From a virus (lineage: Duplodnaviria; Caudoviricetes), in IMG/VR virus record IMGVR_UViG_3300005805_000063, positions 22,634-86,633 of that record: a DNA stretch of 64,000 bases; one strand, given 5' to 3'. The translations under genes and the position numbers were made by a program. The notes below the pieces were generated by a model. The model worked only from the letters and a program-made list of their open reading frames with translations. It had not been told where the DNA came from and did not search any database. Below, in pieces: positions 1-64,000 of this stretch (positions within the stretch are counted from its first letter, which is position 1; each line of letters starts with the position of its first letter).

Positions 1-3000
1 TTAGCTCCACCAAGTTCACGAAATGTAAAATAACGTGGTATTTCTATTCTTTCTATATCAGCTTTCTTAGCTTCTACTTCCGCATACTGAGAGTATAGTT
101 GTTGAGCTTGTTGTTTATTTTTTAACTGCACTTCAAAGTAAGAACCTTTATCAATAGCGTAACCTTTGTCTAATAAAGATTTCCAAACTTTATTTGCAGA
201 TTTATTAATATCTGCTTTGCCAAAAGCTTCTGATTTTAAGGTTTTACCTTCTTTAGCTAATTGTTCTGCTAAAGCAATATATACTTTTGTTCCATACCCT
301 TTACCTTGAAATTCCTTTTCAAGTTCTACACCAGCCATACCTATAGAAGATGATATATAACCATTTTTATCTACAGATATTACACCTGCATATTTCCCAT
401 TTATTTTAATAGGATACGATGTTGCCTCAAAATTATCAGGATTAAATCTTGGTTCATCTAATTGTATTTCAGAAGTATTAGGCGCGGCTTCTTCTGTAGA
501 TATCTCTTCAACTTCATAAACATCCATCAAAGAAGGATGGATTACAAAATGACCACCTTGTAACCCAAAGGCAACCGCTGAGTTACGGATGTTAGTTGCA
601 ATTGTTTGAGTATACTTTGGAGCAATTGTCCTGTCATTAATTGACAGACGATTTACTGAAGCAGCATCGGTTCGATAATTAGACCCATCAGTTGAGAGTA
701 AATCCTCTCTCATGATTTCGCTAAAATATTTTACCCTTTCAGCAACTTTCATTTTACTAAGTTCCTGAATATATGACTTTGTCATATCAGACAAAGTATC
801 ATAGAACTTCTTCAGAACCGGAGAGTTGACCCAGTTAATTGCTATGGCGTTGACTAATTGGGTCAGTACATTTACCTCCATTCCTTGAGACGGGTCTTTG
901 GCACCATCTTGCTGGATACCCTTCATTGTAATATCAATGGTGGATACCTTAGGATTTGGGTCTGAAAGTTTGTTTACTCCTCGCTGACCAGTCTTTTCAG
1001 AAGATTGAAAAATAGCTTCATCAACAATATAGTCTTGAAAACCATTCTCAACCATTATGTCCATTGCCTTTTCAAAAATACCTTCTTGCTTTGTTGCATT
1101 TGAAAAATTAGGATTCATTCCTAATGCAATGATAAGCTGATAAGCATTTGACACAGATTCGCCATTGACCTGAATGACTTCGGGGAAAGTCATAGCAGAG
1201 GTCATCTGAACAAATTTTTCTATTACAAATTCGTTTCCGTTTTCAAGAATATACGGAGTGATTTCAAATTCGGCATTCTTAACAAATGATTTTGTTCCTG
1301 ATTCAAAATCATTTGAATGAGTGATGTTCTTCATAACAGGACCTACAAAAGGACCTGCGTCAAGTGCACTTGAGTAATTCTGTTTTATTCTGGTAAATGG
1401 TGTTACCAGTGTAGCACCATCCATCCATTTTTGAGATACAATTTGACCGTTTGAAAACTTAAGTACATTATTAATAGGGTCTTCAAAACGCATTACATTT
1501 GCAACCCTTGAAAGCTTTTTACCTTCATACATCAATGAGTATGGAAGAGGCTTTCCAGGATTTTGTTGCCTGAACAATGCAACGTCAGCTGCCCAATTTT
1601 TATTCCTCAGTATAAAATACGACTCGGGAGAAATCAAAGACTTAGAGCGTTTTACCATGTCGATAAAAGCTTTCTGTCCTGACTCCTTATACTGGTATTT
1701 TGGACCATTCATTAAATGCTGAAACTCTCCACTAAAGAGTAGCCAGTTGGCGTAGAAGGTTTTAATAAACTCTTCCGGAGTAGCCTTACTAGAAGTTATA
1801 GCTATTTGGTTGTAAAGAGTTACGCCACCACCTCTTTGATTCTTTGAATATTCAACAACTTTCTGTGCATCTGCAAGAATACGGTCTATAAAAGCCTGTT
1901 TATTTGCAGGATTCATGTACATATTAATGTCATCAATCAATTCTTGTTTGATTGACAAAGGTCCTTTTACAGACTTCTCATTGTAATGCACACCGGATAC
2001 CATATTAGGGTACGATATCAAGGTGTTGATTTGGTCTTCAGTAAGTTTTGAAAGTATAGAATTAAGTTCTCCAATGCTTTTTGCAGAAATTCCAACTTCG
2101 CGATAGTCATTCAAAATTTTGAATTCCAAACCAGCATAATACTTGGTTCTGCTATCAAACAAATCTCCAAGTGTTTTTTCTGCTGGCTGCAGGAAATTAT
2201 TTGAATAGAAAATTGGAGATATCTCCTGACTTGCATCTGCATAAACTGTAATCGGGAAAGTAGCTTCGTTTCTTCCGTTTTCAATCTGAGTTACATACCC
2301 CTCAATCAAATAGAGGTCAAGAAGTTCAGGAACAGTTAGCTGACTTACCGACTTAGTAAATTCAAATCCGTTTTTATTAATTTTAAATCCAAGATGTGTA
2401 AACGGAGGCTTTGAAGAAATTCCATAGGAGGAGTTTCCATCCACCAAAAGATTTGTCTGAAGTAGTGGACTTTTCTGAGCACTTGAAACAACATGTTTCA
2501 AATGGAAAATAGGAGCACTATCTCGAAGACCGTACTGACGTTTTCCAGTCCCATCTTTAAATGAGAAGTCATTTCCTAATCCTTTTGCAGAAACAAACTG
2601 CTCAATTATTTTATCCATTACCAATCCAAGGGACGGCAAAGAGGCCTGCTTTTTATTGTAGTTCTTTACAGAAGCAAAGAAGTAATCCTGAATCTGACCA
2701 AGAATTGTAGGGTCTACTGCAATGGCATCTTGAAGCATTTCAGATGTAAATCCTTCAAATCCCATGCCCTTGAGCATGCGTAAAGCATTCTCGGGAGTTA
2801 CATTTTTTTCAACTGTATAGAGTTGACCATTGAGATTTACATCACCGTTAGAAACTGAAATTCTTCCTGTGCTAAGGATTCTTGCGAACTTGTCCAGGAA
2901 TTGAGTTTTGATGTACTGAGGATTAAATCCACCAATTGGAAGCTTAGCCGTTCTTTGCTCACTAGATGTATTCTCGTCATAATAAACGTTAACATCTACA

Positions 3001-6000
3001 AATCCAGGTGAATAAACTTGACCTTTGGTAAGAAAGCTGAGTATTGCGTTGGTTAAATTCTGACCAGCAGGCGTCTCTACTCCACGAGTAGAGTAAGTAA
3101 GGTTATTGGTTTGTGACCCTGTAACAGATGAGGGTTCTGGGGATTTTGAGAAGAATCGCTTATAGATGGCCTTTGCCTCTGGCAATGAGGAGTTGCTTAA
3201 AACTTCTGCAATTTCATCCAATGTTCTAATGGCCTGTCCGTCTGAATTTGTGTTATTCTTAATCAGCTTAAGGACATTGGATATATTCTTAGAGGTGATG
3301 TAATTTCCATTTGCAAGTCTGGTATTGTACAGATAAGTTTTTACAATGGAGTTCATGCCATCTCCAAGGAGATTCTCCATTTCTTTTTCTGCAAAAGAAC
3401 CGGATTTTGACAGGTCATTTCCGTAGTAATACTCGTCTTTTGAACTATTATATTTTATAGAAGGAAAGTACTGTGCCAGTAATCCATTGAAATTGCTTCC
3501 CAAAGCATACTGAATTCGAGACTCAGTATTTGTCTTTTGGGACATGAGATTGCCATTTGACAAATAAATCTTTTTCAGATTTGTCATTGCCTCGTTTGCA
3601 TCAAGGATTCTGGGAGTTCCGCCTTCAGGAACTGTCAGAACAAGATGGCTTGCAACAACATCCTTCTTGAATTTATCAATTGCTTTTCTTGCAAGGTTAG
3701 GTTGATTTGGAAATTCCCTCCTTCTGAATTCAACAATTGAAATCGGATTTACTGAGATGGCCGGTCCTTGTACAGATTCTTGTACACTTTGTTGTACAGT
3801 TTGTTGTACAGTTTTACCAACTGGTTGAACCGGAGCAGCTTCCTTATTTTGAGTAGATATCTCAGAAAGAACTGCCTCAATTGGAATCTGTATCTTAGGA
3901 AGATCCAATTTAAAGTAGTTTGCAGAAATAACCCTATTGAGGAAATTTTCCTGATATGGTACAGATTGAGCATAAAGATTTTGCTCAAATCCTGAACTAC
4001 CTTTTGACAAAACCGGACTAAACCGAAGACCTCTTGAGAAGGCTTTATTCTCCATCATAGCCATTAAGAGTTTCCTCTTAGGCTCTGAGTTCATATTTAA
4101 AAGTTTCTTTGCGTCCTTCTCAAGAGAGATTTTAACATAATCATCTAGCAAATACTCAACTGGATATCCGCCCTCAACTCTTATCTTTTTACCATTGGCA
4201 AGAATTACTTCATGCGCTTTTCTTTCGACATCCATCTTCTTCAAGAACATGTCTACTTGAGGGTCTTTTTTAGACAGCTCTTGTTTTACATTATTGAAAA
4301 TCTCTTCGTAAAGACGTTTGCCCTTTGACCTAGGTGATTGCCAAAATGAATTGTAGAGATTTTTAAATTCAGCACTTGTTGCTTCGTAGTAGCCTTTCTG
4401 ATTTCTACTATAAAACGGAGAAAGTAATTCAACAATTTGGTCCAAGCTCAATGACTCACGATTTAGAGTCATTGTTTTGATGTCGTCTCCTAAAACATCA
4501 AATTCATTGTTATACATCTGCCTGGCCGAGTGTTTATAACTCAGTGCAACAAATGGCTCTCCTTTCAGTACGGATACTTTTCCTTTTGAATTAATTATGT
4601 CAGCCGTTGCTATTAAAATAGGACTTACAGCAATTCCTTTTGACTTTGCCTCTGATAAGATATTTGAGTATGTCTTTTTATCAACGGCTTCAGATTGCTT
4701 ATTTCCATCCGGAGATACATTTTTTGAAGAAGATTCATTTTCAATAAAAGGGTGAAAGAACTGACCCGCCCGTAATATATTATTTGAAACCGGATATGTT
4801 GCTACAATATCCTTTGTTTCACCTTGCGTAATAATATTAAGATTTCGCAAGGTTGTTTCAACCTTCTCACCTCCGGCACGATATATTACACCAAGCACAG
4901 CCCGCTTGTTATCCGGAGTAACTGCTTCAAGAAAGATTGCGTACTTTCCATTGAATTTGGAGGAATCAATTCTTGCATCTGCAACATATCCCGGAGAACC
5001 TATTTTGGCAATTGTAACCTGATAGTTTGAGTTATCGCGGACGCTTGGATTAAACAGAATTGATTTCTTTATTTCCAACTCACCCTGAACATCATAGAAT
5101 GTATTTAACAATACCCTGTTTTCGGTATTGGTCATTGCATTCATTATCCTGCGGTAATCAGCCATCTCCAAATCATCCTGACTTACAGGGCTAGGAGCAG
5201 AAGTTTCAGTTGTTGTTGGTGTCTGAACAACTGGAGGAACGGCCTGAGAAGGAGTTTTGATTGTCTCCGCAGGATTAAAAGAAGAATCAATTGTTTGGCC
5301 TTGAAGGATGCTGTCAATTTCACCAAGCATGGTCTGCTGTGAAATTTCAGGAGGTGTCATTGGCTTAAATTCCTTAACTACCCCCTCAACAGAGCTTACA
5401 GGCATTGAAGGAGATGCGTAAACAATCACACCTTTCTTTGCCCGTGTAACGGCTGTATATACTTCTTTCTGACGGATACTTGAGCCAAATATTTCACCAT
5501 CAGAAGTATCAACAACCACATAATCCCATTCATCACCTTGAGATTGTACGCTATCAAGTACATTCAGTGAAAGTGCACTTGCAGAAGATACAGCTGTATT
5601 TTCAGGATTAGCATTGATGTAAACCATTGAAGAGAGATTCTTTTCACTCTTCAGTTTTGTTGCCAAGTCAACTACTAATTTTTCAAGTTCTTCTTTATTG
5701 CTTACAAAGCGGACTCCGTTAAAATCCTTATCGTAATTCAGAGCAATATTTGAAGGAAGAGCATTGGAAAACTGGGAATTCCTTAAAGCATTTTCAAGAG
5801 CTTTTAAAGGATTGTTTACAGACCTGAATGAGAATGTCAGCCTCGGAGTTGATGGTACAGAAATTACAGGACTTGTAATTGAGTAAGTAGTTTTGCTGTT
5901 TTTCTCCCTAAATCCATTTTGTGCTTCATCATAAGTATAAATTAAATGAACTGGATTATTTGGACGGGATTGATTTACTCTTAAAAGCTCAGTGTTGATT

Positions 6001-9000
6001 TTATTCAATTCACTTGCACTCAGCAAAGCGGCTTCATCAAATATGATTGCAGATACATTTTTAACCTCATTGGATTTCAAGATATCAATAAGGCTTGAAT
6101 CAGAATGCTGAATAAAATCAGGCTTTCCTTTAAAGAACTTTTCTACATCACTACGAACCTTCTGTATTTTCTTTCCTGAAGGGTCTTTATAAGCAGTTAC
6201 AATGACATTTCCACCTGTCATTTTATTTATCATAGCTGCGATAAAAGGAATTTCCGTAACCGTTTTACCTGTTCCGGGGCCTCCGTTTACTGCAGAAGTA
6301 TAACTTAAATGAAACAGTTCTCTGCTAGAATTTTTTACCCTGAAGTCATAATTACCAGCCATTGCATTTCGCAATGCCAATTCTGCAACAAGCTGATGTT
6401 CCCTGGTAGGGGTTTTGACATCGGGTTTAAGTTCAGCAATTACCTCGCGTGCTGCCTGAACAAACTTTGTTGGGTCGTTTGAAAGAACAGCACGAGCGTA
6501 ATCATAGGTATTCTTTGCCAAAATACCTTCATCGGATAACAATTCCGGGTCACCTCCCTTAAATGTCTTTTGAAGTTTCTGCAGTACTTCGGTTCTCTGA
6601 CTTCTAACAAAGTCAAACATCTTTTTATCAACCTGAAGTGACTCTCGACGATAGCTGATATAATCTTGCTTATCAAGAGCTTCCTGCATTTCTACTTCAT
6701 GCTCAGAGAAGATTTCGCCTATTTTTGGAATATCAGTCTCAAGAAGCTTTACAAAATTCTGTAAAACATTAAACTGCTTCTCAAGTGACTTTATATAAAC
6801 CTGAAGAATCCTTGCATCGGTATTCTTTTCATTTTCATCAGAAAGAGCTTTGAGTTGTGCAAACTGGCCTTTCAGAGTGGCCAATGTCAACAGTGCATTC
6901 TTAGTATCATATACTTCTGCGCTGATAATTTCATTGTAACCTTTCTTATTCTTAAGAGCGTAGTTACCTAATACTTGGGAAATCCTGTCGTCAATTACCT
7001 GTATAATACGGTCAGGCTCAGGGCTTACAAACATTTTAGAAAGCCTGTCAGACTCTTCTTTAGGAGTTCCGGTTAATTGACCAGCAGCTCTGGCAAGCTC
7101 TTCCAATTTAGATTCTAAAGGAACGGTTGATTTACCATTCTCAAAATCATAATATAAATGAGAGTCACCCTCAATATCAGGAGCTGTTTTATAAGTTTTC
7201 TTTTGAGAAACTTTATTTACTAATTCCTCGGCTGCAAACAAAGGAGCAACTTTTGCATACCACTCCTCATTCTTATAAGGTTCAACTGCTCTTTTTAATA
7301 CTTCCTGTGAGAATCGGAAACTAAATTCCGGATTTGACGTATGTACAAGAGAAGCATCAAAATCTTCATCATCTGCAAAGATTTCATTAATGATGTTATC
7401 AACTCCTGAGTTTTTATAATTTTCTACTTCCTGATTTCTGCGGGCATTTGCCTCATCCAAAAGACGCTGTTTGGCATCTGGAGTTATGTCAAGCTCATTA
7501 AAGTTGTCCAAATTTGCTTTGGCTGAGTTTTGAATAAGCTCTTGATTTCGCTTTGAAACCTCAGATTTCAACCTGTCACGATTGTTCCTTGAATCAGTAT
7601 TCATCAAGGTGAATAACTTACCATTAAAATGGTCGTTATTTCGTAATCCAAATTCAGTCAGACCTTCAATTCCCAAATCTGAGGAGTCAATAACTGTTGA
7701 TTTCAGATGTGGATTACTCTCGACATTATAGAGACCTTCAGTAATATATCTTGAAACCTGAGACCCGGAATTAAATTCAGAAATCTCAGCTTTTTTAGCC
7801 TCGACTTGTTTGGTGAGATTTTCAATCAGCTGTTTGTCATCTGCTTTTTCTGCATTTTCAAGCTGATTGGTAAGAGTTGCTAGTTCATTTTGCAGGATGA
7901 TTTTATCCCTGCCAATTGAACTGGATTTTAATATATCCGCAAAAATGCCTGCTTTCTTCTCATTGTTTTTAATAGCATCCGTAATACCCGCCCTGTCACG
8001 GATAGTGGACATTGTGTTTAGAATCTCTCTGAGAGCAGTTGCATTTCTTGTGTTCTCGTCTCCCGTTTTTCCATCTTTTGACAAACGACCTGCTTTTTCC
8101 CAATCGTTAATCATTTTATGTACAAAACCTTCGTCATTAAAAGCAACAGCTGCTTCAAATGAATCAACTAATTCCCTATCATAGTTTGATAACTTTTTAA
8201 GAATGGGGTGTGCAATAGCACCGCCAAATGCACCTCCAGCACCTGACTGAAGAATTGCTTCAACTTCCCTTCCCAAATCCCACTGAAAGCGACCCTGTAG
8301 AGGTAGCAGCTCCGCCATTACATTATGCAGACCTCTGATACCAGTATCTACAGTTTGTTCTCCCATTTCCTCAATACCTTCAAGGAATGAGGTTTTAACA
8401 TAAGGCTTTGATGAAAGAGATATCAAAGCACTTTCAAACGTTCTGCCTACTCGATTTTGAAAAGATTTTAATGCAGATTCGGTGAATCCTTTCTTTGCAA
8501 TTGTAACTCCATAGTCTTGAGCAAGTTTTGGAGCTATTATCTTTTCAAGCTCAAGAGGCCTGATTCCGCGAACAATCATGTCGCTTAATCCTGACAACTT
8601 ATATATTGCAGCTGCATTTGCACCATATAGAATTGCAGTTTCAACAGGACTGAGATTATTTTCCCGTGAAATTTGAGCCATGGGGCCTGCTGCCATTCCA
8701 GTCATGTAAATTCGACCGGCTGCTGATGCAGTTTTTGCAGAGCCAGAAAGTGCTCCTGCAACTTTTCCAACTGCACCCATGCTAAACAACTGCATGACAG
8801 AATCAAGACCAAGTTCTGCCAAGTGTACAGGACTAAAGAAGTTTTCTTTGGTTCTATCACTAGAGGGAAGGAGATTTTGTTTCAGTTGATTTTGTATGCC
8901 AGAAACATCTGCTCCAAAAACCCTTGGAAACTCAAGCAATGAGCTGCTTGTACTATTTATAAAATTTGGAACAGATTTAACTACTGTATAAAATCCCTCA

Positions 9001-9632
9001 GACAGATAACTGGGATTTAAACCATAAATGCCCATGTTATGGGCAAAAGAATCATAGCTTTCATCAAAGCTTCTGAACTCCTCATCGGCCTTAATTGGTT
9101 CCCAATAAGTACGATTGTGAGAGTCTCTTTTATAATTACCAAATTCATCCTTGGCAAGCTTAATATCTCCCTTATACTGGGCTACAGGTATATATTCATC
9201 TCCTATTTTTACACCTGTTTTAATTGCTTGCTCCCGCTCACTAAATTTCTTGGGAGAATAGTAATCTCCAAAGTTATTTCTTCCAAAAGGGTCTTCTATC
9301 TGAGTTTTTGTTGAAAAACCAATAAGAGGTTTACGAGACCACTTATCTGTTGCAACATCTATATTGAAGTCAAGTTCGTAATCGGACTTTTTTGTCTGAT
9401 TGTAAACTTCTTTTTGCTTAGAGTAAAAATCAATAAAAGAGTTCTTATCATTCTTAAAATGCTCCTGAACAACAGGAGTTTTCCAGTATGTATCGAGATT
9501 CTCATCAAAGTTGAAATCAGACGCCTTTACCCCAGCAGCCATCAGCTGAGATGGAGTTTTCAGTTGTCCCGAGATGGCAGATGCAATCCAGTCTGGTTTC
9601 GGAGCTTGAGGAATTTGATTTTCATCTCCCAT
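1..9632 (-). CDS. Giant virion cargo protein (>3210 aa, runs off the left edge): N-terminal Gly/Ala-rich region, SF1 helicase, crAss-type virion RNA polymerase region, GNAT insertion
   Basis: Not in the ORF track because its stop lies outside the window. Manual reading from ATG at 9632 (MGDENQIPQAPKPDW...) finds no in-frame stop down to position 3. Motifs are listed in the three domain features. It follows muzzle and cargo genes, as crAss-like vRNAP genes do. Confidence 0.9.
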   Translation of the reverse strand, partial: MGDENQIPQAPKPDWIASAISGQLKTPSQLMAAGVKASDFNFDENLDTYWKTPVVQEHFKNDKNSFIDFYSKQKEVYNQTKKSDYELDFNIDVATDKWSRKPLIGFSTKTQIEDPFGRNNFGDYYSPKKFSEREQAIKTGVKIGDEYIPVAQYKGDIKLAKDEFGNYKRDSHNRTYWEPIKADEEFRSFDESYDSFAHNMGIYGLNPSYLSEGFYTVVKSVPNFINSTSSSLLEFPRVFGADVSGIQNQLKQNLLPSSDRTKENFFSPVHLAELGLDSVMQLFSMGAVGKVAGALSGSAKTASAAGRIYMTGMAAGPMAQISRENNLSPVETAILYGANAAAIYKLSGLSDMIVRGIRPLELEKIIAPKLAQDYGVTIAKKGFTESALKSFQNRVGRTFESALISLSSKPYVKTSFLEGIEEMGEQTVDTGIRGLHNVMAELLPLQGRFQWDLGREVEAILQSGAGGAFGGAIAHPILKKLSNYDRELVDSFEAAVAFNDEGFVHKMINDWEKAGRLSKDGKTGDENTRNATALREILNTMSTIRDRAGITDAIKNNEKKAGIFADILKSSSIGRDKIILQNELATLTNQLENAEKADDKQLIENLTKQVEAKKAEISEFNSGSQVSRYITEGLYNVESNPHLKSTVIDSSDLGIEGLTEFGLRNNDHFNGKLFTLMNTDSRNNRDRLKSEVSKRNQELIQNSAKANLDNFNELDITPDAKQRLLDEANARRNQEVENYKNSGVDNIINEIFADDEDFDASLVHTSNPEFSFRFSQEVLKRAVEPYKNEEWYAKVAPLFAAEELVNKVSQKKTYKTAPDIEGDSHLYYDFENGKSTVPLESKLEELARAAGQLTGTPKEESDRLSKMFVSPEPDRIIQVIDDRISQVLGNYALKNKKGYNEIISAEVYDTKNALLTLATLKGQFAQLKALSDENEKNTDARILQVYIKSLEKQFNVLQNFVKLLETDIPKIGEIFSEHEVEMQEALDKQDYISYRRESLQVDKKMFDFVRSQRTEVLQKLQKTFKGGDPELLSDEGILAKNTYDYARAVLSNDPTKFVQAAREVIAELKPDVKTPTREHQLVAELALRNAMAGNYDFRVKNSSRELFHLSYTSAVNGGPGTGKTVTEIPFIAAMINKMTGGNVIVTAYKDPSGKKIQKVRSDVEKFFKGKPDFIQHSDSSLIDILKSNEVKNVSAIIFDEAALLSASELNKINTELLRVNQSRPNNPVHLIYTYDEAQNGFREKNSKTTYSITSPVISVPSTPRLTFSFRSVNNPLKALENALRNSQFSNALPSNIALNYDKDFNGVRFVSNKEELEKLVVDLATKLKSEKNLSSMVYINANPENTAVSSASALSLNVLDSVQSQGDEWDYVVVDTSDGEIFGSSIRQKEVYTAVTRAKKGVIVYASPSMPVSSVEGVVKEFKPMTPPEISQQTMLGEIDSILQGQTIDSSFNPAETIKTPSQAVPPVVQTPTTTETSAPSPVSQDDLEMADYRRIMNAMTNTENRVLLNTFYDVQGELEIKKSILFNPSVRDNSNYQVTIAKIGSPGYVADARIDSSKFNGKYAIFLEAVTPDNKRAVLGVIYRAGGEKVETTLRNLNIITQGETKDIVATYPVSNNILRAGQFFHPFIENESSSKNVSPDGNKQSEAVDKKTYSNILSEAKSKGIAVSPILIATADIINSKGKVSVLKGEPFVALSYKHSARQMYNNEFDVLGDDIKTMTLNRESLSLDQIVELLSPFYSRNQKGYYEATSAEFKNLYNSFWQSPRSKGKRLYEEIFNNVKQELSKKDPQVDMFLKKMDVERKAHEVILANGKKIRVEGGYPVEYLLDDYVKISLEKDAKKLLNMNSEPKRKLLMAMMENKAFSRGLRFSPVLSKGSSGFEQNLYAQSVPYQENFLNRVISANYFKLDLPKIQIPIEAVLSEISTQNKEAAPVQPVGKTVQQTVQQSVQESVQGPAISVNPISIVEFRRREFPNQPNLARKAIDKFKKDVVASHLVLTVPEGGTPRILDANEAMTNLKKIYLSNGNLMSQKTNTESRIQYALGSNFNGLLAQYFPSIKYNSSKDEYYYGNDLSKSGSFAEKEMENLLGDGMNSIVKTYLYNTRLANGNYITSKNISNVLKLIKNNTNSDGQAIRTLDEIAEVLSNSSLPEAKAIYKRFFSKSPEPSSVTGSQTNNLTYSTRGVETPAGQNLTNAILSFLTKGQVYSPGFVDVNVYYDENTSSEQRTAKLPIGGFNPQYIKTQFLDKFARILSTGRISVSNGDVNLNGQLYTVEKNVTPENALRMLKGMGFEGFTSEMLQDAIAVDPTILGQIQDYFFASVKNYNKKQASLPSLGLVMDKIIEQFVSAKGLGNDFSFKDGTGKRQYGLRDSAPIFHLKHVVSSAQKSPLLQTNLLVDGNSSYGISSKPPFTHLGFKINKNGFEFTKSVSQLTVPELLDLYLIEGYVTQIENGRNEATFPITVYADASQEISPIFYSNNFLQPAEKTLGDLFDSRTKYYAGLEFKILNDYREVGISAKSIGELNSILSKLTEDQINTLISYPNMVSGVHYNEKSVKGPLSIKQELIDDINMYMNPANKQAFIDRILADAQKVVEYSKNQRGGGVTLYNQIAITSSKATPEEFIKTFYANWLLFSGEFQHLMNGPKYQYKESGQKAFIDMVKRSKSLISPESYFILRNKNWAADVALFRQQNPGKPLPYSLMYEGKKLSRVANVMRFEDPINNVLKFSNGQIVSQKWMDGATLVTPFTRIKQNYSSALDAGPFVGPVMKNITHSNDFESGTKSFVKNAEFEITPYILENGNEFVIEKFVQMTSAMTFPEVIQVNGESVSNAYQLIIALGMNPNFSNATKQEGIFEKAMDIMVENGFQDYIVDEAIFQSSEKTGQRGVNKLSDPNPKVSTIDITMKGIQQDGAKDPSQGMEVNVLTQLVNAIAINWVNSPVLKKFYDTLSDMTKSYIQELSKMKVAERVKYFSEIMREDLLSTDGSNYRTDAASVNRLSINDRTIAPKYTQTIATNIRNSAVAFGLQGGHFVIHPSLMDVYEVEEISTEEAAPNTSEIQLDEPRFNPDNFEATSYPIKINGKYAGVISVDKNGYISSSIGMAGVELEKEFQGKGYGTKVYIALAEQLAKEGKTLKSEAFGKADINKSANKVWKSLLDKGYAIDKGSYFEVQLKNKQQAQQLYSQYAEVEAKKADIERIEIPRYFTFRELGGA
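130..420 (-). other. GNAT acetyltransferase-like domain inserted in the giant ORF
   Basis: GVELEKEFQGKGYGTKVYIAL carries the acetyl-CoA-binding motif A (QGKGYG, 291-308), followed by SANKVWKSL, typical of GNAT C-terminal helices. Confidence 0.75.
500..2600 (-). other. crAss-type virion RNA polymerase, beta-like portion, inside the giant ORF
   Basis: Ordered segments PITVYADAS, DMVKRSKSLISP, WMDGATLVTP, KNAEFEIT, VDEAIFQSSEKTG, GIQQD, FGLQGGHFV resemble blocks I recall from crAss/phi14:2-type RNAPs. The DxDxD catalytic motif is not in the window and is expected further left. Confidence 0.7.
5410..6400 (-). other. Superfamily 1 (RecD/UvrD-like) helicase domain inside the giant ORF
   Basis: Walker A GGPGTGKT (6261-6284), Walker B IIFDEA, motif III-like TYDEAQ, motif IV-like RLTFSFRS, motif V SQGDEWDYVVV, motif VI YTAVTRAK, in the correct order. 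Confidence 0.9.
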
Positions 9633-9640
9633 GTTATGCT

Positions 9641-11383
9641 TTAATTATTTTGGTTGAGGGTTTCAAATGTTGCAAAACGCCGTTTGTTTGCTTCAATAAA
9701 CTCGTTTGTACCAACTTCATCTCCGGTAGGATAGTAATTATTAGCCTTTGGCTCATATCCCGCAGGAATACCGGACAGTTTATTAAACAGTTTGGGGTCG
9801 GTATACTCACCAAAGATAGGAAATTCCCAAACATCATTATTAAATGCACTACGCCAAAAAGATTCATTTTCTCTAGAACCAGATGTTGTATGCAGTTTTA
9901 ATTCATTTATTGTATTGTCATCTACCTGACTTGGAGCATATCCTATTGAGGTAAGGAAATTATATACCTGCTTATAGTCATCAGATGTTCTATCCCCTTG
10001 AAATTGACCTTTAAGTATTACTGCACTAGATACTGGATTTTTAGTATCTTCTCTTGCACCAATTACTTCCTTTAAACCTTTTCCAGAATTGCTTATAAGT
10101 GTAGAACCTAAGAAATCCGGCTTTGCAACAATTTCGCTGAAGAGCTTTTGCATAGCGGGAGGAATTGGGACTAGTTTCCCAGCATTAGGACCATCAACCG
10201 CTGGAATGTACATGTTCTGAGCTCCAATTGCCTGAGTTGCATATAAATCATTAAAGTTCCTTTTTGCAACAGGAGACTCGTCATCTCTAACTTTAACGGA
10301 TGTTTTAGATTTATCTAAAATAGTAGAAGGGTCAACTCGATGATATGGAACTTCAGACTTTCTACCGCCAAATCCAAAGTCAATATATTCAGAAGGTCTT
10401 CCTAAACCTCCGGTTGCCTGCAATTCAAAATGACTTATGGGAGCCAATCCCTGTAATTCCTTGGAGGCTTGGAGACTAGTGCTTACTCCAACTCCCCTTT
10501 CTTGTACATATTGAGACTCGGCAATTTCTTTGATAAAATTCAAAAAGTATTGATTTGCCTGTTCTTCACTTGGTTTTACACCTTCATTTAACGCCTTAGT
10601 TACATAAGCACCATAAATTGTATTTTTCTCCTGAACAGAAAGTCCAATTCCGTTTAATAAAAGATTTGCCTTTTTTGCAATAGAAGCTCGATTGTCTTTT
10701 GTGGTAACATTGTAAAGATTTCCAACAGCTTCATCTTTTACATAACCTTTTGTATCTAAAAAGTTATTTACAGAATTACGAACATCTTCCATTTTAGCCA
10801 TGTTCATGGCAAATGGCTCATCTTTATTAACAAAGCCTCTTACTGATGTTAAATGATTATATTGTTCAGCACCTGTTATGGGAGTATATTCATTTTCATT
10901 AAATAAGAAGGCAGATACATTTTCTACTGCTTTTGTTTTCTTATTAATTGCTTTTATACGACCTGAATCGTAATTGTAATATGGAAGATTTCCCTTTTCA
11001 GATTCCTTTTTATATTCTTCTTGAGAAAGCTTAAATGCATTTTGAGCGTAATTAAGTTTTGGATTGTTTACATAATACTGTAATCCTTTTACTTTATCTT
11101 TCCCTTCCCTGCTAAAAGCATAAAAAGGATTCTCATTATACTTATTTAAGTAATCGGTTATTTGAGACTGTATCTCAGAAGTAACAAGCGATGCACTAGC
11201 TGGGTCAAGGTCATACTTACTTACCGTATCCATCAATTTTGCATAGTCAGGGGTAAGCTGAGCAGCTTCTGCTAAAAGCTGAGACCTACCCTGACGCGCA
11301 ATTGCATTTCTAATTCCTTTTCTTGATGGACCTGTAACCCTGAAGCCTTGTGCAGGAGGAATCAAAGAATCTAAATCAGCCAT
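9641..11383 (-). CDS. Virion cargo/ejection protein (580 aa)
   Basis: Long ORF between the muzzle/cargo genes and the giant vRNAP gene. The call is positional; no catalytic motif recognised. Confidence 0.55.
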   Translation of the reverse strand: MADLDSLIPPAQGFRVTGPSRKGIRNAIARQGRSQLLAEAAQLTPDYAKLMDTVSKYDLDPASASLVTSEIQSQITDYLNKYNENPFYAFSREGKDKVKGLQYYVNNPKLNYAQNAFKLSQEEYKKESEKGNLPYYNYDSGRIKAINKKTKAVENVSAFLFNENEYTPITGAEQYNHLTSVRGFVNKDEPFAMNMAKMEDVRNSVNNFLDTKGYVKDEAVGNLYNVTTKDNRASIAKKANLLLNGIGLSVQEKNTIYGAYVTKALNEGVKPSEEQANQYFLNFIKEIAESQYVQERGVGVSTSLQASKELQGLAPISHFELQATGGLGRPSEYIDFGFGGRKSEVPYHRVDPSTILDKSKTSVKVRDDESPVAKRNFNDLYATQAIGAQNMYIPAVDGPNAGKLVPIPPAMQKLFSEIVAKPDFLGSTLISNSGKGLKEVIGAREDTKNPVSSAVILKGQFQGDRTSDDYKQVYNFLTSIGYAPSQVDDNTINELKLHTTSGSRENESFWRSAFNNDVWEFPIFGEYTDPKLFNKLSGIPAGYEPKANNYYPTGDEVGTNEFIEANKRRFATFETLNQNN

Positions 11384-11384
11384 A

Positions 11385-13649
11385 TTATTTCCTTAACAGA
11401 TTTGCCGCTTTGAGTTTCATTCCCTTCTTGCCCTTTGTAGGTTCCTTTGTAGGTTGCGGAAGCATTGAATTAAAATATTGTTGAGCTGATTTAACATTTT
11501 CAGGACCATATCGCTCTGGATTTTTCAATACTTCCATTGCCATATCTCGCTGTGATTGTGCTTTATCAGCTGCTCCATAACGCATCCTGTCAACAAGATT
11601 TGCAAATGCAGTTTCGTAACCCTGTTGCTTATTCGCAAAATTTTGAGCACCAGTCTGCCAATCAAAATATGACTTTCTACCCGCTTGCTCAGCTGCCATT
11701 TGAGCATTAAACATATCTGCCTTGTTTTGCATTTCCATTGCTTGGGCTGCAGTTTGTCTCTTTTGCAATGCATTTTGAGTCTGCCACTGATTTTGAATCT
11801 GTTTGTTCTGAGCCTCTGCCATGTTTCCGTACATAAGCTTTTCCCTTGAATCGGCAGTCATACGGTCATAAGCAGGTTGAACATTCATTACTTGTGGCTT
11901 GGGAAGATCCGATGGTACAGGAGTCCTGAAATTGACTTTCTGAACAGGACCCATTTTGATTTTAGGCATCTTTTGAGTTGATGCTAAAAGAGGAGCTCCT
12001 ACAATAAGACCAGTCTCGAGTGCATTTCCCCAATCAAATTTGTTTTGACTCTTTCCTCCGCCCATTGATTCACTCGTATACAATCCACTTCTACTAATCT
12101 GACCGGCTGTTTCTGCAAGTTGTAGTCCGAATTGTCCTTTAGGAAGAATGCCTCCAAATTTCCTCATGTGCATACCTCCTTCTTCGGCCATTCTGCGAGA
12201 AGCTTCTTCAGTCCTTTTAATATTGGCATTTATTTGAGCTTGATTTCGCCTTGCTTGTGCAGCTTTTTGTTTTACATATTTATCAGCTGCAATCTCCCTT
12301 CTAATTTCAGTTCTTGTCTTTGGAGCTTTTGTTGCATACTCACCCATAATAGGCTTTTGGGGGCGAGGCTGTGCTTTTGGCAGCCCAAGAAGTTCTTTAG
12401 AAGTTACTGGCTGAGAAGTAGGAGTTGTAATTGTCTGTCCGGATGAGGGATTATAATTAACACCTCGTTCTCTTGCCATACGGCTTATTTTTGGTTCTGG
12501 AAGTCCCAAAGGTTGTTTTGCAGCAGGAGTTACAGGAGCCGAAGGTTTTACAGGACTTGTTTTAGGAGCAGATTTAAAAAATGAGGCAGCTTTATTAAAT
12601 CCTTGTTTTGCAGCTTGTTGAAAACCTTTATTTTTTATCAAATTATAGGCAGACTTTGTCAACTGAGGAAGTTGTGTAATTCCTTTTGCAATTGGTCCTG
12701 CTGTAAATGCTGTTACTGCTGCATTAACAATCTCTGCTTTTCTTTCATCTGAAAGTTCTTTAAAAGCATCGCTTACAATAATATCCCTATTTTTATAAGG
12801 ATATGTTTTTTTAAGCTGAATCATTTTATCATATAGCTTTTGATTAAATTCTTTTGCAGGACTATATGATTTTTGAGTAAGAACATTTCCGTAATATCCC
12901 ATGCCCTTATGGGCATTTTCTACAAATAAACTCTCTGCCGGATAGACAGCACGACTTCTAAAAAACTCATCATCTGATAGTTGTTTGCCCATGTGAGCAA
13001 AATGAGCGTCTTCCTCACCGGTAAAGTCTGATTCGGGTCTTTTTAATAAATCCGGAATCTGAACTTTTGTAGGCTTTACACTAGGTCTTTTCTTAGGTTC
13101 TGTAGGGGGAGTATTCAAATCCCCAGATTTTGGTTTATCGCCGTCTCCAGATTTTGGAGGTTCATTGTCTCCAGATTTTAGAGATTCATTGTCTCCAGAT
13201 TTTGGTTTATCGCCATCTTGAGAAACAGTAGAAGTAGTAGTGGGAGCCGACTTTCCAATTAAAGTCGAAGTGAGACCAGCAAGATAGTTGACATTACGTC
13301 CAAGGCCCATCAATCTTGCAGGAGTTGTTTTATCCCGCATTCCTGTTGTGCGAGTGGAGGTAGGTTGAGGAGTTGCACCAGCATCCGTTTTGAAAATGGT
13401 ATTAAACCTTTTTCCAGATTGATTGAATACAATATCCGCATTTTCATTTGTTTGAAAATGCTCAAGGCCTTTTACTGCCCTTCTGATATCCCTCTTTGAA
13501 AAACCAGCCTCTTCTCCAAGAGTTTGGATATCCTCTGCATTGACATCAGAAATATTCTTATTAAACTTCTTGCTAAGAAGTTCTGCTGCAGATATGCCTT
13601 CGGTGGCTAATCCGGTTTTTCTTGAACTACTTCCAAACTTCTTTGCCAT
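11385..13649 (-). CDS. Virion cargo protein (754 aa), low complexity with Gln/Ala-rich C-terminus
   Basis: Position after the muzzle; KSGD repeats, KFGGIL/GQFGLQ/GKKGMK motifs, Q/A-rich helical tail. Confidence 0.55.
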   Translation of the reverse strand: MAKKFGSSSRKTGLATEGISAAELLSKKFNKNISDVNAEDIQTLGEEAGFSKRDIRRAVKGLEHFQTNENADIVFNQSGKRFNTIFKTDAGATPQPTSTRTTGMRDKTTPARLMGLGRNVNYLAGLTSTLIGKSAPTTTSTVSQDGDKPKSGDNESLKSGDNEPPKSGDGDKPKSGDLNTPPTEPKKRPSVKPTKVQIPDLLKRPESDFTGEEDAHFAHMGKQLSDDEFFRSRAVYPAESLFVENAHKGMGYYGNVLTQKSYSPAKEFNQKLYDKMIQLKKTYPYKNRDIIVSDAFKELSDERKAEIVNAAVTAFTAGPIAKGITQLPQLTKSAYNLIKNKGFQQAAKQGFNKAASFFKSAPKTSPVKPSAPVTPAAKQPLGLPEPKISRMARERGVNYNPSSGQTITTPTSQPVTSKELLGLPKAQPRPQKPIMGEYATKAPKTRTEIRREIAADKYVKQKAAQARRNQAQINANIKRTEEASRRMAEEGGMHMRKFGGILPKGQFGLQLAETAGQISRSGLYTSESMGGGKSQNKFDWGNALETGLIVGAPLLASTQKMPKIKMGPVQKVNFRTPVPSDLPKPQVMNVQPAYDRMTADSREKLMYGNMAEAQNKQIQNQWQTQNALQKRQTAAQAMEMQNKADMFNAQMAAEQAGRKSYFDWQTGAQNFANKQQGYETAFANLVDRMRYGAADKAQSQRDMAMEVLKNPERYGPENVKSAQQYFNSMLPQPTKEPTKGKKGMKLKAANLLRK
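13121..13217 (-). repeat. In-frame 21-24 nt tandem repeat encoding four KSGD units
   Basis: DGDKPKSGDNESLKSGDNEPPKSGDGDKPKSGDL; CCAGATTT recurs four times on the + strand. Confidence 0.85.
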
Positions 13650-13652
13650 AAC

Positions 13653-14210
13653 TTAAATGGTTTCCATTGTATCGGGTTCCTGACCAAATTGATTAGCGGC
13701 TTCTGCAGCCCGTGCTTCCGGAGCCTCTCCTGCAGCCATTTCTTGTTCTTGTGCCGCCTGACTTTCTTCTTGGCTTGAAATCATTTCCACTACTGCAAAG
13801 CCAAGTTGCATAGCCATCTGCTGAGCGGTCTGCTCATCGCCTGATTCCATAGCCTGTGCAATCTGCATGGCAGCTTGCTCAAGCATCTGAGTATGCTCGC
13901 GTGAGAATACGCGCTCGCCACCTTCAATCTCTGCTACCGGTTCACCGGTATCCTCCTGCTGTACCTGAATACCACCTTCAGAGTGACTAGGTCCTTGTGC
14001 AAGACCACCATCCTGAAGAGGCTGCATGTAACCACCATTCTGCATATGAGCAGAAGTCATACCACGAGCAAGTTCGTACCGCATGCTTGACTCATTCGAT
14101 ACTTTGCCTCCATCACCGTATACCTTGCGGATGACACTTTCGTCACCAGAGATTTCGGTGGTCTTCTTAATAGTAAATTTAGGCTTTTCAGCCTTTGCTT
14201 GATTCATCAT
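13653..14210 (-). CDS. Virion cargo protein (185 aa)
   Basis: Contains GPSHSEGGI...VAEIEGGERVF, a block I recall from crAss-like cargo proteins, plus several xxGG motifs. Confidence 0.55.
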   Translation of the reverse strand: MMNQAKAEKPKFTIKKTTEISGDESVIRKVYGDGGKVSNESSMRYELARGMTSAHMQNGGYMQPLQDGGLAQGPSHSEGGIQVQQEDTGEPVAEIEGGERVFSREHTQMLEQAAMQIAQAMESGDEQTAQQMAMQLGFAVVEMISSQEESQAAQEQEMAAGEAPEARAAEAANQFGQEPDTMETI

Positions 14211-14725
14211 TTTTTCGAGTATTTAGTTTTGAATTTCATTCCTTTCTTTCCATAAGCCGGAGCCTGGTATTTGGGCATTTTGTTATAGCTGAGTGCCCCC
14301 TCAGTTGCGTTATTAATTGTTTGTCCTGTCAAACGTGCGGATTCATAATCCCTTTTCGCACGCCTTTCAGCTCCTTGTCCAAATGGTATAAAATTAGCAG
14401 CCATTCCTAATCCCTTTAGTCCAAGTCCAACTGCAGTACCTATACCGGGTACAAGCATTGCCAAATCTCCGGCAGCACTCAGACCGCCTGAAATCTGTTT
14501 TTTGGTAGCTTGATTCTTAGCTAAAGTCTTATTGTAATTATTTGCTGCAACGTTTGCCCAAGGATTTCCATCTTCAAAATCAATGGTGGAATTACTCCTT
14601 GCACCAAAGGCATTTCCCAAAACATCAAAGCCAGCACCAATTCCTTTCATTGATGACTGACTTAGAAAACCTCCTTTTTGATACTTAAAAGGCTTTTTAG
14701 CAAATTTTGATTTGGCTGTTTTCAT
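14207..14725 (-). CDS. Virion cargo protein (172 aa) with Gly/Ala-rich hydrophobic segment
   Basis: Immediately after the muzzle; GLSAAGDLAMLVPGIGTAVGLGLKGLG may insert into membranes. Confidence 0.55.
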   Translation of the reverse strand: MKTAKSKFAKKPFKYQKGGFLSQSSMKGIGAGFDVLGNAFGARSNSTIDFEDGNPWANVAANNYNKTLAKNQATKKQISGGLSAAGDLAMLVPGIGTAVGLGLKGLGMAANFIPFGQGAERRAKRDYESARLTGQTINNATEGALSYNKMPKYQAPAYGKKGMKFKTKYSKK

Positions 14726-14730
14726 GCAGT

Positions 14731-17700
14731 TTACGACCTCGAATATCGGAAATAAGTTAATATACTAGCAAGTTCCAAAGGCTTATTCTTGACCGAGTCA
14801 AAAGAGTAAGTCAATCGAATAATTACATGTTTATCTCTGATGCGACCTTCTATTTCCCAAGTAGTGTATGGGTCATCGTTTCCAGAATTAAATACAGACC
14901 TGACAGGCGCATGAACAACATATCTACGGTCCCTGTAAACGATGGGGGATTTCTCGAGATAACTGTTAACCTCATTCAGCACAACTCCATACTGACCATA
15001 ATCTGTTGTTGCAGTATCCAGAGTAAACTCAATATCATTCTCCTGATTGTAGGTATATACCTCAATCTTATCAGGAGCAACCTCATTTGATACCAGGTTG
15101 AAGTAGTCAATTATTTTTGCAATGGTCACTCCGCGATTGACTACAACCTCAACAATGGTTTGAGTTTCCTGATTGTATAACTGATAGTTTGTAATATCAG
15201 GACTATTATGTTTGTGTGCCTGATTGCCAATAAAGCTGTAGAACTCTTTTCCTCTGCGTGCAAATAAATCAACATCATTCATTGTATAGAATGAGGTGAA
15301 TTTGCCTACAATCTCGCTATAGCACAAAGTCCAATCTTGTGTCTTGAATATGACTTCATTGTTGCTAATATCATACCCGGATGCTGGCAGGCTTGCATCA
15401 TGAAGATTAAGCCATGTTGATATTTGGGCCTCATCAGATATTACACGCAGACCATCTTGTACAGCCCAGATTTTCTTTTTTGCTTGGTCAATACCATATA
15501 CAGCACCAGGAGTCTGAACAAGCGTCATGTTATCCTGCGCTCCAATCTCCCTTGATAGATAGGTCAGGATTGGAGGAAGTACTGTTGTAGGCTCTACAAA
15601 GATTGCGCCCGCGCCATCCTTACCAGTTTCAATACGCTGGTTGATACCTCCAATTCCTATACCATGCTGGAATACAACAAGTACATTCCCTCGATGGTTG
15701 AACATGGCTATAATAGGACCCATTGAGGTATCGTAATCCTTATAGCTGTTTTGCAAGAAAGACCTGTATCCGTTTCTAAAACTGTTCGGTATATGACGCT
15801 CGCTATGATATATGCGATTCATAAACCGTGTTTTCTCTGAAACAATAAGATCTGAAATATTAAAGAAACTCTTTAGTGTAGAAGTTACACTGTATCCTGG
15901 AGAATGAGCAATTGTTTCAGGAAGGCGTACTTTACGATAGTTTGTAACATCTCCTAAAGTCTTGTAAGGAAAGAAACTCCTCTCTTCAAGTTCAGAAGAA
16001 TCGTATTGTTTTTGCTGTCGAAGGTGAAGATTATATTTTGATTCTTGCCACCAAGTAATAATTAATCCAGAATCAATATTCCATCTGTTTTTTGCTTCTC
16101 CACTTCCAGTAAGAAAATTTGATGGATTCCTTTCGGGCGTCTGAGAAAGTCTACGACTAACTTCTGATATATAAGAATCCCCGCCGTAGACCGGAATAAT
16201 ATTTGAGATTGCAGCTGCTTGTGACCAGCTGTAACGACGAGTTACTTGTTTATAAGTAAGATTATCAATTGAAGTATATAAATCATCAGGTGCTGCTGGA
16301 TTTTGCTGAGGGTATATATTTACAAGAAACCCAGCGTTTACAGGATTTGCTCCAAACAATGAATCGTCATACGGATAATTTGCAAATCCTGAGACACAAT
16401 CAACCGTTGAACCATAGGGTAGCGGAGTGAGAATATTATTGATGTTGCTCGCGCTAGGATAGTATAAATATCTTGGACCAATTGGATTGGTACTGGCACT
16501 TCCCCCATCATAGGTTAAAGTTGCCCCTGATATTTTTACACCAAAATAACTATTATACGCCTGATTTACCCAATATTCTTTATCGCCTGTATCTCCGACA
16601 AAACTTTGAGTTTTAAGAGCTACTGTTAATTTAGATACAAAATCGCTTCCTGTTGCAAGACTTTCCTCAGGGACAAACGAAAGTTTTTCTACAAGCTGAG
16701 CATTTGAAGCATAGGTTGAAAAATCAACCATCTTGTAATAGGGAGCAAATCTTCTATATGTTGCATTGCTAGATGCATCTGTAAAATATGGAAAAGAGGT
16801 GGATGCATTAATGGAACCTAACGGCTGTGCTGCAAATTGCAGTTTCATTAATTGCCGAAGACCTGCACCATCTCTTTGAAGAGATGTCACGTATTCTGGC
16901 TGATTCATTAATGCTTCTCCAGATATCAAAGCCCAATGCCTCAGAACCGGAGTTCCTCCTGATATTTCAGAACTGAATATATTTCCAATCAGACTGTGTT
17001 GAAATGGAGAATTGTACCTTAAAGATACAGGCATCAATCCAGCACTCATTTCTCCAAAAGAATCTATTGCAACACTATCCGTAAATCCATTATAGTAGTA
17101 AGCTTCTACAATAGAATCAAAATTGATAAGATGTTTAAAAACAGATAGATTATAAAGAGATGTGTCTCTGTCTTTGTAATATGGAGTAAGACTATTATTT
17201 GAATCAATTGCTTCAGTTGCAGGTGCTTTAATTGTTGGTACAAGTAATCCCTGAGTAAGCATATTTGGCCTTCTTTCTGCACGTACAAAAAAGAATCCAG
17301 CGGCTTGATTTGTTATTGTAGAACTTGATGCTAAAGAAGATACATTGACTGAAAGATATTTTGCACTCAGACTGACCATTGCTGAGTTAAATGGAGGTAC
17401 AGAATTTGAATCTTCAAATGTTACAAGTCCCTTTCCATCATTTATTGCAGCAGATGTCTTATTCTTTGAGCTTATTGGAAATACAGGAGATGTACTTCCA
17501 TCATTCATTATAAAGACAATTCCAAAAGCGTAGGTCTCTCCGCCCATGTACCCGAGATACTTGTAGGTATTTTCAGGGTTTGCATAGCCTTGGAGAGAAC
17601 CTGTAAGTTGGAGAGTTTTGTAGGTAAGTGTAGGGGAAAGATTTCCAGCGGCACTTCTGAGAGAAGTATATGTGATTTCACGCTGTTTTACATCTCCTAA

Positions 17701-18756
17701 GAGATAATAACCCCCAACCTGAGTAGAAGCACTCGCCGACTGAATAGTTGCGTACTCAATATCAACTTCCGATTGTGCAACTTCAGTAACTTCCTCATAT
17801 CCGGTGTGTACAAATTCCATTGCACTGCCGGTAATTTCAATAGGCTCTACAAATTCAAGGTATTGTTGCAGAAGTCCGTCCTGACCAGCTGAGTAGAGAA
17901 CATATATTTTAAGATACCTGAAATTAGTATCAATATTACTCAGAGAGAGTCGTACTCTTTTATTGGTGACTTGAGTTTCATCGCCACCTTCTACATTTGT
18001 CTGACTGGTACCAAAAAATACCTGACATATCGATGATTGTTCTATAACAGAGGTTCTGTTAAAATTCTCAGTCATGTAATAAAATACATACTGGTAGTTA
18101 CCGGGTTTTAACTTACCTCCGCTTTCAATTGCACCGTAATCGACAACAAGAACTTGGGATGTATAAGGAATTAAAGAAGTCTCTTTTTCAACTGTACTTG
18201 TAGTGTATGAATTTGAGGCTTCTATTGCATCCCTGTTGGCAATTATTTCAAAAGTAAATGCCTCAAACTTTGAGTTGACAATCCTTGGTTTTAAGTCTTT
18301 GATTGTAAAGCAAAGATTGACAGAGTTATCAAAGTCCTGCTGAACTTCAAGTTTTTGGATTACAGGCTTAGTGGTCGAAGTTGTTCCAAATAGATTTGTC
18401 CTGAATGGACCTAGATTGAAATTATTGAAAGGACGATATGTATTGTCAAATCCTGAACCACCATATATGGGAGACGGATAAGAACCTAGTTCAATATATC
18501 CGTTGCTCTCATTCCAAGAAATGATATACAGGACATTTGCATATTCCTGAGCCGCTATTGCCTGATATCCTGAAGTTAGCTGAAACGCCTCATCCGTACC
18601 CTGTAAATTGGTGACTACGTACGAGGACGACTGGTGGTTTACAATTCTGAGATTTTGGCCAAAACGCAGCGTGTCTGAAGGCAAGACCATGTCCGAGGGG
18701 TCAATGGCCATACCTTTTGTAAAGGTATTTGACTGTACGTCTTGGTTTACTCTCAT
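14731..18756 (-). CDS. Tail muzzle/stabilisation protein (1341 aa)
   Basis: N-terminus NTFTKGMAID..LRFGQNLRI, GKLKPGNYQYVFYY, GYMGGETYAFGIVFI and C-terminal SFLQNSYKDYDTSMGPI, together with size and position, fit crAss-like muzzle proteins. Confidence 0.75.
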   Translation of the reverse strand: MRVNQDVQSNTFTKGMAIDPSDMVLPSDTLRFGQNLRIVNHQSSSYVVTNLQGTDEAFQLTSGYQAIAAQEYANVLYIISWNESNGYIELGSYPSPIYGGSGFDNTYRPFNNFNLGPFRTNLFGTTSTTKPVIQKLEVQQDFDNSVNLCFTIKDLKPRIVNSKFEAFTFEIIANRDAIEASNSYTTSTVEKETSLIPYTSQVLVVDYGAIESGGKLKPGNYQYVFYYMTENFNRTSVIEQSSICQVFFGTSQTNVEGGDETQVTNKRVRLSLSNIDTNFRYLKIYVLYSAGQDGLLQQYLEFVEPIEITGSAMEFVHTGYEEVTEVAQSEVDIEYATIQSASASTQVGGYYLLGDVKQREITYTSLRSAAGNLSPTLTYKTLQLTGSLQGYANPENTYKYLGYMGGETYAFGIVFIMNDGSTSPVFPISSKNKTSAAINDGKGLVTFEDSNSVPPFNSAMVSLSAKYLSVNVSSLASSSTITNQAAGFFFVRAERRPNMLTQGLLVPTIKAPATEAIDSNNSLTPYYKDRDTSLYNLSVFKHLINFDSIVEAYYYNGFTDSVAIDSFGEMSAGLMPVSLRYNSPFQHSLIGNIFSSEISGGTPVLRHWALISGEALMNQPEYVTSLQRDGAGLRQLMKLQFAAQPLGSINASTSFPYFTDASSNATYRRFAPYYKMVDFSTYASNAQLVEKLSFVPEESLATGSDFVSKLTVALKTQSFVGDTGDKEYWVNQAYNSYFGVKISGATLTYDGGSASTNPIGPRYLYYPSASNINNILTPLPYGSTVDCVSGFANYPYDDSLFGANPVNAGFLVNIYPQQNPAAPDDLYTSIDNLTYKQVTRRYSWSQAAAISNIIPVYGGDSYISEVSRRLSQTPERNPSNFLTGSGEAKNRWNIDSGLIITWWQESKYNLHLRQQKQYDSSELEERSFFPYKTLGDVTNYRKVRLPETIAHSPGYSVTSTLKSFFNISDLIVSEKTRFMNRIYHSERHIPNSFRNGYRSFLQNSYKDYDTSMGPIIAMFNHRGNVLVVFQHGIGIGGINQRIETGKDGAGAIFVEPTTVLPPILTYLSREIGAQDNMTLVQTPGAVYGIDQAKKKIWAVQDGLRVISDEAQISTWLNLHDASLPASGYDISNNEVIFKTQDWTLCYSEIVGKFTSFYTMNDVDLFARRGKEFYSFIGNQAHKHNSPDITNYQLYNQETQTIVEVVVNRGVTIAKIIDYFNLVSNEVAPDKIEVYTYNQENDIEFTLDTATTDYGQYGVVLNEVNSYLEKSPIVYRDRRYVVHAPVRSVFNSGNDDPYTTWEIEGRIRDKHVIIRLTYSFDSVKNKPLELASILTYFRYSRS

Positions 18757-18758
18757 AT

Positions 18759-19469
18759 TTATGCAGGAAGACCAAAGACCTTGCGGTCCATACTGGTCAT
18801 AATGTTGAAGAGATTATCACGTTCATTTGCAGTCAGAGATTCCATAATCATGCTCTGATTTGCCTGAGCCATGTTGCGTTCTTTCCATTGTTCAACCATT
18901 TGCATGGTTTGACCATCGGTTTGTTTCAAAAGAAACAGCGGCTGGTAATATACGTACAATGCATAGTACAGACATCCGTAGAAAGCCGGCTCTGGAACCA
19001 TTGGAAACTTCTCATCATCAAGTTTGATTTCAGTTACCTCAAGGGCAACTTGAATATCTGTTTCGTTGAACTTGACACAAGGACAATCCCATACAAAATC
19101 AATAAATGGTCCTTTGAAGGCGGGGATATAATTATCCTTCAGGAGCTTGATTTCGTTGTTAGTAATATTTGACTCATCGTACTTGAAAATCAGTTGCGGG
19201 GGGTAGTAAACATCATCAGTGACGATTGTCATACCATCCCCTACAACGGGCTGGTCCAAACGAACTGCACCACGCACCTTCCACACATTACCGGGCATGT
19301 TGATACAGTAGTTTGTAACCTGAGCCTGATATACCGACCGTTGAAGTGCGATATATCCCATTTTCTTAAGCGCATCGGCGCAAGCCTGTACAAGCTCGAA
19401 CATATCCATGTCGACCTTGAACTGGGACTTAAGCCTTGCCGCTACAGCACGTATTGAGAAGTATTGCAT
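18759..19469 (-). CDS. Tail ring/tubular protein (236 aa)
   Basis: Directly upstream of the muzzle; LDDEKFPMVPE..FYGCLYY resembles crAss ring proteins. Confidence 0.6.
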   Translation of the reverse strand: MQYFSIRAVAARLKSQFKVDMDMFELVQACADALKKMGYIALQRSVYQAQVTNYCINMPGNVWKVRGAVRLDQPVVGDGMTIVTDDVYYPPQLIFKYDESNITNNEIKLLKDNYIPAFKGPFIDFVWDCPCVKFNETDIQVALEVTEIKLDDEKFPMVPEPAFYGCLYYALYVYYQPLFLLKQTDGQTMQMVEQWKERNMAQANQSMIMESLTANERDNLFNIMTSMDRKVFGLPA

Positions 19470-19472
19470 GTA

Positions 19473-22247
19473 TTAGCACATTTTACTGAACTTGGTCTTA
19501 CCACCCATACGATATTCAGGAGCAGAAGTAGATTTATTTTCTCTTTCTTCTTTAAGTCTCTTACGCGCTTGACGAACATATCTCATAGGAACTCCCATAG
19601 CAGAAGGGTGACGTCTATCTGGAGCAAAAGGAAGTATGGGATTATCAGTACCATTATCTATCCAATTATCTTGAATGGCATCTCCTCCAAGAGCTATTGG
19701 TCCCAATAGACCAAACGCGGTTGACATTCTCTCACCAACTGATTTGCTATTTCCAGGAAAATTAGGAAGTGCATTGACTAATTGAGAGGCAAACTCAAAT
19801 CCAGCGTTTCCTTTTGAATTATTAACATTATAATTAATATCATTTCCTTTTAATGCAAGATTTAGTGGCAGGCCTTTCCATCCTCCAAACCATTTTAGAC
19901 CTGCCTCTGCCATGTTTTCCAATCGACTATCTCCAAAATTTTTACGCCTTTCTGTTCGATTCCAATTCAAACTTTTCTCTGCAAACTTTTCTGCCTTTGC
20001 TCGTTTTTGTTCTTCGCTTAATTTTGGAGGAATAATTGGAATTAGTTTTTTTGACATAGGCATTTTTAAACCCACTTGTCCAGAAGGAACTTTAGGAAGT
20101 TCTTGAAAGTTTCCAACAGCTCCAAAAGGAATAACATCTTTAGATGTTTTTTGCTTTCCTACAAATTGTGGAATTCCTCCTTTTGATACAATATATGCTT
20201 TCATTGCATTTGTCATATCTCCAATTTGAGGATTACTTTCATAAATTCCTTTTACAGTTGATAAATCATTAGGAGTAAACTTATTTTTTGCTTTTGAAAA
20301 CATAAAATTATCATAGTCTGATTTATTTGTAAACCTTGGGTCACTTGATTCGTAGTTTACAAAAAAATTTGAAGGACTTGATGAAGTTGACTCAACTGGT
20401 TCCTTTCCATAATTTGCATTTATTTGGGTTAATTCGGCAGGAGGAAAGGAGTAACCAGTACCCCTTGAAGCAATTAGATTTCTATCCTCTCCAAGAAATT
20501 TTATTCCACTTTGCCCAAGAAGAGGTTTCTTTACACCTCCTTGAAAGACGGGAGCAGTTGCTTTAGCACGGTTGCTTTCACCATACCAACTCTGCTGAGG
20601 ATTTTTGTTAAGGTCCTGAACAGCATCTCCAGCCTGTACCCAATGGTCAGGACGACTCAGCATATGGCCACCCATTTTGTAGCTTTTTGCAGGGATAGTT
20701 TTATCTCCAAACGTAGAGTTAGGAAAATCGCCACCCTCAAACATACGAGCCTTAGGGCTTGAGTCTTCGGTAAAATTCATCATCCCGGCTGCAGAACTCC
20801 TGTCCGTACGGAGAGGCGTGCTGATACGAGCCTTCGGACTTCCCATTTGACCGCCAAGTGCCATTTTAAGTGTATCAATAGAACCTCCAAATTGATGCTT
20901 CCATTTAGCAGCATTACGGGCAAAGTTTGCACGCTTGACAAGCGTGGGTGAGTATTTCTCTTTGTTTGCAAGAACCTTGCTTGCAAATGCCTGTACTCCC
21001 ATTCCTGCCCTGTTTGCAGAGGCAGTGAATTTGCCCCTGTTTTCAGGCTTGATGTGGATGCCACTCTTTCCATAGAGTTGACCGCCATTTTTAAATGGCA
21101 AAGCCCAAAGACCATTGCTCAGGGGTTTCTTGTGCGCATCGGCAGCATCATAGGGTACGTTTCCAAACTTTTCCATAGTTCCTCCTTCTTTGTGTTGCGG
21201 TAAAAGATATTTTGAAATTTTATAAGCGTGTGTAGTTGGCATAGGATATTCTGTTACTGATTTTGCACCCGGGAAATGGTACTCCTGTTCCGGTTGCATA
21301 ATTACTTGTTGTTTTTTATCTGTCTCGGCAAATACGGGATATGGTACTCCTTTCATTGTAATATCGTTTCCGGGTATTGTTGTGACTTTACCTGGATGAG
21401 CCCATTGACCACGTGGGTCTACAATCGAGCCACCTTTTTGGTTAAACCAAAGCATGCCTCCGCGGCCAAACTTGTTTTTTTGTTCTCTATAAAACTTTAC
21501 GTGAGGATTTACTTTTGATGCACTGTCATATTCTCTGTTGAATTTTGGGTCCTTTCTTAAAAGGATTTTTTCAACATACTGCCTTGGTTCAGTTGAAAAA
21601 TGCTTAATCCAATCAGTATTTTTATAAATATCTATGCCTTTGCTTTTTAATTCATTTAGCTTCCTTAGAGTTGCAGTTGCACCTTGGTTGTAGGCAATTA
21701 AAGTCTTTGCCAATCTGACATTTTCTGGCTGATTCTCTACATTTATCCAAGGTCTATTATACAAACTGTTCATTATATTAGTTTGCATTCTTATTGCAAT
21801 CTCTGGATTGAATAAGTCCTTTTGGCTATACTTTGTATGATATCTTTGATTATAATCTCTTCGTGCGATATCTTTGATTTGTGCCCAACCAGCAGCTTTT
21901 GAGTCTTTGTTAAAAGCATTGGGATTATATGTACTTTCTTTATAACCCTGACTTTCTAAAATTTTATAAGGAACTTTAGTAGATGGTACAGGTTTTTCTT
22001 TAGATGAAGTCTTTACTGGCTGTTTTTCATCTTCAGACTCAAATGGATTTATATAATCGATAGCCGAGCTAATTCCTTTCTTGATATAGTCAAGAATACC
22101 GCCACCAGTCTGCAAGTTTTTTATCTTACGCTCTTGCGCAAGCATTTCCTTAGTTGGCTTCTTTCCACTTCCCTTGTTGGCACGAATATTATCCCACAGA
22201 CCTCTGCGAGAATATGAGCCATCCTTACGTTTGATAAGGTCACTCAT
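19473..22247 (-). CDS. Mosaic virion protein (924 aa) with a lytic transglycosylase (SLT/lysozyme-like) domain and several small modules
   Basis: QGYKESTYNPNA..SKAAGWAQI..NPEIAIR..LIAYNQG is an SLT motif set. Small modules include RRGLWDNIRANKGSG, DPRGQWAHPG..ITMKGV and IHIKPENRGKFT..KRANFARNAAKW. Confidence 0.65.
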   Translation of the reverse strand: MSDLIKRKDGSYSRRGLWDNIRANKGSGKKPTKEMLAQERKIKNLQTGGGILDYIKKGISSAIDYINPFESEDEKQPVKTSSKEKPVPSTKVPYKILESQGYKESTYNPNAFNKDSKAAGWAQIKDIARRDYNQRYHTKYSQKDLFNPEIAIRMQTNIMNSLYNRPWINVENQPENVRLAKTLIAYNQGATATLRKLNELKSKGIDIYKNTDWIKHFSTEPRQYVEKILLRKDPKFNREYDSASKVNPHVKFYREQKNKFGRGGMLWFNQKGGSIVDPRGQWAHPGKVTTIPGNDITMKGVPYPVFAETDKKQQVIMQPEQEYHFPGAKSVTEYPMPTTHAYKISKYLLPQHKEGGTMEKFGNVPYDAADAHKKPLSNGLWALPFKNGGQLYGKSGIHIKPENRGKFTASANRAGMGVQAFASKVLANKEKYSPTLVKRANFARNAAKWKHQFGGSIDTLKMALGGQMGSPKARISTPLRTDRSSAAGMMNFTEDSSPKARMFEGGDFPNSTFGDKTIPAKSYKMGGHMLSRPDHWVQAGDAVQDLNKNPQQSWYGESNRAKATAPVFQGGVKKPLLGQSGIKFLGEDRNLIASRGTGYSFPPAELTQINANYGKEPVESTSSSPSNFFVNYESSDPRFTNKSDYDNFMFSKAKNKFTPNDLSTVKGIYESNPQIGDMTNAMKAYIVSKGGIPQFVGKQKTSKDVIPFGAVGNFQELPKVPSGQVGLKMPMSKKLIPIIPPKLSEEQKRAKAEKFAEKSLNWNRTERRKNFGDSRLENMAEAGLKWFGGWKGLPLNLALKGNDINYNVNNSKGNAGFEFASQLVNALPNFPGNSKSVGERMSTAFGLLGPIALGGDAIQDNWIDNGTDNPILPFAPDRRHPSAMGVPMRYVRQARKRLKEERENKSTSAPEYRMGGKTKFSKMC

Positions 22248-22695
22248 GGCTAATATGATAGTTTTGACCTGACATAATTCTCGCCTGCAATTCTTTCCTC
22301 TTCCTTCTCGACAGTCTTACGCCAAAGTTACCTTTTATTCCATTAATTACAACACTGTACTTTTTGCCGTCAGAATGCCAGTTTGCATGGCGATTATTTG
22401 GCTTTGTGTCACCGGCAATCATCCATTTGTTGCCATCAAGCGTTTCAATCCTGTCCCCGTTAATGAGGCAGTCGCTGAGATGAGTTGTAAGCATTTTACA
22501 AAACTTGCCATAAACCATACCTGCCCACCGCACTCTCCGCCTTCCAGCATTATTGTAAGGATAGATTTTTTCTAACTCCTTACGATTATCATTCAACATA
22601 TCAACCATTGGTTTGGTTGAAGCAATGTCCTGTGGAGTAGTTTCCTTATAGTAAACTACTCTACCACAAGGCAGAATATGTTGACGCTTTTTCAT
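22240..22695 (-). CDS. Basic conserved protein in the tail module (possibly IHF/HU-like, as in crAss-like phages)
   Basis: Position, and the basic C-terminal motif VRLSRRKRKELQARIMSGQNY. Confidence 0.4.
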   Translation of the reverse strand: MKKRQHILPCGRVVYYKETTPQDIASTKPMVDMLNDNRKELEKIYPYNNAGRRRVRWAGMVYGKFCKMLTTHLSDCLINGDRIETLDGNKWMIAGDTKPNNRHANWHSDGKKYSVVINGIKGNFGVRLSRRKRKELQARIMSGQNYHISHE

Positions 22696-23099
22696 TCCGG
22701 TAACGTCATCGGCATTTTTTTATAATACCGGCGAGCATTTTTCTGCATCTTATTTTTACGAATAAGATAGTCCGCCGTAAGTACCTTTTCGCCATTGGCT
22801 AATTCGTTACAAAGTGAAACTTCGTCCAAACGATTATATATGGCTGTAATATCCCTTTGCCAAAGCATAAACCTGCCTTCACCGCTTTTGGCGGTTTTCT
22901 CAGCATGTTTGAAGAATGCTTTTGTCATGCGGTAAACCACATGACGCGGCAACTCTACCCCTTCATCCCGAAGCTTATCTCTAAGCTCTTGGGAAAATTC
23001 ACTTAGTTGCAGGTCCCGCACCCGGCAAATCGGTTTGTGTGTTTGCCTGAGGGCGTACCCTGTACATGGTGCGGATGTATGATTCTGCGGTCTTGCCAA
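22692..23099 (-). CDS. Small basic tail-module protein; start uncertain (in-frame GTG near 23021 possible)
   Basis: Fills the gap between neighbouring genes; the listed start overlaps the upstream gene by about 100 nt. Confidence 0.4.
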   Translation of the reverse strand: MARPQNHTSAPCTGYALRQTHKPICRVRDLQLSEFSQELRDKLRDEGVELPRHVVYRMTKAFFKHAEKTAKSGEGRFMLWQRDITAIYNRLDEVSLCNELANGEKVLTADYLIRKNKMQKNARRYYKKMPMTLPE

Positions 23100-23637
23100 T
23101 TAATGTATCAACAAGTCCTGCAGGAAAAGGATAATCACTTGTCTCAGAATCATAGTCTCCGTACAATTCAATATCTGACGGGTCTTCAAAAACAGCCGTG
23201 ATTTTGATTGTTTGCGGAGATACATTTTTGAAAGTGATTTTGCCTTCGTTGTAGCAGGCAATCGGCATCTTTCCTGTAAACTGTTCATGTACGACATTTT
23301 CAATGTCACCGCCAGTTACAAAATGATAGCCCGACCTGTCATCACGACCACCTATATAAAGACAAGCAGGTTCTCCACTTAATTGGATAACCATCCTTGG
23401 AACTATAATATATGGTGAACGGTTGGCATCGCGTTCCACTTTCAAATTTGAGATTGTCTGAGTGTATCCTTGATAAGGGCGACGAAAGTTTGACCTTGCG
23501 TCAATCTCCATAATCATACGCACACGCAGGGTATCGAGTTCATCCCCAACCTGCTCGCGTGATAAAGAGGTATTGGTGACCCCCTCGGCGGAGGTCACCA
23601 ATTCCATTACAGATGATATAATCTCTAACTCAGTCAT
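22999..23637 (-). CDS. Tail ring protein (212 aa)
   Basis: IKITAVFEDPSD..DYPFPAGLVDTL resembles crAss ring proteins; conserved position. Confidence 0.6.
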   Translation of the reverse strand: MTELEIISSVMELVTSAEGVTNTSLSREQVGDELDTLRVRMIMEIDARSNFRRPYQGYTQTISNLKVERDANRSPYIIVPRMVIQLSGEPACLYIGGRDDRSGYHFVTGGDIENVVHEQFTGKMPIACYNEGKITFKNVSPQTIKITAVFEDPSDIELYGDYDSETSDYPFPAGLVDTLIGKTAESYIRTMYRVRPQANTQTDLPGAGPATK

Positions 23638-24506
23638 TAAGCAATCAAGTCAGTATCGACAGTCGTCAGGGCAGTATCGAGAGTAAGACCACTCTTAACA
23701 TACAACCTTACACCGTAAATCTGGTTATTATGAGCTTCGTTAGGAACAGGAGTATTACCGTAGCTTGCGGTAATAGAAGGACTTACAACTTCAAAGTAGT
23801 AAACATTGTAGCTGGCACCAGGAAGAGGCATCCAGTTGATGTTCTGGTCAATGTTGAAGTTTTTAGCCCAGTTCACATTCTTAACGGCATCGTAGGTACC
23901 GATAGGAAGAGCACCTACAACAAGCGTAGGAGTAGGAAGCGTATAATCTACAGAATAGAGTTGGATACGAGTTCCTACTTTTTTGGAGGTAATAACCAAC
24001 GTATCAGTTGCTGCAGTATACGTTACAGTAGCCCAAGCATTGGGGTCTGCATTGATGGCAGCGGCAATTGCATTACCTACACCATCAACAGTAGTCTGAG
24101 CTGCAGAAACCTGATAACGCTTTTCGATAGGACGGTTTTGGTACTGAACGGGAGTCAGGTCAAGGGTATCCTCAACAAGACGAAATACAGTTCCAGCTGC
24201 ACAAGTGGTGCCAGTCAGAACGTAGGTTGCACTGCCCTGAGTACCGGCAGACGCAGCTGTACGAATCATCTTAGCAGCACCGGTAGCACCATTGAAGTAA
24301 GAACCTTTTCCACCACGTGCAGTTGCAGCAGCAGCGGCAGTAGAATTAACCCAGATAACTTCGTTAAGGAAACCATCAAGGATAAGACCGCCTGTACCAG
24401 CAGTTGCATCAATATCGTTGGAAGCATATGCGGTGCCGTCATCTTCGAGAGCGACAACCTGAGAGTCAGCATTTACGATGATCTCTTTTACGGGAATTTG
24501 AAACAT
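23637..24506 (-). CDS. Structural protein, probable auxiliary capsid/decoration protein (289 aa)
   Basis: T/A/G-rich beta-type composition, AIAAAINAD motif, strong codon bias like the capsid gene. Confidence 0.5.
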   Translation of the reverse strand: MFQIPVKEIIVNADSQVVALEDDGTAYASNDIDATAGTGGLILDGFLNEVIWVNSTAAAAATARGGKGSYFNGATGAAKMIRTAASAGTQGSATYVLTGTTCAAGTVFRLVEDTLDLTPVQYQNRPIEKRYQVSAAQTTVDGVGNAIAAAINADPNAWATVTYTAATDTLVITSKKVGTRIQLYSVDYTLPTPTLVVGALPIGTYDAVKNVNWAKNFNIDQNINWMPLPGASYNVYYFEVVSPSITASYGNTPVPNEAHNNQIYGVRLYVKSGLTLDTALTTVDTDLIA

Positions 24507-24536
24507 GTTACTTGAAATTTAAAAGTTAAAACTTGG

Positions 24537-25268
24537 TTATTGTTGCGCAGCACTTTCTTGCATGGCTATCGGAGTCCTTGCGGATTCGATATTTTCTAAG
24601 AAGAGAGACCTGCACACATTGGCGATTTGATAGTATATATTATTACGAGTTGTTCCGGTGTTGAATTCCAAGTAACTCGGTGTAAACACTGAGGGAGATG
24701 TCAATGCAACCGATACAGGCTGCTTGACATAATCCACAAAAGCATTTGCCGTTGAACCCAGAGACACAACATCTACAACTGAAGAATCAAACAAGATTTT
24801 AATCTTGATGTTCTGAGATGCGCCTGACGGCTCGGAGTAAATCTCATAATAAAACCTACGGAAGTTCGGTTTACCGTATGCGCTTCTGTTACGAAATCCT
24901 TTTTGACCAGATTTCATCCTTTCGGGCCAGAATTCATAGATAGTCGAACTATCAGAGGCACTATACTTTTTATACCTACCAATGTTTTGCTTGAACCTAA
25001 CCTTGATTTTGAGGCTTAAGAGATGCCGGAAATCTCCCGGCATCTCTATCACCCCATTTGAATCAATCGTAAGACCGGTATTGGGTACAATGAATGACGC
25101 GAGGTCTTCACTGTCTTTTACAATAAGGTCAATACGCAGGTAGTTACTGTCAATATACTGGGATATCGCTTTATTATAAAAGTAGTTGAAGTCAGTGGGA
25201 GTAAAAGTCGGAGACTCGTACTTGTCCAGTTCCCTCAAAATATCACGATATGCGTCCAGTGGTGTCAT
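24537..25268 (-). CDS. Tail ring protein (243 aa)
   Basis: ELDKYESPTFTPTDFNYFYNKAISQY N-terminus resembles the crAss capsid-module ring gene; position two genes after the MCP. Confidence 0.6.
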   Translation of the reverse strand: MTPLDAYRDILRELDKYESPTFTPTDFNYFYNKAISQYIDSNYLRIDLIVKDSEDLASFIVPNTGLTIDSNGVIEMPGDFRHLLSLKIKVRFKQNIGRYKKYSASDSSTIYEFWPERMKSGQKGFRNRSAYGKPNFRRFYYEIYSEPSGASQNIKIKILFDSSVVDVVSLGSTANAFVDYVKQPVSVALTSPSVFTPSYLEFNTGTTRNNIYYQIANVCRSLFLENIESARTPIAMQESAAQQ

Positions 25269-26089
25269 CAGTCAACCTTGGTTTTGGTTTTCTCAGCCAG
25301 CATTGCCTTCATAGCCCGTACGCGCTCGGCGTTTTCCGGGTTAATCAGGTAATTAACAACCATTTCTTCGTTGTGACCAAGGGTCACGCCGTCCTTACCT
25401 CCAAAATAGAACACCCCGTCACGTTCCCGTTCAATTACTTTCCATTTGACGATATCTTTTACAAAGACTGAAGCATTGACTTTTGCTTTATTGGCAGGGT
25501 CAATCACTGCAAGAACCGCTTCAGGATTGGTATTTGATTTACTCAACAACCAATCAAGAATCTGTTCAGGTGAGAAACTAGCAGCACCTTCCAGTCCCAA
25601 CGCTTTTGCTATGCGCACTTGGTCTTGCTGAGAAAGCTTCCGCACAGCAGGCCGTGCTTCATCAATCTTTGCTGATTTATCAATGCGCTCTTTTGCTTCT
25701 TTACGTTCATTGGCAACATAGAAGACCTTATCCCTGTTTCCGGCACCAAGCGATTTGTCAAGTGCAATGTAGGGATGGTTTTTAAGCCACTTCCAAATTG
25801 CAGCATCGTAAGGGTCAGACAGGTTAAGGGTTTTTCCTTCTTCAATAACCACTTTGGTTTCATGGTCAAAGATGAAAGGAAGCTTCCGTTTATCTTCTTC
25901 AGTCAAAAGTTCATAATATCCAAACGGGCCTTGTCCAGTCCACAGCTTTCCAGACTTGTCCTGTAGAGGGCGGCAAGTCACAGCCTGCTGGGTACGGGGA
26001 CGAAAGGCACAAAAAGTAATTACACCGGTATCTTCTGTCGTTGACAGGGTTTTTTGGAGTTCGGTTTCCATGGTTGTTATGCTTTGCAT
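25268..26089 (-). CDS. Conserved crAss-like capsid-module protein following the MCP (273 aa)
   Basis: Position; LNLSDPYDAAIWKWLKNHPYIA motif. Confidence 0.55.
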   Translation of the reverse strand: MQSITTMETELQKTLSTTEDTGVITFCAFRPRTQQAVTCRPLQDKSGKLWTGQGPFGYYELLTEEDKRKLPFIFDHETKVVIEEGKTLNLSDPYDAAIWKWLKNHPYIALDKSLGAGNRDKVFYVANERKEAKERIDKSAKIDEARPAVRKLSQQDQVRIAKALGLEGAASFSPEQILDWLLSKSNTNPEAVLAVIDPANKAKVNASVFVKDIVKWKVIERERDGVFYFGGKDGVTLGHNEEMVVNYLINPENAERVRAMKAMLAEKTKTKVD

Positions 26090-26103
26090 AGGTTAGTTAA
26101 AAA

Positions 26104-27564
26104 TTAATACACTTTCTTCTCGAGCATCATCGAAGAGTACGGGTTGTGGAGAACCACGCCCATGCTTCCGATAATGGTCTTTGAAGAACCATCCAGCGTA
26201 GAGCTTGCCATGCCGGAAGTCTTTCCGTCTTCGCCACCGATACCCGCTACGAGTCCAGTGATGAAGGAACGACCGTCTTTAGCAATCAATTGGATGTTCT
26301 TTACACCATCATAGGTAGACATGTCGATGAACAGGAACTTGCTGGACTCAAGCGGCTTACCGTTGCTGTCCTTAACGGACGGGTTAGCCGGGTGGTCAAA
26401 CACACCGTTTACGTTCACAACAATGGTGTTACCCTGGAAGGTGTAAGCATTGTACTCAGCACCCAGTTGCAGTTTGCCATTCTTGGTCTGCACGTAGGTG
26501 TTGGGCTGCAGCTGCCAGCCTGCCTTATGCTCAGCGCGCATGATGCGACCGAATTCCTTGTAGCCTTCACGACCAGTGGTCATGAGCCAAGTGTTTCCGG
26601 TAGGCTTCGGAGCACGGAGAGAGAGGTCAGACATTGCATCCTCGAGCAGGCCGATGGTCAGCGTGCTGTAGGTTTGCTTTTGGCTGTCTGCAATCTGAGC
26701 AATAAGACCGTCACCCTTAACAATGTCTTGGCCAGTCTTAGGGTCTTGCAGGAAGCAACGACCATTAGCATCCATCGTGGTACGACCATAGATGAGTTCC
26801 ATTTCCTTGTTCAGGTGGAACTGCTCCATAGCAGCACGGAAGAGTTCATCGGTCACATAGTTCAGCTTAACAGCCTTACCGTTGTGAGCAACAACGTCTT
26901 CGATGAGATACTTGGTGGCAGCAGCATCGGCAGACCAAGTCCAGTCGTAACGGACTTTGGTCAGATAGTTGACATGCTCCTCGTATGCCTGAGTGGTAGC
27001 CAGATAGCCACGGTCAGACATTTCAGGGAATGCTTTACCGGCAGGGCCAGAATCACGGCCGGCAAACATCAGTTCATTGTTTACAGATTCACTGATGTTA
27101 TTGGTGTTCAAACGAACAGTGTATTCCCACTTACCTTCACCAATAAATACAGGACCAGCTGTTACAAAGAGAAGGCTGTTGTCCTCAAGTTTGATGATGT
27201 CATAAGGGTTGTAATAAGCACTGTTGAAAGCAACAATAAACTCAGCTCCGTTTACACCACTGGTTCCTGAGCCAAGAACACCGCCGGTATTGCGGTCTGC
27301 AAACTTAACGCGAGGGACCTGATGACCACGGATCCTCCACTTGTACTGCTTTTCATTGATACCTACAAAGCTGTCAGACTGAGCCTTGATGTCATAGATT
27401 TCCCCGAGACCTTCGGTGAGGAAGGAAATGGAGTGCTGAGGGAAAAGACGGATGGTCTTTGCCGCCAGGTTAGGAGCAACCGCGAACAGCTTCTCGAGCT
27501 CACGCATGGTGGCCGTGTTGCGAGTGTTCAGCAGGTTATTGGAAATTCTCGATACGATTCTCAT
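26104..27564 (-). CDS. Major capsid protein (486 aa, crAss-like)
   Basis: Size, position after portal and scaffold-like gene, strong codon bias; motifs FHLNKEMELIYG, GDGLIAQI, MTTGREGYKEF, FLFIDMS, GVVLHNP. Confidence 0.85.
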   Translation of the reverse strand: MRIVSRISNNLLNTRNTATMRELEKLFAVAPNLAAKTIRLFPQHSISFLTEGLGEIYDIKAQSDSFVGINEKQYKWRIRGHQVPRVKFADRNTGGVLGSGTSGVNGAEFIVAFNSAYYNPYDIIKLEDNSLLFVTAGPVFIGEGKWEYTVRLNTNNISESVNNELMFAGRDSGPAGKAFPEMSDRGYLATTQAYEEHVNYLTKVRYDWTWSADAAATKYLIEDVVAHNGKAVKLNYVTDELFRAAMEQFHLNKEMELIYGRTTMDANGRCFLQDPKTGQDIVKGDGLIAQIADSQKQTYSTLTIGLLEDAMSDLSLRAPKPTGNTWLMTTGREGYKEFGRIMRAEHKAGWQLQPNTYVQTKNGKLQLGAEYNAYTFQGNTIVVNVNGVFDHPANPSVKDSNGKPLESSKFLFIDMSTYDGVKNIQLIAKDGRSFITGLVAGIGGEDGKTSGMASSTLDGSSKTIIGSMGVVLHNPYSSMMLEKKVY

Positions 27565-27592
27565 TTTTTTTGTTTGTTAAAAATTAAAAAAA

Positions 27593-28666
27593 TCAGAACC
27601 TGTTCAATACAGTCGGGTCAAACGGGTCGATATCAACACCACGTCCACTGCTCGATTGCAACTTCTCTGGAGTGTCAAATATCTTATCCATTACCCGACT
27701 TCTTGCACGGTTCTTTTGGATAGAAGCACTGTTTTGAATCATGTCCTTCATAAAGGCAACTCCGAGTGCTGCGAGTACGACCCCTTCGTCACTTTGCAAC
27801 GCGTGGTCAAGCGCAGTAAACCCTTCATTGTCTCTAACAGTAGTGATTTGAAAGATGGCTTCCTTCATCTTATCATTTAGCGGTACACCATACACTTGGT
27901 TGATATTGCCTAGATATTGGCCGTATCTCTGCAACTCTTCCTGCTCACGCACAGCCCTTTCTTCCTGTTCTCTCTTCGCCATCTCTGCTTTCTGTTGCTC
28001 TTGGATACCTTGCTCCTCTTGCAACTGCTCGCGTAGCGATTTGATAAAAGGTTCGAACTGTCCGTTCTGCTTAAGCGAATCCACCATCGACTGAATTGCC
28101 GTTTCAGACGATTTTGGAAATCGCTTCTTAAAGTCTGATACAGCAAGGTCATTATCATCCATCCCTTCGGGGGATGATGCAAACCCGTTGTACAGGTCTT
28201 TAAGGGATTTACCCTCCTGTTTGGCTCGCAGGACTTCCTGTATTTCAGGGTCCTGTAACATCGCTTCAATTTCCTGATACTCGGAAAGTTTTGCATTCAC
28301 ACCTTCGGTCATCCTTTGGATGATTCCTTCAAGGGCTTCAGCCTCCTGTTCCTTTGTCAGTTCATTGATTCCCTCAAGATTCAGACCAAACTCAAACTTC
28401 TCATCCAAGTAGTGAAGTACACTTGGATATTCAGTCTGCTTTTCTTCAGTCTGTTCTTCCTGTTGCTCATCGGTATCCATATTTGCAGGCTCACCGATTG
28501 CATTGGGATTCTGTTTTTTAGGAACCTCTTGTTGAGATTCCTGCTTCTTCTCTTCTGCCGGTTGATTTCCCAGCAACTCATTCAACTGCTCTTCCGAATC
28601 AATCGTCGGAATCGATGACAAGATGTCCGCTCCTTGAGCCAATCCGTCTTCCTGTACTAATTCCAT
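27593..28666 (-). CDS. Acidic coiled-coil protein between portal and MCP (probable scaffold)
   Basis: Rich in E/Q with predicted helices; conserved position. Confidence 0.55.
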   Translation of the reverse strand: MELVQEDGLAQGADILSSIPTIDSEEQLNELLGNQPAEEKKQESQQEVPKKQNPNAIGEPANMDTDEQQEEQTEEKQTEYPSVLHYLDEKFEFGLNLEGINELTKEQEAEALEGIIQRMTEGVNAKLSEYQEIEAMLQDPEIQEVLRAKQEGKSLKDLYNGFASSPEGMDDNDLAVSDFKKRFPKSSETAIQSMVDSLKQNGQFEPFIKSLREQLQEEQGIQEQQKAEMAKREQEERAVREQEELQRYGQYLGNINQVYGVPLNDKMKEAIFQITTVRDNEGFTALDHALQSDEGVVLAALGVAFMKDMIQNSASIQKNRARSRVMDKIFDTPEKLQSSSGRGVDIDPFDPTVLNRF

Positions 28667-28678
28667 GTCTTTGACATT

Positions 28679-30949
28679 TTATTTATTCTTGATTTCTGCA
28701 GACTTGACGGCATTTTGCCTTGCATATACCTCAAGCTGCTTTGCTTCCAGTTCAACTCTCTTTTTCTCCAAATCAAGTTTGGATACATCAACTTCCTTCT
28801 TTTGCGCCAGTGCCTGCTGCTCAATCTCCAGTTCGCGCTGGTTCTTGGCAATGTTTGCCTGAATCTCAGCAGACTGTGCTTTAAGCTTCTGTATTTCAGC
28901 TTCGCCCTTGGCCTGTGCCAGCTGAGCCTGAAGCTGTTGCATCTGCTCCTGCTGTTCCTGCATCTGTGCGCGCCGATTGACAACTGACACTTCAATGTCA
29001 CGGATGATTTCAGCAAGACCTGTTTTCTTGAACAACGGCAGCGCATCTTCAATCTGAAGCATGCCCTGCTTGATAAGTTCTGCAGACATTGCCTTCAGTT
29101 CTGCAACAGAACGACGGTCAGAAGACTTATTGGTGATATGAATTCCCCAATCGGCAAAGGGGAAGTTCCCTTCGTCCAGTTTAAAAATCTGTTGCTGACG
29201 TTTTGCATCAGTATAATGTCCAACCAGCCCATTCTTGTAAGCAACGCGGGCAGCATTTGCAAGATCTGTCAGCGCACGCTCAACAAACTCATCATGTTCA
29301 TTGAACAGATACTCAGTAACCATTGAAGAATTCTGAATAGCCTGCTGCATTGTCGCTTTTCCATCAAAGTACTGGGTGGCCCCAAGCTGTTGACGATTGA
29401 CACCCACAATTCGACCGGCAACGTCTTCAATGTGCTGAATCATTGAAAGAATTGCTTGGAGCCCCGCACCCAGTGTTTCATCATAGGACGGAAACTGGTT
29501 GAATGTACGGTCAGCCCCTTCTTTTGCACGGTCAATAAAGGCAGTACCCAGCTTCTTGTAGTACATGAACATCTTAATATTGTCAGCAGGGTTGCCAGTC
29601 TTAAAGTCAGGCAGCTGTGACAGGTCCATATAAGAACCCCTAACGCCCGATAGGGCAATCAGGTTCTCTTTATGGAAGTGCAGGACGTCGTACAGGTCCT
29701 GGAGGTCTTTGGTTTCACCAATAAGTGAATAGGGCTTTACTTTCCCATTGAAAGTCAGGCCGTTAAAGGACAGATATACCTTGCTAGGCTCAGACATTGA
29801 CCGTACGGGATGCTGAACCTTGCCAAGGTCAATATAAATATCATCGGCTACCCGGACGCCGGACCACAAATCCTGTATATAGCCCGTTTGAACGAACTTT
29901 TTTCGGCTACTGGGGAGCTGCTTAAGAACCTCGTTACTCAAAATCTTGATAAACGGGGCGTCTTCAGCGTGCTTATTCTCGTTTTTCAGGTAGTGGATTT
30001 TGCGAATTGACTTCCATTCCACATAATAAACCGCCAATTTGTGGTTTACTGCGGCATTTACAAAAGCCTTTGACTGGTCATTCAGCAGGTTATCCGCCTC
30101 AGAGGGGTTGTTCAGACGATAGAAGGCGTTTTTGTGATACATGTTCAACCATGTCTCAATCTTCTTGACGTCATCCTCCTTCATCCGCTCACCAAAGGTG
30201 TCGATGATTTCGGTAGGGGTCATCAGGCGTACGCGCACGCACCAGTCGCACTCGTTCACCCACTTGACCTGATTGTCTGCATAGAACAGCTCATCCCCCT
30301 TCACCACCTCATACCGGGGGTCCTCACCAATACGATTGACATGGACCCTGTAATACTCGCGGCCAACAATCATCTTGTCCAGAAAGTTCTCAGAAAACTT
30401 ACGGTCAAGACGATGCTTGAGCATATACTGATGCAGGAAGTGCTGCACTCCAATTTCAGACTCGCTCTTGTACTCCTGACGATAGTAACGCTCAAGACGC
30501 TCCATCGCCTTATCCACATCCTCACCTGACTTAATCACTTCCGTGATTTCACTCAACAATTGAGAAGATACATTGCGGATCTTCTCTTCAGTTGATTCGT
30601 TATCTTCAGAATGTGCAGAGAATTCAAACTGACGCTCTTCAGCTTCAGACAGAATACGGTTAATAAGCGGACGTGTGAGCGGAATGTGCTTTATCTTTCC
30701 CGCAGGGAATTCAATTCCATACGTGCGGGTCAAATGTTCAAATTGTTCTTCTGAACGAACTCCATTATAAAGATTATAGAATTCGTCAGACTTCGTACGC
30801 CACCACATTGGTGACATTGAAATACACCAGTCTACGTTTTCAGAAGCCCACTCCTCATTTTTCTGCGACTCTGGTACATTCTGCTTGGGTTTGAACCCGT
30901 ATGAGAATGACCGAGGTGAAGAAACCGGTTGGGTAAATTGACCATTCAT
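28679..30949 (-). CDS. Portal protein (756 aa)
   Basis: Follows TerL. Motifs FLDKMIVGREYYRV, KPYSLIGETKDLQDLYD, GVNRQQLG and a Q-rich coiled-coil C-terminus fit crAss-like portals. Confidence 0.85.
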   Translation of the reverse strand: MNGQFTQPVSSPRSFSYGFKPKQNVPESQKNEEWASENVDWCISMSPMWWRTKSDEFYNLYNGVRSEEQFEHLTRTYGIEFPAGKIKHIPLTRPLINRILSEAEERQFEFSAHSEDNESTEEKIRNVSSQLLSEITEVIKSGEDVDKAMERLERYYRQEYKSESEIGVQHFLHQYMLKHRLDRKFSENFLDKMIVGREYYRVHVNRIGEDPRYEVVKGDELFYADNQVKWVNECDWCVRVRLMTPTEIIDTFGERMKEDDVKKIETWLNMYHKNAFYRLNNPSEADNLLNDQSKAFVNAAVNHKLAVYYVEWKSIRKIHYLKNENKHAEDAPFIKILSNEVLKQLPSSRKKFVQTGYIQDLWSGVRVADDIYIDLGKVQHPVRSMSEPSKVYLSFNGLTFNGKVKPYSLIGETKDLQDLYDVLHFHKENLIALSGVRGSYMDLSQLPDFKTGNPADNIKMFMYYKKLGTAFIDRAKEGADRTFNQFPSYDETLGAGLQAILSMIQHIEDVAGRIVGVNRQQLGATQYFDGKATMQQAIQNSSMVTEYLFNEHDEFVERALTDLANAARVAYKNGLVGHYTDAKRQQQIFKLDEGNFPFADWGIHITNKSSDRRSVAELKAMSAELIKQGMLQIEDALPLFKKTGLAEIIRDIEVSVVNRRAQMQEQQEQMQQLQAQLAQAKGEAEIQKLKAQSAEIQANIAKNQRELEIEQQALAQKKEVDVSKLDLEKKRVELEAKQLEVYARQNAVKSAEIKNK

Positions 30950-30978
30950 ATCTCGAAGTTAGGCAAATGTAAACATTT

Positions 30979-32937
30979 TTAATTAAATACAAGATTTCCT
31001 TTGGAATCTCGAATAAATTTCGGAAAGTGAACTGAGCTTGATTCTGCCGCTTTTGCAGCAATTTTAAACATATCATCATCTGCAACAATTGTTATTGCAG
31101 CAGCCATTGTCTCGTCATATTGATTCTTATCTCTTCCTTCAAATGTAAATCCAAGCATGTCCCTGATAAGGGAGGTGAAGAATATCTGGTCTGCATCCGT
31201 GCGCACGTATGAAACCAATCGCGATATCACGTGTCTTTTTACCTCGGACGGCATTGAAATTCCATATCTGTTAGTAGTAAGACTTTCCTTCACCACTGTT
31301 GAATCCAATCTTGGACGACGATGAAGCATGTACTCAAACCCGTTTGTGATATAATGTTGAAGGATACCTGTCTTGGTATACTCAACCAGTATCTTCGAGT
31401 TATAGTACATGTTGAGTTTAATCGTGTTCCAATAGAAATCAGTTGCGTCATCAGTACGCTCAACAAGCTTTGCAACAAATACCCTTGAGGTCTCGCTTGC
31501 ATTGAAGAATCGCTTGTATACAATATTAGCCCCGCGCGATTTGCGATTCTTCCTTTCTGACTCACTCATCTTACGGTCATCCTCTGCAACAGCATCAAAG
31601 GAGTCACATCCTGAAACATACAGATGATTCACCCTGCCGTGTTTCCAGTCTTTGCGTGACCATGCCGGATGCTCCAATATTTCAAACACTCCTTCCGGGT
31701 CCTGCTCCCAGCGTACACCTGTTATCTTACTTCCATCACGTTCCCATTCAAGATTCCCACGCTGCACCATGTTCTTGATTGCAGGGTTCCTCTCTATCTC
31801 GGAATATCTGCGTTCCAATATATCAACCGGAAACACACCATGACCTGATACCTGAAATGCCTCATCCGGGTCATACGGAAACTCTGAAGACAATTGCCTG
31901 TATAGTTCGGCATTTGCCTTTACACGTTCACGCTGACGGTCAAGGTCAGCCTTTGCACCTTCCACATCAGACACTCCGGACTTCTCATAGAACCCAGTGT
32001 ACTTTGCATACGAAGGAATGAACTTACCTATCTTCCGCTCCTTATACTCATAAGCACGCAAGCCATACTCCTCAGGATTGTTGAACATCACCTTTGCATC
32101 GGTTGATCCTCCCGAATCCATTTCACCACCCGTTCCGATAAACATGGCAAATGTCATCTTGATTGAACCCCGTCTCCAGGAAGGCTGTGTCTTTTTAAAG
32201 CATTCAATCAATGAAGCCGCACCTGTCCATGAACCCACCTCTTCAAATATATGTATGTTCGGACGTGTACCCCGTGTCTTACCTGCATCAGAATCGTATA
32301 CCACTTTGCGTATCATTGATGCAGAGTCCATATTCACAAAGCGATTGGTCTCTTCATCACGCATACTGTATCCTGACTGCTTCAGCACACTGGTATCCTT
32401 GAGCAGTGACCGGCGTATCTCTGCCGGCTGGGAGTTCAATCCCATCTCTATCTTTTCCCAAAGCAATGCAGCAAACCTTTCTGTTGATGCACTGATGATT
32501 GATTCACTCACATCCTTGAATGTGAATTCATGCTCCACTATTGTAGAGACACTGAAAGACTTTCCAAATCCCCGACCGGTTATCAGCATGATGCCCTCGT
32601 TTCCATTGGTGCGACACCAGTGAATATCTTCAAACAGCTGCTGGTCTTCGTAAGAATAATACGGATGCTCGACCACAACATTGTTTGTCTTGATGTCAAG
32701 CATGTTTATCTTCTTAAAATTAAGATGATAATAATACGCGGGCGTCACGGAATATCCGCCGTCCGACCATCCTTCCAGACATCTGCGCGTCTGCTCTTCC
32801 CACCACTGAATATAATCCAGTGAATCAGGATGCAGGTTCGGCATGAACCTTCCTTCAAAAAAGGATTTTGGCAGAATACAATCAGGTTGATTGTATATTG
32901 TTATTTCAGATGATTTAGAAGTTTTCCTCATCATCAA
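30979..32937 (-). CDS. terL: Terminase large subunit (652 aa)
   Basis: ATPase: LITGRGFGKS, IFEEVG, FIGTGG. Nuclease: YVSGCDSFD, KILVEY, QYDETMA. No intron or intein seen. Confidence 0.93.
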   Translation of the reverse strand: MMMRKTSKSSEITIYNQPDCILPKSFFEGRFMPNLHPDSLDYIQWWEEQTRRCLEGWSDGGYSVTPAYYYHLNFKKINMLDIKTNNVVVEHPYYSYEDQQLFEDIHWCRTNGNEGIMLITGRGFGKSFSVSTIVEHEFTFKDVSESIISASTERFAALLWEKIEMGLNSQPAEIRRSLLKDTSVLKQSGYSMRDEETNRFVNMDSASMIRKVVYDSDAGKTRGTRPNIHIFEEVGSWTGAASLIECFKKTQPSWRRGSIKMTFAMFIGTGGEMDSGGSTDAKVMFNNPEEYGLRAYEYKERKIGKFIPSYAKYTGFYEKSGVSDVEGAKADLDRQRERVKANAELYRQLSSEFPYDPDEAFQVSGHGVFPVDILERRYSEIERNPAIKNMVQRGNLEWERDGSKITGVRWEQDPEGVFEILEHPAWSRKDWKHGRVNHLYVSGCDSFDAVAEDDRKMSESERKNRKSRGANIVYKRFFNASETSRVFVAKLVERTDDATDFYWNTIKLNMYYNSKILVEYTKTGILQHYITNGFEYMLHRRPRLDSTVVKESLTTNRYGISMPSEVKRHVISRLVSYVRTDADQIFFTSLIRDMLGFTFEGRDKNQYDETMAAAITIVADDDMFKIAAKAAESSSVHFPKFIRDSKGNLVFN

Positions 32938-33565
32938 TTATTTCGCGTCGCCCCGCCTCTTCCTTTGCCCTTGACGCTTTGCCCATCTCAGCTCTGCGCT
33001 TCTCCAAGAACGAAACCTGACGCTGACCTCTTACGGCTCCCGTTGAGTTCTGTTTCATGATGGAATTCTTCAGAGCCTCGCGTGCAGCATTTATCTTGGT
33101 CATGTCCTGCATCATCTTATTAAGAATCGGAAAGTTGGACACATAATCCACTCCTCCCCGAACGGCCACCTTCTCAATCTCAATCTTGGTGTTATCAATC
33201 AGCCGGTTTATCTCATATATCTTCTTATCAAACGCCCGGACACTGGCTTGCTCGGGGGTGTCATAAGCCAACTGATACCGCACAATTGCATCTTCCAAGT
33301 ACTTATCATCAAACTTACCCTTGAACTTGTGAGTATAATCTCCATACAGTTCCCGTTTGGCCAATGCCATTACCTCAGTAGGGTCGGACTTTGCAAAAGG
33401 TGCGTTTTCATCCATCTGCGCGCAGATATGGATATAAGTCAGCATCTTGATAGCCTCCACCTTATTCTTGGATTTGTCCTTCTCCCATATCTCACGCAGG
33501 GGCTCCAGCGTTATAGAAAGCGGGTCGACAATTACGCTGTGTTTTTCAAGATTGAATTTAAGCAT
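32915..33565 (-). CDS. Helical protein upstream of TerL (candidate small terminase)
   Basis: Position and helical composition only. Confidence 0.35.
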   Translation of the reverse strand: MLKFNLEKHSVIVDPLSITLEPLREIWEKDKSKNKVEAIKMLTYIHICAQMDENAPFAKSDPTEVMALAKRELYGDYTHKFKGKFDDKYLEDAIVRYQLAYDTPEQASVRAFDKKIYEINRLIDNTKIEIEKVAVRGGVDYVSNFPILNKMMQDMTKINAAREALKNSIMKQNSTGAVRGQRQVSFLEKRRAEMGKASRAKEEAGRREIIDDEENF

Positions 33566-34376
33566 TGCGCTGTTTGATATGATGTTTCACCAGTTTCACC
33601 GCTTCCTTGCGCATATACTCCACGGGATACATGGCAATTGTGTCAAACGTCTCCTTATTCACATGCTCAATTGCCAAATTACCAATATTGTATCCTGTCT
33701 GCTCCAGCATCAAAGCATACAGGGATATCTGCAGACTGTATACGTAAAAATTCGCATTGGGCACAGAAGAAAGCGGTGCCAGCAAAGTCTGTGACTGAAA
33801 AGCAGTCTTACTTATTTCCTTTGAAGTCTTGTAATCCTTGATATGAACGGTCTTGCCAACCTTCATTACCCAATCAACCTGACCGGCAATCTTCCACTCA
33901 TCATTATAAATCATCAACTCCGGATACAATCCATTGTTTGAGAAATCCTGTGCAGCAAGCAGGTCTATCCCGGACAAAACCTTCAACTCGGTCATGTCCG
34001 GGCTATAGACTATCTTCTCCTTGACGTGCTGCTCCTTCATCTTATGATACTCCGTACCCTTGGAAAGGGCCAGCTCTTTGCTGGATTCCCATTCGGCCAG
34101 TATCTCCCGCTTCTTCTCAATCACCTGACGGCGATAGGGGAAGTCCTTATCAATAGAGCGGGCAAAGACAACAACATTCTCCCATCCGCCAGCCTTCTTC
34201 TTATACGAATCCCACTCTCCCGTATCAGAGAGAACAGCCTTCAATGCCTTATACGCAGACCAGTAGTCCGCATCAAACGGCGGCGTGTACTTCTTAATGA
34301 GGGTGGTCACCGATGTGTACACCTCTCCCGAAGTTGAGGTGTACCTGTGGGCTTCTTCATTAAACGTAACGGGCAT
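33558..34376 (-). CDS. PD-(D/E)XK (Cas4/lambda-exonuclease-like) nuclease
   Basis: KGTEYH, YPELMIY, AGQVD, IKDYKT, YSLQISLYALML. Confidence 0.85.
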   Translation of the reverse strand: MPVTFNEEAHRYTSTSGEVYTSVTTLIKKYTPPFDADYWSAYKALKAVLSDTGEWDSYKKKAGGWENVVVFARSIDKDFPYRRQVIEKKREILAEWESSKELALSKGTEYHKMKEQHVKEKIVYSPDMTELKVLSGIDLLAAQDFSNNGLYPELMIYNDEWKIAGQVDWVMKVGKTVHIKDYKTSKEISKTAFQSQTLLAPLSSVPNANFYVYSLQISLYALMLEQTGYNIGNLAIEHVNKETFDTIAMYPVEYMRKEAVKLVKHHIKQRNA

Positions 34377-34379
34377 GAA

Positions 34380-34739
34380 TCAGGATAAGGTGAGCAAATA
34401 GCGGGTCTTGTTGACAGACGCACGCAGATCATCCAGCATATTCACCAGATCCGTGCGACCCTCAAGCTCCTTGCGCAGCTGTGAAATATAAGAATCAACG
34501 CCATCCAAATACTTAAATACCTGATTGACATCCTTATAATCCTCATACTTACCATCCACCTTGGGAGCTGCAACCCTTGGACCATTCATCATGTGCTTTT
34601 CCAGAAAGTCATCAGTGAAATCAGTGACCGTATCATAAAACGAACCCAGTGCCAAGTGCATGGCGTAACCCTTGGTCTGGAGATGCCATACTTTAATCTG
34701 GTTGGCACAGAAGAACATCTTTGACAAAAACTCTTTCAT
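34380..34739 (-). CDS. Ferritin/Dps-like four-helix protein (DUF5856-like)
   Basis: WHLQTKGYAMHLALGSFYD..DDFLE..NKTRYLLTLS pattern. Confidence 0.7.
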   Translation of the reverse strand: MKEFLSKMFFCANQIKVWHLQTKGYAMHLALGSFYDTVTDFTDDFLEKHMMNGPRVAAPKVDGKYEDYKDVNQVFKYLDGVDSYISQLRKELEGRTDLVNMLDDLRASVNKTRYLLTLS

Positions 34740-34815
34740 CTTACTTGTTATTTAAGTTTACTTCAAAACTACATTATCAGGAACAATATTTCCTAAACCT
34801 GTCTGATAGCAGGCC

Positions 34816-35082
34816 TTAATCGTAATTTCCGGGAAATCGATAAACCCACCCACTATATTTATCTGCCGCTCGCGAGTCAGTTGAAGATACTCTTGGGTGG
34901 AGACCGTCCACTTTTTTATCCCGGTTGCTTTCGACCTTTTCCTTATTTTCATCTTCAGTATTTCCGTGCTCATTTTCAATTTGGATTAACAGTTCAACAT
35001 ATTCCTTCATCCTTCTAAGGAAGGCCAATCGTCTTGCATCATAACTCATTGTCAGAAAATTTAGATTTAAAAATCTCTTCAA
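34816..35082 (-). CDS. Hypothetical protein; overlaps alternative ORF 34758-34979, so the coding frame is ambiguous
   Basis: Two overlapping frames fill this gap and neither has a recognisable motif. Confidence 0.3.
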   Translation of the reverse strand: MKRFLNLNFLTMSYDARRLAFLRRMKEYVELLIQIENEHGNTEDENKEKVESNRDKKVDGLHPRVSSTDSRAADKYSGWVYRFPGNYD

Positions 35083-35266
35083 TGGCCCTGTCCACGGACA
35101 GGTTCATACCATTCTTATACATATCCAGTTCAGTCAAACAGGCCATGCCAAACTCCAGCATCTGACGACGCTCCTTCTCCAGCCATTCCTTTGACTCCCG
35201 GTCAAATCTTTCATTGCGACCGGACTTGGCCACTTCATCAACTATTTCCTTGAGGACTGTTTTCAT
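35039..35266 (-). CDS. Hypothetical protein (75 aa)
   Basis: Coupled to neighbouring genes; charged helical composition. Confidence 0.55.
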   Translation of the reverse strand: MKTVLKEIVDEVAKSGRNERFDRESKEWLEKERRQMLEFGMACLTELDMYKNGMNLSVDRAIEEIFKSKFSDNEL

Positions 35267-35753
35267 CTATCATTTGTGGGTTTATTCCTAAATCCAATTC
35301 AGCATACTTCTTAAACTTCGGGGCATCAGCCTCCCGGGTCTCAGCCTCAATCTCCTTGACTGACCTCACCCGGTCAGCCACATCAGACGACCAAAACAAC
35401 TTAGGGTTGACCCTGTAAACGCCGCGGGAAATGCGGATAATAATCCCGACATCCGTCAGCTCCCTTATCGCAGCCTTCAGGGTACTCTCACTATAAGACT
35501 TTGGCCGGGCTATAGAACCCAATGCCTTATTAAACTCCGCATACATCCGGTTGGAATACGCAAACCCATTATCCTCACTTACCCGACCCATGACCCACAA
35601 TATAAAATCCTTGGAACACGATGAAGAAAGAGAAGCCACCTGATTAAATGCAGCATTATAAAACTGAAAATAATCCATGTCCAAATCCACATACCCTTGC
35701 TTGGTCTTTTGGACAACCTCCTGCGTTTCGAAGAATACCCTGCGCCGTTTCAT
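35238..35753 (-). CDS. RepL-like winged-helix DNA-binding protein; first gene of the late arm
   Basis: SESTLKAAIRELTDVGIIIRISRGVYRVNPKLFW matches the wHTH plus GxYxVNP wing of plasmid RepL-family proteins. Confidence 0.7.
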   Translation of the reverse strand: MKRRRVFFETQEVVQKTKQGYVDLDMDYFQFYNAAFNQVASLSSSCSKDFILWVMGRVSEDNGFAYSNRMYAEFNKALGSIARPKSYSESTLKAAIRELTDVGIIIRISRGVYRVNPKLFWSSDVADRVRSVKEIEAETREADAPKFKKYAELDLGINPQMIDENSPQGNS

Positions 35754-35876
35754 AGTACAATATTATATACTTTCTTGAGATAGTACATTATACTATACGA
35801 TATTAATAATTTTTAAGAAAGTTCTTGCAAATACAACTTTTAAATACCATAGGTTTTTAGGGGGTCCAACGGAGAT

Positions 35877-35939
35877 AGTATACTGGGGATATACTTGAAG
35901 TATACCGGGGATATACTCTGAGTATACTGGGGATATACT
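35877..35939. repeat. Three 19-bp dyad repeats AGTATAC(T/C)GGGGATATACT with 22-bp period (iteron/operator-like)
   Basis: Copies at 35877-35895, 35899-35917 and 35921-35939 with one mismatch. Each has inverted arms AGTATA/TATACT around a 7-bp core; spacers are 3 bp. Confidence 0.9.
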
Positions 35940-35998
35940 ATCTAAAAGCTCTTGTCCCTGATAACCAAGCAGTTAACTGTTTTTCCCTCTCTCTATAT

Positions 35999-36066
35999 GT
36001 CCAGCATACTTGCACAGCAAGTATTTCAGGCTGCTGGACCGGCGAAGCCGCCCCCAAGATTGGGGG
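35999..36066. promoter_or_regulatory. Cluster of adjacent DNA hairpins in the strand-switch region
   Basis: GTCCAGC..GCTGGAC encloses ATACTTGC-ACA-GCAAGTAT; then CGGC-GAA-GCCG; then CCCCCAA-GA-TTGGGGG. Confidence 0.55.
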
Positions 36067-36206
36067 TAGGGGGCTGATAGTGTACCACTTACATCCATAA
36101 TCGGCATTATACTACCCATCACTCCACCTCATTGTACACTATAAGGTACATTATCTTGTACACCCAGTTTAACATATCCTCCATCAATCAACTATCAGTT
36201 CACTGT

Positions 36207-36246
36207 AAAAAATAAATTTTTCTGTGCGGTGAAAAATAAAATTTTT
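36207..36246. repeat. Two A-tract/T-tract dyads, AAAAAATAAATTTTT and AAAAATAAAATTTTT, 25 bp apart
   Basis: Directly visible; they lie about 70 bp upstream of the first plus-strand gene. Confidence 0.7.
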
Positions 36247-36316
36247 ATGTGGTGGATGCGGGGAGGGTACACCCCCAGACCCGCCCTAGCCATGCCCGGT
36301 TTAAACAAACATCAAC

Positions 36317-36661
36317 ATGGCACACAACATGTCTGGCGGCGAGTTCAAGGAACTTGCTACCAAAATCTCTGCTAGTAAAGCATCTGTACTTCCTCCGTTG
36401 TACAAGCCCGTCAAGGTCACTGAGACTGACGTTGAACTGGCTTCACTTCCTGAGGACCAGTACAAACGCCGCGTATACACATTCGACGGTGTGACCGTCC
36501 GTTGCGCTATCGACACCTCTGTACCATCTGATGCTAATCGCATCACCGTGGTATACTGTGAGTCTGTCGAAGACCTCGAGGTCACCGTGCGTGGCAAGAA
36601 AGTCGTCTATCCCAAAGGCATGGGTGCATTCCGCATCTATCCTGCTGGGATAACAATCTAA
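36317..36661 (+). CDS. First gene of the early arm (114 aa), unknown function
   Basis: A-rich leader AAACAAACATCAAC-ATG, C/T-ending codon bias, own terminator. Confidence 0.75.
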   Translation: MAHNMSGGEFKELATKISASKASVLPPLYKPVKVTETDVELASLPEDQYKRRVYTFDGVTVRCAIDTSVPSDANRITVVYCESVEDLEVTVRGKKVVYPKGMGAFRIYPAGITI

Positions 36662-36669
36662 TCTGGTAT

Positions 36670-36703
36670 GGGTGCCGACTACGGTCGGTACCCAACCTTT
36701 TTT
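36670..36703 (+). terminator. Intrinsic terminator
   Basis: GGGTGCCGAC-TACG-GTCGGTACCC stem with C(UACG)G tetraloop, followed by a T6 run. Confidence 0.85.
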
Positions 36704-36797
36704 GCTTGCTTGTCAATCACCAACCAACCTCATTTAAACCAACTGAAACTCACATCTTTTTTATATATATTCTTAACTGCAAACTAAACCCAAATCC

Positions 36798-36968
36798 ATG
36801 ATTACTGTAATTGCACGAAGCACAAAGTTTTTGTACATAAACAAAAACAATAGACTTATTTCTGTAATGCTTAACCATTCAAAAGAAGAAATTAATAATG
36901 AGTTTTTCTCTCTACCTTTCTTCAGTAATGAAGATGAAGTAAGAAAGGCTTTTCCTGAGCTTATGTAA
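36798..36968 (+). CDS. Small hypothetical protein (56 aa, MITVIARSTK...FPELM)
   Basis: Below the ORF-track cutoff; A-rich leader; followed by a terminator. Confidence 0.55.
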   Translation: MITVIARSTKFLYINKNNRLISVMLNHSKEEINNEFFSLPFFSNEDEVRKAFPELM

Positions 36969-36970
36969 GA

Positions 36971-36998
36971 ACTAAAGGGGTGAAATTCCCCTTTTTAG
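36971..36998 (+). terminator. Intrinsic terminator
   Basis: AAAGGGG-TGAAATT-CCCCTTT stem followed by further Ts. Confidence 0.75.
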
Positions 36999-37230
36999 TA
37001 ATGCACCATAACTCACGTGGATATAAAGACTTCTTAGTAAAGGCTCATAGTTAACTATGTACTATTGGCGGGACTAAGATGTGAAACCACACTGATAATC
37101 AATTAGGAGATGAAAACGTCCACCTACATTATCAGTCTCCCAAGGGTGAGCAGTTGTAATAATAGAATCAGAACCGGGAATAAGTCATGTTTTGAACTCC
37201 CCTGAGATTATTACAACTGAGTGCAGAGGG
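36999..37230 (+). ncRNA. Twister-ribozyme-like RNA with about 120 nt inserted in L4
   Basis: UAA (36999-37001), P2 UGCA/UGCA, T1 CC/GG, P4 CUCAC/GUGAG, L4 UCCCAAGG, P5 13-bp perfect stem, 3' GAGGG supplying T2 CCC/GGG. P1 is weak. Confidence 0.6.
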
Positions 37231-37400
37231 AAGCAAAAATCCTAACCTCAATGAGCACAAGGTCAGGTCTGGAGTTAACCAGTTAAAGTCTCCCGCAAGA
37301 GAAGTCTCAGTCAGGCACTTGACAATAAAATAAAAAGGTGAAAACGACCTTTTTGCGTAAGGTTAACCAGTGTAGTGTCACACTGCTTACGATTTCCCTT

Positions 37401-37461
37401 ATTATACTTTCCACCGTTATTCTTTAATAACGCAAACCATATTATACTTTCCTTTAATAAC
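37401..37461 (+). repeat. Direct repeat ATTATACTTTCC (37401 and 37441), each followed by CTTTAATAAC
   Basis: 12-bp exact repeat with 40-bp spacing, upstream of the 37477 ORF. Confidence 0.7.
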
Positions 37462-37476
37462 AACTAACCCAAATCC

Positions 37477-37647
37477 ATGAAAACGTTCAATTACATCATC
37501 GCAAACCTCCTGATGCTTGGTTGCATTTGGAGTCTGTTCACAAGTAATGATTCAGTATCGCTGAATCCAGGCTTTATCCTGCTGCTTGTTGCTATCATCT
37601 TTTTCCTGTTTGCCCTTATCGAAGAAGAAAAAGAAAAAAGGAGATGA
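37477..37647 (+). CDS. Small two-TM membrane protein (56 aa)
   Basis: MKTFNYIIANLLMLGCIWSLF..GFILLLVAIIFFLFALIEEEKEKRR; its leader is shared with the 36798 ORF. Confidence 0.65.
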   Translation: MKTFNYIIANLLMLGCIWSLFTSNDSVSLNPGFILLLVAIIFFLFALIEEEKEKRR

Positions 37648-37832
37648 GCACAGACCAACCTGACCTGTTCAATCTGGTAGAGTACCAGCGCAGAAATGGC
37701 TTTTGGACTCCGTTCAAAACCCATATTGTCAACCGTCCATACGGTATCTGCAAAGCCCGTAAAAACGAGCTTGAATCAGATACTAGCCAAGTAAGTGTCA
37801 AATTCTTCAAAATCGAGAAACCAAAACGATAA
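37644..37832 (+). CDS. Hypothetical early protein (62 aa)
   Basis: ATGA overlap with the upstream gene. Confidence 0.55.
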   Translation: MSTDQPDLFNLVEYQRRNGFWTPFKTHIVNRPYGICKARKNELESDTSQVSVKFFKIEKPKR

Positions 37833-37834
37833 CC

Positions 37835-37963
37835 ATGAAACTCTCAATTGCATCCCTTACACAGCGACTGACTTACATTAAGACCCAGTCGATTCAACGC
37901 CAGCAAGCACTCATGCTCAGGATTACTGACCGTGGATTTTGGCGTTTTGCAGCACAATCATGA
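37835..37963 (+). CDS. Small hypothetical protein (42 aa)
   Basis: AACC-ATG leader; ATGA coupling to the next ORF. Confidence 0.4.
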   Translation: MKLSIASLTQRLTYIKTQSIQRQQALMLRITDRGFWRFAAQS

Positions 37964-38145
37964 GCTGTCATCCCCGCTGCCAAAGATGGGGTATGACAAC
38001 ATGCAAATGCTTTAGAAGTACCCCAAGGGGTCAGGAAATGTATAATCAGGACCGAATGGAATTCCTGATTATGTGGTTCTTGGCTCCTTTGGGGGTTTCT
38101 TTAGCCATCATTGCCGTCTTCTTTACCATATTATCCTATTACTAG
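37960..38145 (+). CDS. Small Cys-containing protein with C-terminal TM
   Basis: MSCHPRCQRWGMTTCKC..FLIMWFLAPLGVSLAIIAVFFTILSYY. Confidence 0.45.
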   Translation: MSCHPRCQRWGMTTCKCFRSTPRGQEMYNQDRMEFLIMWFLAPLGVSLAIIAVFFTILSYY

Positions 38146-38189
38146 GACAATACAACCCCATGACCTCACAATCTCACAACCCCACAATC

Positions 38190-38357
38190 ATGATTGTATT
38201 CCGTACACGTTCCATTAAACTAGAGTTCATTCCCACGCTTTTGATGGTTGGATTCGTCATTGAAAGGGACTTTCGCTATACCAACATTGCATTTGCGATA
38301 CCTTTCTTTATCTTTATCATCGAAATCAAGCGGGATTGGCGAGCCAAGCTGTTCTGA
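38190..38357 (+). CDS. Small hydrophobic protein (55 aa)
   Basis: ACAATC-ATG leader; fills the gap between genes. Confidence 0.45.
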   Translation: MIVFRTRSIKLEFIPTLLMVGFVIERDFRYTNIAFAIPFFIFIIEIKRDWRAKLF

Positions 38358-38374
38358 TTTTATCATTTGAAGTT

Positions 38375-38440
38375 GATGCGGCTGCCTTTAATGGCAAGAT
38401 GTTATTTAATGGGTTTAGGAGCATCGCCGCATCTATTTTT
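38375..38440 (+). terminator. Long stem-loop followed by a T-run (terminator or cis-regulatory RNA)
   Basis: GATGCGGC (38375) pairs with GCCGCATC (38426-38433), followed by TATTTTT. Confidence 0.5.
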
Positions 38441-38448
38441 ACAATACC

Positions 38449-38646
38449 ATGCAAAAAGACATAACACTCATCATCACCAATCCGCGTAACAGCGAAGAGT
38501 CAATTGAAATCGAGGTAACCTACAACACATCATCCAATACCGTTGAGTATTGGTCAAGTGAAGAAAGCGTTGAAGATATTCCCTATTGGCTAGACTACGA
38601 TATCATTCAGGACACACTGAGTGAGCATCTCAAATCAAAATCATAA
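38449..38646 (+). CDS. Acidic hypothetical protein (65 aa)
   Basis: ACAATACC-ATG leader. Confidence 0.6.
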   Translation: MQKDITLIITNPRNSEESIEIEVTYNTSSNTVEYWSSEESVEDIPYWLDYDIIQDTLSEHLKSKS

Positions 38647-38650
38647 ACCA

Positions 38651-38902
38651 ATGGCAAAGAAAAAGAAGACTCACATAACTGACCGGGATTTAATCAATCT
38701 TGGTTTTGTGAAAGTCAAGTTTGAACACGAGCGTGATGAATACTATTACGAATACGAGTTCAAGAACGTCCAGATTGTCCTTCTCAGTGATTTTCATAAA
38801 AAAGGCAAATGGAAAGTCAATATTTACGAAGGAGGTCTCAAATACTTCTCATCTCTTGAAGACTTGACAGCATTTATGGAAATCATTAAAAGAATGAAAT
38901 GA
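38651..38902 (+). CDS. Hypothetical protein
   Basis: Likely start at AAACCA-ATG (38651); LINLGF..YYYEY pattern is common in small phage proteins. Confidence 0.6.
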   Translation: MAKKKKTHITDRDLINLGFVKVKFEHERDEYYYEYEFKNVQIVLLSDFHKKGKWKVNIYEGGLKYFSSLEDLTAFMEIIKRMK

Positions 38903-39240
38903 CCATGAAAGGTAAAATAGTAAAGATTGAAGACAATCAATACTGGGTTGAAATACCCGGTCATGCTCCTTTTCAGCTTGAGCCAAGCGATGTTCCATTA
39001 GTTGATGCAGTGCTTGGCGAGTCTGAGTTTGAGATTGTTGAGCATGATAAAATCAGCGGCGTTGTCAAATACGCCAAACTTAAAACCAATAACATTACCC
39101 GTCTTGAGGTAGTCAACCATGCCAAAAACACAATGAAGATTGGCAGGGTGATGACCCTTTATAAAGAGATGGGGGATTTCTCTCAGATTGAGCTGTCCTA
39201 TCAGGACAATGGTCGAACCTTGAAGATATTCTTGGATTAA
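38899..39240 (+). CDS. Hypothetical protein (113 aa, apparently two small domains)
   Basis: C-terminal IELSYQDNGRTLKIFL motif is typical of small phage proteins. Confidence 0.6.
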   Translation: MTMKGKIVKIEDNQYWVEIPGHAPFQLEPSDVPLVDAVLGESEFEIVEHDKISGVVKYAKLKTNNITRLEVVNHAKNTMKIGRVMTLYKEMGDFSQIELSYQDNGRTLKIFLD

Positions 39241-39245
39241 CCATT

Positions 39246-39318
<73 letters not shown>

Positions 39319-39332
39319 CTTAAAACAACAAT

Positions 39333-39593
39333 ATGTCAAAAACACAAAGAATGAAGGATTTTGTGATTGACTTGGCAAATCTCAACAGGGAACTTCACTA
39401 TCATTTGAATCAAAAACATCCCAATTGGATTACAGTACACAAAATCAAGCGTAAAATTGCTAAAATTGAGAATTACATCATTAAACCAACAAAAACCATG
39501 AAAGACGAACCTTTTTTCGATGTAGAATTGGTATTTAAGATTGCACTTGTTGCTACAGTTTTTACACTGCTTTTTCTTATAGCCTCGTTGTGA
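39333..39593 (+). CDS. Hypothetical protein with C-terminal TM
   Basis: ORF track; an internal AAAACC-ATG near 39498 suggests a second start. Confidence 0.45.
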   Translation: MSKTQRMKDFVIDLANLNRELHYHLNQKHPNWITVHKIKRKIAKIENYIIKPTKTMKDEPFFDVELVFKIALVATVFTLLFLIASL

Positions 39594-39715
39594 TGATATT
39601 CTTTGTATTGTTTTTTATTGCTATTATTGTCTCAATTTCCGTACTCTGGGGAACAGGAATAGCCGAAATGGCCGAGAAACACCCGGATTATGAGGGAGAT
39701 GATTTTTTAGAATAA
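39593..39715 (+). CDS. Small membrane protein (40 aa)
   Basis: MIFFVLFFIAIIVSISVLWGTGIAEMAEKHPDYEGDDFLE; overlaps the upstream stop codon. Confidence 0.55.
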   Translation: MIFFVLFFIAIIVSISVLWGTGIAEMAEKHPDYEGDDFLE

Positions 39716-39720
39716 ACAAT

Positions 39721-39969
39721 ATGAAAGACTTCATCAAACAGTTGTTCAGCGATGACAACAAAATCAACGAAAAATCAGTCGTTGGATTCCTTGCCTTTTC
39801 AATGATGGTTATTACCCTACTTGCTGATATCGTTACGGGATTGTATAGCAGGGAAATGCCAATTCATGAATTTGTATTTGATGGATTTCTCATCACCTGT
39901 TTGGGTGCGTTGGGAATTGCATCTGTTGACAAATGGATAAATAACAAAGGCGGAGGCACAGCTGTATGA
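39721..39969 (+). CDS. Holin-like two-TM protein
   Basis: Two hydrophobic segments; directly upstream of the endolysin. Confidence 0.55.
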   Translation: MKDFIKQLFSDDNKINEKSVVGFLAFSMMVITLLADIVTGLYSREMPIHEFVFDGFLITCLGALGIASVDKWINNKGGGTAV

Positions 39970-40589
39970 TGGATACCTCAAAACTCAAGGGACATGTTCC
40001 GGATGGATTGCTCCTGCTCTTGCCGGATGTAATCAATAAGTTTGAAATCAATAATCCCTTGCGTCTTGCACATTTTTTGGCCCAATGCGGCCATGAATCA
40101 GGCAATTTTAAAGTTACCCGTGAAAACCTTAACTACTCTGCAGAGGGGCTGGTGAAAATATTCCCGAAATATTTTCCCACCCTTCCTGCAGCGGTTCCGT
40201 TTGCCAAGCAAGCTGAAAAGATTGCCAATAAAGTCTATGCTAATCGCATGGGCAATGGTGATGAAGCATCAGGAGATGGCTTTAAGTTCCGTGGTCGCGG
40301 ATACATACAGCTGACTGGTAAACAGAACTATACACTCTTTGGCCAGGCAATAAATGAGAATTTGGTTGCCAATCCTGATAAGGTGGCTGTTGACTATCCG
40401 CTTCTTTCTGCAGCATGGTTCTTTCACAAGAACGGACTGCATAAAATAGCCGATGAAAGCGCAACCGACATTACCGTAACCAAGATTACGAAACGTGTGA
40501 ATGGAGGCACAATAGGCCTTCAGGATAGAATAAAGCACTTCAAAGAGTATTATTCCTTACTTAACCCTGTTAATCCTGCACTGGTATGA
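39966..40589 (+). CDS. Endolysin, glycoside hydrolase family 19
   Basis: HFLAQCGHESG, ENLNYS, FRGRGYIQLTGKQNY, SAAWFF, TKRVNGGTIGLQDR. Confidence 0.93.
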   Translation: MMDTSKLKGHVPDGLLLLLPDVINKFEINNPLRLAHFLAQCGHESGNFKVTRENLNYSAEGLVKIFPKYFPTLPAAVPFAKQAEKIANKVYANRMGNGDEASGDGFKFRGRGYIQLTGKQNYTLFGQAINENLVANPDKVAVDYPLLSAAWFFHKNGLHKIADESATDITVTKITKRVNGGTIGLQDRIKHFKEYYSLLNPVNPALV

Positions 40590-40837
40590 ATTCAAAGCTT
40601 TTCAGTTTCTTTGGTTCCTTGCTAGTATTAGCCATTGCCATATCCATATTCTTCATGCTGATGACAAAGGAAATGCCCGCGTCAAACAGGGAGCTGTTGA
40701 TATCCTTTGTATCAGTGCTTTTTGGAGCAATGGCAGGATCTATTAAAAAGGTGACAGGTGATGAAAATGAAAGCGATACTGTAAAAGAACTGAAGACCAA
40801 AATAAAGGAACTTCAGGCAAAATTGAAGGAAAAATGA
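40586..40837 (+). CDS. Two-TM protein with basic tail (holin/antiholin-like)
   Basis: Hydrophobicity pattern; follows the endolysin. Confidence 0.45.
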   Translation: MNSKLFSFFGSLLVLAIAISIFFMLMTKEMPASNRELLISFVSVLFGAMAGSIKKVTGDENESDTVKELKTKIKELQAKLKEK

Positions 40838-41088
40838 GAGACGTGACGCTTATTCTTTTTGGCATATTGATAGTTTTGGTCTTTGTCGTCTTCCAGTTTG
40901 ATTATTTCCTCAAATCGGAAGAGATAAAGACAATCCAAAAGAATATTTATTATGACTCGATACTCCTTGAAGAGCAGAAAGAGCTTAAGAAAAAAGACAG
41001 TATCATCTTCAATGAAGAGAAGTCAATCAAGCAAAAGCTCAACAATCATGAGCAAAGACTTCATCGTATTGAAAAAAATGACCTATAA
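40834..41088 (+). CDS. Membrane-anchored coiled-coil protein (spanin-like)
   Basis: N-terminal TM followed by a coiled coil. Confidence 0.35.
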   Translation: MRDVTLILFGILIVLVFVVFQFDYFLKSEEIKTIQKNIYYDSILLEEQKELKKKDSIIFNEEKSIKQKLNNHEQRLHRIEKNDL

Positions 41089-41152
41089 AACTTACTCGCT
41101 CGTGATAATGAAATCAGGAGCGTCAACTATATTTCAAGTGAGTTATTAATTA

Positions 41153-42010
41153 ATGCGAATAATACATCAGAGAACCAAAACCCTTAAAACAAAGGATAAT
41201 GGTCGCAGTTCTGATGCAGTAAGTCCCAATTTTGTATACGGTTGTCTGGGTGGTTGCATGAAATCCTACTGCTATGTAGGACGATACAACAATGACAAGG
41301 TGTATATAAACGAGAATGTTGACCAAATCATTGAGTCAGTCTATGATTGGGTTGAACCCAAGCCTTGGCCAAGAGTTCCAGCTCAAACAGATGACAATCT
41401 ATATGTCATTGAAATAGGCTGCTCGACAGACATTCCACTGCATTTGAAACACTACAATTGGCAGGTAGTATTCGATTTCTTTAACGATTACTATAAGGCC
41501 AAAAGCACATTTGCGACAAAGTACCCAAGTCTGCTCGTCTCAAAGATGGGCAGTTACGAACTGGACTCGAAGAAACATCGGGTCCGCGTATCACTGATGC
41601 CTCAAGTATACTCGGACATACTTGAACCGGGCACTGACAGCATCAATGCACGCATCGACTCCATACCAAGGCTGCAGGAACAGTTTGAAGTACACATCAA
41701 TTTCTCACCCATCATTTATACAGACGGGTGGCTTGATGAATACCAAAAACTGTTTGAGCGATTATATGTCAATCATATTGATGTTAAATGTGAATGTATC
41801 TTTCTGACTTACAATGAGATACAATTCAAGAATAACTCACAGATTGTCAATGACTTGTGTTGGAAGCCAGAGATTCAGGAGAATAAAGATTCCCAGTATG
41901 CCAGTGGAAATATCCGATATAAATGGCAACTGAAGAATCAGATGATTTCGGATTTTTGCGAGCTTTACTCGCGCTATTTTAACAGGTCAAACATAAGATA
42001 CATATTCTAA
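41153..42010 (+). CDS. Spore photoproduct lyase-like radical SAM protein
   Basis: PNFVYGCLGGCMKSYCYV, EIGCSTD, FATKYP, RVRVSLMPQ, VHINFSPII, NIRYK follow the SplB layout. Confidence 0.8.
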   Translation: MRIIHQRTKTLKTKDNGRSSDAVSPNFVYGCLGGCMKSYCYVGRYNNDKVYINENVDQIIESVYDWVEPKPWPRVPAQTDDNLYVIEIGCSTDIPLHLKHYNWQVVFDFFNDYYKAKSTFATKYPSLLVSKMGSYELDSKKHRVRVSLMPQVYSDILEPGTDSINARIDSIPRLQEQFEVHINFSPIIYTDGWLDEYQKLFERLYVNHIDVKCECIFLTYNEIQFKNNSQIVNDLCWKPEIQENKDSQYASGNIRYKWQLKNQMISDFCELYSRYFNRSNIRYIF

Positions 42011-42303
42011 TGAAAAACGAACAGGATGTTATTGAGTGGGCTCGTGAGCGAGACTTGCTTAAGAAAGAGAATGCACGTAATCAATTGCTCAAAACCTTTG
42101 AGGAGATGGGTGAAGTGTCCCGTGCAGTATTGAAACAAGATAAGCTAGCATTGATTGATGGTATTGGTGATGTGCTTGTGACACTTATCATCTTTGCAGA
42201 AATCAATGATGTTTCTCTTGAGATGTGTCTGGCACATGCATATGATGAAATCAAGAATCGTACAGGTAAAACCGTTGACGGTGTGTTCATAAAGAATGCT
42301 TGA
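42010..42303 (+). CDS. MazG-like nucleotide pyrophosphohydrolase
   Basis: QLLKTFEEMGEV..DGIGDVLVTLII..CLAHAYDEIKNRTGK..GVFIK. Confidence 0.9.
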   Translation: MKNEQDVIEWARERDLLKKENARNQLLKTFEEMGEVSRAVLKQDKLALIDGIGDVLVTLIIFAEINDVSLEMCLAHAYDEIKNRTGKTVDGVFIKNA

Positions 42304-42514
42304 ATTCCGTAATCCCATACCGGTGGTCGTTGAGTCTGACAAAGATGGCTATGCCATCTATGTGACCAACGGCGGCCAGTATGAGAATGATATCTGGTGT
42401 GTTGTATTGTGTGACGGAGGTCATGTCCGTCATTATCGCAGTGACCAGATACGGATTTATAAGAACTCAACCTTTGACATAAAACCACAAACCAATGAAG
42501 TTCAAAAAACTTGA
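42296..42514 (+). CDS. Conserved small phage protein (72 aa)
   Basis: EFRNPIPV..GYAIYV..ENDIWCVVLCDGG motif recurs in phages. Confidence 0.6.
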   Translation: MLEFRNPIPVVVESDKDGYAIYVTNGGQYENDIWCVVLCDGGHVRHYRSDQIRIYKNSTFDIKPQTNEVQKT

Positions 42515-42579
42515 CCAATGGAACAGCTCGTCAGTTATTGCACTGATGACACTGCTCGTTTGGGCATCTATTTACATTA

Positions 42580-42831
42580 TTGTTAAATTGTCTCACAATG
42601 TATGAAGGTAAGACAGACTTTGAATTATATCTTATAGACAAAGCTTACGCGTCACCGCTTGAGTCTAAGCACTATCCGGAATTTGTTGCTAATATGCTGA
42701 TTGACAGGCTAATGACACAAGGAAATCTTGTATGGCAATTGCTTGAGGCAACCAATGACACGGATTATACAAAAGATACATTTATCAAGGCTGCAAATCT
42801 TGTACTTGACCCGGACTTTTCATTATATTGA
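42580..42831 (+). CDS. Hypothetical protein
   Basis: ORF track; the start may be 42598. Confidence 0.5.
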   Translation: MLNCLTMYEGKTDFELYLIDKAYASPLESKHYPEFVANMLIDRLMTQGNLVWQLLEATNDTDYTKDTFIKAANLVLDPDFSLY

Positions 42832-42834
42832 AAC

Positions 42835-43110
42835 ATGGTAGCAGAACCAACAAGTATTGTCTATAAAATCACACTTTCCCCCGAGGAAGGTGAGACTTTT
42901 AACAGAAAGCTTCCCTCTGAAAGCAGCATCGAGATGTTCGGTGCAGCTATAGCTGAGGGAGAATGTAACATGGATATATGTATATACAAAGATGAAGTCA
43001 TCATCAATGTAGAACTTTATTTCCGTGACAATATGAGTTATGCTGATATCAAGACAGAGATGAAAAGGATAATCAGTGAGATAGAAACATTTCTCAATGA
43101 GCCAGAATGA
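42835..43110 (+). CDS. Acidic hypothetical protein (91 aa)
   Basis: ORF track; coupled to neighbouring genes. Confidence 0.55.
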   Translation: MVAEPTSIVYKITLSPEEGETFNRKLPSESSIEMFGAAIAEGECNMDICIYKDEVIINVELYFRDNMSYADIKTEMKRIISEIETFLNEPE

Positions 43111-43342
43111 TTATCATATTCAGTACACATTATCAGGTCAGTCTTTCAAATACAAAACGACTTCAGGATTCCTTGCTGAAAAAATGATGAGGAATGTAAT
43201 GTCGTTTGCAGAGATGAACAAGATGCCACTTTGGAAAACCAAACTCAGGCTGATTGTCAGCAGAAAGCACTACCAGCAATATTGTTTTACAATGAGCAAG
43301 ATGAAGGACGGGATGTTTGTTACAAATCTTTATTACAATTGA
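43097..43342 (+). CDS. Hypothetical protein (81 aa)
   Basis: ORF track. Confidence 0.5.
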   Translation: MSQNDYHIQYTLSGQSFKYKTTSGFLAEKMMRNVMSFAEMNKMPLWKTKLRLIVSRKHYQQYCFTMSKMKDGMFVTNLYYN

Positions 43343-43668
43343 TGAAAGCAAAATCCATTGTCAACATTGAAGAATTTGTCGATGCCGTAATGATAATCAC
43401 ACAAGACAAATCCGATTGGGATACAAAACCCTTTATGGAATCCTTACAAAAGATTATCGTGTCATCGATGAAAAACGGACAGATGGTATCCGCCGATGTA
43501 ATGGTAGGTTATTTTAACCTTCACGCATTACTAGGAAACAAAGCCTCACGTGAAAGAATCCGGGCGTCTGCACAAGCAGTTAAAACATGGATTCGAGACA
43601 GCAACCAAAATAGTTATGGACCAGCCAATTCACAACCCCGAGAACTGTTGGAGGACCAAGGACGGTGA
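43342..43668 (+). CDS. Hypothetical protein
   Basis: The start at 43342, coupled to the upstream stop, is more likely than 43231. Confidence 0.5.
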   Translation: MKAKSIVNIEEFVDAVMIITQDKSDWDTKPFMESLQKIIVSSMKNGQMVSADVMVGYFNLHALLGNKASRERIRASAQAVKTWIRDSNQNSYGPANSQPRELLEDQGR

Positions 43669-43879
43669 GTACATTCCGTTCAGCGAGATGACGAACTCCC
43701 ATTTGCGCAATGCCAAGCATTATGCGCAGGCCAAAGAAGAATACTTTTGGCATAAATCAGGAGAGATGTCCGAGCTTATCGAAAAGATTGAAGCCGAGGC
43801 ACAACGTCGTGGAATCGAGTTGAAAGACCGTAAGTCCAAGTTCCAGCGGAACAACAGGATTCTCAAAAACGCAGTTTAA
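43616..43879 (+). CDS. Small phage protein with a WxTKDG..SEMTNSHLRN motif
   Basis: This motif is widespread in short phage proteins. Confidence 0.6.
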   Translation: MDQPIHNPENCWRTKDGEYIPFSEMTNSHLRNAKHYAQAKEEYFWHKSGEMSELIEKIEAEAQRRGIELKDRKSKFQRNNRILKNAV

Positions 43880-43884
43880 CAAAC

Positions 43885-43904
43885 GGGGGAGAAATCCCCC
43901 TTTT
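43885..43904 (+). terminator. Intrinsic terminator before polB
   Basis: GGGGGA-GAAA-TCCCCC-TTTT. Confidence 0.8.
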
Positions 43905-43910
43905 ACATCC

Positions 43911-45692
43911 ATGAAAACAAGGGCTTTTGACATAGAAACCCTCATTAATTGCTTTACTGTTGTTTTTGTCAACTGTGAGGACGAGAGTGAGATTGACAGA
44001 TTTGTGCTGCATGAGTCAAGGGATGATTCAAAATCCCTTCTTGAGTTCATGGATTCCCTTGGTTTGGATGACACACTTGTGGGCTACAACAGCCTGAACT
44101 TCGACATGCCTGTACTATACAGGGTGTGTGACCTGATACGTTCTAATCATCCTGTATCCAATGTGATTCGTGAGTCTTATCTCATGGCTCAGTCATTGAT
44201 TACAGAAGATGTACGACCCAAGTATCCTGTTACGCTGTTCAATCACATTGACCTGTTCAAGCTGTATCACTTTGACAATGAGGCAAAGCGTACATCGCTG
44301 AAATGGATTCAATGCCATCTTGATATGGAAAATGTTCAGGATATGCCGCATCCACATGATGTACCTGCATCGTCCAGTCAGATTGAAATGATTCTTTCAT
44401 ACAATCTCAACGATGTAAGAGCCACTGTAAAGATGTACAATCACAGAAAGACTGCAGAGCTGCTTGAGCTCAGGCAGTGGGCCATGTACAAATATGGATT
44501 GAAGACAGGTGTGAATACCTCAAACTCTCACATGGGCGAGATGATATTTATGTCTAAACTGGGTGATATTCCTCCTCCGGACAAATCATCCAGACGCATA
44601 AACATCCGTAATTTGATACTGCCCATCATAAGTTTTCAGACGCCTGTATTTCAGAAGGCACTTGAGCGTTTTCAAAAGATGTCATTCAATTCATCTGACG
44701 AAAGACCCAAGATGTCATTTGATGCTGTCTTCAAGGGAATGAAGTATTCATTCGGATTGGGCGGCATTCATGCTGCAAAGACAGAATCTGAAAATGAAAA
44801 TGTTGAGAGCATTGACGTCAAGTCATTCTATCCCAACGTGGCCATCAGCTTTGGATTCTATCCCAAGCACGCAGGTGAGGCATTTGTAACAGCATACAAG
44901 GAATTATATGCTGACAGGCTGAGTGCAACAAGCACCGTTGCCAATCTCGGAATCAAGGAAGCATTGAATTCCGTGTTTGGTAAAAGCAATTCCGAGTTCA
45001 GTCCGCTGTACTATCCAGAGTTCACTTATTCGATAACCATCAATGGTCAGCTGTTGATGACCATGCTGGCTGAGCGTCTCAGTCAGGCAGGCGAAGTGAT
45101 AATGGTCAATACAGATGGCATGGAGGTGATTGTCAAAGATAATGACAGATTCACAGCCATACTTGAGGATTGGAAGAAACTCACAGGTATGACAGTCACA
45201 AGGTCAAGGTATAAAAAGCTGTTCATCCGGGATGTCAATAATTATATTGGTATTCTAGAGAATGGTAAAACTAAGACCAAAGGCTGTTATGAGGTTGATA
45301 AAGAGTTCAATAAGGACCCTTCCGGCAGTATATTGCCTATTTCAGTGCTAAGATATTATCTGAAAGGGATTTCCATTGAAGACACCATTCTGAATCATCA
45401 GGATATGAGTGATTTTTACATGTTCAAGCGTGCCAAGACAGGCAAACTGACTGCAGTCACAGGAAACGGACAGAAGGAAGTCAATCTTCCGAAAACCATC
45501 CGTTATGTGGCCAGCAAGAAAGGATTGATTCTGTTTCAAAAGACAGAATCAATGAATGCCAAGGTCCATGCTGATTGTTATATCACTGTAATCAATGATT
45601 TAAAAGATGCTTCATATGAACTCGATAGAAACTGGTATATCCGTGAAGCAAAGAAATTACTTATACAACAAAAAACAGATTTGTTCTCTTGA
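43911..45692 (+). CDS. polB: DNA polymerase family B with 3'-5' exonuclease
   Basis: Exonuclease: FDIET, GYNSLNFD, YNLND. Polymerase: IDVKSFYP, KEALNSVFGK, ITINGQL, NTDG, VNNYI. Confidence 0.93.
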   Translation: MKTRAFDIETLINCFTVVFVNCEDESEIDRFVLHESRDDSKSLLEFMDSLGLDDTLVGYNSLNFDMPVLYRVCDLIRSNHPVSNVIRESYLMAQSLITEDVRPKYPVTLFNHIDLFKLYHFDNEAKRTSLKWIQCHLDMENVQDMPHPHDVPASSSQIEMILSYNLNDVRATVKMYNHRKTAELLELRQWAMYKYGLKTGVNTSNSHMGEMIFMSKLGDIPPPDKSSRRINIRNLILPIISFQTPVFQKALERFQKMSFNSSDERPKMSFDAVFKGMKYSFGLGGIHAAKTESENENVESIDVKSFYPNVAISFGFYPKHAGEAFVTAYKELYADRLSATSTVANLGIKEALNSVFGKSNSEFSPLYYPEFTYSITINGQLLMTMLAERLSQAGEVIMVNTDGMEVIVKDNDRFTAILEDWKKLTGMTVTRSRYKKLFIRDVNNYIGILENGKTKTKGCYEVDKEFNKDPSGSILPISVLRYYLKGISIEDTILNHQDMSDFYMFKRAKTGKLTAVTGNGQKEVNLPKTIRYVASKKGLILFQKTESMNAKVHADCYITVINDLKDASYELDRNWYIREAKKLLIQQKTDLFS

Positions 45693-46006
45693 AAAACATC
45701 GTCTTTAAAAATCCTTACATCCTTCTTATAAATGACAAGGGGGATGAAAAGGTGATTGGAGAGTTGTATGATACCACTTTTGTAACGCAGCGAGACCCTG
45801 ATAAGCACCTGATGCGCAGATGGGATGCTTATGGCATCAATGCTGAGCTGATTGACTCAGGGGATATTGAAACCATTATAATCGTGGAGAATGGAACTAA
45901 CCGGTTTGTAACAGCGGCCGATGTAAAGACACATGGCCGTTATCATAAGCAAGAGGGGAATGACGCACAGTATTTTGTATCTAGAGAATTATTAACCTCA
46001 GTATGA
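45689..46006 (+). CDS. Hypothetical protein (105 aa)
   Basis: Coupled ORF; KHLMRRWDAYGINAELI. Confidence 0.6.
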   Translation: MKNIVFKNPYILLINDKGDEKVIGELYDTTFVTQRDPDKHLMRRWDAYGINAELIDSGDIETIIIVENGTNRFVTAADVKTHGRYHKQEGNDAQYFVSRELLTSV

Positions 46007-46239
46007 TGGATAAGTCATTGCTTATAGCTACAGAAATCTTCTTTCCTCCAACGGAAGGATTTACCTCTTATGAACAGTATAAAATACTGGAAGAAATGAG
46101 GAAGACAAAAGGAGATGACATTGCATCCGCTCATGTGTATGTGCATGAACTTCTTGAAGGATTGGATGTCGAGTCTGTTATAATGTATGTCCACGAGTTT
46201 GCCAAAAAGATAGAAAATGGCACGCGAGATTTACTTTGA
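46003..46239 (+). CDS. Hypothetical protein (78 aa)
   Basis: Coupled ORF. Confidence 0.55.
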   Translation: MMDKSLLIATEIFFPPTEGFTSYEQYKILEEMRKTKGDDIASAHVYVHELLEGLDVESVIMYVHEFAKKIENGTRDLL

Positions 46240-46459
46240 AGAAGCCTATCGTATGCGCACGTTTGCAATTGAACGTGGTGCAGAATGGGCTGAAATTGAG
46301 GTGAGGTGGACAGAGTACAACAGCTCAAAAGGCAGGGATATCATTGGATTTGAATGGGAGGTTGTCACTCCGTCAACAGACGAAGATGGCAATGTCCTGC
46401 CAACCGATTGGATATCAAATGAAGATGTACGTGAACTTATACAAAACTATGATGACTAA
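46217..46459 (+). CDS. Acidic hypothetical protein (80 aa)
   Basis: Coupled ORF. Confidence 0.55.
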   Translation: MAREIYFEEAYRMRTFAIERGAEWAEIEVRWTEYNSSKGRDIIGFEWEVVTPSTDEDGNVLPTDWISNEDVRELIQNYDD

Positions 46460-46803
46460 TGGCACATCCTTATGACCATGCAAGAAGCTCTGTCAAGAAG
46501 TTTGGCGGGGTACCTGAAGATTATTTACACATACATTGTTGGTTTGATGAGACGAAACAATACTTTGCTGACTTTCGGCATCGTGCTCTCCGTCATCATT
46601 CCGCAGGTATATTTTGGGCTGAAGAAATCTACGGACATACAATTGTCAATTCAGATGGCAAGACTGTACCTGTTCGTCTGATTGGTGAGCAGCATGTAAA
46701 AGAGGATTGCGGATTCATCCCCACACCACAAGACTGGCTGAAGGGAATTCCACATGAACCTTGGAAAATCAAGACTGAGAAAATTGAAATGCAACTAACA
46801 TGA
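46459..46803 (+). CDS. DUF6915-like His-rich protein
   Basis: MAHPYDHARSSVKKFGG..IHCWFDETK..RHRALRHHSAGIF..GEQHVKEDCGFIP. Confidence 0.7.
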   Translation: MAHPYDHARSSVKKFGGVPEDYLHIHCWFDETKQYFADFRHRALRHHSAGIFWAEEIYGHTIVNSDGKTVPVRLIGEQHVKEDCGFIPTPQDWLKGIPHEPWKIKTEKIEMQLT

Positions 46804-47195
46804 GAACTATTAAAACTGTAGACGGAGAAGAAGTTTCTGATGAAAGGGTAAAACTTGCCATGTATATCATTCAGAATGATTTGGCAGGTATTGTTCTAGA
46901 GTATTCAGGTTCTGGTGATAGTGGAGACTCATCTTGTTTTAGCTTTAAGAAAGATAAAGATGGGAAGTACATTGACAAAAAACCACTTACTGACATTGAT
47001 ATTGACAGTGCTGCATCAAACATTGCGTTTGAAATAGTCAATCCAAATTTCAACGACAGTGGTTCTTATGGCGAGGCAACTTTTACCATTACTGCAGATG
47101 GAAAGCTGAACATGTCATGTGAACATCATGATATCATTGAGACCACTGACGATACCAACTACGACGAGGACATCCTCGATACAACAATGTTATGA
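46800..47195 (+). CDS. DUF6878-like acidic protein
   Basis: LEYSGSGDSG..FNDSGSYG pattern; usually paired with DUF6915, from recollection. Confidence 0.6.
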   Translation: MRTIKTVDGEEVSDERVKLAMYIIQNDLAGIVLEYSGSGDSGDSSCFSFKKDKDGKYIDKKPLTDIDIDSAASNIAFEIVNPNFNDSGSYGEATFTITADGKLNMSCEHHDIIETTDDTNYDEDILDTTML

Positions 47196-48604
47196 CAGGC
47201 TCAATCACCAGGGACGACAGACAGCAGATTTTCATTGATAAGTTCATCGCCGCTGGTGGTCGTGGAACCCTTGAAGCCGCTACTGCATTTGGCAAAACCA
47301 GGGTTGCACTCAAAATCATACAGTATCTGCGAAGAACTGATACTAGTCGCAAAGTAATAATTGTAGTACCTCACGAGTATCTTAAGAATCAATGGCAGGG
47401 ATTGCTGACACAGTGGAAATTGAATGACAATTCCAGTGTGCACATCATCAATTCATTTGTCAAAGGCAGACACTCGTGTTCTCTTCTTATTATGGATGAG
47501 TGTCATCGCTTTGCAGCAGAGACATTCTCCAAGATATTTGAGGTGACTGAGTATAAATTCATACTTGGCCTTACTGCAATGATGAAGCGTCTGGACAAAC
47601 GTCATGGTATCATCACTGAGCATTGCCCTGTAATCGACAGGGTCACGCTTGAGGAGGCTCGTCAGTGTGGGTTTATAGCACCGTATCAGGAATTCAATCT
47701 TGGAATAGAGATGTCTCCTGAAGATGCAAAATCCTATGCAGACGACCAAGATTACTATAATTCCATTATGGGTACATTCCAATGGGATTTTGGTATGCTC
47801 CGTAGAGCTGCTGTATCATATAAACCGGTATATACCCCTGGTGGATATCGAGGTTCTTTTTCTGAGGAGCTGGCACGCAAATATGGATGGCGTGGTAATA
47901 CCGCAATGGAAGCTTTCAAACTTATGGAATCAGGAGCTAAGGATATTTGGGGTGGAAACCCCGACCATCCCTATACGCCCCAGAAACTGTACCTGAAAGC
48001 TATTCAGGGCATGAGACTAATGCAGAAAATCAAGAATATAATTCACCGATATCCTGCAAAAGTAGATGCTGCCGTCCAAATAATTAATCGCCTTCCAGAA
48101 CTGAAAGTGATTACATTTGCCGAGCTCACAGACACTGCCGACGAGATGACCAAGCGGATACCTGATTCCGCATCCTATCATTCGTCTATGCAAGTATTTG
48201 ATTCTGCTGGCAAGAAGCTATCCAAGAAAAAGGCCAAAGACTATATCATCAGTCAGGTGAATAGTGGCGTTATTCGCCGCATAAATACGGCGAAAGCGTT
48301 GGATGAGGGTGCTGATTTCCCTGAGATAGCTCTTGGCATAAGAATCAGTGGTACTTCATCCCCTACTCAACAGACGCAGAGACGCGGTCGTGTTGTGCGC
48401 AAACATGCTGATAAACAAGCAGTTATGGTGAATATCTATTTGAAGAATACCAAAGAGGTTCAATGGCTCTCAAAAGCCCAAGGATACTCTGAAGATATTG
48501 TTTGGGTAGATAGTGTAGATGAGATTATTGAACAAATTAAACCCGCTTCTGATGGATACATCTCTTCTGGAGTTTGGACTGAGACATCACCTGAAACCAA
48601 GTGA
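47192..48604 (+). CDS. Superfamily 2 helicase (Rad25/XPB-like)
   Basis: ATAFGKT, IMDECH, GLTA, LDEGADFP, QTQRRGRVVR. Confidence 0.92.
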   Translation: MTGSITRDDRQQIFIDKFIAAGGRGTLEAATAFGKTRVALKIIQYLRRTDTSRKVIIVVPHEYLKNQWQGLLTQWKLNDNSSVHIINSFVKGRHSCSLLIMDECHRFAAETFSKIFEVTEYKFILGLTAMMKRLDKRHGIITEHCPVIDRVTLEEARQCGFIAPYQEFNLGIEMSPEDAKSYADDQDYYNSIMGTFQWDFGMLRRAAVSYKPVYTPGGYRGSFSEELARKYGWRGNTAMEAFKLMESGAKDIWGGNPDHPYTPQKLYLKAIQGMRLMQKIKNIIHRYPAKVDAAVQIINRLPELKVITFAELTDTADEMTKRIPDSASYHSSMQVFDSAGKKLSKKKAKDYIISQVNSGVIRRINTAKALDEGADFPEIALGIRISGTSSPTQQTQRRGRVVRKHADKQAVMVNIYLKNTKEVQWLSKAQGYSEDIVWVDSVDEIIEQIKPASDGYISSGVWTETSPETK

Positions 48605-49112
48605 GTTGATTGCTTTTGAAATGTTAAGGAAATTCTCTAGACAATATGACACTGTAAAGAAATATCAATCTGAAATATTCAATCCTGACACTGAAGATTT
48701 CAAATCCTTGATTCAAAAAGGAATTGTCATATCCAGTTCGATGAATAGTCCTGACCTGAGCAATTCTATAATCAATCCTCATATACGTCAAGTTGAGCTT
48801 GAGACAAATGAGGATATGGCAATGGAATTGTGGGATAGCTATCCCGCTGCTCTTCCGCTAAGTGGAGGAGGAATGTTCATTGCACGTAAGGGTCCTGATA
48901 AACATGAGGTTATGAAACTTTATCTTGAAAGGATAAATTTCAATCCTGAAAAACATAGATTTGTCATTGACCAATTGAAAGTCTATGTGAAGCTTGTTTT
49001 AGACCAAAAGATAAATGGTCACAGGATTCATGATTGGATTTCAAATGAAATGTGGGATATCATTCCATCTTTGATGTCAGCATCCCGTGGTGAATTCAAA
49101 ACAGATATATAA
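48519..49112 (+). CDS. Putative replication initiator/helicase loader
   Basis: Directly upstream of DnaB; wHTH-like N-terminus and an ELWDSYP motif; the start may be 48552. Confidence 0.4.
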   Translation: MRLLNKLNPLLMDTSLLEFGLRHHLKPSELIAFEMLRKFSRQYDTVKKYQSEIFNPDTEDFKSLIQKGIVISSSMNSPDLSNSIINPHIRQVELETNEDMAMELWDSYPAALPLSGGGMFIARKGPDKHEVMKLYLERINFNPEKHRFVIDQLKVYVKLVLDQKINGHRIHDWISNEMWDIIPSLMSASRGEFKTDI

Positions 49113-50254
49113 TGGCTGGAGTATCCGAACGTGCAATAAAGAAAATCCTCGACAACAGGAACAAGAAACTCGAAGGAGGATTCAATTCCATTCCGTTTGG
49201 ATTGAAGAGACTTGAACAGTTTGTACCCGGTGTTCAGAAACCAAATTATACGATTCTTACTGCCAATAGCGGCGTGGGTAAGACAAAGGTTGCAAAGAAC
49301 ATGTTTGTCTTTCGTCCGTATGATTTTGTGAAGAATAATCCAGGAGCAAATATCAAGTTTACTGTTTTGTATTTCTGCCTCGAGGAACCTGATGAGGCGT
49401 TCATGCAGTCGTATATCTGTTATAAGCTGTACAGGAAATACGGTGAGAGAATCTCGATAAAAGAGTTACGCTCTCAACTTAAACCCGAAGACCCGTCAGC
49501 TGTAATTGATGAGCTAACCTTATCAAGGGTCAATGAGATGCTGCCCGAACTTAAGAAGTTTGAGCATGATGTCCATCTCATTAGGGATGTTGATAAGCCG
49601 TATTCCATTTATAAGTATTGTACTGAGTTTCTGGAAGATGGTGATGTAGGTGACTGGGTCATGAGTCCGAGGAAAGTGTGGGTCCCGGATGAAAAGAGAA
49701 CAGTCACTAAAATCACAAGAGACCGTTATGTGTATAGCCATCCGGACCATTATGTCTTGGTGGTTATTGACCATATTGGTTTGATTCATCCGGAGAAAGG
49801 TCAGGACTTATGGGAGGCAATTCGTATATTGTCTTCACGTTATCTTGTTAATCTTCGTAATATCTATGGCTGTTCTATCTTGGTGCTGCAACAGCAATCA
49901 AGTGAGAAAGAAAAACAACAATATACCTACAAGGGTGCCAGCATTGAGGCAAAGCTTGAGCCGTCCCTCGACGGCTTGGGTAATTGCAAGGAAACCCAGC
50001 GGGATGCCGATGAGGTCTTCGGTATATTTGCCCCTGATAGGTATGAGATAACAGACCATCGTGGCTATGACATTGCCAAATTGCGAGATAACTATCGGAG
50101 TTTCAGCATCTTAAAGTCTCGCGACGGCGAGGCAAATTTGCGTTTGGGTCTTTTCTTTGATGGTGCAGTAAACTATATTGCAGAGCTGAAACCTTCCAAA
50201 GAGATGACACCCGATGATTACATCAAAGTTCAAAAGCTCGTAGGAAGGGCATAA
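49112..50254 (+). CDS. dnaB: DnaB-like replicative helicase
   Basis: ANSGVGKT, FCLEE, VIDHIGL, LQQQS, TQRDADEVFGI, LKSRDG. Confidence 0.9.
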   Translation: MAGVSERAIKKILDNRNKKLEGGFNSIPFGLKRLEQFVPGVQKPNYTILTANSGVGKTKVAKNMFVFRPYDFVKNNPGANIKFTVLYFCLEEPDEAFMQSYICYKLYRKYGERISIKELRSQLKPEDPSAVIDELTLSRVNEMLPELKKFEHDVHLIRDVDKPYSIYKYCTEFLEDGDVGDWVMSPRKVWVPDEKRTVTKITRDRYVYSHPDHYVLVVIDHIGLIHPEKGQDLWEAIRILSSRYLVNLRNIYGCSILVLQQQSSEKEKQQYTYKGASIEAKLEPSLDGLGNCKETQRDADEVFGIFAPDRYEITDHRGYDIAKLRDNYRSFSILKSRDGEANLRLGLFFDGAVNYIAELKPSKEMTPDDYIKVQKLVGRA

Positions 50255-50265
50255 CAATTTCATTT

Positions 50266-50979
50266 ATGAGTAAAATTTTTGTTCTGGCTCCAACCGGAAT
50301 AGGTAAGTCGTCGTCTCTTCGGAATCTTGACCCGAAGACCACAGGAATCATCAATTGCGACAAAAAAGAACTGCCACTCAAAGGCTGGCGGACAAACTAC
50401 AAGACCATTCGCAATGAGACAAAAGCTGTGGATTTCAGTAAGTCAAATTACGTAGAGACAAATTCTCCAACGAATGTGCTGAGGACGTTGGAGGAGTGGG
50501 CCAATAATCCCGCTATCAAAACCATCGTGATTGATACAATAACTCACATGATTACTCAGGATTACATGACCAACACCATTGGTAAGGACTTCAAAGCCTA
50601 CCAGAAAATGGGTTTGAACTTTTACAACGTAATCCAATTTATCAACAATTGTGAGAAAGACATTGTCGTGATGGGTCACTTGGAAAAGAGAATCAATGAG
50701 TCTGGGGACATTGTCTATGACATGAAGACCCACGGCAAAATGATTTCCGACCTTGTTCCTGCATCTTATTTCACCTGCGTGCTGGTTGGTGAAAAGAAGA
50801 AGCGTAAGGACGGGGAAGGATTTGATTTTCTGTTCCGTACACAAAGCGAGGGTGAAGACCCGGCAAAGTCACCGGCGTATTTTCAAGGAAGCAATGTTGT
50901 CACTGCGCTTGATTTCTATGAGCCCAATGACATTGCGCTCATCTTTGAGAAACTGCGTCGGTTCGAAACCGAAGCATAG
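50266..50979 (+). CDS. Sak4/AAA_24-like P-loop ATPase (recombinase)
   Basis: APTGIGKSSS, IVIDTIT, VMGH, KTHGKMI, AKSP; adjacent to the SSB gene. Confidence 0.85.
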   Translation: MSKIFVLAPTGIGKSSSLRNLDPKTTGIINCDKKELPLKGWRTNYKTIRNETKAVDFSKSNYVETNSPTNVLRTLEEWANNPAIKTIVIDTITHMITQDYMTNTIGKDFKAYQKMGLNFYNVIQFINNCEKDIVVMGHLEKRINESGDIVYDMKTHGKMISDLVPASYFTCVLVGEKKKRKDGEGFDFLFRTQSEGEDPAKSPAYFQGSNVVTALDFYEPNDIALIFEKLRRFETEA

Positions 50980-51008
50980 TATTTTTTAACCTTTTAATCT
51001 TAACAAAA

Positions 51009-51527
51009 ATGGCTGGAATTAATTTCAAAGGCGTAAGCGAAGTAAAGGAAAAGACCGCGACCCGTCCCGGCACCATCGGTGTCTACAAGGTAGCGGACGT
51101 TAAGTTTGACACCACCAAGAACAAGGGCACCTATTACATGGGTGTCACTTTCAGCTCAAACTCTGACGAGTTCAACCACAGTTTCTTCCTCAGCGAAAAA
51201 GCTCTTCCCCGCGTTAAGTCTCTCGTTAAGCATGCTTCTGGCGTTGAGCTGGATGCAGAAGTAATGGAGGAGAAACTTATTGCCCTGTTAAAGGGTAAGG
51301 ATGTTGCTCTCAAGGTTACTGCGCGTATCGATGAGACCAATGGTCGTGCGTATGCAGACCTGTCTTTCGGTGGTTTCTCCAAACCTGCCGACAGGGTTTC
51401 TGAACTTGCTTTCACAGCAAAAGAGGACGAGCTGAACGCCCGCGCTGCTGCCATTTATGCATCTGGTTCGGCAGATGCACCTACGAAAACTACCTCTGCT
51501 GCTGCCGCGGCAGACGAAATCTTCTAA
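51009..51527 (+). CDS. Single-stranded DNA-binding protein (phage OB-fold type)
   Basis: Lies between Sak4 and primase; strong codon bias; acidic-aromatic C-terminus DEIF. Confidence 0.7.
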   Translation: MAGINFKGVSEVKEKTATRPGTIGVYKVADVKFDTTKNKGTYYMGVTFSSNSDEFNHSFFLSEKALPRVKSLVKHASGVELDAEVMEEKLIALLKGKDVALKVTARIDETNGRAYADLSFGGFSKPADRVSELAFTAKEDELNARAAAIYASGSADAPTKTTSAAAAADEIF

Positions 51528-51531
51528 AGTC

Positions 51532-52497
51532 ATGGGCATTCACTTCACACCTGACTTTACAAAGGAGTATATACTTCAGCGCGTAAGCGAGGAAGAGATA
51601 TTCCAAATGTACGGAGTGCGGGTTGTGGAGGGAATGTTCCGTTCACCTCTGCGTGTAGACCGGCACCCCACATGCCGGTTCTACCGCAGTCGTAGCGGAA
51701 AGCTCATACTTCACGATTTCGCAGGATTCTTTCACGGTGATTGTTTTGACCTTGTTCAGAAGATAAAGTCTTGTAACTATCCTCAGGCATTGACGGATAT
51801 TGCCAAAACTTTCAAGCTGACCGAAGGTGCTCCAAGACTTCCTGTGAAAACCACAGTCACGATAGGACCAAAGTCAATGTGTCAACTCAGAATAGCATCC
51901 ATGCCATGGGACCAGCAGCACCTGGAGTGGTGGGAGAACTATGGAGTTGATTTAGGATTGCTCGACAGGTATAATGTAGTACCCGTCAGACAAGTCTGGT
52001 TGAATGATTCCCTCTACTATAACAGGGACTTCACCAAGAAGAACGAGGTTGTCTTTGCCTATCGTTTCGGAGGTTATGATTACAAGGTATATTTTCCACA
52101 GCGAAGTGAGAAAAGATTCCTGCACAATAATCCTGATATACTTCAGGGTTGGGCACAACTTCCCTCAAGCGGGGATTTTGTTGTCATAACAAAAGCCATG
52201 AAGGATGTGATTTGCCTGAGGATGTTTGACATCCCTGCAATTGCACCAATGGCTGAGACTTCGGTTGTAACAGACAGCGTGTTGGATACACTCAAAGAAA
52301 ATTTCCGACTCGTATATGCGCTTTATGACCGTGATAAAGTCGGCAAAATAGCATTGCTCAACCTGCGTAAAAGGGGAGTGATTCCCCTGATGATGCCTGT
52401 AGGTACGACCAAGGATTTTGCTGACATGTGCAAGAAGGATATGGCTCACGCCAAGGACCTTGTAAGAGAATTCATCAAAACAATTTATTATAAATGA
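51532..52497 (+). CDS. DNA primase (CHC2-like N-terminus plus TOPRIM)
   Basis: FRSPLRVDRHPTCRF, GDCF, VITKAMKDVI, LYDRD..G, KDFAD; ATG at 51532. Confidence 0.9.
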   Translation: MGIHFTPDFTKEYILQRVSEEEIFQMYGVRVVEGMFRSPLRVDRHPTCRFYRSRSGKLILHDFAGFFHGDCFDLVQKIKSCNYPQALTDIAKTFKLTEGAPRLPVKTTVTIGPKSMCQLRIASMPWDQQHLEWWENYGVDLGLLDRYNVVPVRQVWLNDSLYYNRDFTKKNEVVFAYRFGGYDYKVYFPQRSEKRFLHNNPDILQGWAQLPSSGDFVVITKAMKDVICLRMFDIPAIAPMAETSVVTDSVLDTLKENFRLVYALYDRDKVGKIALLNLRKRGVIPLMMPVGTTKDFADMCKKDMAHAKDLVREFIKTIYYK

Positions 52498-52823
52498 TGA
52501 ACACCACAGAAGCTTTTCTTCCACGTCTGCTGACTGGAAGGACGGATGGTATGGGACGCATGCTGAATGATGTCAGGCACTGGAATGAAAAGAAAATTGT
52601 TGAAGAGTTTGATAAGATACCTAATCGATACAAGGAACTCTACGGCGAGGATATAAGTAATTTCGGATTGATATCCCTGTATACTGCGATGATTAACTTC
52701 TTCCGGGAGCAGGATATTCAATACATCGCACTGATAAAGGAAGCACAAAAACGTGTCCTTTTATGTCACAACTCACAATTCAAAAATGAAAGTAGTAATT
52801 CCAAATTATCTCAGGAGAGTTAA
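52494..52823 (+). CDS. Hypothetical protein
   Basis: Coupled ORF. Confidence 0.5.
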   Translation: MMNTTEAFLPRLLTGRTDGMGRMLNDVRHWNEKKIVEEFDKIPNRYKELYGEDISNFGLISLYTAMINFFREQDIQYIALIKEAQKRVLLCHNSQFKNESSNSKLSQES

Positions 52824-53631
52824 GTTATCAGAAGCACGCAGGGCAAAGTATATTTTATTTGGCTCCTCTGCAGCTGATAAGTACAAGGGTGACAGATATC
52901 GATGGAAGAAACGGGGAAAGAATCTCTGTCTGTATGATTCGGAAGAAGGTCAATTTGTAATCAAGAATGCAAAGGCTGCAGGGACGCCGTCCTATCAGAC
53001 CATTGCAGGCAATGAGATTTATGCGCGTATGCATGAGCGTAAGCGTATGATGATTGTGCACGCATTGAAAGATAATTTCAAGGAGCACATTCGTAATCAA
53101 ATCTCATCGATTCCAGATGATATGTTTCCGCTGTCAATTGACATGGAGATACACGTTCCTTTTGGTTATGCTGACTGGGATTTGGATAATCTTTGGATAT
53201 ACCACAAGTGTTTTCAGGATTCTCTCAGAGACTTGAAGCTTATTCCAGATGATAATATACTCTATGTGCGTGATGCAGGCAGAACAAAGTTTATTCCTGT
53301 GATGGAGCATATCACACCAACAATGATTTTCAATATCAATAAAGCACCTTCTGCAACTATTGTGCAGAAGAGAGGCTTGTTGTTTGTTACAGAATCGTGT
53401 GAAGGAGAACCCGGGACAATCGAGACCGGAACCTCATCCGCTATCATCTATACAGGGAAAACAAAAGTGATTTTCGGAGCTGCAAAGAAAGCCATTCATA
53501 GTGTAATGTTATACGCATTGAACAATTTCTTCAATGTCTATGTGAAGAGACCAATGTACAATCGCTATAAGGAATTCTTCAATGAAGTCAATCCCTCAAA
53601 TGAAGTTAAAATCATAGTAGAAGAAGAATGA
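52786..53631 (+). CDS. RusA-like Holliday junction resolvase with N- and C-terminal extensions
   Basis: WDLDNLWIYHKCFQDSL..LIPDDN..V matches the RusA catalytic pattern. Confidence 0.75.
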   Translation: MKVVIPNYLRRVKLSEARRAKYILFGSSAADKYKGDRYRWKKRGKNLCLYDSEEGQFVIKNAKAAGTPSYQTIAGNEIYARMHERKRMMIVHALKDNFKEHIRNQISSIPDDMFPLSIDMEIHVPFGYADWDLDNLWIYHKCFQDSLRDLKLIPDDNILYVRDAGRTKFIPVMEHITPTMIFNINKAPSATIVQKRGLLFVTESCEGEPGTIETGTSSAIIYTGKTKVIFGAAKKAIHSVMLYALNNFFNVYVKRPMYNRYKEFFNEVNPSNEVKIIVEEE

Positions 53632-54596
53632 AAGAATTAACGAGAGAAAATTATCACGATTATAAAGCAGTATCCAACAGTTCACTCAACTGGCTTCTGC
53701 CGGAAACAGGCGGTTCCTTCAAGAAGTATCAGTATTATACTTCACTTGACAAGAAGCCTGAAGAGTCAGAATCAATGAGATTCGGAACATTGGTCCATCT
53801 GTTTGTGGAAAAGGGAACTATGGATATCTTTCAAAAGTGTTCTGTTCCGAGTCCTGCAATCAAAGCAGTATGTGACAGAGCTATTGAACTCGGAGGTCCG
53901 GAGTCTTACAATGTACTTGAGGCAATCAAGCAACTTGACTATCAGCCAACTTGGAGGGATGATACAAAAATGAAGAAAGTGCTTGATGAAGGCCATGGTT
54001 ATATGACTTCTATAGAAGAGGCAAGGAAGAAAGGCAAAGAGCTTGTAACTCAGGATGAGTATGATAAACTTCTATGTGTAACAGAGAATATTATTTCTGT
54101 CTGTGGTAAGGATTTTGTAAATCTTACAGATGGAGCGGAAGAAGAAATCATCCACGAATGTCCAATTAGATTTGTATGGCCAGGTACTGGCCTTATTGAG
54201 TGCAAGGCTTTGATTGATTTGATTGTTCTGAATCATAAGTACAAGACAATCCGCATCTATGACGTGAAGACAACCAGCGTTCCGCTGAGTCTTTATTTCG
54301 GATACAAAAGTTTTGAACTGGACAGTACCAATCAGATGTATCCTGTTCATGTCGAGGGTCAGGCATATAAACGTAACATTCATCGTCAGCTTGCATTCTA
54401 TGCTACTGCTGCAATTCAGAATTGGAGTGATTATACTATTGAATCAACTCACATCATCGGAGTTGAAACTCAACCTCCATACGAAGTAATATGCAAGATG
54501 GCAGATGACAACAAGGTTTTTCAAATCGGAAATATGAGGATACAAGAGGCCATGTCAATCCTCAAAGAAAACAAGATAGGAGAATATGATTTATGA
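53628..54596 (+). CDS. PD-(D/E)XK exonuclease (RecE/exonuclease VIII-like)
   Basis: YKAVSNSSL, FGTLVH, CKALID, IYDVKTT, RQLAFY. Confidence 0.85.
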   Translation: MKELTRENYHDYKAVSNSSLNWLLPETGGSFKKYQYYTSLDKKPEESESMRFGTLVHLFVEKGTMDIFQKCSVPSPAIKAVCDRAIELGGPESYNVLEAIKQLDYQPTWRDDTKMKKVLDEGHGYMTSIEEARKKGKELVTQDEYDKLLCVTENIISVCGKDFVNLTDGAEEEIIHECPIRFVWPGTGLIECKALIDLIVLNHKYKTIRIYDVKTTSVPLSLYFGYKSFELDSTNQMYPVHVEGQAYKRNIHRQLAFYATAAIQNWSDYTIESTHIIGVETQPPYEVICKMADDNKVFQIGNMRIQEAMSILKENKIGEYDL

Positions 54597-55252
54597 CAGA
54601 GAAACTTCTCGGACCAGAGTGGAGTTCTTTTCTCCCAAAAGCTGAGGATTATTTACTGCCTGTCAAAGAAGCCCTGAATGAGGAGCTTAAGATAGGTATG
54701 ACAATTTATCCTGAATCCAAAAACATCTTCCGGGTATTCAAAGAAACACCTCCTGAAAAAGTAAATGTAATCTGGCTGGGCCAAGACCCTTACCACAATA
54801 AGGGTCAAGCCACAGGTCGCTCTTTCGAGTGCGGTAAGCATCCATCCCCTTCATGGCGTAAGATTGCAGAGATTTACAAACAAGAGGTTCAGGACCATGA
54901 CCCGCGTGTTGTTCAGGGTATTCTTGATAAGTGGGTTGAATCCGGCGTATTTATGCTTAACAAAGCATTGACCGTGCGTGAGGGTATGCCTAATTCCCAT
55001 ACAAAACTATGGGAACCATTCACAAAGTATGTGCTGTCGCAATTGCTAAATGATATCTCAAATCCGAGAGCAATCGTTTTGCTGGGAACAGAAGCACAGA
55101 AACTTGTACCAAAGCATATTCCACCACATAAGGTCTTTGCTTATGAGCATCCTGCCGCATCATCTTATCAGGGTCGTCCGTGGAGAGGTAACGGTCTCTT
55201 CACTGACGTTAAACAGTTCATGGAATTTAATTCGAAACACTTTAATTGGTAA
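54593..55252 (+). CDS. ung: Uracil-DNA glycosylase family 1
   Basis: WLGQDPYH, PSWRKI, GVFMLN..LTV, LLG..AQ, EHPA. Confidence 0.92.
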   Translation: MTEKLLGPEWSSFLPKAEDYLLPVKEALNEELKIGMTIYPESKNIFRVFKETPPEKVNVIWLGQDPYHNKGQATGRSFECGKHPSPSWRKIAEIYKQEVQDHDPRVVQGILDKWVESGVFMLNKALTVREGMPNSHTKLWEPFTKYVLSQLLNDISNPRAIVLLGTEAQKLVPKHIPPHKVFAYEHPAASSYQGRPWRGNGLFTDVKQFMEFNSKHFNW

Positions 55253-55254
55253 AA

Positions 55255-56484
55255 ATGAGCTCTTATAGCGTATCAAATCCAAACATTTGGTTCTTTGTCA
55301 CTGTATCAGAATTAAGTGAGTCGGGCGTTCCCCGGCTCAGGATGCTTCCCAATCAATTTATCCCTACGGACACAGGTTTTGTTGCATGCAATACAATGTA
55401 TAATACCGAGAGTGAAATGGGTCCTCGTGGTTCCCATCCTGTAGGTACCATCTTTGCATGCAAGTCAGTGTCTATCAAGGAGAGTTCAAGAGGCACTAAG
55501 TACTACAGCACCAAAGGTCATTCTTTGATTTCCCTTGCAGGCGGTGTATCCACTGATATTCAGGATGCCTACAATCTGTATGTGAAAACCAAGGATGGTG
55601 AGGTAGAGGGAGCTCCGACAAGCAAGCGTAAGAAGAAGGAAGAGACTGTGAAGTCAGAATCCCTTATCGATAAGCTGTTGAAGGAGAATCCGATTCCGAC
55701 TGTAGACAAAGACAATTTCTATGTAGATGAAGACATTTGGGTAAGCTTGCTGTTCAACATACACCAAGGGTACAATACCATGTTGGTGGGAGATTCGGGT
55801 ACAGGAAAAACCGAACTTGCAATGCTTCTAGGCAAGAAGATGGCCAAACAAGTCAAGGTATTTGACATGGCTGCTAAGCAAGACCCTATTGCTTCTCTTA
55901 TCGGTGTTCACAGGTTTGATGGTAAGTCTGTGTTTGACAGGGCTGATTTCACCTATGCTATTGAGCAGGATGGAATCATTGTCCTTGACGAGTTACCTCG
56001 CGCACCTATGAATACCAATAACATTTTGTTTCCCGTTCTTGATTCCCGCCGTGAGCTGAACATGGATATTGCAAGTCATGAGCTTCGCAGCATTGCTGTG
56101 AATCCGATGTGCAGGTTCATTGCAACTGCAAACGAGGGCTATGAGTATACGGGTAACAATGTCATCGACCGCGCTTTGAAAGAAAGATTTCAGATTGTAA
56201 TGGTGAACTACATGCCGGAGATTCAGGAGCGTAAACTCCTTGAGAATCGTACAGGTGTGGAGAAGACATCTTCTGAAGTCATTGTCAAAGTTGGCAGGGC
56301 AATTCGTGACATGCGGAAGAAAGAAGATATCAGCTCAAGTGTCTCAATCAGGCATACCCTGTATGCTGCTGACCTTACGGCTGCCGGCATGCCTGTAGCA
56401 AAGGCCATGGAGGTTTCCTTCCTTCCCATGTTTGTAATCGAAGACGAGCGTAAGAAAATCAAAGACTTGTTATCCTCACGCTAA
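55255..56484 (+). CDS. MoxR/CobS-like AAA+ ATPase with an N-terminal extension
   Basis: VGDSGTGKTE, VLDELPRA, FIATANEG.EYTG, DRALKERF. Confidence 0.88.
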   Translation: MSSYSVSNPNIWFFVTVSELSESGVPRLRMLPNQFIPTDTGFVACNTMYNTESEMGPRGSHPVGTIFACKSVSIKESSRGTKYYSTKGHSLISLAGGVSTDIQDAYNLYVKTKDGEVEGAPTSKRKKKEETVKSESLIDKLLKENPIPTVDKDNFYVDEDIWVSLLFNIHQGYNTMLVGDSGTGKTELAMLLGKKMAKQVKVFDMAAKQDPIASLIGVHRFDGKSVFDRADFTYAIEQDGIIVLDELPRAPMNTNNILFPVLDSRRELNMDIASHELRSIAVNPMCRFIATANEGYEYTGNNVIDRALKERFQIVMVNYMPEIQERKLLENRTGVEKTSSEVIVKVGRAIRDMRKKEDISSSVSIRHTLYAADLTAAGMPVAKAMEVSFLPMFVIEDERKKIKDLLSSR

Positions 56485-58388
56485 TGGCAAAGAAGAAAGC
56501 AGTAATTAAAGACTGGATTAATCGGGACGAAGACTATGTCCACCGGGGTGATTTGCGCTCCGGTTGGGATAATGACTATGACTCGACCAGTGATTATGTA
56601 CTTGATGGATTTCTGAAACCCGATACCTCCGAAGCGGAGGTACGGGAAATTCAGAAGCTTTGTGCAAACAGGGCAAGCATCCTTGCAGACGGCAAGGATA
56701 TTGTTTTTACCATCAATGCAGATGAAAAGACGGCTAAAACCGACGGTAAGAAAGTTACCGTCGGCACAGCCGTACTGGATGACCCTACCAAGTCATTCAG
56801 TGATAAGGCAGATATCATGATGGGTCTGACCACTCATGAAATGGCGCATATCCTTCACAGTTCTTTCAGTCATCTGAAAGAAATCAATAACCACATGCAC
56901 AAATCAATCCTCAATGTTCTTGAGGATGAACGCATCGAGCATATTCTGTGTGAAGAGTTTCCCGGCTATGCAACAAATCTGGCCAAAGTCAAACAATATT
57001 TCCTTGATGAGAAATATCTTATTGAGGAAGCACTGAAGGGTGGTTCAATTTCAGACGAGCAACGCCATGCAATGGAGTTGTTCGATTTATTCTTTAAGCT
57101 TGTCCGTTATCCTAAATACATTGACCTTGATAAGATGTCGGAGTATGAGATGGAGATTGATGAAATCAAATCCATCCTTACACCATATCCCATGACCTCA
57201 AAGGCAGTGCTTCAGGCGTCCAAAGATGTCTTCAGTATCATCCACAAAAGCATTGAAAAGAAGACAAGGGAAGAAGCCTCAGGTAAGACAACAGAAAAAA
57301 GAAAGTCTGAAGAATCAGAGGGAGAAAGCAAACCCGGTGACATGTCCGGGGATATGCCCGAGAGCGAATCTCCTGTTGAATCGGATGGAGAATCCGTCAG
57401 TGAAGCTGCAATTAAGGATAAAGTACTGGATATCGAGCAGTTGATTGGTGATATGATGAAGGATCTGGATTCAGATAACGATTCTTCCAAGCATGTTGAG
57501 GTATCCAGTTCAATCAAGAACATTGACTTCACCAAGGAATTTATCTATGACCCACAGAGCAAAGCCACCTATCGCACAGGTCAGGGTAACAAAGAAGTGT
57601 ATGAAGATTATCTTAGGGATGTAAAGGGAGATGCAAAACGTCTTGCAAATTCCCTGTTCATTCGTCTGTTTTCTGAAGGCTCTGTGCTTCGTGGTCTGCG
57701 TTCTGGTAATCTAGACGAGTCTAAAATTGTCGAGGCTGTACACGGTGTAAAGACTGTTCATCTGCAGCACTCACATAAGCAAACCAATAAAATCAATATT
57801 GTATTGCTTATTGACGAGAGTGGTTCAATGGGTTATGGAACTAAGAGTTTACGATATCAGGATGCTGCAAAAGCAGGTATTATCATTGAGCAGGCGTTTC
57901 AGACATTTCCTGCAGGTCAGTTGTTTATCTATGGTTTCACAGGTGATACAATATCTCCAGATGGGAAAACAAATGACTACAATCAAATCATTCGATATCG
58001 TGAGCCTGGACTTAATGTACCATATTCTCTCGGCAGTGTAAAACCACGGTCTCAAAATCGCGATGGCGAATGCATACGTTCTGTTGCGAAACGGGTACGT
58101 GAATTCACAAATGAACCAATGATTTTCTTTGTCATCAGTGACGGCTGTCCACATTCAACTAATTATAGTGGAAATTTTGCAATGCTTGATACCAAAAATG
58201 CTGTGAAAGAAATCACTAAAATGAGATTCTTTCCTGTACAGATTGGTATTGGCGATGGCATCAAGCCCGAAGAGCAGAAAATGATGTTTGATGACTATGT
58301 GAATTACAAGGACCCCAGAGCAATGGTTGATGATTTGCGTAAACTTATTATCAGAAAATCTCACAAGATTTTCGGAATACAAGCTTAG
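56484..58388 (+). CDS. CobT-like vWA partner: N-terminal zincin HExxH, acidic linker, C-terminal vWA
   Basis: HEMAHILH..NVLEDERIE; LIDESGSM MIDAS motif; NRDG; VISDG.P. Confidence 0.88.
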   Translation: MAKKKAVIKDWINRDEDYVHRGDLRSGWDNDYDSTSDYVLDGFLKPDTSEAEVREIQKLCANRASILADGKDIVFTINADEKTAKTDGKKVTVGTAVLDDPTKSFSDKADIMMGLTTHEMAHILHSSFSHLKEINNHMHKSILNVLEDERIEHILCEEFPGYATNLAKVKQYFLDEKYLIEEALKGGSISDEQRHAMELFDLFFKLVRYPKYIDLDKMSEYEMEIDEIKSILTPYPMTSKAVLQASKDVFSIIHKSIEKKTREEASGKTTEKRKSEESEGESKPGDMSGDMPESESPVESDGESVSEAAIKDKVLDIEQLIGDMMKDLDSDNDSSKHVEVSSSIKNIDFTKEFIYDPQSKATYRTGQGNKEVYEDYLRDVKGDAKRLANSLFIRLFSEGSVLRGLRSGNLDESKIVEAVHGVKTVHLQHSHKQTNKINIVLLIDESGSMGYGTKSLRYQDAAKAGIIIEQAFQTFPAGQLFIYGFTGDTISPDGKTNDYNQIIRYREPGLNVPYSLGSVKPRSQNRDGECIRSVAKRVREFTNEPMIFFVISDGCPHSTNYSGNFAMLDTKNAVKEITKMRFFPVQIGIGDGIKPEEQKMMFDDYVNYKDPRAMVDDLRKLIIRKSHKIFGIQA

Positions 58389-58414
58389 GTTGTCGTATGT
58401 TTAAACTCGGATTA

Positions 58415-58444
58415 TGGGTGGAGGGAAGGTCCCTCCCCCATTTT
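58415..58444 (+). terminator. Intrinsic terminator
   Basis: TGGG-TGGAGGGA-AGGT-CCCTCCCCCA hairpin followed by TTTT. Confidence 0.7.
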
Positions 58445-58460
58445 CTTTAAATCAAACCAA

Positions 58461-58682
58461 ATGAAAGCAACATTAGAATTCAATTTACCGGAAGAAAATG
58501 AAGAGTTCAAGGATTCATTGGAGGGCGGCAAGTGGAAGTCGTTTGCAATATCGTTTTCCGAGTATCTCAGACAGCAGGTCAAGTACTGCGAAGAGGACTA
58601 TACAGATGACCAGTATAAGACATTGGAGAAGATCCGCGAGCAGTTCTATGAACTTCTAAATGAAGATAATTTATCATTATAG
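58461..58682 (+). CDS. Conserved small phage protein (MKATLEFNLPEE family)
   Basis: N-terminal motif is widespread in phages. Confidence 0.75.
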   Translation: MKATLEFNLPEENEEFKDSLEGGKWKSFAISFSEYLRQQVKYCEEDYTDDQYKTLEKIREQFYELLNEDNLSL

Positions 58683-58862
58683 ATGAAAAAACTACCAATA
58701 TTGGAAAACTGTTTTGAATGCAAGCACAAGGTGTTTGAATTCGATGATAACAAATGGGGTTGCGATACATGTAAGACAGAGTGGACATACTCTGGAAAGA
58801 CATGGGTCAGCAACAAGCAAAACAAAGTAAGAAAAGGAAGGTTGATAAAAGTTGCAATATGA
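58683..58862 (+). CDS. Small zinc-ribbon protein (59 aa)
   Basis: CFEC..CDTC; below the ORF-track cutoff. Confidence 0.6.
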   Translation: MKKLPILENCFECKHKVFEFDDNKWGCDTCKTEWTYSGKTWVSNKQNKVRKGRLIKVAI

Positions 58863-59119
58863 AAATCAACAGGGCAGAAAACCCAATCATTACAGGGGAC
58901 GATTTCAACCAGTTCATATCACAGCTCAAGCCAATGGAGATTGAGCTTCTTTGGGAAGAGCTGATTGAGAATGAACAAATACAGAAAAAGTTCGATAAGA
59001 TTCACGAATTGAAAAAGCTATTGGACGAACTGGAAGAAAGAATACTTGACCTTAGACATGTAAGCAACGAATACGAATACGATTTTGATAAATTCATTAA
59101 ACAGCTGAAAAATGAATAA
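58859..59119 (+). CDS. Coiled-coil hypothetical protein
   Basis: ATGA-coupled start at 58859. Confidence 0.55.
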   Translation: MKINRAENPIITGDDFNQFISQLKPMEIELLWEELIENEQIQKKFDKIHELKKLLDELEERILDLRHVSNEYEYDFDKFIKQLKNE

Positions 59120-59720
59120 AGTAAAACTAATCGGAATCTCCGCACAATCTCCCATCGACCGGATGAGAGCAGCAGAACATGTGGCAAAAATGCTCAACTA
59201 TGAATTGTTGGATTACGATGCTCCTATGCTTGAAACATTGAACTTTGCAACAGGCGTGAGTAATTCTTCCTCAGAAGAGATGGATGCTTATCTTGGACGG
59301 GAGTGGTCTTATGTACGGGAAGAGAAGTTCATGGAAGACGGAGCTGTTATATTCAAGCCTGTACGCTATCACCTTACCCCAAAGCAGATATTCACAAAGC
59401 TGAAATACAACATGCGGGATATTCATCCTGACTTTTGGGTAAATGCTTTCTATACTAATAAGTATTTTATTCCTGCCTTAGGAGGTGTTATCCCTGTAAG
59501 ATATCCTAATGAGGCTGACGGTGTCGTAGACCACGGGGGAATAATGATTCGTATTAACAATCTGCATAACCGCAATGTTGTCACAAAAGAAAATCTTCTT
59601 ATGGATAACTACGGATGTGATTATACTGTAGATGTGGATGGAGAAGGACTTATTAAACCATTGAATGAAGTACTATGCGAAATAGAGAAGCATTACCCCG
59701 ACGTGTTTACTATCAAATGA
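59112..59720 (+). CDS. Deoxynucleoside monophosphate kinase-like protein with a degenerate P-loop
   Basis: KLIGIS..., MRDIHPDFWVN, VRYPNEA..V...GGIMIRI, D.TV follow the phage dNMP kinase layout, but there is no GxxxGK. Confidence 0.6.
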   Translation: MNKVKLIGISAQSPIDRMRAAEHVAKMLNYELLDYDAPMLETLNFATGVSNSSSEEMDAYLGREWSYVREEKFMEDGAVIFKPVRYHLTPKQIFTKLKYNMRDIHPDFWVNAFYTNKYFIPALGGVIPVRYPNEADGVVDHGGIMIRINNLHNRNVVTKENLLMDNYGCDYTVDVDGEGLIKPLNEVLCEIEKHYPDVFTIK

Positions 59721-60025
59721 ATGAAGTAGCGGATATGCTTAATATTACCACAAGCACTGTCCGCTATTGGGAAGAATTTTTCAACTTTCCTGTACATCGA
59801 AACAAGGCAAATCGGAGAAGACTCACAGAGAGTCAGATGCGCAATCTGCTTGCAATCAATTATTTGATATCTATTGAATTATATACCCTGAAAGGTGCGG
59901 CAGTGAAGTACGAGAAGTGGCTTAAGAATGAGTATGTGATTCCTGAAGAATTCCTGGAAATACCAGATGGATTCAAACTCAGTACAATTGATGATGAAGT
60001 GCTACTTCCATATGAAGAAGCTTAA
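59675..60025 (+). CDS. MerR-family HTH regulator
   Basis: YYQMNEVADMLNITTSTVRYWE..RNKANRRR..YTLKGA. Confidence 0.85.
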   Translation: MRNREALPRRVYYQMNEVADMLNITTSTVRYWEEFFNFPVHRNKANRRRLTESQMRNLLAINYLISIELYTLKGAAVKYEKWLKNEYVIPEEFLEIPDGFKLSTIDDEVLLPYEEA

Positions 60026-60391
60026 TATTGCAGTTCCTATTGCAATACCCTTCCATTTTTTAATCTGTTTCTTGGTCTTTTTATGACCCATTTTTTCCGC
60101 CTCGTAAGACTCCTTCCATGTGTTGGCTACTCCCTTTGTCAGGGAGATGATGCTATCGCATAGAAGCGAGTCTTTGCGATGGCTGGCTCCTATCTTTTTG
60201 TAAAAGTCAATTTGGGTCAGCAGCTCTTTTTGCTGATTGCGAAGAATTGAATTCTCAACCGACAGCTTACCAGCAGTATAGTGGTCTGCAATCAGACACT
60301 CGAGCACAGGCTTGCGTATACGGGCAATGCTATCTGACTGACCAAAGCAATTAATGCTTGCAGCCAGCAGTATAAATACGCTCAGCTTCAT
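60002..60391 (-). CDS. Signal-peptide coiled-coil protein with C-terminal TM (spanin-like)
   Basis: MKLSVFILLAASINCFGQ signal peptide; C-terminal GIAIGTAILSFFIWK. Confidence 0.5.
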   Translation of the reverse strand: MKLSVFILLAASINCFGQSDSIARIRKPVLECLIADHYTAGKLSVENSILRNQQKELLTQIDFYKKIGASHRKDSLLCDSIISLTKGVANTWKESYEAEKMGHKKTKKQIKKWKGIAIGTAILSFFIWK

Positions 60392-60710
60392 CTTCTAAAT
60401 CTTTAACGGTTGATTTCTTAAGACGGTCTACTTCAGACCTTAGTGCGTCTTCATTCTTCTTATGAAGACGTTCAAGCTCATTATACCTTATTACCGATTC
60501 CTTGATTTTCTCTTCGTAGAGTTTTCTCTCTTCAGAGAGTGCAAGTCTTAGAGACTGCACATGGTGTATTTCAAGATTAAGCTTTGCCCTGAGTTCTTGA
60601 TTCTCAGCAGCCTTTTCATCAAGTTTTACATTCTCAATTGTCAATCCTATACTGACACCAATAATGGCTACAATGATTATCAGAAGAAACATTGTGACCA
60701 CATTATTCAT
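60351..60710 (-). CDS. N-anchored coiled-coil protein (i-spanin-like)
   Basis: TM followed by a coiled coil; overlaps the downstream spanin-like gene. Confidence 0.5.
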   Translation of the reverse strand: MNNVVTMFLLIIIVAIIGVSIGLTIENVKLDEKAAENQELRAKLNLEIHHVQSLRLALSEERKLYEEKIKESVIRYNELERLHKKNEDALRSEVDRLKKSTVKDLEDEAERIYTAGCKH

Positions 60711-60994
60711 TTAATATCCATCTTAAAATGACTCTCAAGAATAAACTCAACCCGGCTAATGGAAATCTTCATTGATTGAATGTCATTAGTAAGTTTTTGG
60801 AAATCTTCCTTAGTGGGGGCATTGGCAGCAGATATCTGCATTTGTTTGATTTGTTCGTGAGTGTCTTGTTGTTTTATTTCCAACTCACGGATTCGATACT
60901 CATGGTTCTTTTGAGTCTGTTTAAAAGAACCCCATGTAATGCCAAGCAGTACGAGATATCCTACTAGCTCTAACCAATGCATTTCCATTTCCAT
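60707..60994 (-). CDS. Single-TM coiled-coil protein (holin/hemolysin-like)
   Basis: WLELVGYLVLLGITWGSFK followed by a heptad region. Confidence 0.45.
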   Translation of the reverse strand: MEMEMHWLELVGYLVLLGITWGSFKQTQKNHEYRIRELEIKQQDTHEQIKQMQISAANAPTKEDFQKLTNDIQSMKISISRVEFILESHFKMDIK

Positions 60995-61040
60995 TCCATT
61001 CTCGATTTTTATGGGTTAAAAATAATACATTTTAGCCTGA

Positions 61041-61940
61041 TTACACGCTTTCGTTGACTGATTTCCATCGTTTTAGACCCTCTGACCAGTTAGAAATGCG
61101 ATGTCTTTTGCCTGTAAATATTGTGTTGAAAGTATCGATTGCTATACTTTGTTCATACATTGAACCCAAACCTGTATATATTCCACTTAAACTATCATTG
61201 GAACTCACTGATTCACTGATAGATACGGCAAAGACAATTCCTCTATCAACTAAATCAGTTGCAGATGCAGTTTCAGAACTGATTGCCTGAAACAGTGCAG
61301 TGGAACTAAGCGTATCTGAGGCCGACCCAGCTTCTGAAATAGACTCCGTTGTTGACAAACTGCTTTGAATGGTATCTGCAGCAGATGCAGTCTCAGTTTG
61401 TGAAGCGAAAGCACTATAAGTCGATGATGTAGAATCTGTGGCAGAACCGCTTTCTGACAGAGAACCTGCAAATGTAGCCTGTACATTGTGACTATCTGAT
61501 GCAGATGCGCTTTCAGATATTGCGCCACTTACAGTTTTTGTAGAGTTTGTACTATCTGTTGCAGATGCAGATTCAGTAATCGAAGTACCAAGTACATTTC
61601 CGCACGTACTTGTCTCAGACGCAGATGCCGACTCACTAACCGTAACTGCAAACGTCGCATTTGTATTTTCACTCTCTGTTGCAGAAGTTGATTCGGATAT
61701 TGCTCCTGCAAAAGTTGCATTACTATTCTGCGAATCAGTTGCAGTTGCTGATTCTGAAACTGACCGGGTTACAGTATAATTTGCAGAAGTAGAATCTGCG
61801 GCAGATGTTGTATCTGATTGGGAAGAAGAAAAAGTAGCAGTTACATTTGTACTGTCACTTGCAGAGGCAGACTCAGTAATGCTTGCAGTAATTGTAACAC
61901 TCCCTGCTAGTAGATTATTTAATAGTAAGGGTAGTAACAT
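61041..61940 (-). CDS. Ser/Thr-rich protein made of about 13 tandem 20-aa repeats (fibre/adhesin-like)
   Basis: Repeat consensus E-S-A-S-A-[ST]-D-S-x5-F-x3-[IV]-S. Confidence 0.8.
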   Translation of the reverse strand: MLLPLLLNNLLAGSVTITASITESASASDSTNVTATFSSSQSDTTSAADSTSANYTVTRSVSESATATDSQNSNATFAGAISESTSATESENTNATFAVTVSESASASETSTCGNVLGTSITESASATDSTNSTKTVSGAISESASASDSHNVQATFAGSLSESGSATDSTSSTYSAFASQTETASAADTIQSSLSTTESISEAGSASDTLSSTALFQAISSETASATDLVDRGIVFAVSISESVSSNDSLSGIYTGLGSMYEQSIAIDTFNTIFTGKRHRISNWSEGLKRWKSVNESV

Positions 61941-61943
61941 AGC

Positions 61944-62666
61944 TTACATTCCAAAAAATCCCTGTTGTCCGAATGGGTCAAATCCTCCGGTAAAAGCTTC
62001 AGTTTCGTAAAAGGTTATCCGTCTCCATGTAGTCGCATCGTTACCTAATGTCAACTGAGTTAACGATACGTTGTTAGTGGCGGCTGCGGTGGATTGTAAT
62101 CTGTAAGCAAACGCACTCGAAGCATCAGTTCCTGCCGTGTTCCGATATTGTGCGCTAAGACCGGTTTGGCTCCATCCTGTTCCTGTTAATGTTCCCCAAG
62201 TATTGTCATCAGCCGTATTCCAGTTTGCCACCGTGACATTAGGTGCGAAGTTCGGAGTTATTCCTGTGACCGTAATCGTAGCCGCTGCCGCTGCTGCCGT
62301 TGTTGCTATCTGTTCAGTAGCCCAGACCTTGGTATTATTATCTGGCCTAAAGACAATCATTACTCCGGTCGTATTTGTGCCAGCAGAAAAATCAAACCTT
62401 GGATTGGCAGCCCACGTTCCGTTATAAGTAGCCCAGTAAGTCTCCAACGCTACGTTGGCAGTTGCTACGTTTCTACCAATTGAAGTCCACGTCTGTCCTC
62501 CGTTAATACCAACAGAAAAAGTAGCAGTTCCTCTCTGCGTTAAATAAACCACTACTAAATCATTTGTCACCATACTTGCCGGTGGAGTCAAAGTAATCGT
62601 AGTCGTTGCGTTGGTTGCAGCGGCTCCGTCTACTGGTACACTTGTGGCTCCAAAGAAGGTGGGCAT
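61944..62666 (-). CDS. Beta-rich virion/fibre-associated protein (240 aa)
   Basis: T/A/G/W-rich; TLTPPASMVTNDLVVV N-terminus is typical of phage tail-tip domains. Confidence 0.55.
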   Translation of the reverse strand: MPTFFGATSVPVDGAAATNATTTITLTPPASMVTNDLVVVYLTQRGTATFSVGINGGQTWTSIGRNVATANVALETYWATYNGTWAANPRFDFSAGTNTTGVMIVFRPDNNTKVWATEQIATTAAAAAATITVTGITPNFAPNVTVANWNTADDNTWGTLTGTGWSQTGLSAQYRNTAGTDASSAFAYRLQSTAAATNNVSLTQLTLGNDATTWRRITFYETEAFTGGFDPFGQQGFFGM

Positions 62667-62860
62667 TAGAGATATTTTTTATACTCTGTTTCGCTGATGT
62701 CTTGGATGATCTCCTCATCCGTCAATTCATTGGAATAAATAAAAGGACTGCGTGAGAACTGAATAACTCTTACTTCGTTTTCATATCCATTGCATTCTAC
62801 GATAAGTTCAAACGTAGTCTCTGTAACTACTTTCTCTACGATCTCTACTTTAATATTCAT
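62666..62860 (-). CDS. Small acidic protein (64 aa)
   Basis: Coupled to both neighbours. Confidence 0.55.
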   Translation of the reverse strand: MNIKVEIVEKVVTETTFELIVECNGYENEVRVIQFSRSPFIYSNELTDEEIIQDISETEYKKYL

Positions 62861-64000
62861 ATCCGTAAACGGTGATATCTAAAGAAATCGCTGCATCACT
62901 TGTGATCTTCAAGCGATGGTCAGCAGTCACGGCATAGATAGCATTAGGCAGGGAGATAATTGCCCCTGGCTTAGCGTTGGCACTTGGAGCAAAGGAACCA
63001 GCCCAGATTAACTGATCCGTTCCTGCGGTATAGGTAGTATCACCGGAAGCCCCCAGCCAAAGAATAACACGTCCTGCGGTGGTGGCGTAAGAAGAAACCG
63101 CCAGATAAGTAATCGCTATTTTCTTTCCTGCCGAAGGTGTCCAGATGTCCGTTCCGGTCTGCTGAGAGGTGTAGTTAGCACCTTTCCAAACTTGCATTCC
63201 TGCATCTATATGCGTTACAAGTTGCCGACCGAAGACATCAGCGATTCCGTTAACACGGTCCCCAGTAGCAACTGCACCTGATAAACTGTTCTCCGCTTGG
63301 AAGCCAATCTTAACCGGATTACCTGAATCTACAGTATCGTGAGCAACATCGCCTTCAATGTTAAGTCCATCAGTTACCGTGACCGTTCCGTCTACTGTTA
63401 TGGAATTGCCTCCGTCTTGGATGTTTACCGCACTTGCTCCGCTTGCGTTATTGATCGTAACATCGCCAATGTCAACACCTGAATTAGCACCAAGTGTCCA
63501 CGTTCCGCTCTGTGCGGCTTGAACTGCAAATGTGCCAGTTCCTACAACCGTGGCATTAAGACTCGCAGCCGTGGCCTGTGCGACCGTAACCGAACCGGTA
63601 ATCGTTACATCATTATTGGTTCCAAGGTTTACAAGAATACCATCTGTTGCATTACCTCTCTGCCGGTCCCATGATGAGCCGTTAAAGACAAGCAACTTAG
63701 CACCTACATCTATGTGATTCTCTGTATTGGTCTCTCCGTCAGCGTGGGCGGCATCAATCGGAACATCAGAAGTCCCATCAGATATAACCACTCTGTAAGC
63801 AGTAGCAGCCGCCTGACTTGCAGTTACAGTTCCATCAACAGTAATACTTGAAGCATTATCGCTAATAGCCACAACATTGCTAACCGTGACCGTACCATCA
63901 ACAGGCAAAGGATTTGATGAAGATACATCTCCATCATTAACTCCATCGGCACCTTGTACAATCTTTACTCGCTGATATTTTACACCAGCAATATCATCGG
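62850..64000 (-). CDS. Fibre-like structural protein; 5' end lies beyond the window
   Basis: The frame stays open to the window end (DDIAGVKYQRVKIVQGADGVNDGDVSSSNPLPVDG...), so the track start at 63908 is not the true start. Contains SITVDGTVTV repeats. Confidence 0.75.
   Translation of the reverse strand, partial: DDIAGVKYQRVKIVQGADGVNDGDVSSSNPLPVDGTVTVSNVVAISDNASSITVDGTVTASQAAATAYRVVISDGTSDVPIDAAHADGETNTENHIDVGAKLLVFNGSSWDRQRGNATDGILVNLGTNNDVTITGSVTVAQATAASLNATVVGTGTFAVQAAQSGTWTLGANSGVDIGDVTINNASGASAVNIQDGGNSITVDGTVTVTDGLNIEGDVAHDTVDSGNPVKIGFQAENSLSGAVATGDRVNGIADVFGRQLVTHIDAGMQVWKGANYTSQQTGTDIWTPSAGKKIAITYLAVSSYATTAGRVILWLGASGDTTYTAGTDQLIWAGSFAPSANAKPGAIISLPNAIYAVTADHRLKITSDAAISLDITVYGYEY

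What the first reader, a model, noticed from the sequence alone, without database searches (positions are those of the whole stretch)
1..9632. Unlisted >3200-aa virion polyprotein joining an SF1 helicase and an RNA polymerase in one reading frame
Seen: one uninterrupted minus-strand frame from 9632 to the left edge, missed by the ORF track. Order: Gly/Ala-rich segment with FLEGIEEMGEQ (about 8200-8800), SF1 helicase (5410-6400), Pro/Thr and VQQT linkers, RNAP-like blocks (500-2600), GNAT. Known: crAss-like phages package and eject a large single-chain RNAP (phi14:2 gp66). Inference: a fused, possibly membrane-anchored machine coupling DNA translocation or unwinding to early transcription. phi14:2 vRNAP prefers ssDNA in vitro, so a tethered helicase is mechanistically attractive. 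I cannot say how common this fusion is.
Basis: partly seen in the sequence, partly recalled or inferred. Interest (0 to 1): 0.75.

Follow-up and report, generated by a model that had tools for sequence, protein, structure and literature searches.

The report
Helicase fused to giant phage RNA polymerase
One 4534-residue gene of an uncultured crAss-like phage joins an intact-looking DNA/RNA helicase to the phage's virion-type RNA polymerase, and about 25 related phage lineages keep the same arrangement, which suggests a testable way for this polymerase to get at double-stranded DNA.

Summary
The minus-strand frame from window 9632 runs 3972 nt past the left edge. In full it is a 4534-aa gene with a stop codon. 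It holds a complete SF1 helicase (aa 1112-1405), two low-complexity linkers, and a gp66-type two-barrel virion RNA polymerase (about aa 1960-4534). The catalytic DQDYD motif (aa 3773) lies outside the window.

AlphaFold models of aa 2344-3050 and aa 3590-4200 each have phi14:2 gp66 (PDB 6VR4) as their only significant PDB match. Profile and transitive sequence searches agree. A GNAT plus SLOG cassette (aa 3045-3590) is specific to this lineage.

About 25 protein clusters (50% identity) from independent assemblies share the same helicase-polymerase layout, with the helicase motifs conserved. Two other lineages carry a RecD/Pif1-like helicase at the C-terminus of a gp66-type polymerase, so the fusion recurs.

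Giant fused vRNAP genes are already known in crAss-like phages. I found no paper describing a helicase domain in them. No membrane anchor is predicted. That the helicase supplies single-stranded template for early transcription is inference. Earlier first-reader notes of this scan flagged the same features on this genome.

The parts
1..9632 (-). In-window part (aa 1-3210) of the 4534-aa giant gene. The gene continues 3972 nt left of the window to a stop at record base 18661.
6363..9632 (-). N-terminal conserved module, aa 1-1090, fold unknown. It includes the Gly/Ala-rich stretch and the invariant acidic motif FLEGIEEMGEQ (aa 416-426).
   Evidence: Conserved across 7 and then 25 homologues. 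No Pfam or PHROG hit. No detectable similarity to phi14:2 gp67. No TM-grade hydrophobic segment.
5313..6362 (-). SF1 (RecD-like) helicase module, aa 1091-1440. Motifs: I GGPGTGKT, II IIFDEA, III YDEAQ, FSFRSVN, V SQGDEWDYV, VI YTAVTRAKKG.
   Evidence: Pfam SLFN-g3_helicase 3.6e-7 and UvrD_C_2 2.2e-6, both above the gathering score. TIGR01447 recD 1.9e-7, far below its cut-off. Weak RecD and nsp13 profile hits in the PDB. Motifs conserved in 25 giants.
5178..5270 (-). Pro/Thr-rich low-complexity linker, aa 1455-1485, after the helicase.
   Evidence: Conservation trough (identity 0.21); sequence shown. In more distant polymerase-only relatives, the distance from the N-terminus to the conserved block (about 1000-1200 aa) would put their start near here (inference).
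3858..5165 (-). Middle module, aa 1490-1925, unknown fold, conserved within the clade.
3753..3857 (-). VQQT-repeat linker, aa 1926-1960. Probable start of the gp66-equivalent polymerase module.
   Evidence: Conservation trough; sequence. Position inferred from the gp66 mapping.
501..3752 (-). N-terminal half of the virion RNA polymerase module, aa 1961-3044. The most conserved and strand-rich part is aa about 2700-2910, the probable beta-like barrel.
   Evidence: AlphaFold model of aa 2344-3050 (window 483-2603): pLDDT 83, pTM 0.75. Foldseek top and only significant PDB hit is 6vr4_A, E 8.7e-9, prob 1.00, TMq 0.51. Invariant K2768, K2785 and K2880.
183..455 (-). GNAT acetyltransferase domain, aa 3060-3150. 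It is the first part of a 545-aa cassette (aa 3045-3590) that sits between the two barrels and continues outside the window with a SLOG/DprA-like domain (aa 3412-3546).
   Evidence: Pfam Acetyltransf_1 1.9e-4, 22.1 bits against cut-off 20.7. PHROG 768 at 4.2e-9. The cassette is absent from P0004-P0007 and replaced by a different insert in P0003.
1..2 (-). Marker for the out-of-window continuation (record 18661-22633, aa 3211-4534). It holds the SLOG domain, the catalytic barrel with RIPTSG (aa 3735) and DQDYD (aa 3773-3777), the region aligned to the bridge helix and trigger loop (aa 3840-4165), and the C-terminal region.
   Evidence: AlphaFold model of aa 3590-4200: pLDDT 85.8, pTM 0.82. Foldseek top hit 6vr4_A, E 1.1e-5, followed by bacterial beta-prime chains.

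Best explanation
The frame is a single real gene of 4534 codons in a distant crAss-like phage. It encodes the phage's gp66-type, single-chain, two-barrel virion RNA polymerase (about aa 1960-4534). In front of the polymerase, in the same chain, are a clade-specific N-terminal module (aa 1-1090) and a catalytically intact-looking SF1, RecD-like helicase (aa 1091-1440). Two flexible linkers join the modules. A lineage-specific GNAT plus SLOG cassette sits between the two polymerase barrels.

Most likely mechanism (inferred): the protein is made late, packaged in the capsid and ejected with the DNA, as shown for phi14:2 gp66. Either as one chain or after cleavage at the linkers, the helicase then uses ATP to open or translocate the incoming double-stranded genome. 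This gives the polymerase the single-stranded template it needs for early transcription; in vitro, gp66 transcribes only single-stranded or denatured DNA.

Shown here: the gene, its domains, its homology to 6VR4, and the conservation and recurrence of the helicase-polymerase fusion. Inferred: virion packaging, enzymatic activity, and the coupling of unwinding to transcription.
For: The gene is real and complete:
- One open frame of 4534 codons with a stop; chance about 1e-130.
- It sits in a tight operon, 8 nt after the upstream gene and 3 nt before the downstream gene.

Polymerase identity:
- DQDYD at aa 3773. G182/D184/D186/D188 of the segment are at least 90% conserved in the 41-sequence alignment A3.
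- phi14:2 gp66 hits P0073, P0048 and P0071 by phmmer (8e-31 to 1e-19). The same three are whole-library hits of our aa 3590-4534.
- A 25-sequence profile against gp66 gives E 2.6e-7 (Z=1000) over gp66 1314-1674. hhalign gives 93% probability, E 3.4e-7.
- AlphaFold models of aa 2344-3050 and aa 3590-4200 (pLDDT 83 and 86) each have 6vr4_A as the only significant PDB hit (E 8.7e-9 and 1.1e-5). The second model's next hits are mostly bacterial RNAP beta-prime chains, with a few phage and viral RNAP chains.

Helicase:
- Two Pfam helicase families score above their gathering thresholds.
- Motifs I, II, V and VI and the FSFRS block are conserved across 25 giants down to about 25% identity.
- Within the seven closest homologues the helicase is about as conserved as much of the polymerase (mean column identity 0.48-0.57, against 0.30-0.74 for aa 2600-3050).

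Fusion is conserved and recurrent:
- About 25 cluster representatives (50% identity) of 3.9-4.9 kaa are collinear with ours over N-terminus, helicase and polymerase.
- P0009 (3391 aa) and P0083 (2584 aa) are gp66-type polymerases with a RecD/Pif1-like helicase at the C-terminus instead (AAA_30 3.5e-15 and 9.2e-28).

Context:
- TerL, portal and major capsid genes are of crAss type.
- A 1415-aa gene follows the giant, as g065 follows g066 in phi14:2.

Biochemical rationale:
- gp66 is virion-packaged and transcribes single-stranded or denatured DNA in vitro. The related QDE-1 needs the helicase QDE-3 and RPA (bioRxiv 10.1101/2020.03.07.982082, read).
Against: - Nothing here shows the protein in virions, any enzymatic activity, or contact between the helicase and the polymerase.
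- Drobysheva et al. expect such giants to be cleaved, so the helicase could act apart from the polymerase.
- Helicase subfamily and polarity are unresolved. The recD model scores 30 bits against a cut-off of 310, and the PDB hits are only E 0.025-0.05.
- The well-studied crAss polymerases phi14:2 gp66 and cr113_1 gp38 have no Pfam-detectable helicase, so a helicase in cis is not a general requirement.
- The N-terminal 1900 aa shows no detectable similarity to phi14:2 gp67, so its role is open.
- Residue-level structural superposition on 6VR4 was not possible because the VIA-align libraries were unavailable.
Confidence: 0.55

Rival explanations
1. The giant is a polyprotein that is cleaved at the linkers. 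The released N-terminal helicase product works apart from transcription, as part of the ejection apparatus or as a motor that pulls the genome into the cell.
For: - Two poorly conserved low-complexity linkers lie at the module borders.
- In more distant polymerase-only relatives, the offset of the conserved polymerase block from the N-terminus would place their start near the first linker (inference).
- Drobysheva et al. propose cleavage of fused giants.
- The conserved N-terminal 1090 aa has no polymerase counterpart.
Against: - No protease domain or HExxH motif is found in the giant.
- No transmembrane segment is predicted.
- Two other lineages attach a helicase directly to the C-terminus of the polymerase. 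This points to a link with the polymerase rather than with an N-terminal ejection module.
Confidence: 0.2
2. The helicase teams with the PD-(D/E)XK nuclease of the neighbouring 1415-aa cargo-like protein. Together they would form an injected RecB/AddAB-like end-processing or anti-defence machine that protects phage DNA ends or degrades host DNA, not a transcription aid.
For: - The gene directly downstream carries a PD-(D/E)XK domain (Pfam 1.8e-4).
- The nearest named helicase model is RecD.
- An earlier first-reader note (e1-5918965) raised the same idea.
Against: - PD-(D/E)XK nucleases are common throughout crAss-like genomes (PMC7886860). A second one lies in the replication block here.
- The C-terminal helicase fusions in P0009 and P0083 were found on polymerases, with no nuclease seen in the same chain.
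Confidence: 0.1
3. The helicase acts on RNA or on RNA-DNA hybrids. It would strip the transcript from the single-stranded template or end transcription, in the way SF1B helicases such as Sen1 or coronavirus nsp13 act beside their polymerases.
For: - The best Pfam match is the Schlafen group 3 DNA/RNA helicase family.
- The family profile weakly matches nsp13 motifs V-VI (E 0.04).
- Transcription of single-stranded DNA would leave long hybrids unless the strands are separated (inference).
Against: The matches are weak and cover only generic SF1 motifs. Nothing in the sequence tells RNA from DNA substrates.
Confidence: 0.1
4. The helicase domain is a decayed passenger or an assembly artefact with no present function.
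For: Only that its Pfam scores are modest (30 and 28 bits).
Against: - All catalytic motifs are kept in 25 independent, divergent homologues.
- It is about as conserved as much of the polymerase.
- The same single frame appears in assemblies from NCBI, ENA, JGI and Logan.
Confidence: 0.03

Closest known systems
phi14:2 gp66, virion-packaged DNA-dependent RNA polymerase of a crAss-like phage (PDB 6VR4; Drobysheva et al.)
   Same: - Single-chain two-barrel polymerase with a DxDxD motif.
- Both halves of the core give 6VR4 as the only significant fold match.
- Profile homology over the catalytic barrel, bridge-helix and trigger-loop region.
- The same place in the gene order, followed by a roughly 1400-aa gene.
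   Different: - gp66 is 2180 aa and has no Pfam-detectable helicase, GNAT or SLOG domain.
- Here about 1950 extra N-terminal residues, including an SF1 helicase, lie in the same chain, and a 545-aa cassette lies between the barrels.
- The motif is DQDYD rather than DFDID.
- Sequence identity is so low that a direct PDB sequence search finds nothing.
Fused giant vRNAP genes of gut crAss-like phages, e.g. cr113_1 gp38 (NC_055896, Suoliviridae, 4328 aa)
   Same: - Similar size and nearly collinear placement of the polymerase blocks (profile positions 2127-3486 against residues 1970-3454).
- A long N-terminal extension.
- A SLOG/DprA-like domain in the same chain.
   Different: - cr113_1 gp38 has no Pfam helicase and no Walker A motif.
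- It is read with TAG as glutamine.
- Its SLOG domain is C-terminal, not between the barrels.
- Its N-terminal extension shows no significant similarity to ours.
gp66-type polymerases with a C-terminal RecD/Pif1-like helicase (P0009, 3391 aa; P0083, 2584 aa; unannotated metagenome proteins)
   Same: An SF1 helicase and a crAss-type virion polymerase in one chain.
   Different: - The helicase is at the C-terminus.
- It is of a more canonical Dda/RecD type. P0009's helicase resembles replicative helicases of N4-like and crAss-like phages.
- The different position indicates separate fusion events.
Helicase-polymerase partnerships elsewhere: Neurospora QDE-1 with QDE-3 and RPA; coronavirus nsp13 with the RdRp; N4 virion RNAP with host gyrase and SSB
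   Same: A polymerase that needs single-stranded or specially structured template is paired with a helicase or DNA-remodelling factor. QDE-1 is the closest structural relative of gp66.
   Different: - In those systems the partners are separate proteins, or separate products of an RNA-virus polyprotein.
- The N4 polymerase is T7-like, not two-barrel.
- These comparisons rest on the paper read and on general knowledge, not on tests here.

Membership tests
crAss-like virion RNA polymerase (gp66-type single-chain two-barrel RNAP) | DxDxD metal-binding motif in the beta-prime-like double-psi barrel | tested here: met
   DQDYD at aa 3773-3777. G, D, D and D are at least 90% conserved in the 41- and 32-sequence alignments.
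crAss-like virion RNA polymerase (gp66-type single-chain two-barrel RNAP) | Sequence homology to phi14:2 gp66 over the catalytic region | tested here: met
   - Transitive phmmer links through P0073, P0048 and P0071.
- 25-sequence profile E 2.6e-7 at Z=1000.
- hhalign 93% probability.
- Direct searches against PDB sequences fail.
crAss-like virion RNA polymerase (gp66-type single-chain two-barrel RNAP) | Fold of both core halves matches 6VR4 | tested here: met
   Foldseek: aa 2344-3050 gives 6vr4_A at E 8.7e-9, TMq 0.51. aa 3590-4200 gives 6vr4_A at E 1.1e-5, TMq 0.39, followed by beta-prime chains.
crAss-like virion RNA polymerase (gp66-type single-chain two-barrel RNAP) | Second (beta-like) barrel with conserved basic residues, located residue by residue | tested here: inconclusive
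   A strand-rich, highly conserved stretch at aa about 2710-2910 has invariant K2768, K2785 and K2880.
crAss-like virion RNA polymerase (gp66-type single-chain two-barrel RNAP) | Packaged in the virion and responsible for early transcription | not testable with these tools
   Only gene position and orientation alongside the structural genes.
Superfamily 1 helicase | Walker A, Walker B and motifs III, V, VI in order, with family-profile scores above threshold | tested here: met
   SLFN-g3_helicase 30.2 bits (cut-off 24) and UvrD_C_2 27.9 bits (cut-off 27.4). Motifs are conserved in 25 homologues.
RecD/Dda/Pif1 (SF1B) subfamily | Specific match to subfamily models | tested here: inconclusive
   - TIGR01447 recD 30 bits against cut-off 310.
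- AAA_30 16 bits, below cut-off.
- PDB profile hits to RecD and nsp13 at E 0.025-0.05.
- No tblastn match to any phage helicase even at E 1.
Crassvirales / crAss-like phages | crAss-type major capsid, portal and large terminase genes plus the giant polymerase block | tested here: met
   - PHROG hits for MCP 6.7e-42, portal 1.3e-70 and TerL 1.2e-68.
- The MCP's best tblastn hits are crAss-like phages at about 25% identity.
- The replication block has SF2 and DnaB-type helicases, an AAA ATPase and a PD-(D/E)XK nuclease.
- Formal taxonomic placement was not attempted.
Orthologue of phi14:2 gp67 (for the N-terminal 1950 aa) | Detectable sequence or profile similarity to gp67 and its relatives | tested here: not met
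   hhalign probability 0.1% against a 5-sequence gp67 alignment. hmmsearch E 4. Only position and size agree.
GNAT acetyltransferase (insert domain) | Pfam Acetyltransf_1 above the gathering score, with a Q/RxxGxG/A motif | tested here: met
   22.1 bits against cut-off 20.7, aa 3060-3150. The motif QGKGYG is present. This is a marginal score.

The most novel reading that the evidence does not exclude
The helicase is the missing template-opening partner of crAss-type virion polymerases. The evidence would be its repeated, independent fusion to the polymerase, N-terminal in about 25 lineages and C-terminal in at least two. On this reading these polymerases, which handle only single-stranded DNA in vitro, depend in vivo on an SF1 helicase. 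Phages without a fused helicase would then use a separate phage or host helicase, which echoes the QDE-1/QDE-3 pairing in eukaryotic RNA interference.
Probability: 0.3. Interest if true: 0.75.

Novelty: new variant of a known kind. Interest (0 to 1): 0.6.

Why it matters
crAss-like phages are among the most abundant gut and environmental viruses. Their virion polymerase is the closest known relative of the eukaryotic RNA-interference polymerases. The one studied enzyme, phi14:2 gp66, transcribes only single-stranded or denatured DNA in vitro, so how it starts on the injected double-stranded genome is open.

A conserved helicase built into the polymerase gene, in several lineages and in two different arrangements, gives a concrete candidate for that step. 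It also gives a defined construct to test: the polymerase module with and without the helicase module and ATP.

The finding also shows that the giant polymerase genes are modular platforms. Helicase, GNAT, SLOG, NADAR and DUF1848 domains are found in different relatives. The clade described here is absent from the 50,697 deposited phage genomes searched.

Tried and rejected
Searches that found nothing useful:
- Direct phmmer and 7-sequence profile searches of PDB sequences found only weak RecD and nsp13 hits and not 6VR4. Homology to gp66 had to be shown by a deeper profile, transitive hits and predicted folds.
- tblastn of aa 1-1744 and of the helicase alone against 50,697 phage records gave no match, even at E 1.
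- tblastn of aa 3023-4534 matched only through the SLOG domain.
- A search for shorter (split) relatives of aa 1-1500 gave none. This negative is weak, because only 8000 word-sharing candidates were scored.
- IMG/VR and metagenome scans for related loci returned only an unrelated 406-aa helicase (L007), a 2.2-kb fragment (L008) and the Pylas-like record.

Ideas tested and not supported:
- That the N-terminal 1950 aa equals phi14:2 gp67.
- A membrane anchor.
- A protease motif in the giant. There is no HExxH; one HEDLH occurs in the downstream protein, and it has no protease-family hit.

- The pdb_via and pdb_via_wide libraries, so no residue ranges for the 6VR4 superposition.
- The protein atlas, for new sequences.

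Literature:
- Yutin et al. 2018 (PMC5736458) is not held. I could not check whether its figures already mark a helicase in any giant.
- Three further literature searches found no such description.
Full report
**Observation.** With open ends allowed, the window shows one minus-strand frame at 3..9632 (3210 aa) that runs off the left edge. The window is bases 22634-86633 of an 86,633-nt viral record that CheckV rates about 56% complete. In the whole record the frame continues for another 3972 nt to a stop: record 18661-32265, 4534 aa. From base composition, an open frame of that length has a chance of about 1e-130. The ORF track missed the frame only because it crosses the window's edge. The gene is packed tightly between a 580-aa gene (8 nt upstream) and a 1415-aa gene (3 nt downstream), all on the same strand as the structural genes.

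**The phage.** TerL, portal and major capsid proteins match PHROG families at 1e-68, 1e-70 and 7e-42. The capsid protein's best tblastn matches are crAss-like phages (cr114_1, cr272_1, cr130_1, Flavobacterium phages) at about 25% identity. The plus-strand block carries SF2 and DnaB-type helicases, an AAA ATPase, a PD-(D/E)XK nuclease and an exonuclease-domain protein, much like the crAss replication block described in PMC7886860. This is a distant crAss-like phage.

**Domain map.**
- aa 1-1090: conserved N-terminal module with no family match. It includes a Gly/Ala-rich stretch and the invariant acidic motif FLEGIEEMGEQ.
- aa 1091-1440: SF1 helicase.
- aa 1455-1485: Pro/Thr linker.
- aa 1490-1925: conserved module of unknown fold.
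- aa 1926-1960: VQQT linker.
- aa 1961-3044: first half of the polymerase.
- aa 3045-3590: GNAT (Pfam 1.9e-4, just above cut-off) plus a SLOG/DprA-like domain (PHROG 768, 4e-9).
- aa 3590-4534: second half of the polymerase, with RIPTSG at aa 3735 and DQDYD at aa 3773.

Everything after aa 3210 lies outside the window.

**Is it an RNA polymerase?** Direct sequence searches of the PDB do not find gp66. Three other lines of evidence do.
1. *Transitive homology.* A whole-library phmmer search with aa 3590-4534 found 71 cluster representatives. phi14:2 gp66, taken from NC_021806, hits three of them directly: P0073, P0048 and P0071, at 8e-31 to 1e-19. Iterated within that set, gp66 1292-1380 aligns with our aa 3706-3792, and gp66 1462-1791 aligns with our aa 3840-4165. 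The second stretch holds the bridge helix and trigger loop as numbered in bioRxiv 10.1101/2020.03.07.982082.
2. *Profiles.* A 25-sequence profile of the clade matches gp66 1314-1674 at E 2.6e-7 (Z=1000). hhalign gives 93% probability.
For the second model the next hits are mostly bacterial beta-prime chains, with a few from the AR9, PhiKZ and ASFV polymerases.

I could not place the beta-like barrel residue by residue, because the VIA-align libraries were not on the machine.

**Is the helicase real and functional-looking?** Two Pfam helicase families score above their gathering thresholds. The nearest named models are RecD (TIGR01447, far below its cut-off) and, by profile, RecD and nsp13 in the PDB at E 0.025-0.05. 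The subfamily is therefore not settled. Motif I (GxGKT/S), motif II (DEA), the FSFRS block, motif V (QGxEW) and motif VI (YTAxTRA) are kept in all 25 full-length relatives, down to about 25% overall identity. Among the seven closest homologues the helicase columns are about as conserved as much of the polymerase: mean identity 0.48-0.57, against 0.30-0.74 for aa 2600-3050. This is the pattern of a working enzyme, not a relic.

**How common is the fusion?**
- *Same layout.* Seven proteins of 3179-4393 aa (39-67% identity) are collinear with ours over aa 1-3044 and aa 3590-4534. Among the 71 representatives, about 25 giants of 3.9-4.9 kaa carry N-terminus, helicase and polymerase in the same order. 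They come from NCBI, ENA, JGI and Logan assemblies, are singletons, and are unannotated.
- *The cassette.* The GNAT/SLOG cassette is absent from P0004-P0007 and replaced by a different insert in P0003.
- *No helicase.* Roughly 20 more distant polymerases of 1.9-5.1 kaa lack a helicase.
- *Helicase at the other end.* P0009 (3391 aa) is a close gp66 relative followed by a SLOG domain and a C-terminal AAA_30/UvrD_C_2 helicase. The P0083/P0069 cluster (2584 aa) is a polymerase followed by an AAA_30 helicase at 9e-28. P0009's helicase resembles the Dda/RecD-type replicative helicases of N4-like and crAss-like phages. Helicases have therefore joined this polymerase more than once, at different ends.
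- *Known crAss polymerases.* phi14:2 gp65, gp66 and gp67 have no Pfam domains. The 4328-aa, TAG-recoded giant gp38 of cr113_1 is nearly collinear with our clade in its polymerase part but has no helicase.
- *Deposited phage genomes.* No record among the 50,697 searched matches our N-terminal 1744 aa or our helicase.

[quoted passage not shown] Drobysheva et al. state that in some phages the gp65, gp66 and gp67 equivalents are fused into one polyprotein that is probably cleaved. The fusion as such is therefore not new. By position and size our N-terminal 1950 aa stands where gp67 stands, but no profile similarity to gp67 or to the cr113_1 extension could be found. I found no paper that describes a helicase domain inside these giants. 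Yutin et al. 2018 could not be read, so prior mention cannot be excluded.

**Mechanism.** Shown here: one gene, its domain order, an intact helicase signature, homology and fold match to a polymerase proven to be virion-packaged, and conservation and recurrence of the fusion. Inferred: the protein is packaged and ejected, and the helicase (still tethered, or released at the linkers) opens or tracks along the incoming double-stranded genome. That would give the polymerase, whose studied relative uses only single-stranded or denatured DNA in vitro, a template for early genes. I put this at about 0.55.

Rivals are listed here with my estimates:
- A cleaved N-terminal product that serves ejection or DNA entry (0.2).
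- Cooperation with the neighbouring PD-(D/E)XK protein as a RecB-like end-processing or anti-defence machine (0.1).
- Action on RNA-DNA hybrids to release transcripts (0.1).
- A functionless passenger (0.03, contradicted by conservation).

The suggested membrane anchor is not supported. The most hydrophobic 19-aa window scores 1.23 on the Kyte-Doolittle scale.

**Earlier notes of this scan.** First-reader notes on the same genome had already flagged the helicase fusion, the GNAT/SLOG cassette and the neighbouring nuclease. I tested these points independently, and they hold as observations.

**Verdict.** It is a new variant of a known kind: a crAss-type virion polymerase with a built-in, conserved SF1 helicase. 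It is of moderate to good interest because it offers a direct experimental handle on how these polymerases engage double-stranded DNA.

Noticed in passing
record 20590-22497, left of the window (aa 3045-3590 of the giant; GNAT part at window 183-455): The GNAT plus SLOG cassette sits between the two polymerase barrels only in this phage. P0003 has a different insert of about 400 aa at the same point, and P0004-P0007 have none, so the site looks like a hot spot for domain insertion.
   Followed up: partly
homologue P0008 (3179 aa), equivalent to window position about 500: This relative ends about 130 aa after the insertion point between the barrels. In that phage the giant gene may be split into beta-like and beta-prime-like halves.
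   Followed up: no
SLOG domain, aa 3412-3588 (outside the window); L006 10001-10534: The SLOG/DprA-like domain is 49% identical to a stretch inside the gene annotated as virion RNA polymerase in the N4-like Klebsiella phage Pylas. It also occurs at the C-terminus of cr113_1 and cr109_1 giants and in jumbo phages. The same accessory domain therefore appears on unrelated kinds of virion polymerase.
   Followed up: partly
record 14413-18657 (4 kb left of the window), L003:414-4658 minus strand: The 1415-aa gene directly downstream has a PD-(D/E)XK nuclease domain at aa 109-223 (Pfam 1.8e-4). Its C-terminus weakly matches that of phi14:2 gp65 in collinear order (23% identity, E 0.008 in a 4-sequence search). 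It probably stands in gp65's place, but with a nuclease instead of the reported zincin protease.
   Followed up: partly
whole giant ORF (window 1-9632 and beyond): The protein has a single cysteine in 4534 residues. It lies near the C-terminus and is nearly invariant across the clade.
   Followed up: no
window 8355-8387 (aa 416-426): The acidic motif FLEGIEEMGEQ, with invariant E418, E421, E422, E425 and Q426, resembles ALEGAEEG at a similar distance from the N-terminus of cr113_1 gp38. The match is not statistically significant (hhalign probability 0.65%).
   Followed up: partly
L009 1845-14831 (NC_055896 cr113_1 gp38): This deposited 4328-aa giant contains 73 in-frame TAG codons and reads through only with TAG as glutamine. 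It is annotated merely as 'DprA-like DNA recombination-mediator protein', although it carries the gp66-like polymerase (DFDID at aa 3220).
   Followed up: yes
homologue P0010 (4536 aa): Another giant with a DFDID polymerase core carries NADAR (4e-12), DUF1848 (1e-14) and SLOG domains upstream of the polymerase. This is further evidence that these giants collect accessory enzyme domains.
   Followed up: partly

Follow-up and report, generated by a model that had tools for sequence, protein, structure and literature searches.

Can a loop from which twister ribozymes build both of their active-site pseudoknots hold a large structured domain and still belong to a working twister? The question is raised by positions 36974–37240 (+) of the window, the whole 64,000-nt stretch analysed here, which is part of an 86.6-kb IMG/VR virus record. 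A sequence-only reading had described the strings between 36999 and 37230, including a 13-bp stem, as an expanded twister variant, and all of them lie where it placed them. We conclude that the element is very probably a P1-type twister-class self-cleaving ribozyme carrying a conserved domain in L4; we infer its cleavage, its cut site and the role of the insert from sequence. It is a new structural variant within an uncatalogued phage branch of a known class.

The source phage is crAss-like, its record encoding a crAss-type major capsid protein (PF23898, E = 4.6e-48) and a P22-like portal. Structural genes occupy the minus strand up to ~35750 and small early-type open reading frames (ORFs) the plus strand from ~36300. 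The element sits in this early-gene region, in the gene-free gap between ORFs 36798–36968 and 37477–37647. No GenBank phage matched 36700–37500 by blastn, a 114-aa ORF flanking the element had no relatives in IMG/VR, and the metatranscriptome of one freshwater run yielded a single 187-nt contig, at 37437–37623, and none over the ribozyme.

The surroundings contain further repeats. Three copies of a 19-nt palindrome-like AGTATACTGGGGATATACT, spaced at 22 nt (35877–35939), lie within the divergent intergenic region and adjoin a 171-aa RepL/HTH-like ORF (35238–35753, minus); they look like candidate operator sites for that regulator. Both small ribozyme-flanking ORFs share an identical 15-nt leader and start, AACCCAAATCCATGA (36787–36801 and 37466–37480), and a 16-nt motif, CC(T/A)TATTATACTTTCC, occurs twice between the ribozyme and the next ORF (37397–37412 and 37437–37452), where it may be a promoter or leader module. 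At the far end of the window, a minus-strand ORF of at least 3,210 aa (3–9632) uses the standard code and extends past the window start; stop-codon recoding in 1–9640 was considered and rejected, the region being this one giant standard-code ORF that leaves the window. GAGCACA-type motifs are not enriched within the window.

The element opens with a P0 hairpin (36974–36994, +; AAAGGGG and CCCCUUU around a UGAAAUU loop), evident in the sequence and in the minimum-energy fold and positioned directly 3′ of the stop codon of ORF 36798–36968. P0 is terminator-like, with a GGGG/CCCC stem and UUUUU after it; a consensus terminator scan did not list it. The 5′ strand of P1 (36993–36998, read from the sequence) leads into the predicted cleavage site, U36999/A37000, followed by A37001 in the 5′ strand of L1 (36999–37001). 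Next come the P2 5′ strand UGCA (37002–37005, pairing with 37222–37225), the L2 5′ strand (37006–37011), comprising a CC at 37006–37007 that can pair with G37144–G37145 and an AUAA linker (37008–37011), and the P4 5′ strand CUCAC (37012–37016), which pairs with GUGAG (37146–37150).

Between this P4 strand and UCCC (37138–37141) the sequence-only reading had estimated about 120 nt; the distance is 121 nt (37017–37137), and it is filled by two hairpins. Stem A (37017–37090, +) is built from a base helix (GUGG 37017–37020 with CCAC 37087–37090), a conserved internal loop (AUAUAAAG 37021–37028 with GAAA 37083–37086), a near-invariant inner helix containing a U.U mismatch (ACUUCUUAG 37029–37037 with CUAAGAUGU 37074–37082) and a variable tip. 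Stem B (37092–37135, +) pairs CUGAUAAU (37092–37099) with AUUAUCAG (37128–37135), again below a variable tip. The tip of stem B at 37110–37133 (ATGAAAACGTCCACCTACATTATC) is identical at 20 of 24 positions to the first 24 nt of ORF 37477–37647 (37477–37500), a likeness that could be a recombination relic or chance.

Beyond the insert, the L4 core (37136–37145, +) reads UCU, CCC (37139–37141), A37142, A37143 and GG (37144–37145). Its CCC pairs with GGG 37228–37230 as a pseudoknot, and A37142 presumably makes an A.A contact with A37227. The P4 3′ strand GUGAG (37146–37150) is followed by the P5 stem-loop (37151–37219), a perfect 13-bp base (37151–37163 with 37207–37219) closing a variable interior, and then by 37220–37230, all on the plus strand: an AG linker (37220–37221), the P2 3′ strand UGCA (37222–37225), G37226, A37227 and the GGG. 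P1 had been described as weak; it is indeed weak and competes with P0, but it is not absent. Its 3′ strand CAAAAA (37234–37239, +), identified from the sequence and from P1 of the family, lies 3′ of a bulged AAG (37231–37233), and a helix of five pairs with one mismatch (G36998:C37234, A.A, then four U:A) would form in a register shifted by this 3-nt bulge.

The minimum-energy fold of 36970–37242 contains P0, P2, P4, stems A and B, and P5, with z = −4.45 relative to dinucleotide shuffles. The next 130 nt (37231–37360) fold no better than shuffles (z = −1.1), so the structured RNA is the ~270-nt element itself; a larger ornate RNA that includes this tail was rejected on that value and on its lack of conservation. 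Two alternative pairings were discarded as well. One joins AGACUUCU in stem A to AGAAGUCU at 37301–37308 and is attributable to chance: of 17 other insert forms checked, 16 have no complement of AGACUUCU nearby, and the remaining one (L024) has a chance-level GAAGTC match. The other joins the P4 strand CUCAC to the conserved GUGA of stem A; P4 covaries, whereas GUGAAA does not.

This layout fits the published twister point for point, and on that fit we assign the element to type P1 (Roth et al. 2014 as cited in PMC11662667 and PMC6154101; Osa-1-4, PDB 4OJI; Rfam RF03160). Twister and window share the order P1, U/AA, P2, L2, P4, L4, P4′, P5, P2′, GA, GGG, P1′, the L4-to-L1 pseudoknot, with strands that could form the second one from L4 to L2, a catalytic A after the cut, a G opening the L1 3′ strand and an upstream P0 hairpin, a known optional twister element (PMC11662667). 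In rice (O. sativa), P4–L4 is CCGG-UCCCAAGC-CCGG (PMC11662667); the phage L4 core is UCCCAAGG, and the core of the window equals the insert-free loop UUCCCAAGG, near to rice UCCCAAGC. In twisters the A immediately downstream of the scissile bond acts as general acid and the G that begins the L1 3′ strand as general base; A2 is indispensable, a trans A.A pair forms part of the longer pseudoknot, and A6 of L4 is important (PMC11662667). The phage family agrees at each of these positions (A1 and A2, the G of the general base, the A.A contact, and A6 of L4), and by analogy A37000 is the presumed general acid and G37226 the presumed general base. An A-to-C change after the general-base G is tolerated (PMC11662667), and P1 is dispensable (PMC6154101).

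The departures from the published class are specific. P0, P3 and P5 are optional and found in 21%, 78% and 1% of annotated twisters, respectively (PMC6154101, PMC11662667); by its sequences, the phage family is a P1-type twister that has P0, lacks P3 and always has P5, which is long. Its 3′ junction before P2′ is AG only, its 2-bp pseudoknot is CC:GG where that of twister is GC:GC, and L4, compact in published twisters (~8–9 nt), carries in the window a 121-nt two-hairpin domain at position 1. The earlier reading had named the two pseudoknots T1 and T2; the strands for both pairings are present, but the labels are swapped relative to the stacking order P1-T1-P2-T2 (PMC6154101), which leaves the substance unaffected.

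The sequence-only reading had suggested that standard covariance models might overlook such an element, and those of Rfam do. The Rfam models twister-P1, -P3 and -P5 gave no match at E ≤ 10 to the window or to insert-free members as short as 62 nt and 81 nt, L046 and the 62-nt member in L067 being the loci scanned; across 11 loci no twister match reached the gathering score. Rfam scans of the window and its insert-free relatives returned chance-level matches only, and none of the hatchet, pistol and twister-sister models matches the window.

Homologues were instead found by sequence. The exact 18-mer TAATGCACCATAACTCAC from the 5′ end of the element is present in 64 IMG/VR contigs, nearly all of which run on into the same ribozyme. 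Most continue as TTCCCAAGG-GTGAG-CAGTTGTAAT...ATTACAACTG-AG-TGCA-GA-GGG, giving a contiguous, insert-free core that reads, as RNA, UAAUGCACCAUAACUCAC-U-UCCCAAGG-GUGAG-P5-AG-UGCA-GA-GGG; in these contigs the compact 9-nt loop UUCCCAAGG replaces the 121-nt insert. Relaxing the search pattern to leave P2 and P4 unconstrained recovered 18 more contigs, with P2 and P4 strands complementary in all 18. As a chance control, 596 Gb of prokaryote genomes held nine matches to TAATGCACCATAACTCAC, eight of them unrelated chance sequence and the ninth on a short contig of a metagenome bin (MAG) that may derive from a phage. The element thus recurs far beyond chance.

A covariance model built from 41 insert-free members with the window excluded (R1) matched the window at 37113–37240 (41.3 bits, E = 2.6e-9), that is, over the 3′ two-thirds of the element. 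R1 found 113 copies at E < 0.001 in 99 loci, and a phage often has two or three of them, with tandem arrangements common; the window element is the sole R1 copy in its phage record. Insert-free examples (L067 3146–3207, 62 nt; L009; L046) share with the window an identical or near-identical core, the P0/P1/P2/P4/P5 layout and a phage intergenic setting, and differ in having the 9-nt L4 and neither stem A nor stem B. Insert-free and insert-bearing copies often stand in tandem, as in L074 and L002. P5 ranges from 14 to 288 nt among members. Of 89 members, 65% have a stable upstream hairpin, versus 20% of random 45-mers, and hairpin plus T-run occurs in 18% versus 1.3% of controls.

Fragments related to the family also occur. 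In L044 (9665–9760) and L059 (1638–1730) an insert-type twister is represented by its 5′ half, stem A included, which runs into an open reading frame; these are truncated or disrupted copies, with the 3′ half absent within 3 kb and no covariance-model match. Lone hairpins with the P5-base stem CAGTTGTAAT...ATTACAACTG and no twister core were seen at L010 ~7225–7325 (= L062) and in L054 past 8863, flanked by ATACA/TGTAT-like arms.

Covariation among the insert-free members carries the structural assignment. Alignment A1 comprises the 41 sequences and was scored for the twister helices and both pseudoknots (30 pairs). Of its cells, 92.1% are paired, versus 33–47% when the 3′ partners are slid by 1–3 columns, and double-sided changes occur at 22 of 30 pairs; none of 500 shuffles reached the observed values. 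Compensatory changes were found at all six P1 pairs, all five P4 pairs (99.5% paired), nine of ten pairs of the P5 base, one of four P2 pairs (100% paired) and one of three pairs of the CCC:GGG pseudoknot (CCA:UGG). Across the family P2 also appears as UGUA/UACA, CACA/UGUG, UACA/UGUA and UGCG/CGCA, and the pseudoknot as CCA:UGG, CCU:AGG and CAC:GUG, fully paired throughout A1 and A3 (the alignment of insert-bearing sequences described below); in the first set, all ten CCA copies have UGG. Every sequence of A1 (41) and A3 (16) has AA after the cut site, and all those of A1 have GA before GGG.

The 2-bp pseudoknot is a different matter. The window does have CC:GG (C37006–C37007 with G37144–G37145), as the sequence-only reading held, but its idea that this pair had covaried fares less well: covariation support is weak, since the family mostly shows CC:GG or UC:GG wobbles, plus CC:GA mismatches and one compensatory UC:GA (L074). 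The sequences of P2 and of the P5 base are almost invariant, so part of the conservation of the family could reflect recent spread rather than structure.

The insert itself is recurrent. First scans gave 18 distinct insert-bearing copies; a scan for the stem-A motif then gave at least 119 stretches, at least 63 of them distinct copies preceded by a twister 5′ half. Among the matches listed, a matching stem A 3′ strand was present in 57 of 63 twister-preceded copies versus 4 of 44 in other contexts, the latter looking mostly like chance occurrences in coding sequence. The place of the insert is constant, between the P4 5′ strand and (U)CU-CCC, which is position 1 of L4. The stem A base is a 4-bp GURG/CYAC helix whose third pair is G-C in 35 and A-U in 22 of the matches listed, with no mismatches, and the base before the cut (N-1) is U in all but two of the 63 insert forms listed. 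Within stem A the family keeps the internal loop AUAUAAAG/GAAA and an inner helix, ACUUCUUA/UAAGAUGU, with a conserved U.U, below a variable tip. Stem B (CUGAUUAA/UUAAUCAG) is 93.8% paired, with compensatory changes at four of eight pairs and a variable tip. In a short form (L024, L026 and L051), a 12-nt AU loop, AUAUAUAUAAAA, takes the place of the inner part of stem A.

A resemblance to the hammerhead within the insert (GAAAC...CUGAUNA) was pursued and rejected. A hammerhead has the core CUGANGA with G8, followed by helix II, GAAA, helix III and an NUH cut site, arranged around a three-way junction. The corresponding string of the insert, GUGAAACCAC(A)CUGAUAA, lacks G8: the window has A there and most relatives have U (CUGAUUA). 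GAAA and CUGAU have no helices between them, and the order of elements gives the wrong topology.

Do insert-bearing copies still behave as twisters? In alignment A3 (16 insert-bearing sequences), 90.5% of cells are paired versus 33–45% when slid, and P2, P4, the CCC:GGG pseudoknot, stem A and stem B all covary within the subclass. We also located 42 complete insert forms through anchors that leave the pairing free. All P2 pairs form in 40 of them, in five sequence types; P4 has at least four of five pairs in 41, in 14 strand combinations; the CCC:GGG pseudoknot is fully paired in 39, with CCU:AGG and CCA:UGG among them; and GA precedes it in 41, the single exception being GC. The compensatory changes in P2, P4 and CCC:GGG that the sequence-only reading had proposed to look for are thus found in plain and insert forms alike. 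Continued covariation of the subclass helices, with the catalytic A-A and G-A preserved, indicates that the ribozyme core is under selection after domain gain, which argues against a disabling insertion.

These counts also bear on whether insert-bearing copies are catalytically dead twister descendants, retained because the RNA serves some other purpose, for instance as a stable 5′ leader, a scaffold that binds protein, or a decoy. Such a fate would suit an insertion into L4, on which both pseudoknots depend. Eight of 42 insert forms have a C.A mismatch within the 2-bp pseudoknot, which points the same way, imperfections in PK1 reportedly being more deleterious than those in PK2 (PMC11662667), and so do degenerate copies in relatives, one in L056 and one in L126 (3971–3847), with GAG instead of GGG, ahead of the syntenic insert-bearing twister. 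Yet AA, GA and CCC:GGG persist in ~40 of 42 insert forms, a diverse set in which compensatory changes also occur, and only continuing selection for the twister fold would predict this pattern. The window is not among the C.A forms, and every pseudoknot pair in its copy is intact. Moreover, L4 locations 1 and 9 tolerate changes in tested twisters, and location 1 is where the domain enters, although that L4 analysis covers short imperfections only and the insert here is 121 nt (PMC11662667). We regard catalytic death as unlikely. A related notion, that the insert compensates for a weak 2-bp pseudoknot, was dropped: C.A occurs in 9 of 48 insert forms versus 0 of ~12 unselected plain ones, a difference that is not significant between samples that are non-independent.

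The favoured reading remains a twister whose core is preserved around the added domain; three lines of evidence support the original proposal of an expanded variant, namely homologues with an insert-free core, covariation of helices and of CCC:GGG, and recurrence of the insert as a subclass. In this ribozyme, the RNA would fold into P0, a weak P1, P2, P4 and a long P5, and the two pseudoknots, CCC:GGG and GG 37144–37145:CC 37006–37007, would tie L4 to the internal loops. The fold would place A37000, as general acid, and G37226, as general base, at the scissile phosphate. If the RNA behaves as characterised twisters do, it would be cut between U36999 and A37000, leaving an upstream product that ends in a 2′,3′-cyclic phosphate just past the P0 hairpin and a downstream product that starts with a 5′-OH and includes the folded ribozyme. 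Stems A and B would form a selected peripheral domain at L4 position 1, in the linker from P4 to CCC, and the insert most likely stabilises or modulates the active fold. Under the published stacking order, it would exit near the P1/pseudoknot junction and hence near the active site, where a 121-nt domain could slow or block folding.

A more elaborate role would have stems A and B recognise a ligand, be it a small molecule, a second RNA or a protein of phage or host, so that binding gates the L4 pseudoknots and decides docking and cutting, as in a natural allosteric twister. The domain is placed exactly where L4 docking could be controlled. The AUAUAAAG/GAAA loop and the ACUUCUUA/UAAGAUGU helix with its U.U are near-invariant beside helices that covary, a signature of a specific binding or tertiary-contact site; an intramolecular tertiary contact, however, explains this invariance equally well. 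The insert has no match among Rfam aptamers or motifs, no gene association indicates a ligand, and the short forms of L024, L026 and L051 replace the inner part of stem A, so that the invariant loop is not essential to the subclass. That the insert is a sensor therefore strikes us as doubtful, and a stabilising or modulating domain is the better account.

What the element does for the phage is suggested by its relatives. In L126 and L123 (large terminase subunit, TerL, 82% identical), syntenic with the window, an insert-bearing copy lies at the corresponding site. Synteny between the window and L126 holds upstream, breaks just after the ribozyme and resumes ~0.8–1 kb further on, at ORF 37835; because similarity stops right after it, the ribozyme stands at the head of a variable run of small genes. 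Copies in L011 and L026, from other phages, lie immediately 5′ of tRNAs. Judged from this arrangement, the element probably separates the RNA of the upstream small gene from the variable gene cassette that follows. Directly after the syntenic twister, L126 also has a tRNA-like 3′ part, GGTTCAAGTCCTGCTCCA (3480–3385, minus); ARAGORN called no tRNA there, and the element may be an unusual or intron-bearing tRNA.

The same borders could be read differently, with the conserved sequence acting mainly as a DNA recombination linker between small-gene cassettes and the RNA fold secondary. The core is near-identical in phages with unrelated flanks, copies are often tandem or two to three per phage, and the break and return of synteny around the window element would suit such a site. 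Compensatory changes in five helices and a pseudoknot, however, are unexplainable by a DNA site, and a DNA role may coexist with the ribozyme without replacing it; as a replacement for the ribozyme, a linker is highly improbable.

A self-cleaving ribozyme has company in such surroundings. Hatchet, pistol and twister-sister were described from phage-associated loci (Weinberg et al. 2015 as cited in PMC10085705); like the window element, they are small self-cleaving RNA classes near phage genes, and their folds and catalytic cores differ from it. Self-cleaving ribozymes cluster near phage genes, with no established biological role in the account given by PMC10085705. Within 2 kb, L002 contains a hatchet (5635–5767; Rfam 78 bits), a plain twister (6733–6874) and an insert-bearing twister (7250–7629), the hatchet ~1 kb from the two family copies, a neighbour that fits this known clustering (PMC10085705).

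The loci fetched thus hold a large phage-borne branch of twisters, with more than 100 copies, that is invisible to Rfam models, and virome ribozyme censuses that depend on those models undercount it. The branch indicates that twister L4, the builder of both active-site pseudoknots, hosts a structured domain of 100–260 nt in nature, which bears on models of twister folding; in engineering, aptamers could be attached at L4 position 1. Should the insert prove to be a sensor, this would be the first twister in nature under allosteric control, one that times when early phage transcripts are separated. With elements that follow hairpins, precede tRNAs and head variable small-gene cassettes, the family offers a testable setting for the function of phage ribozymes.
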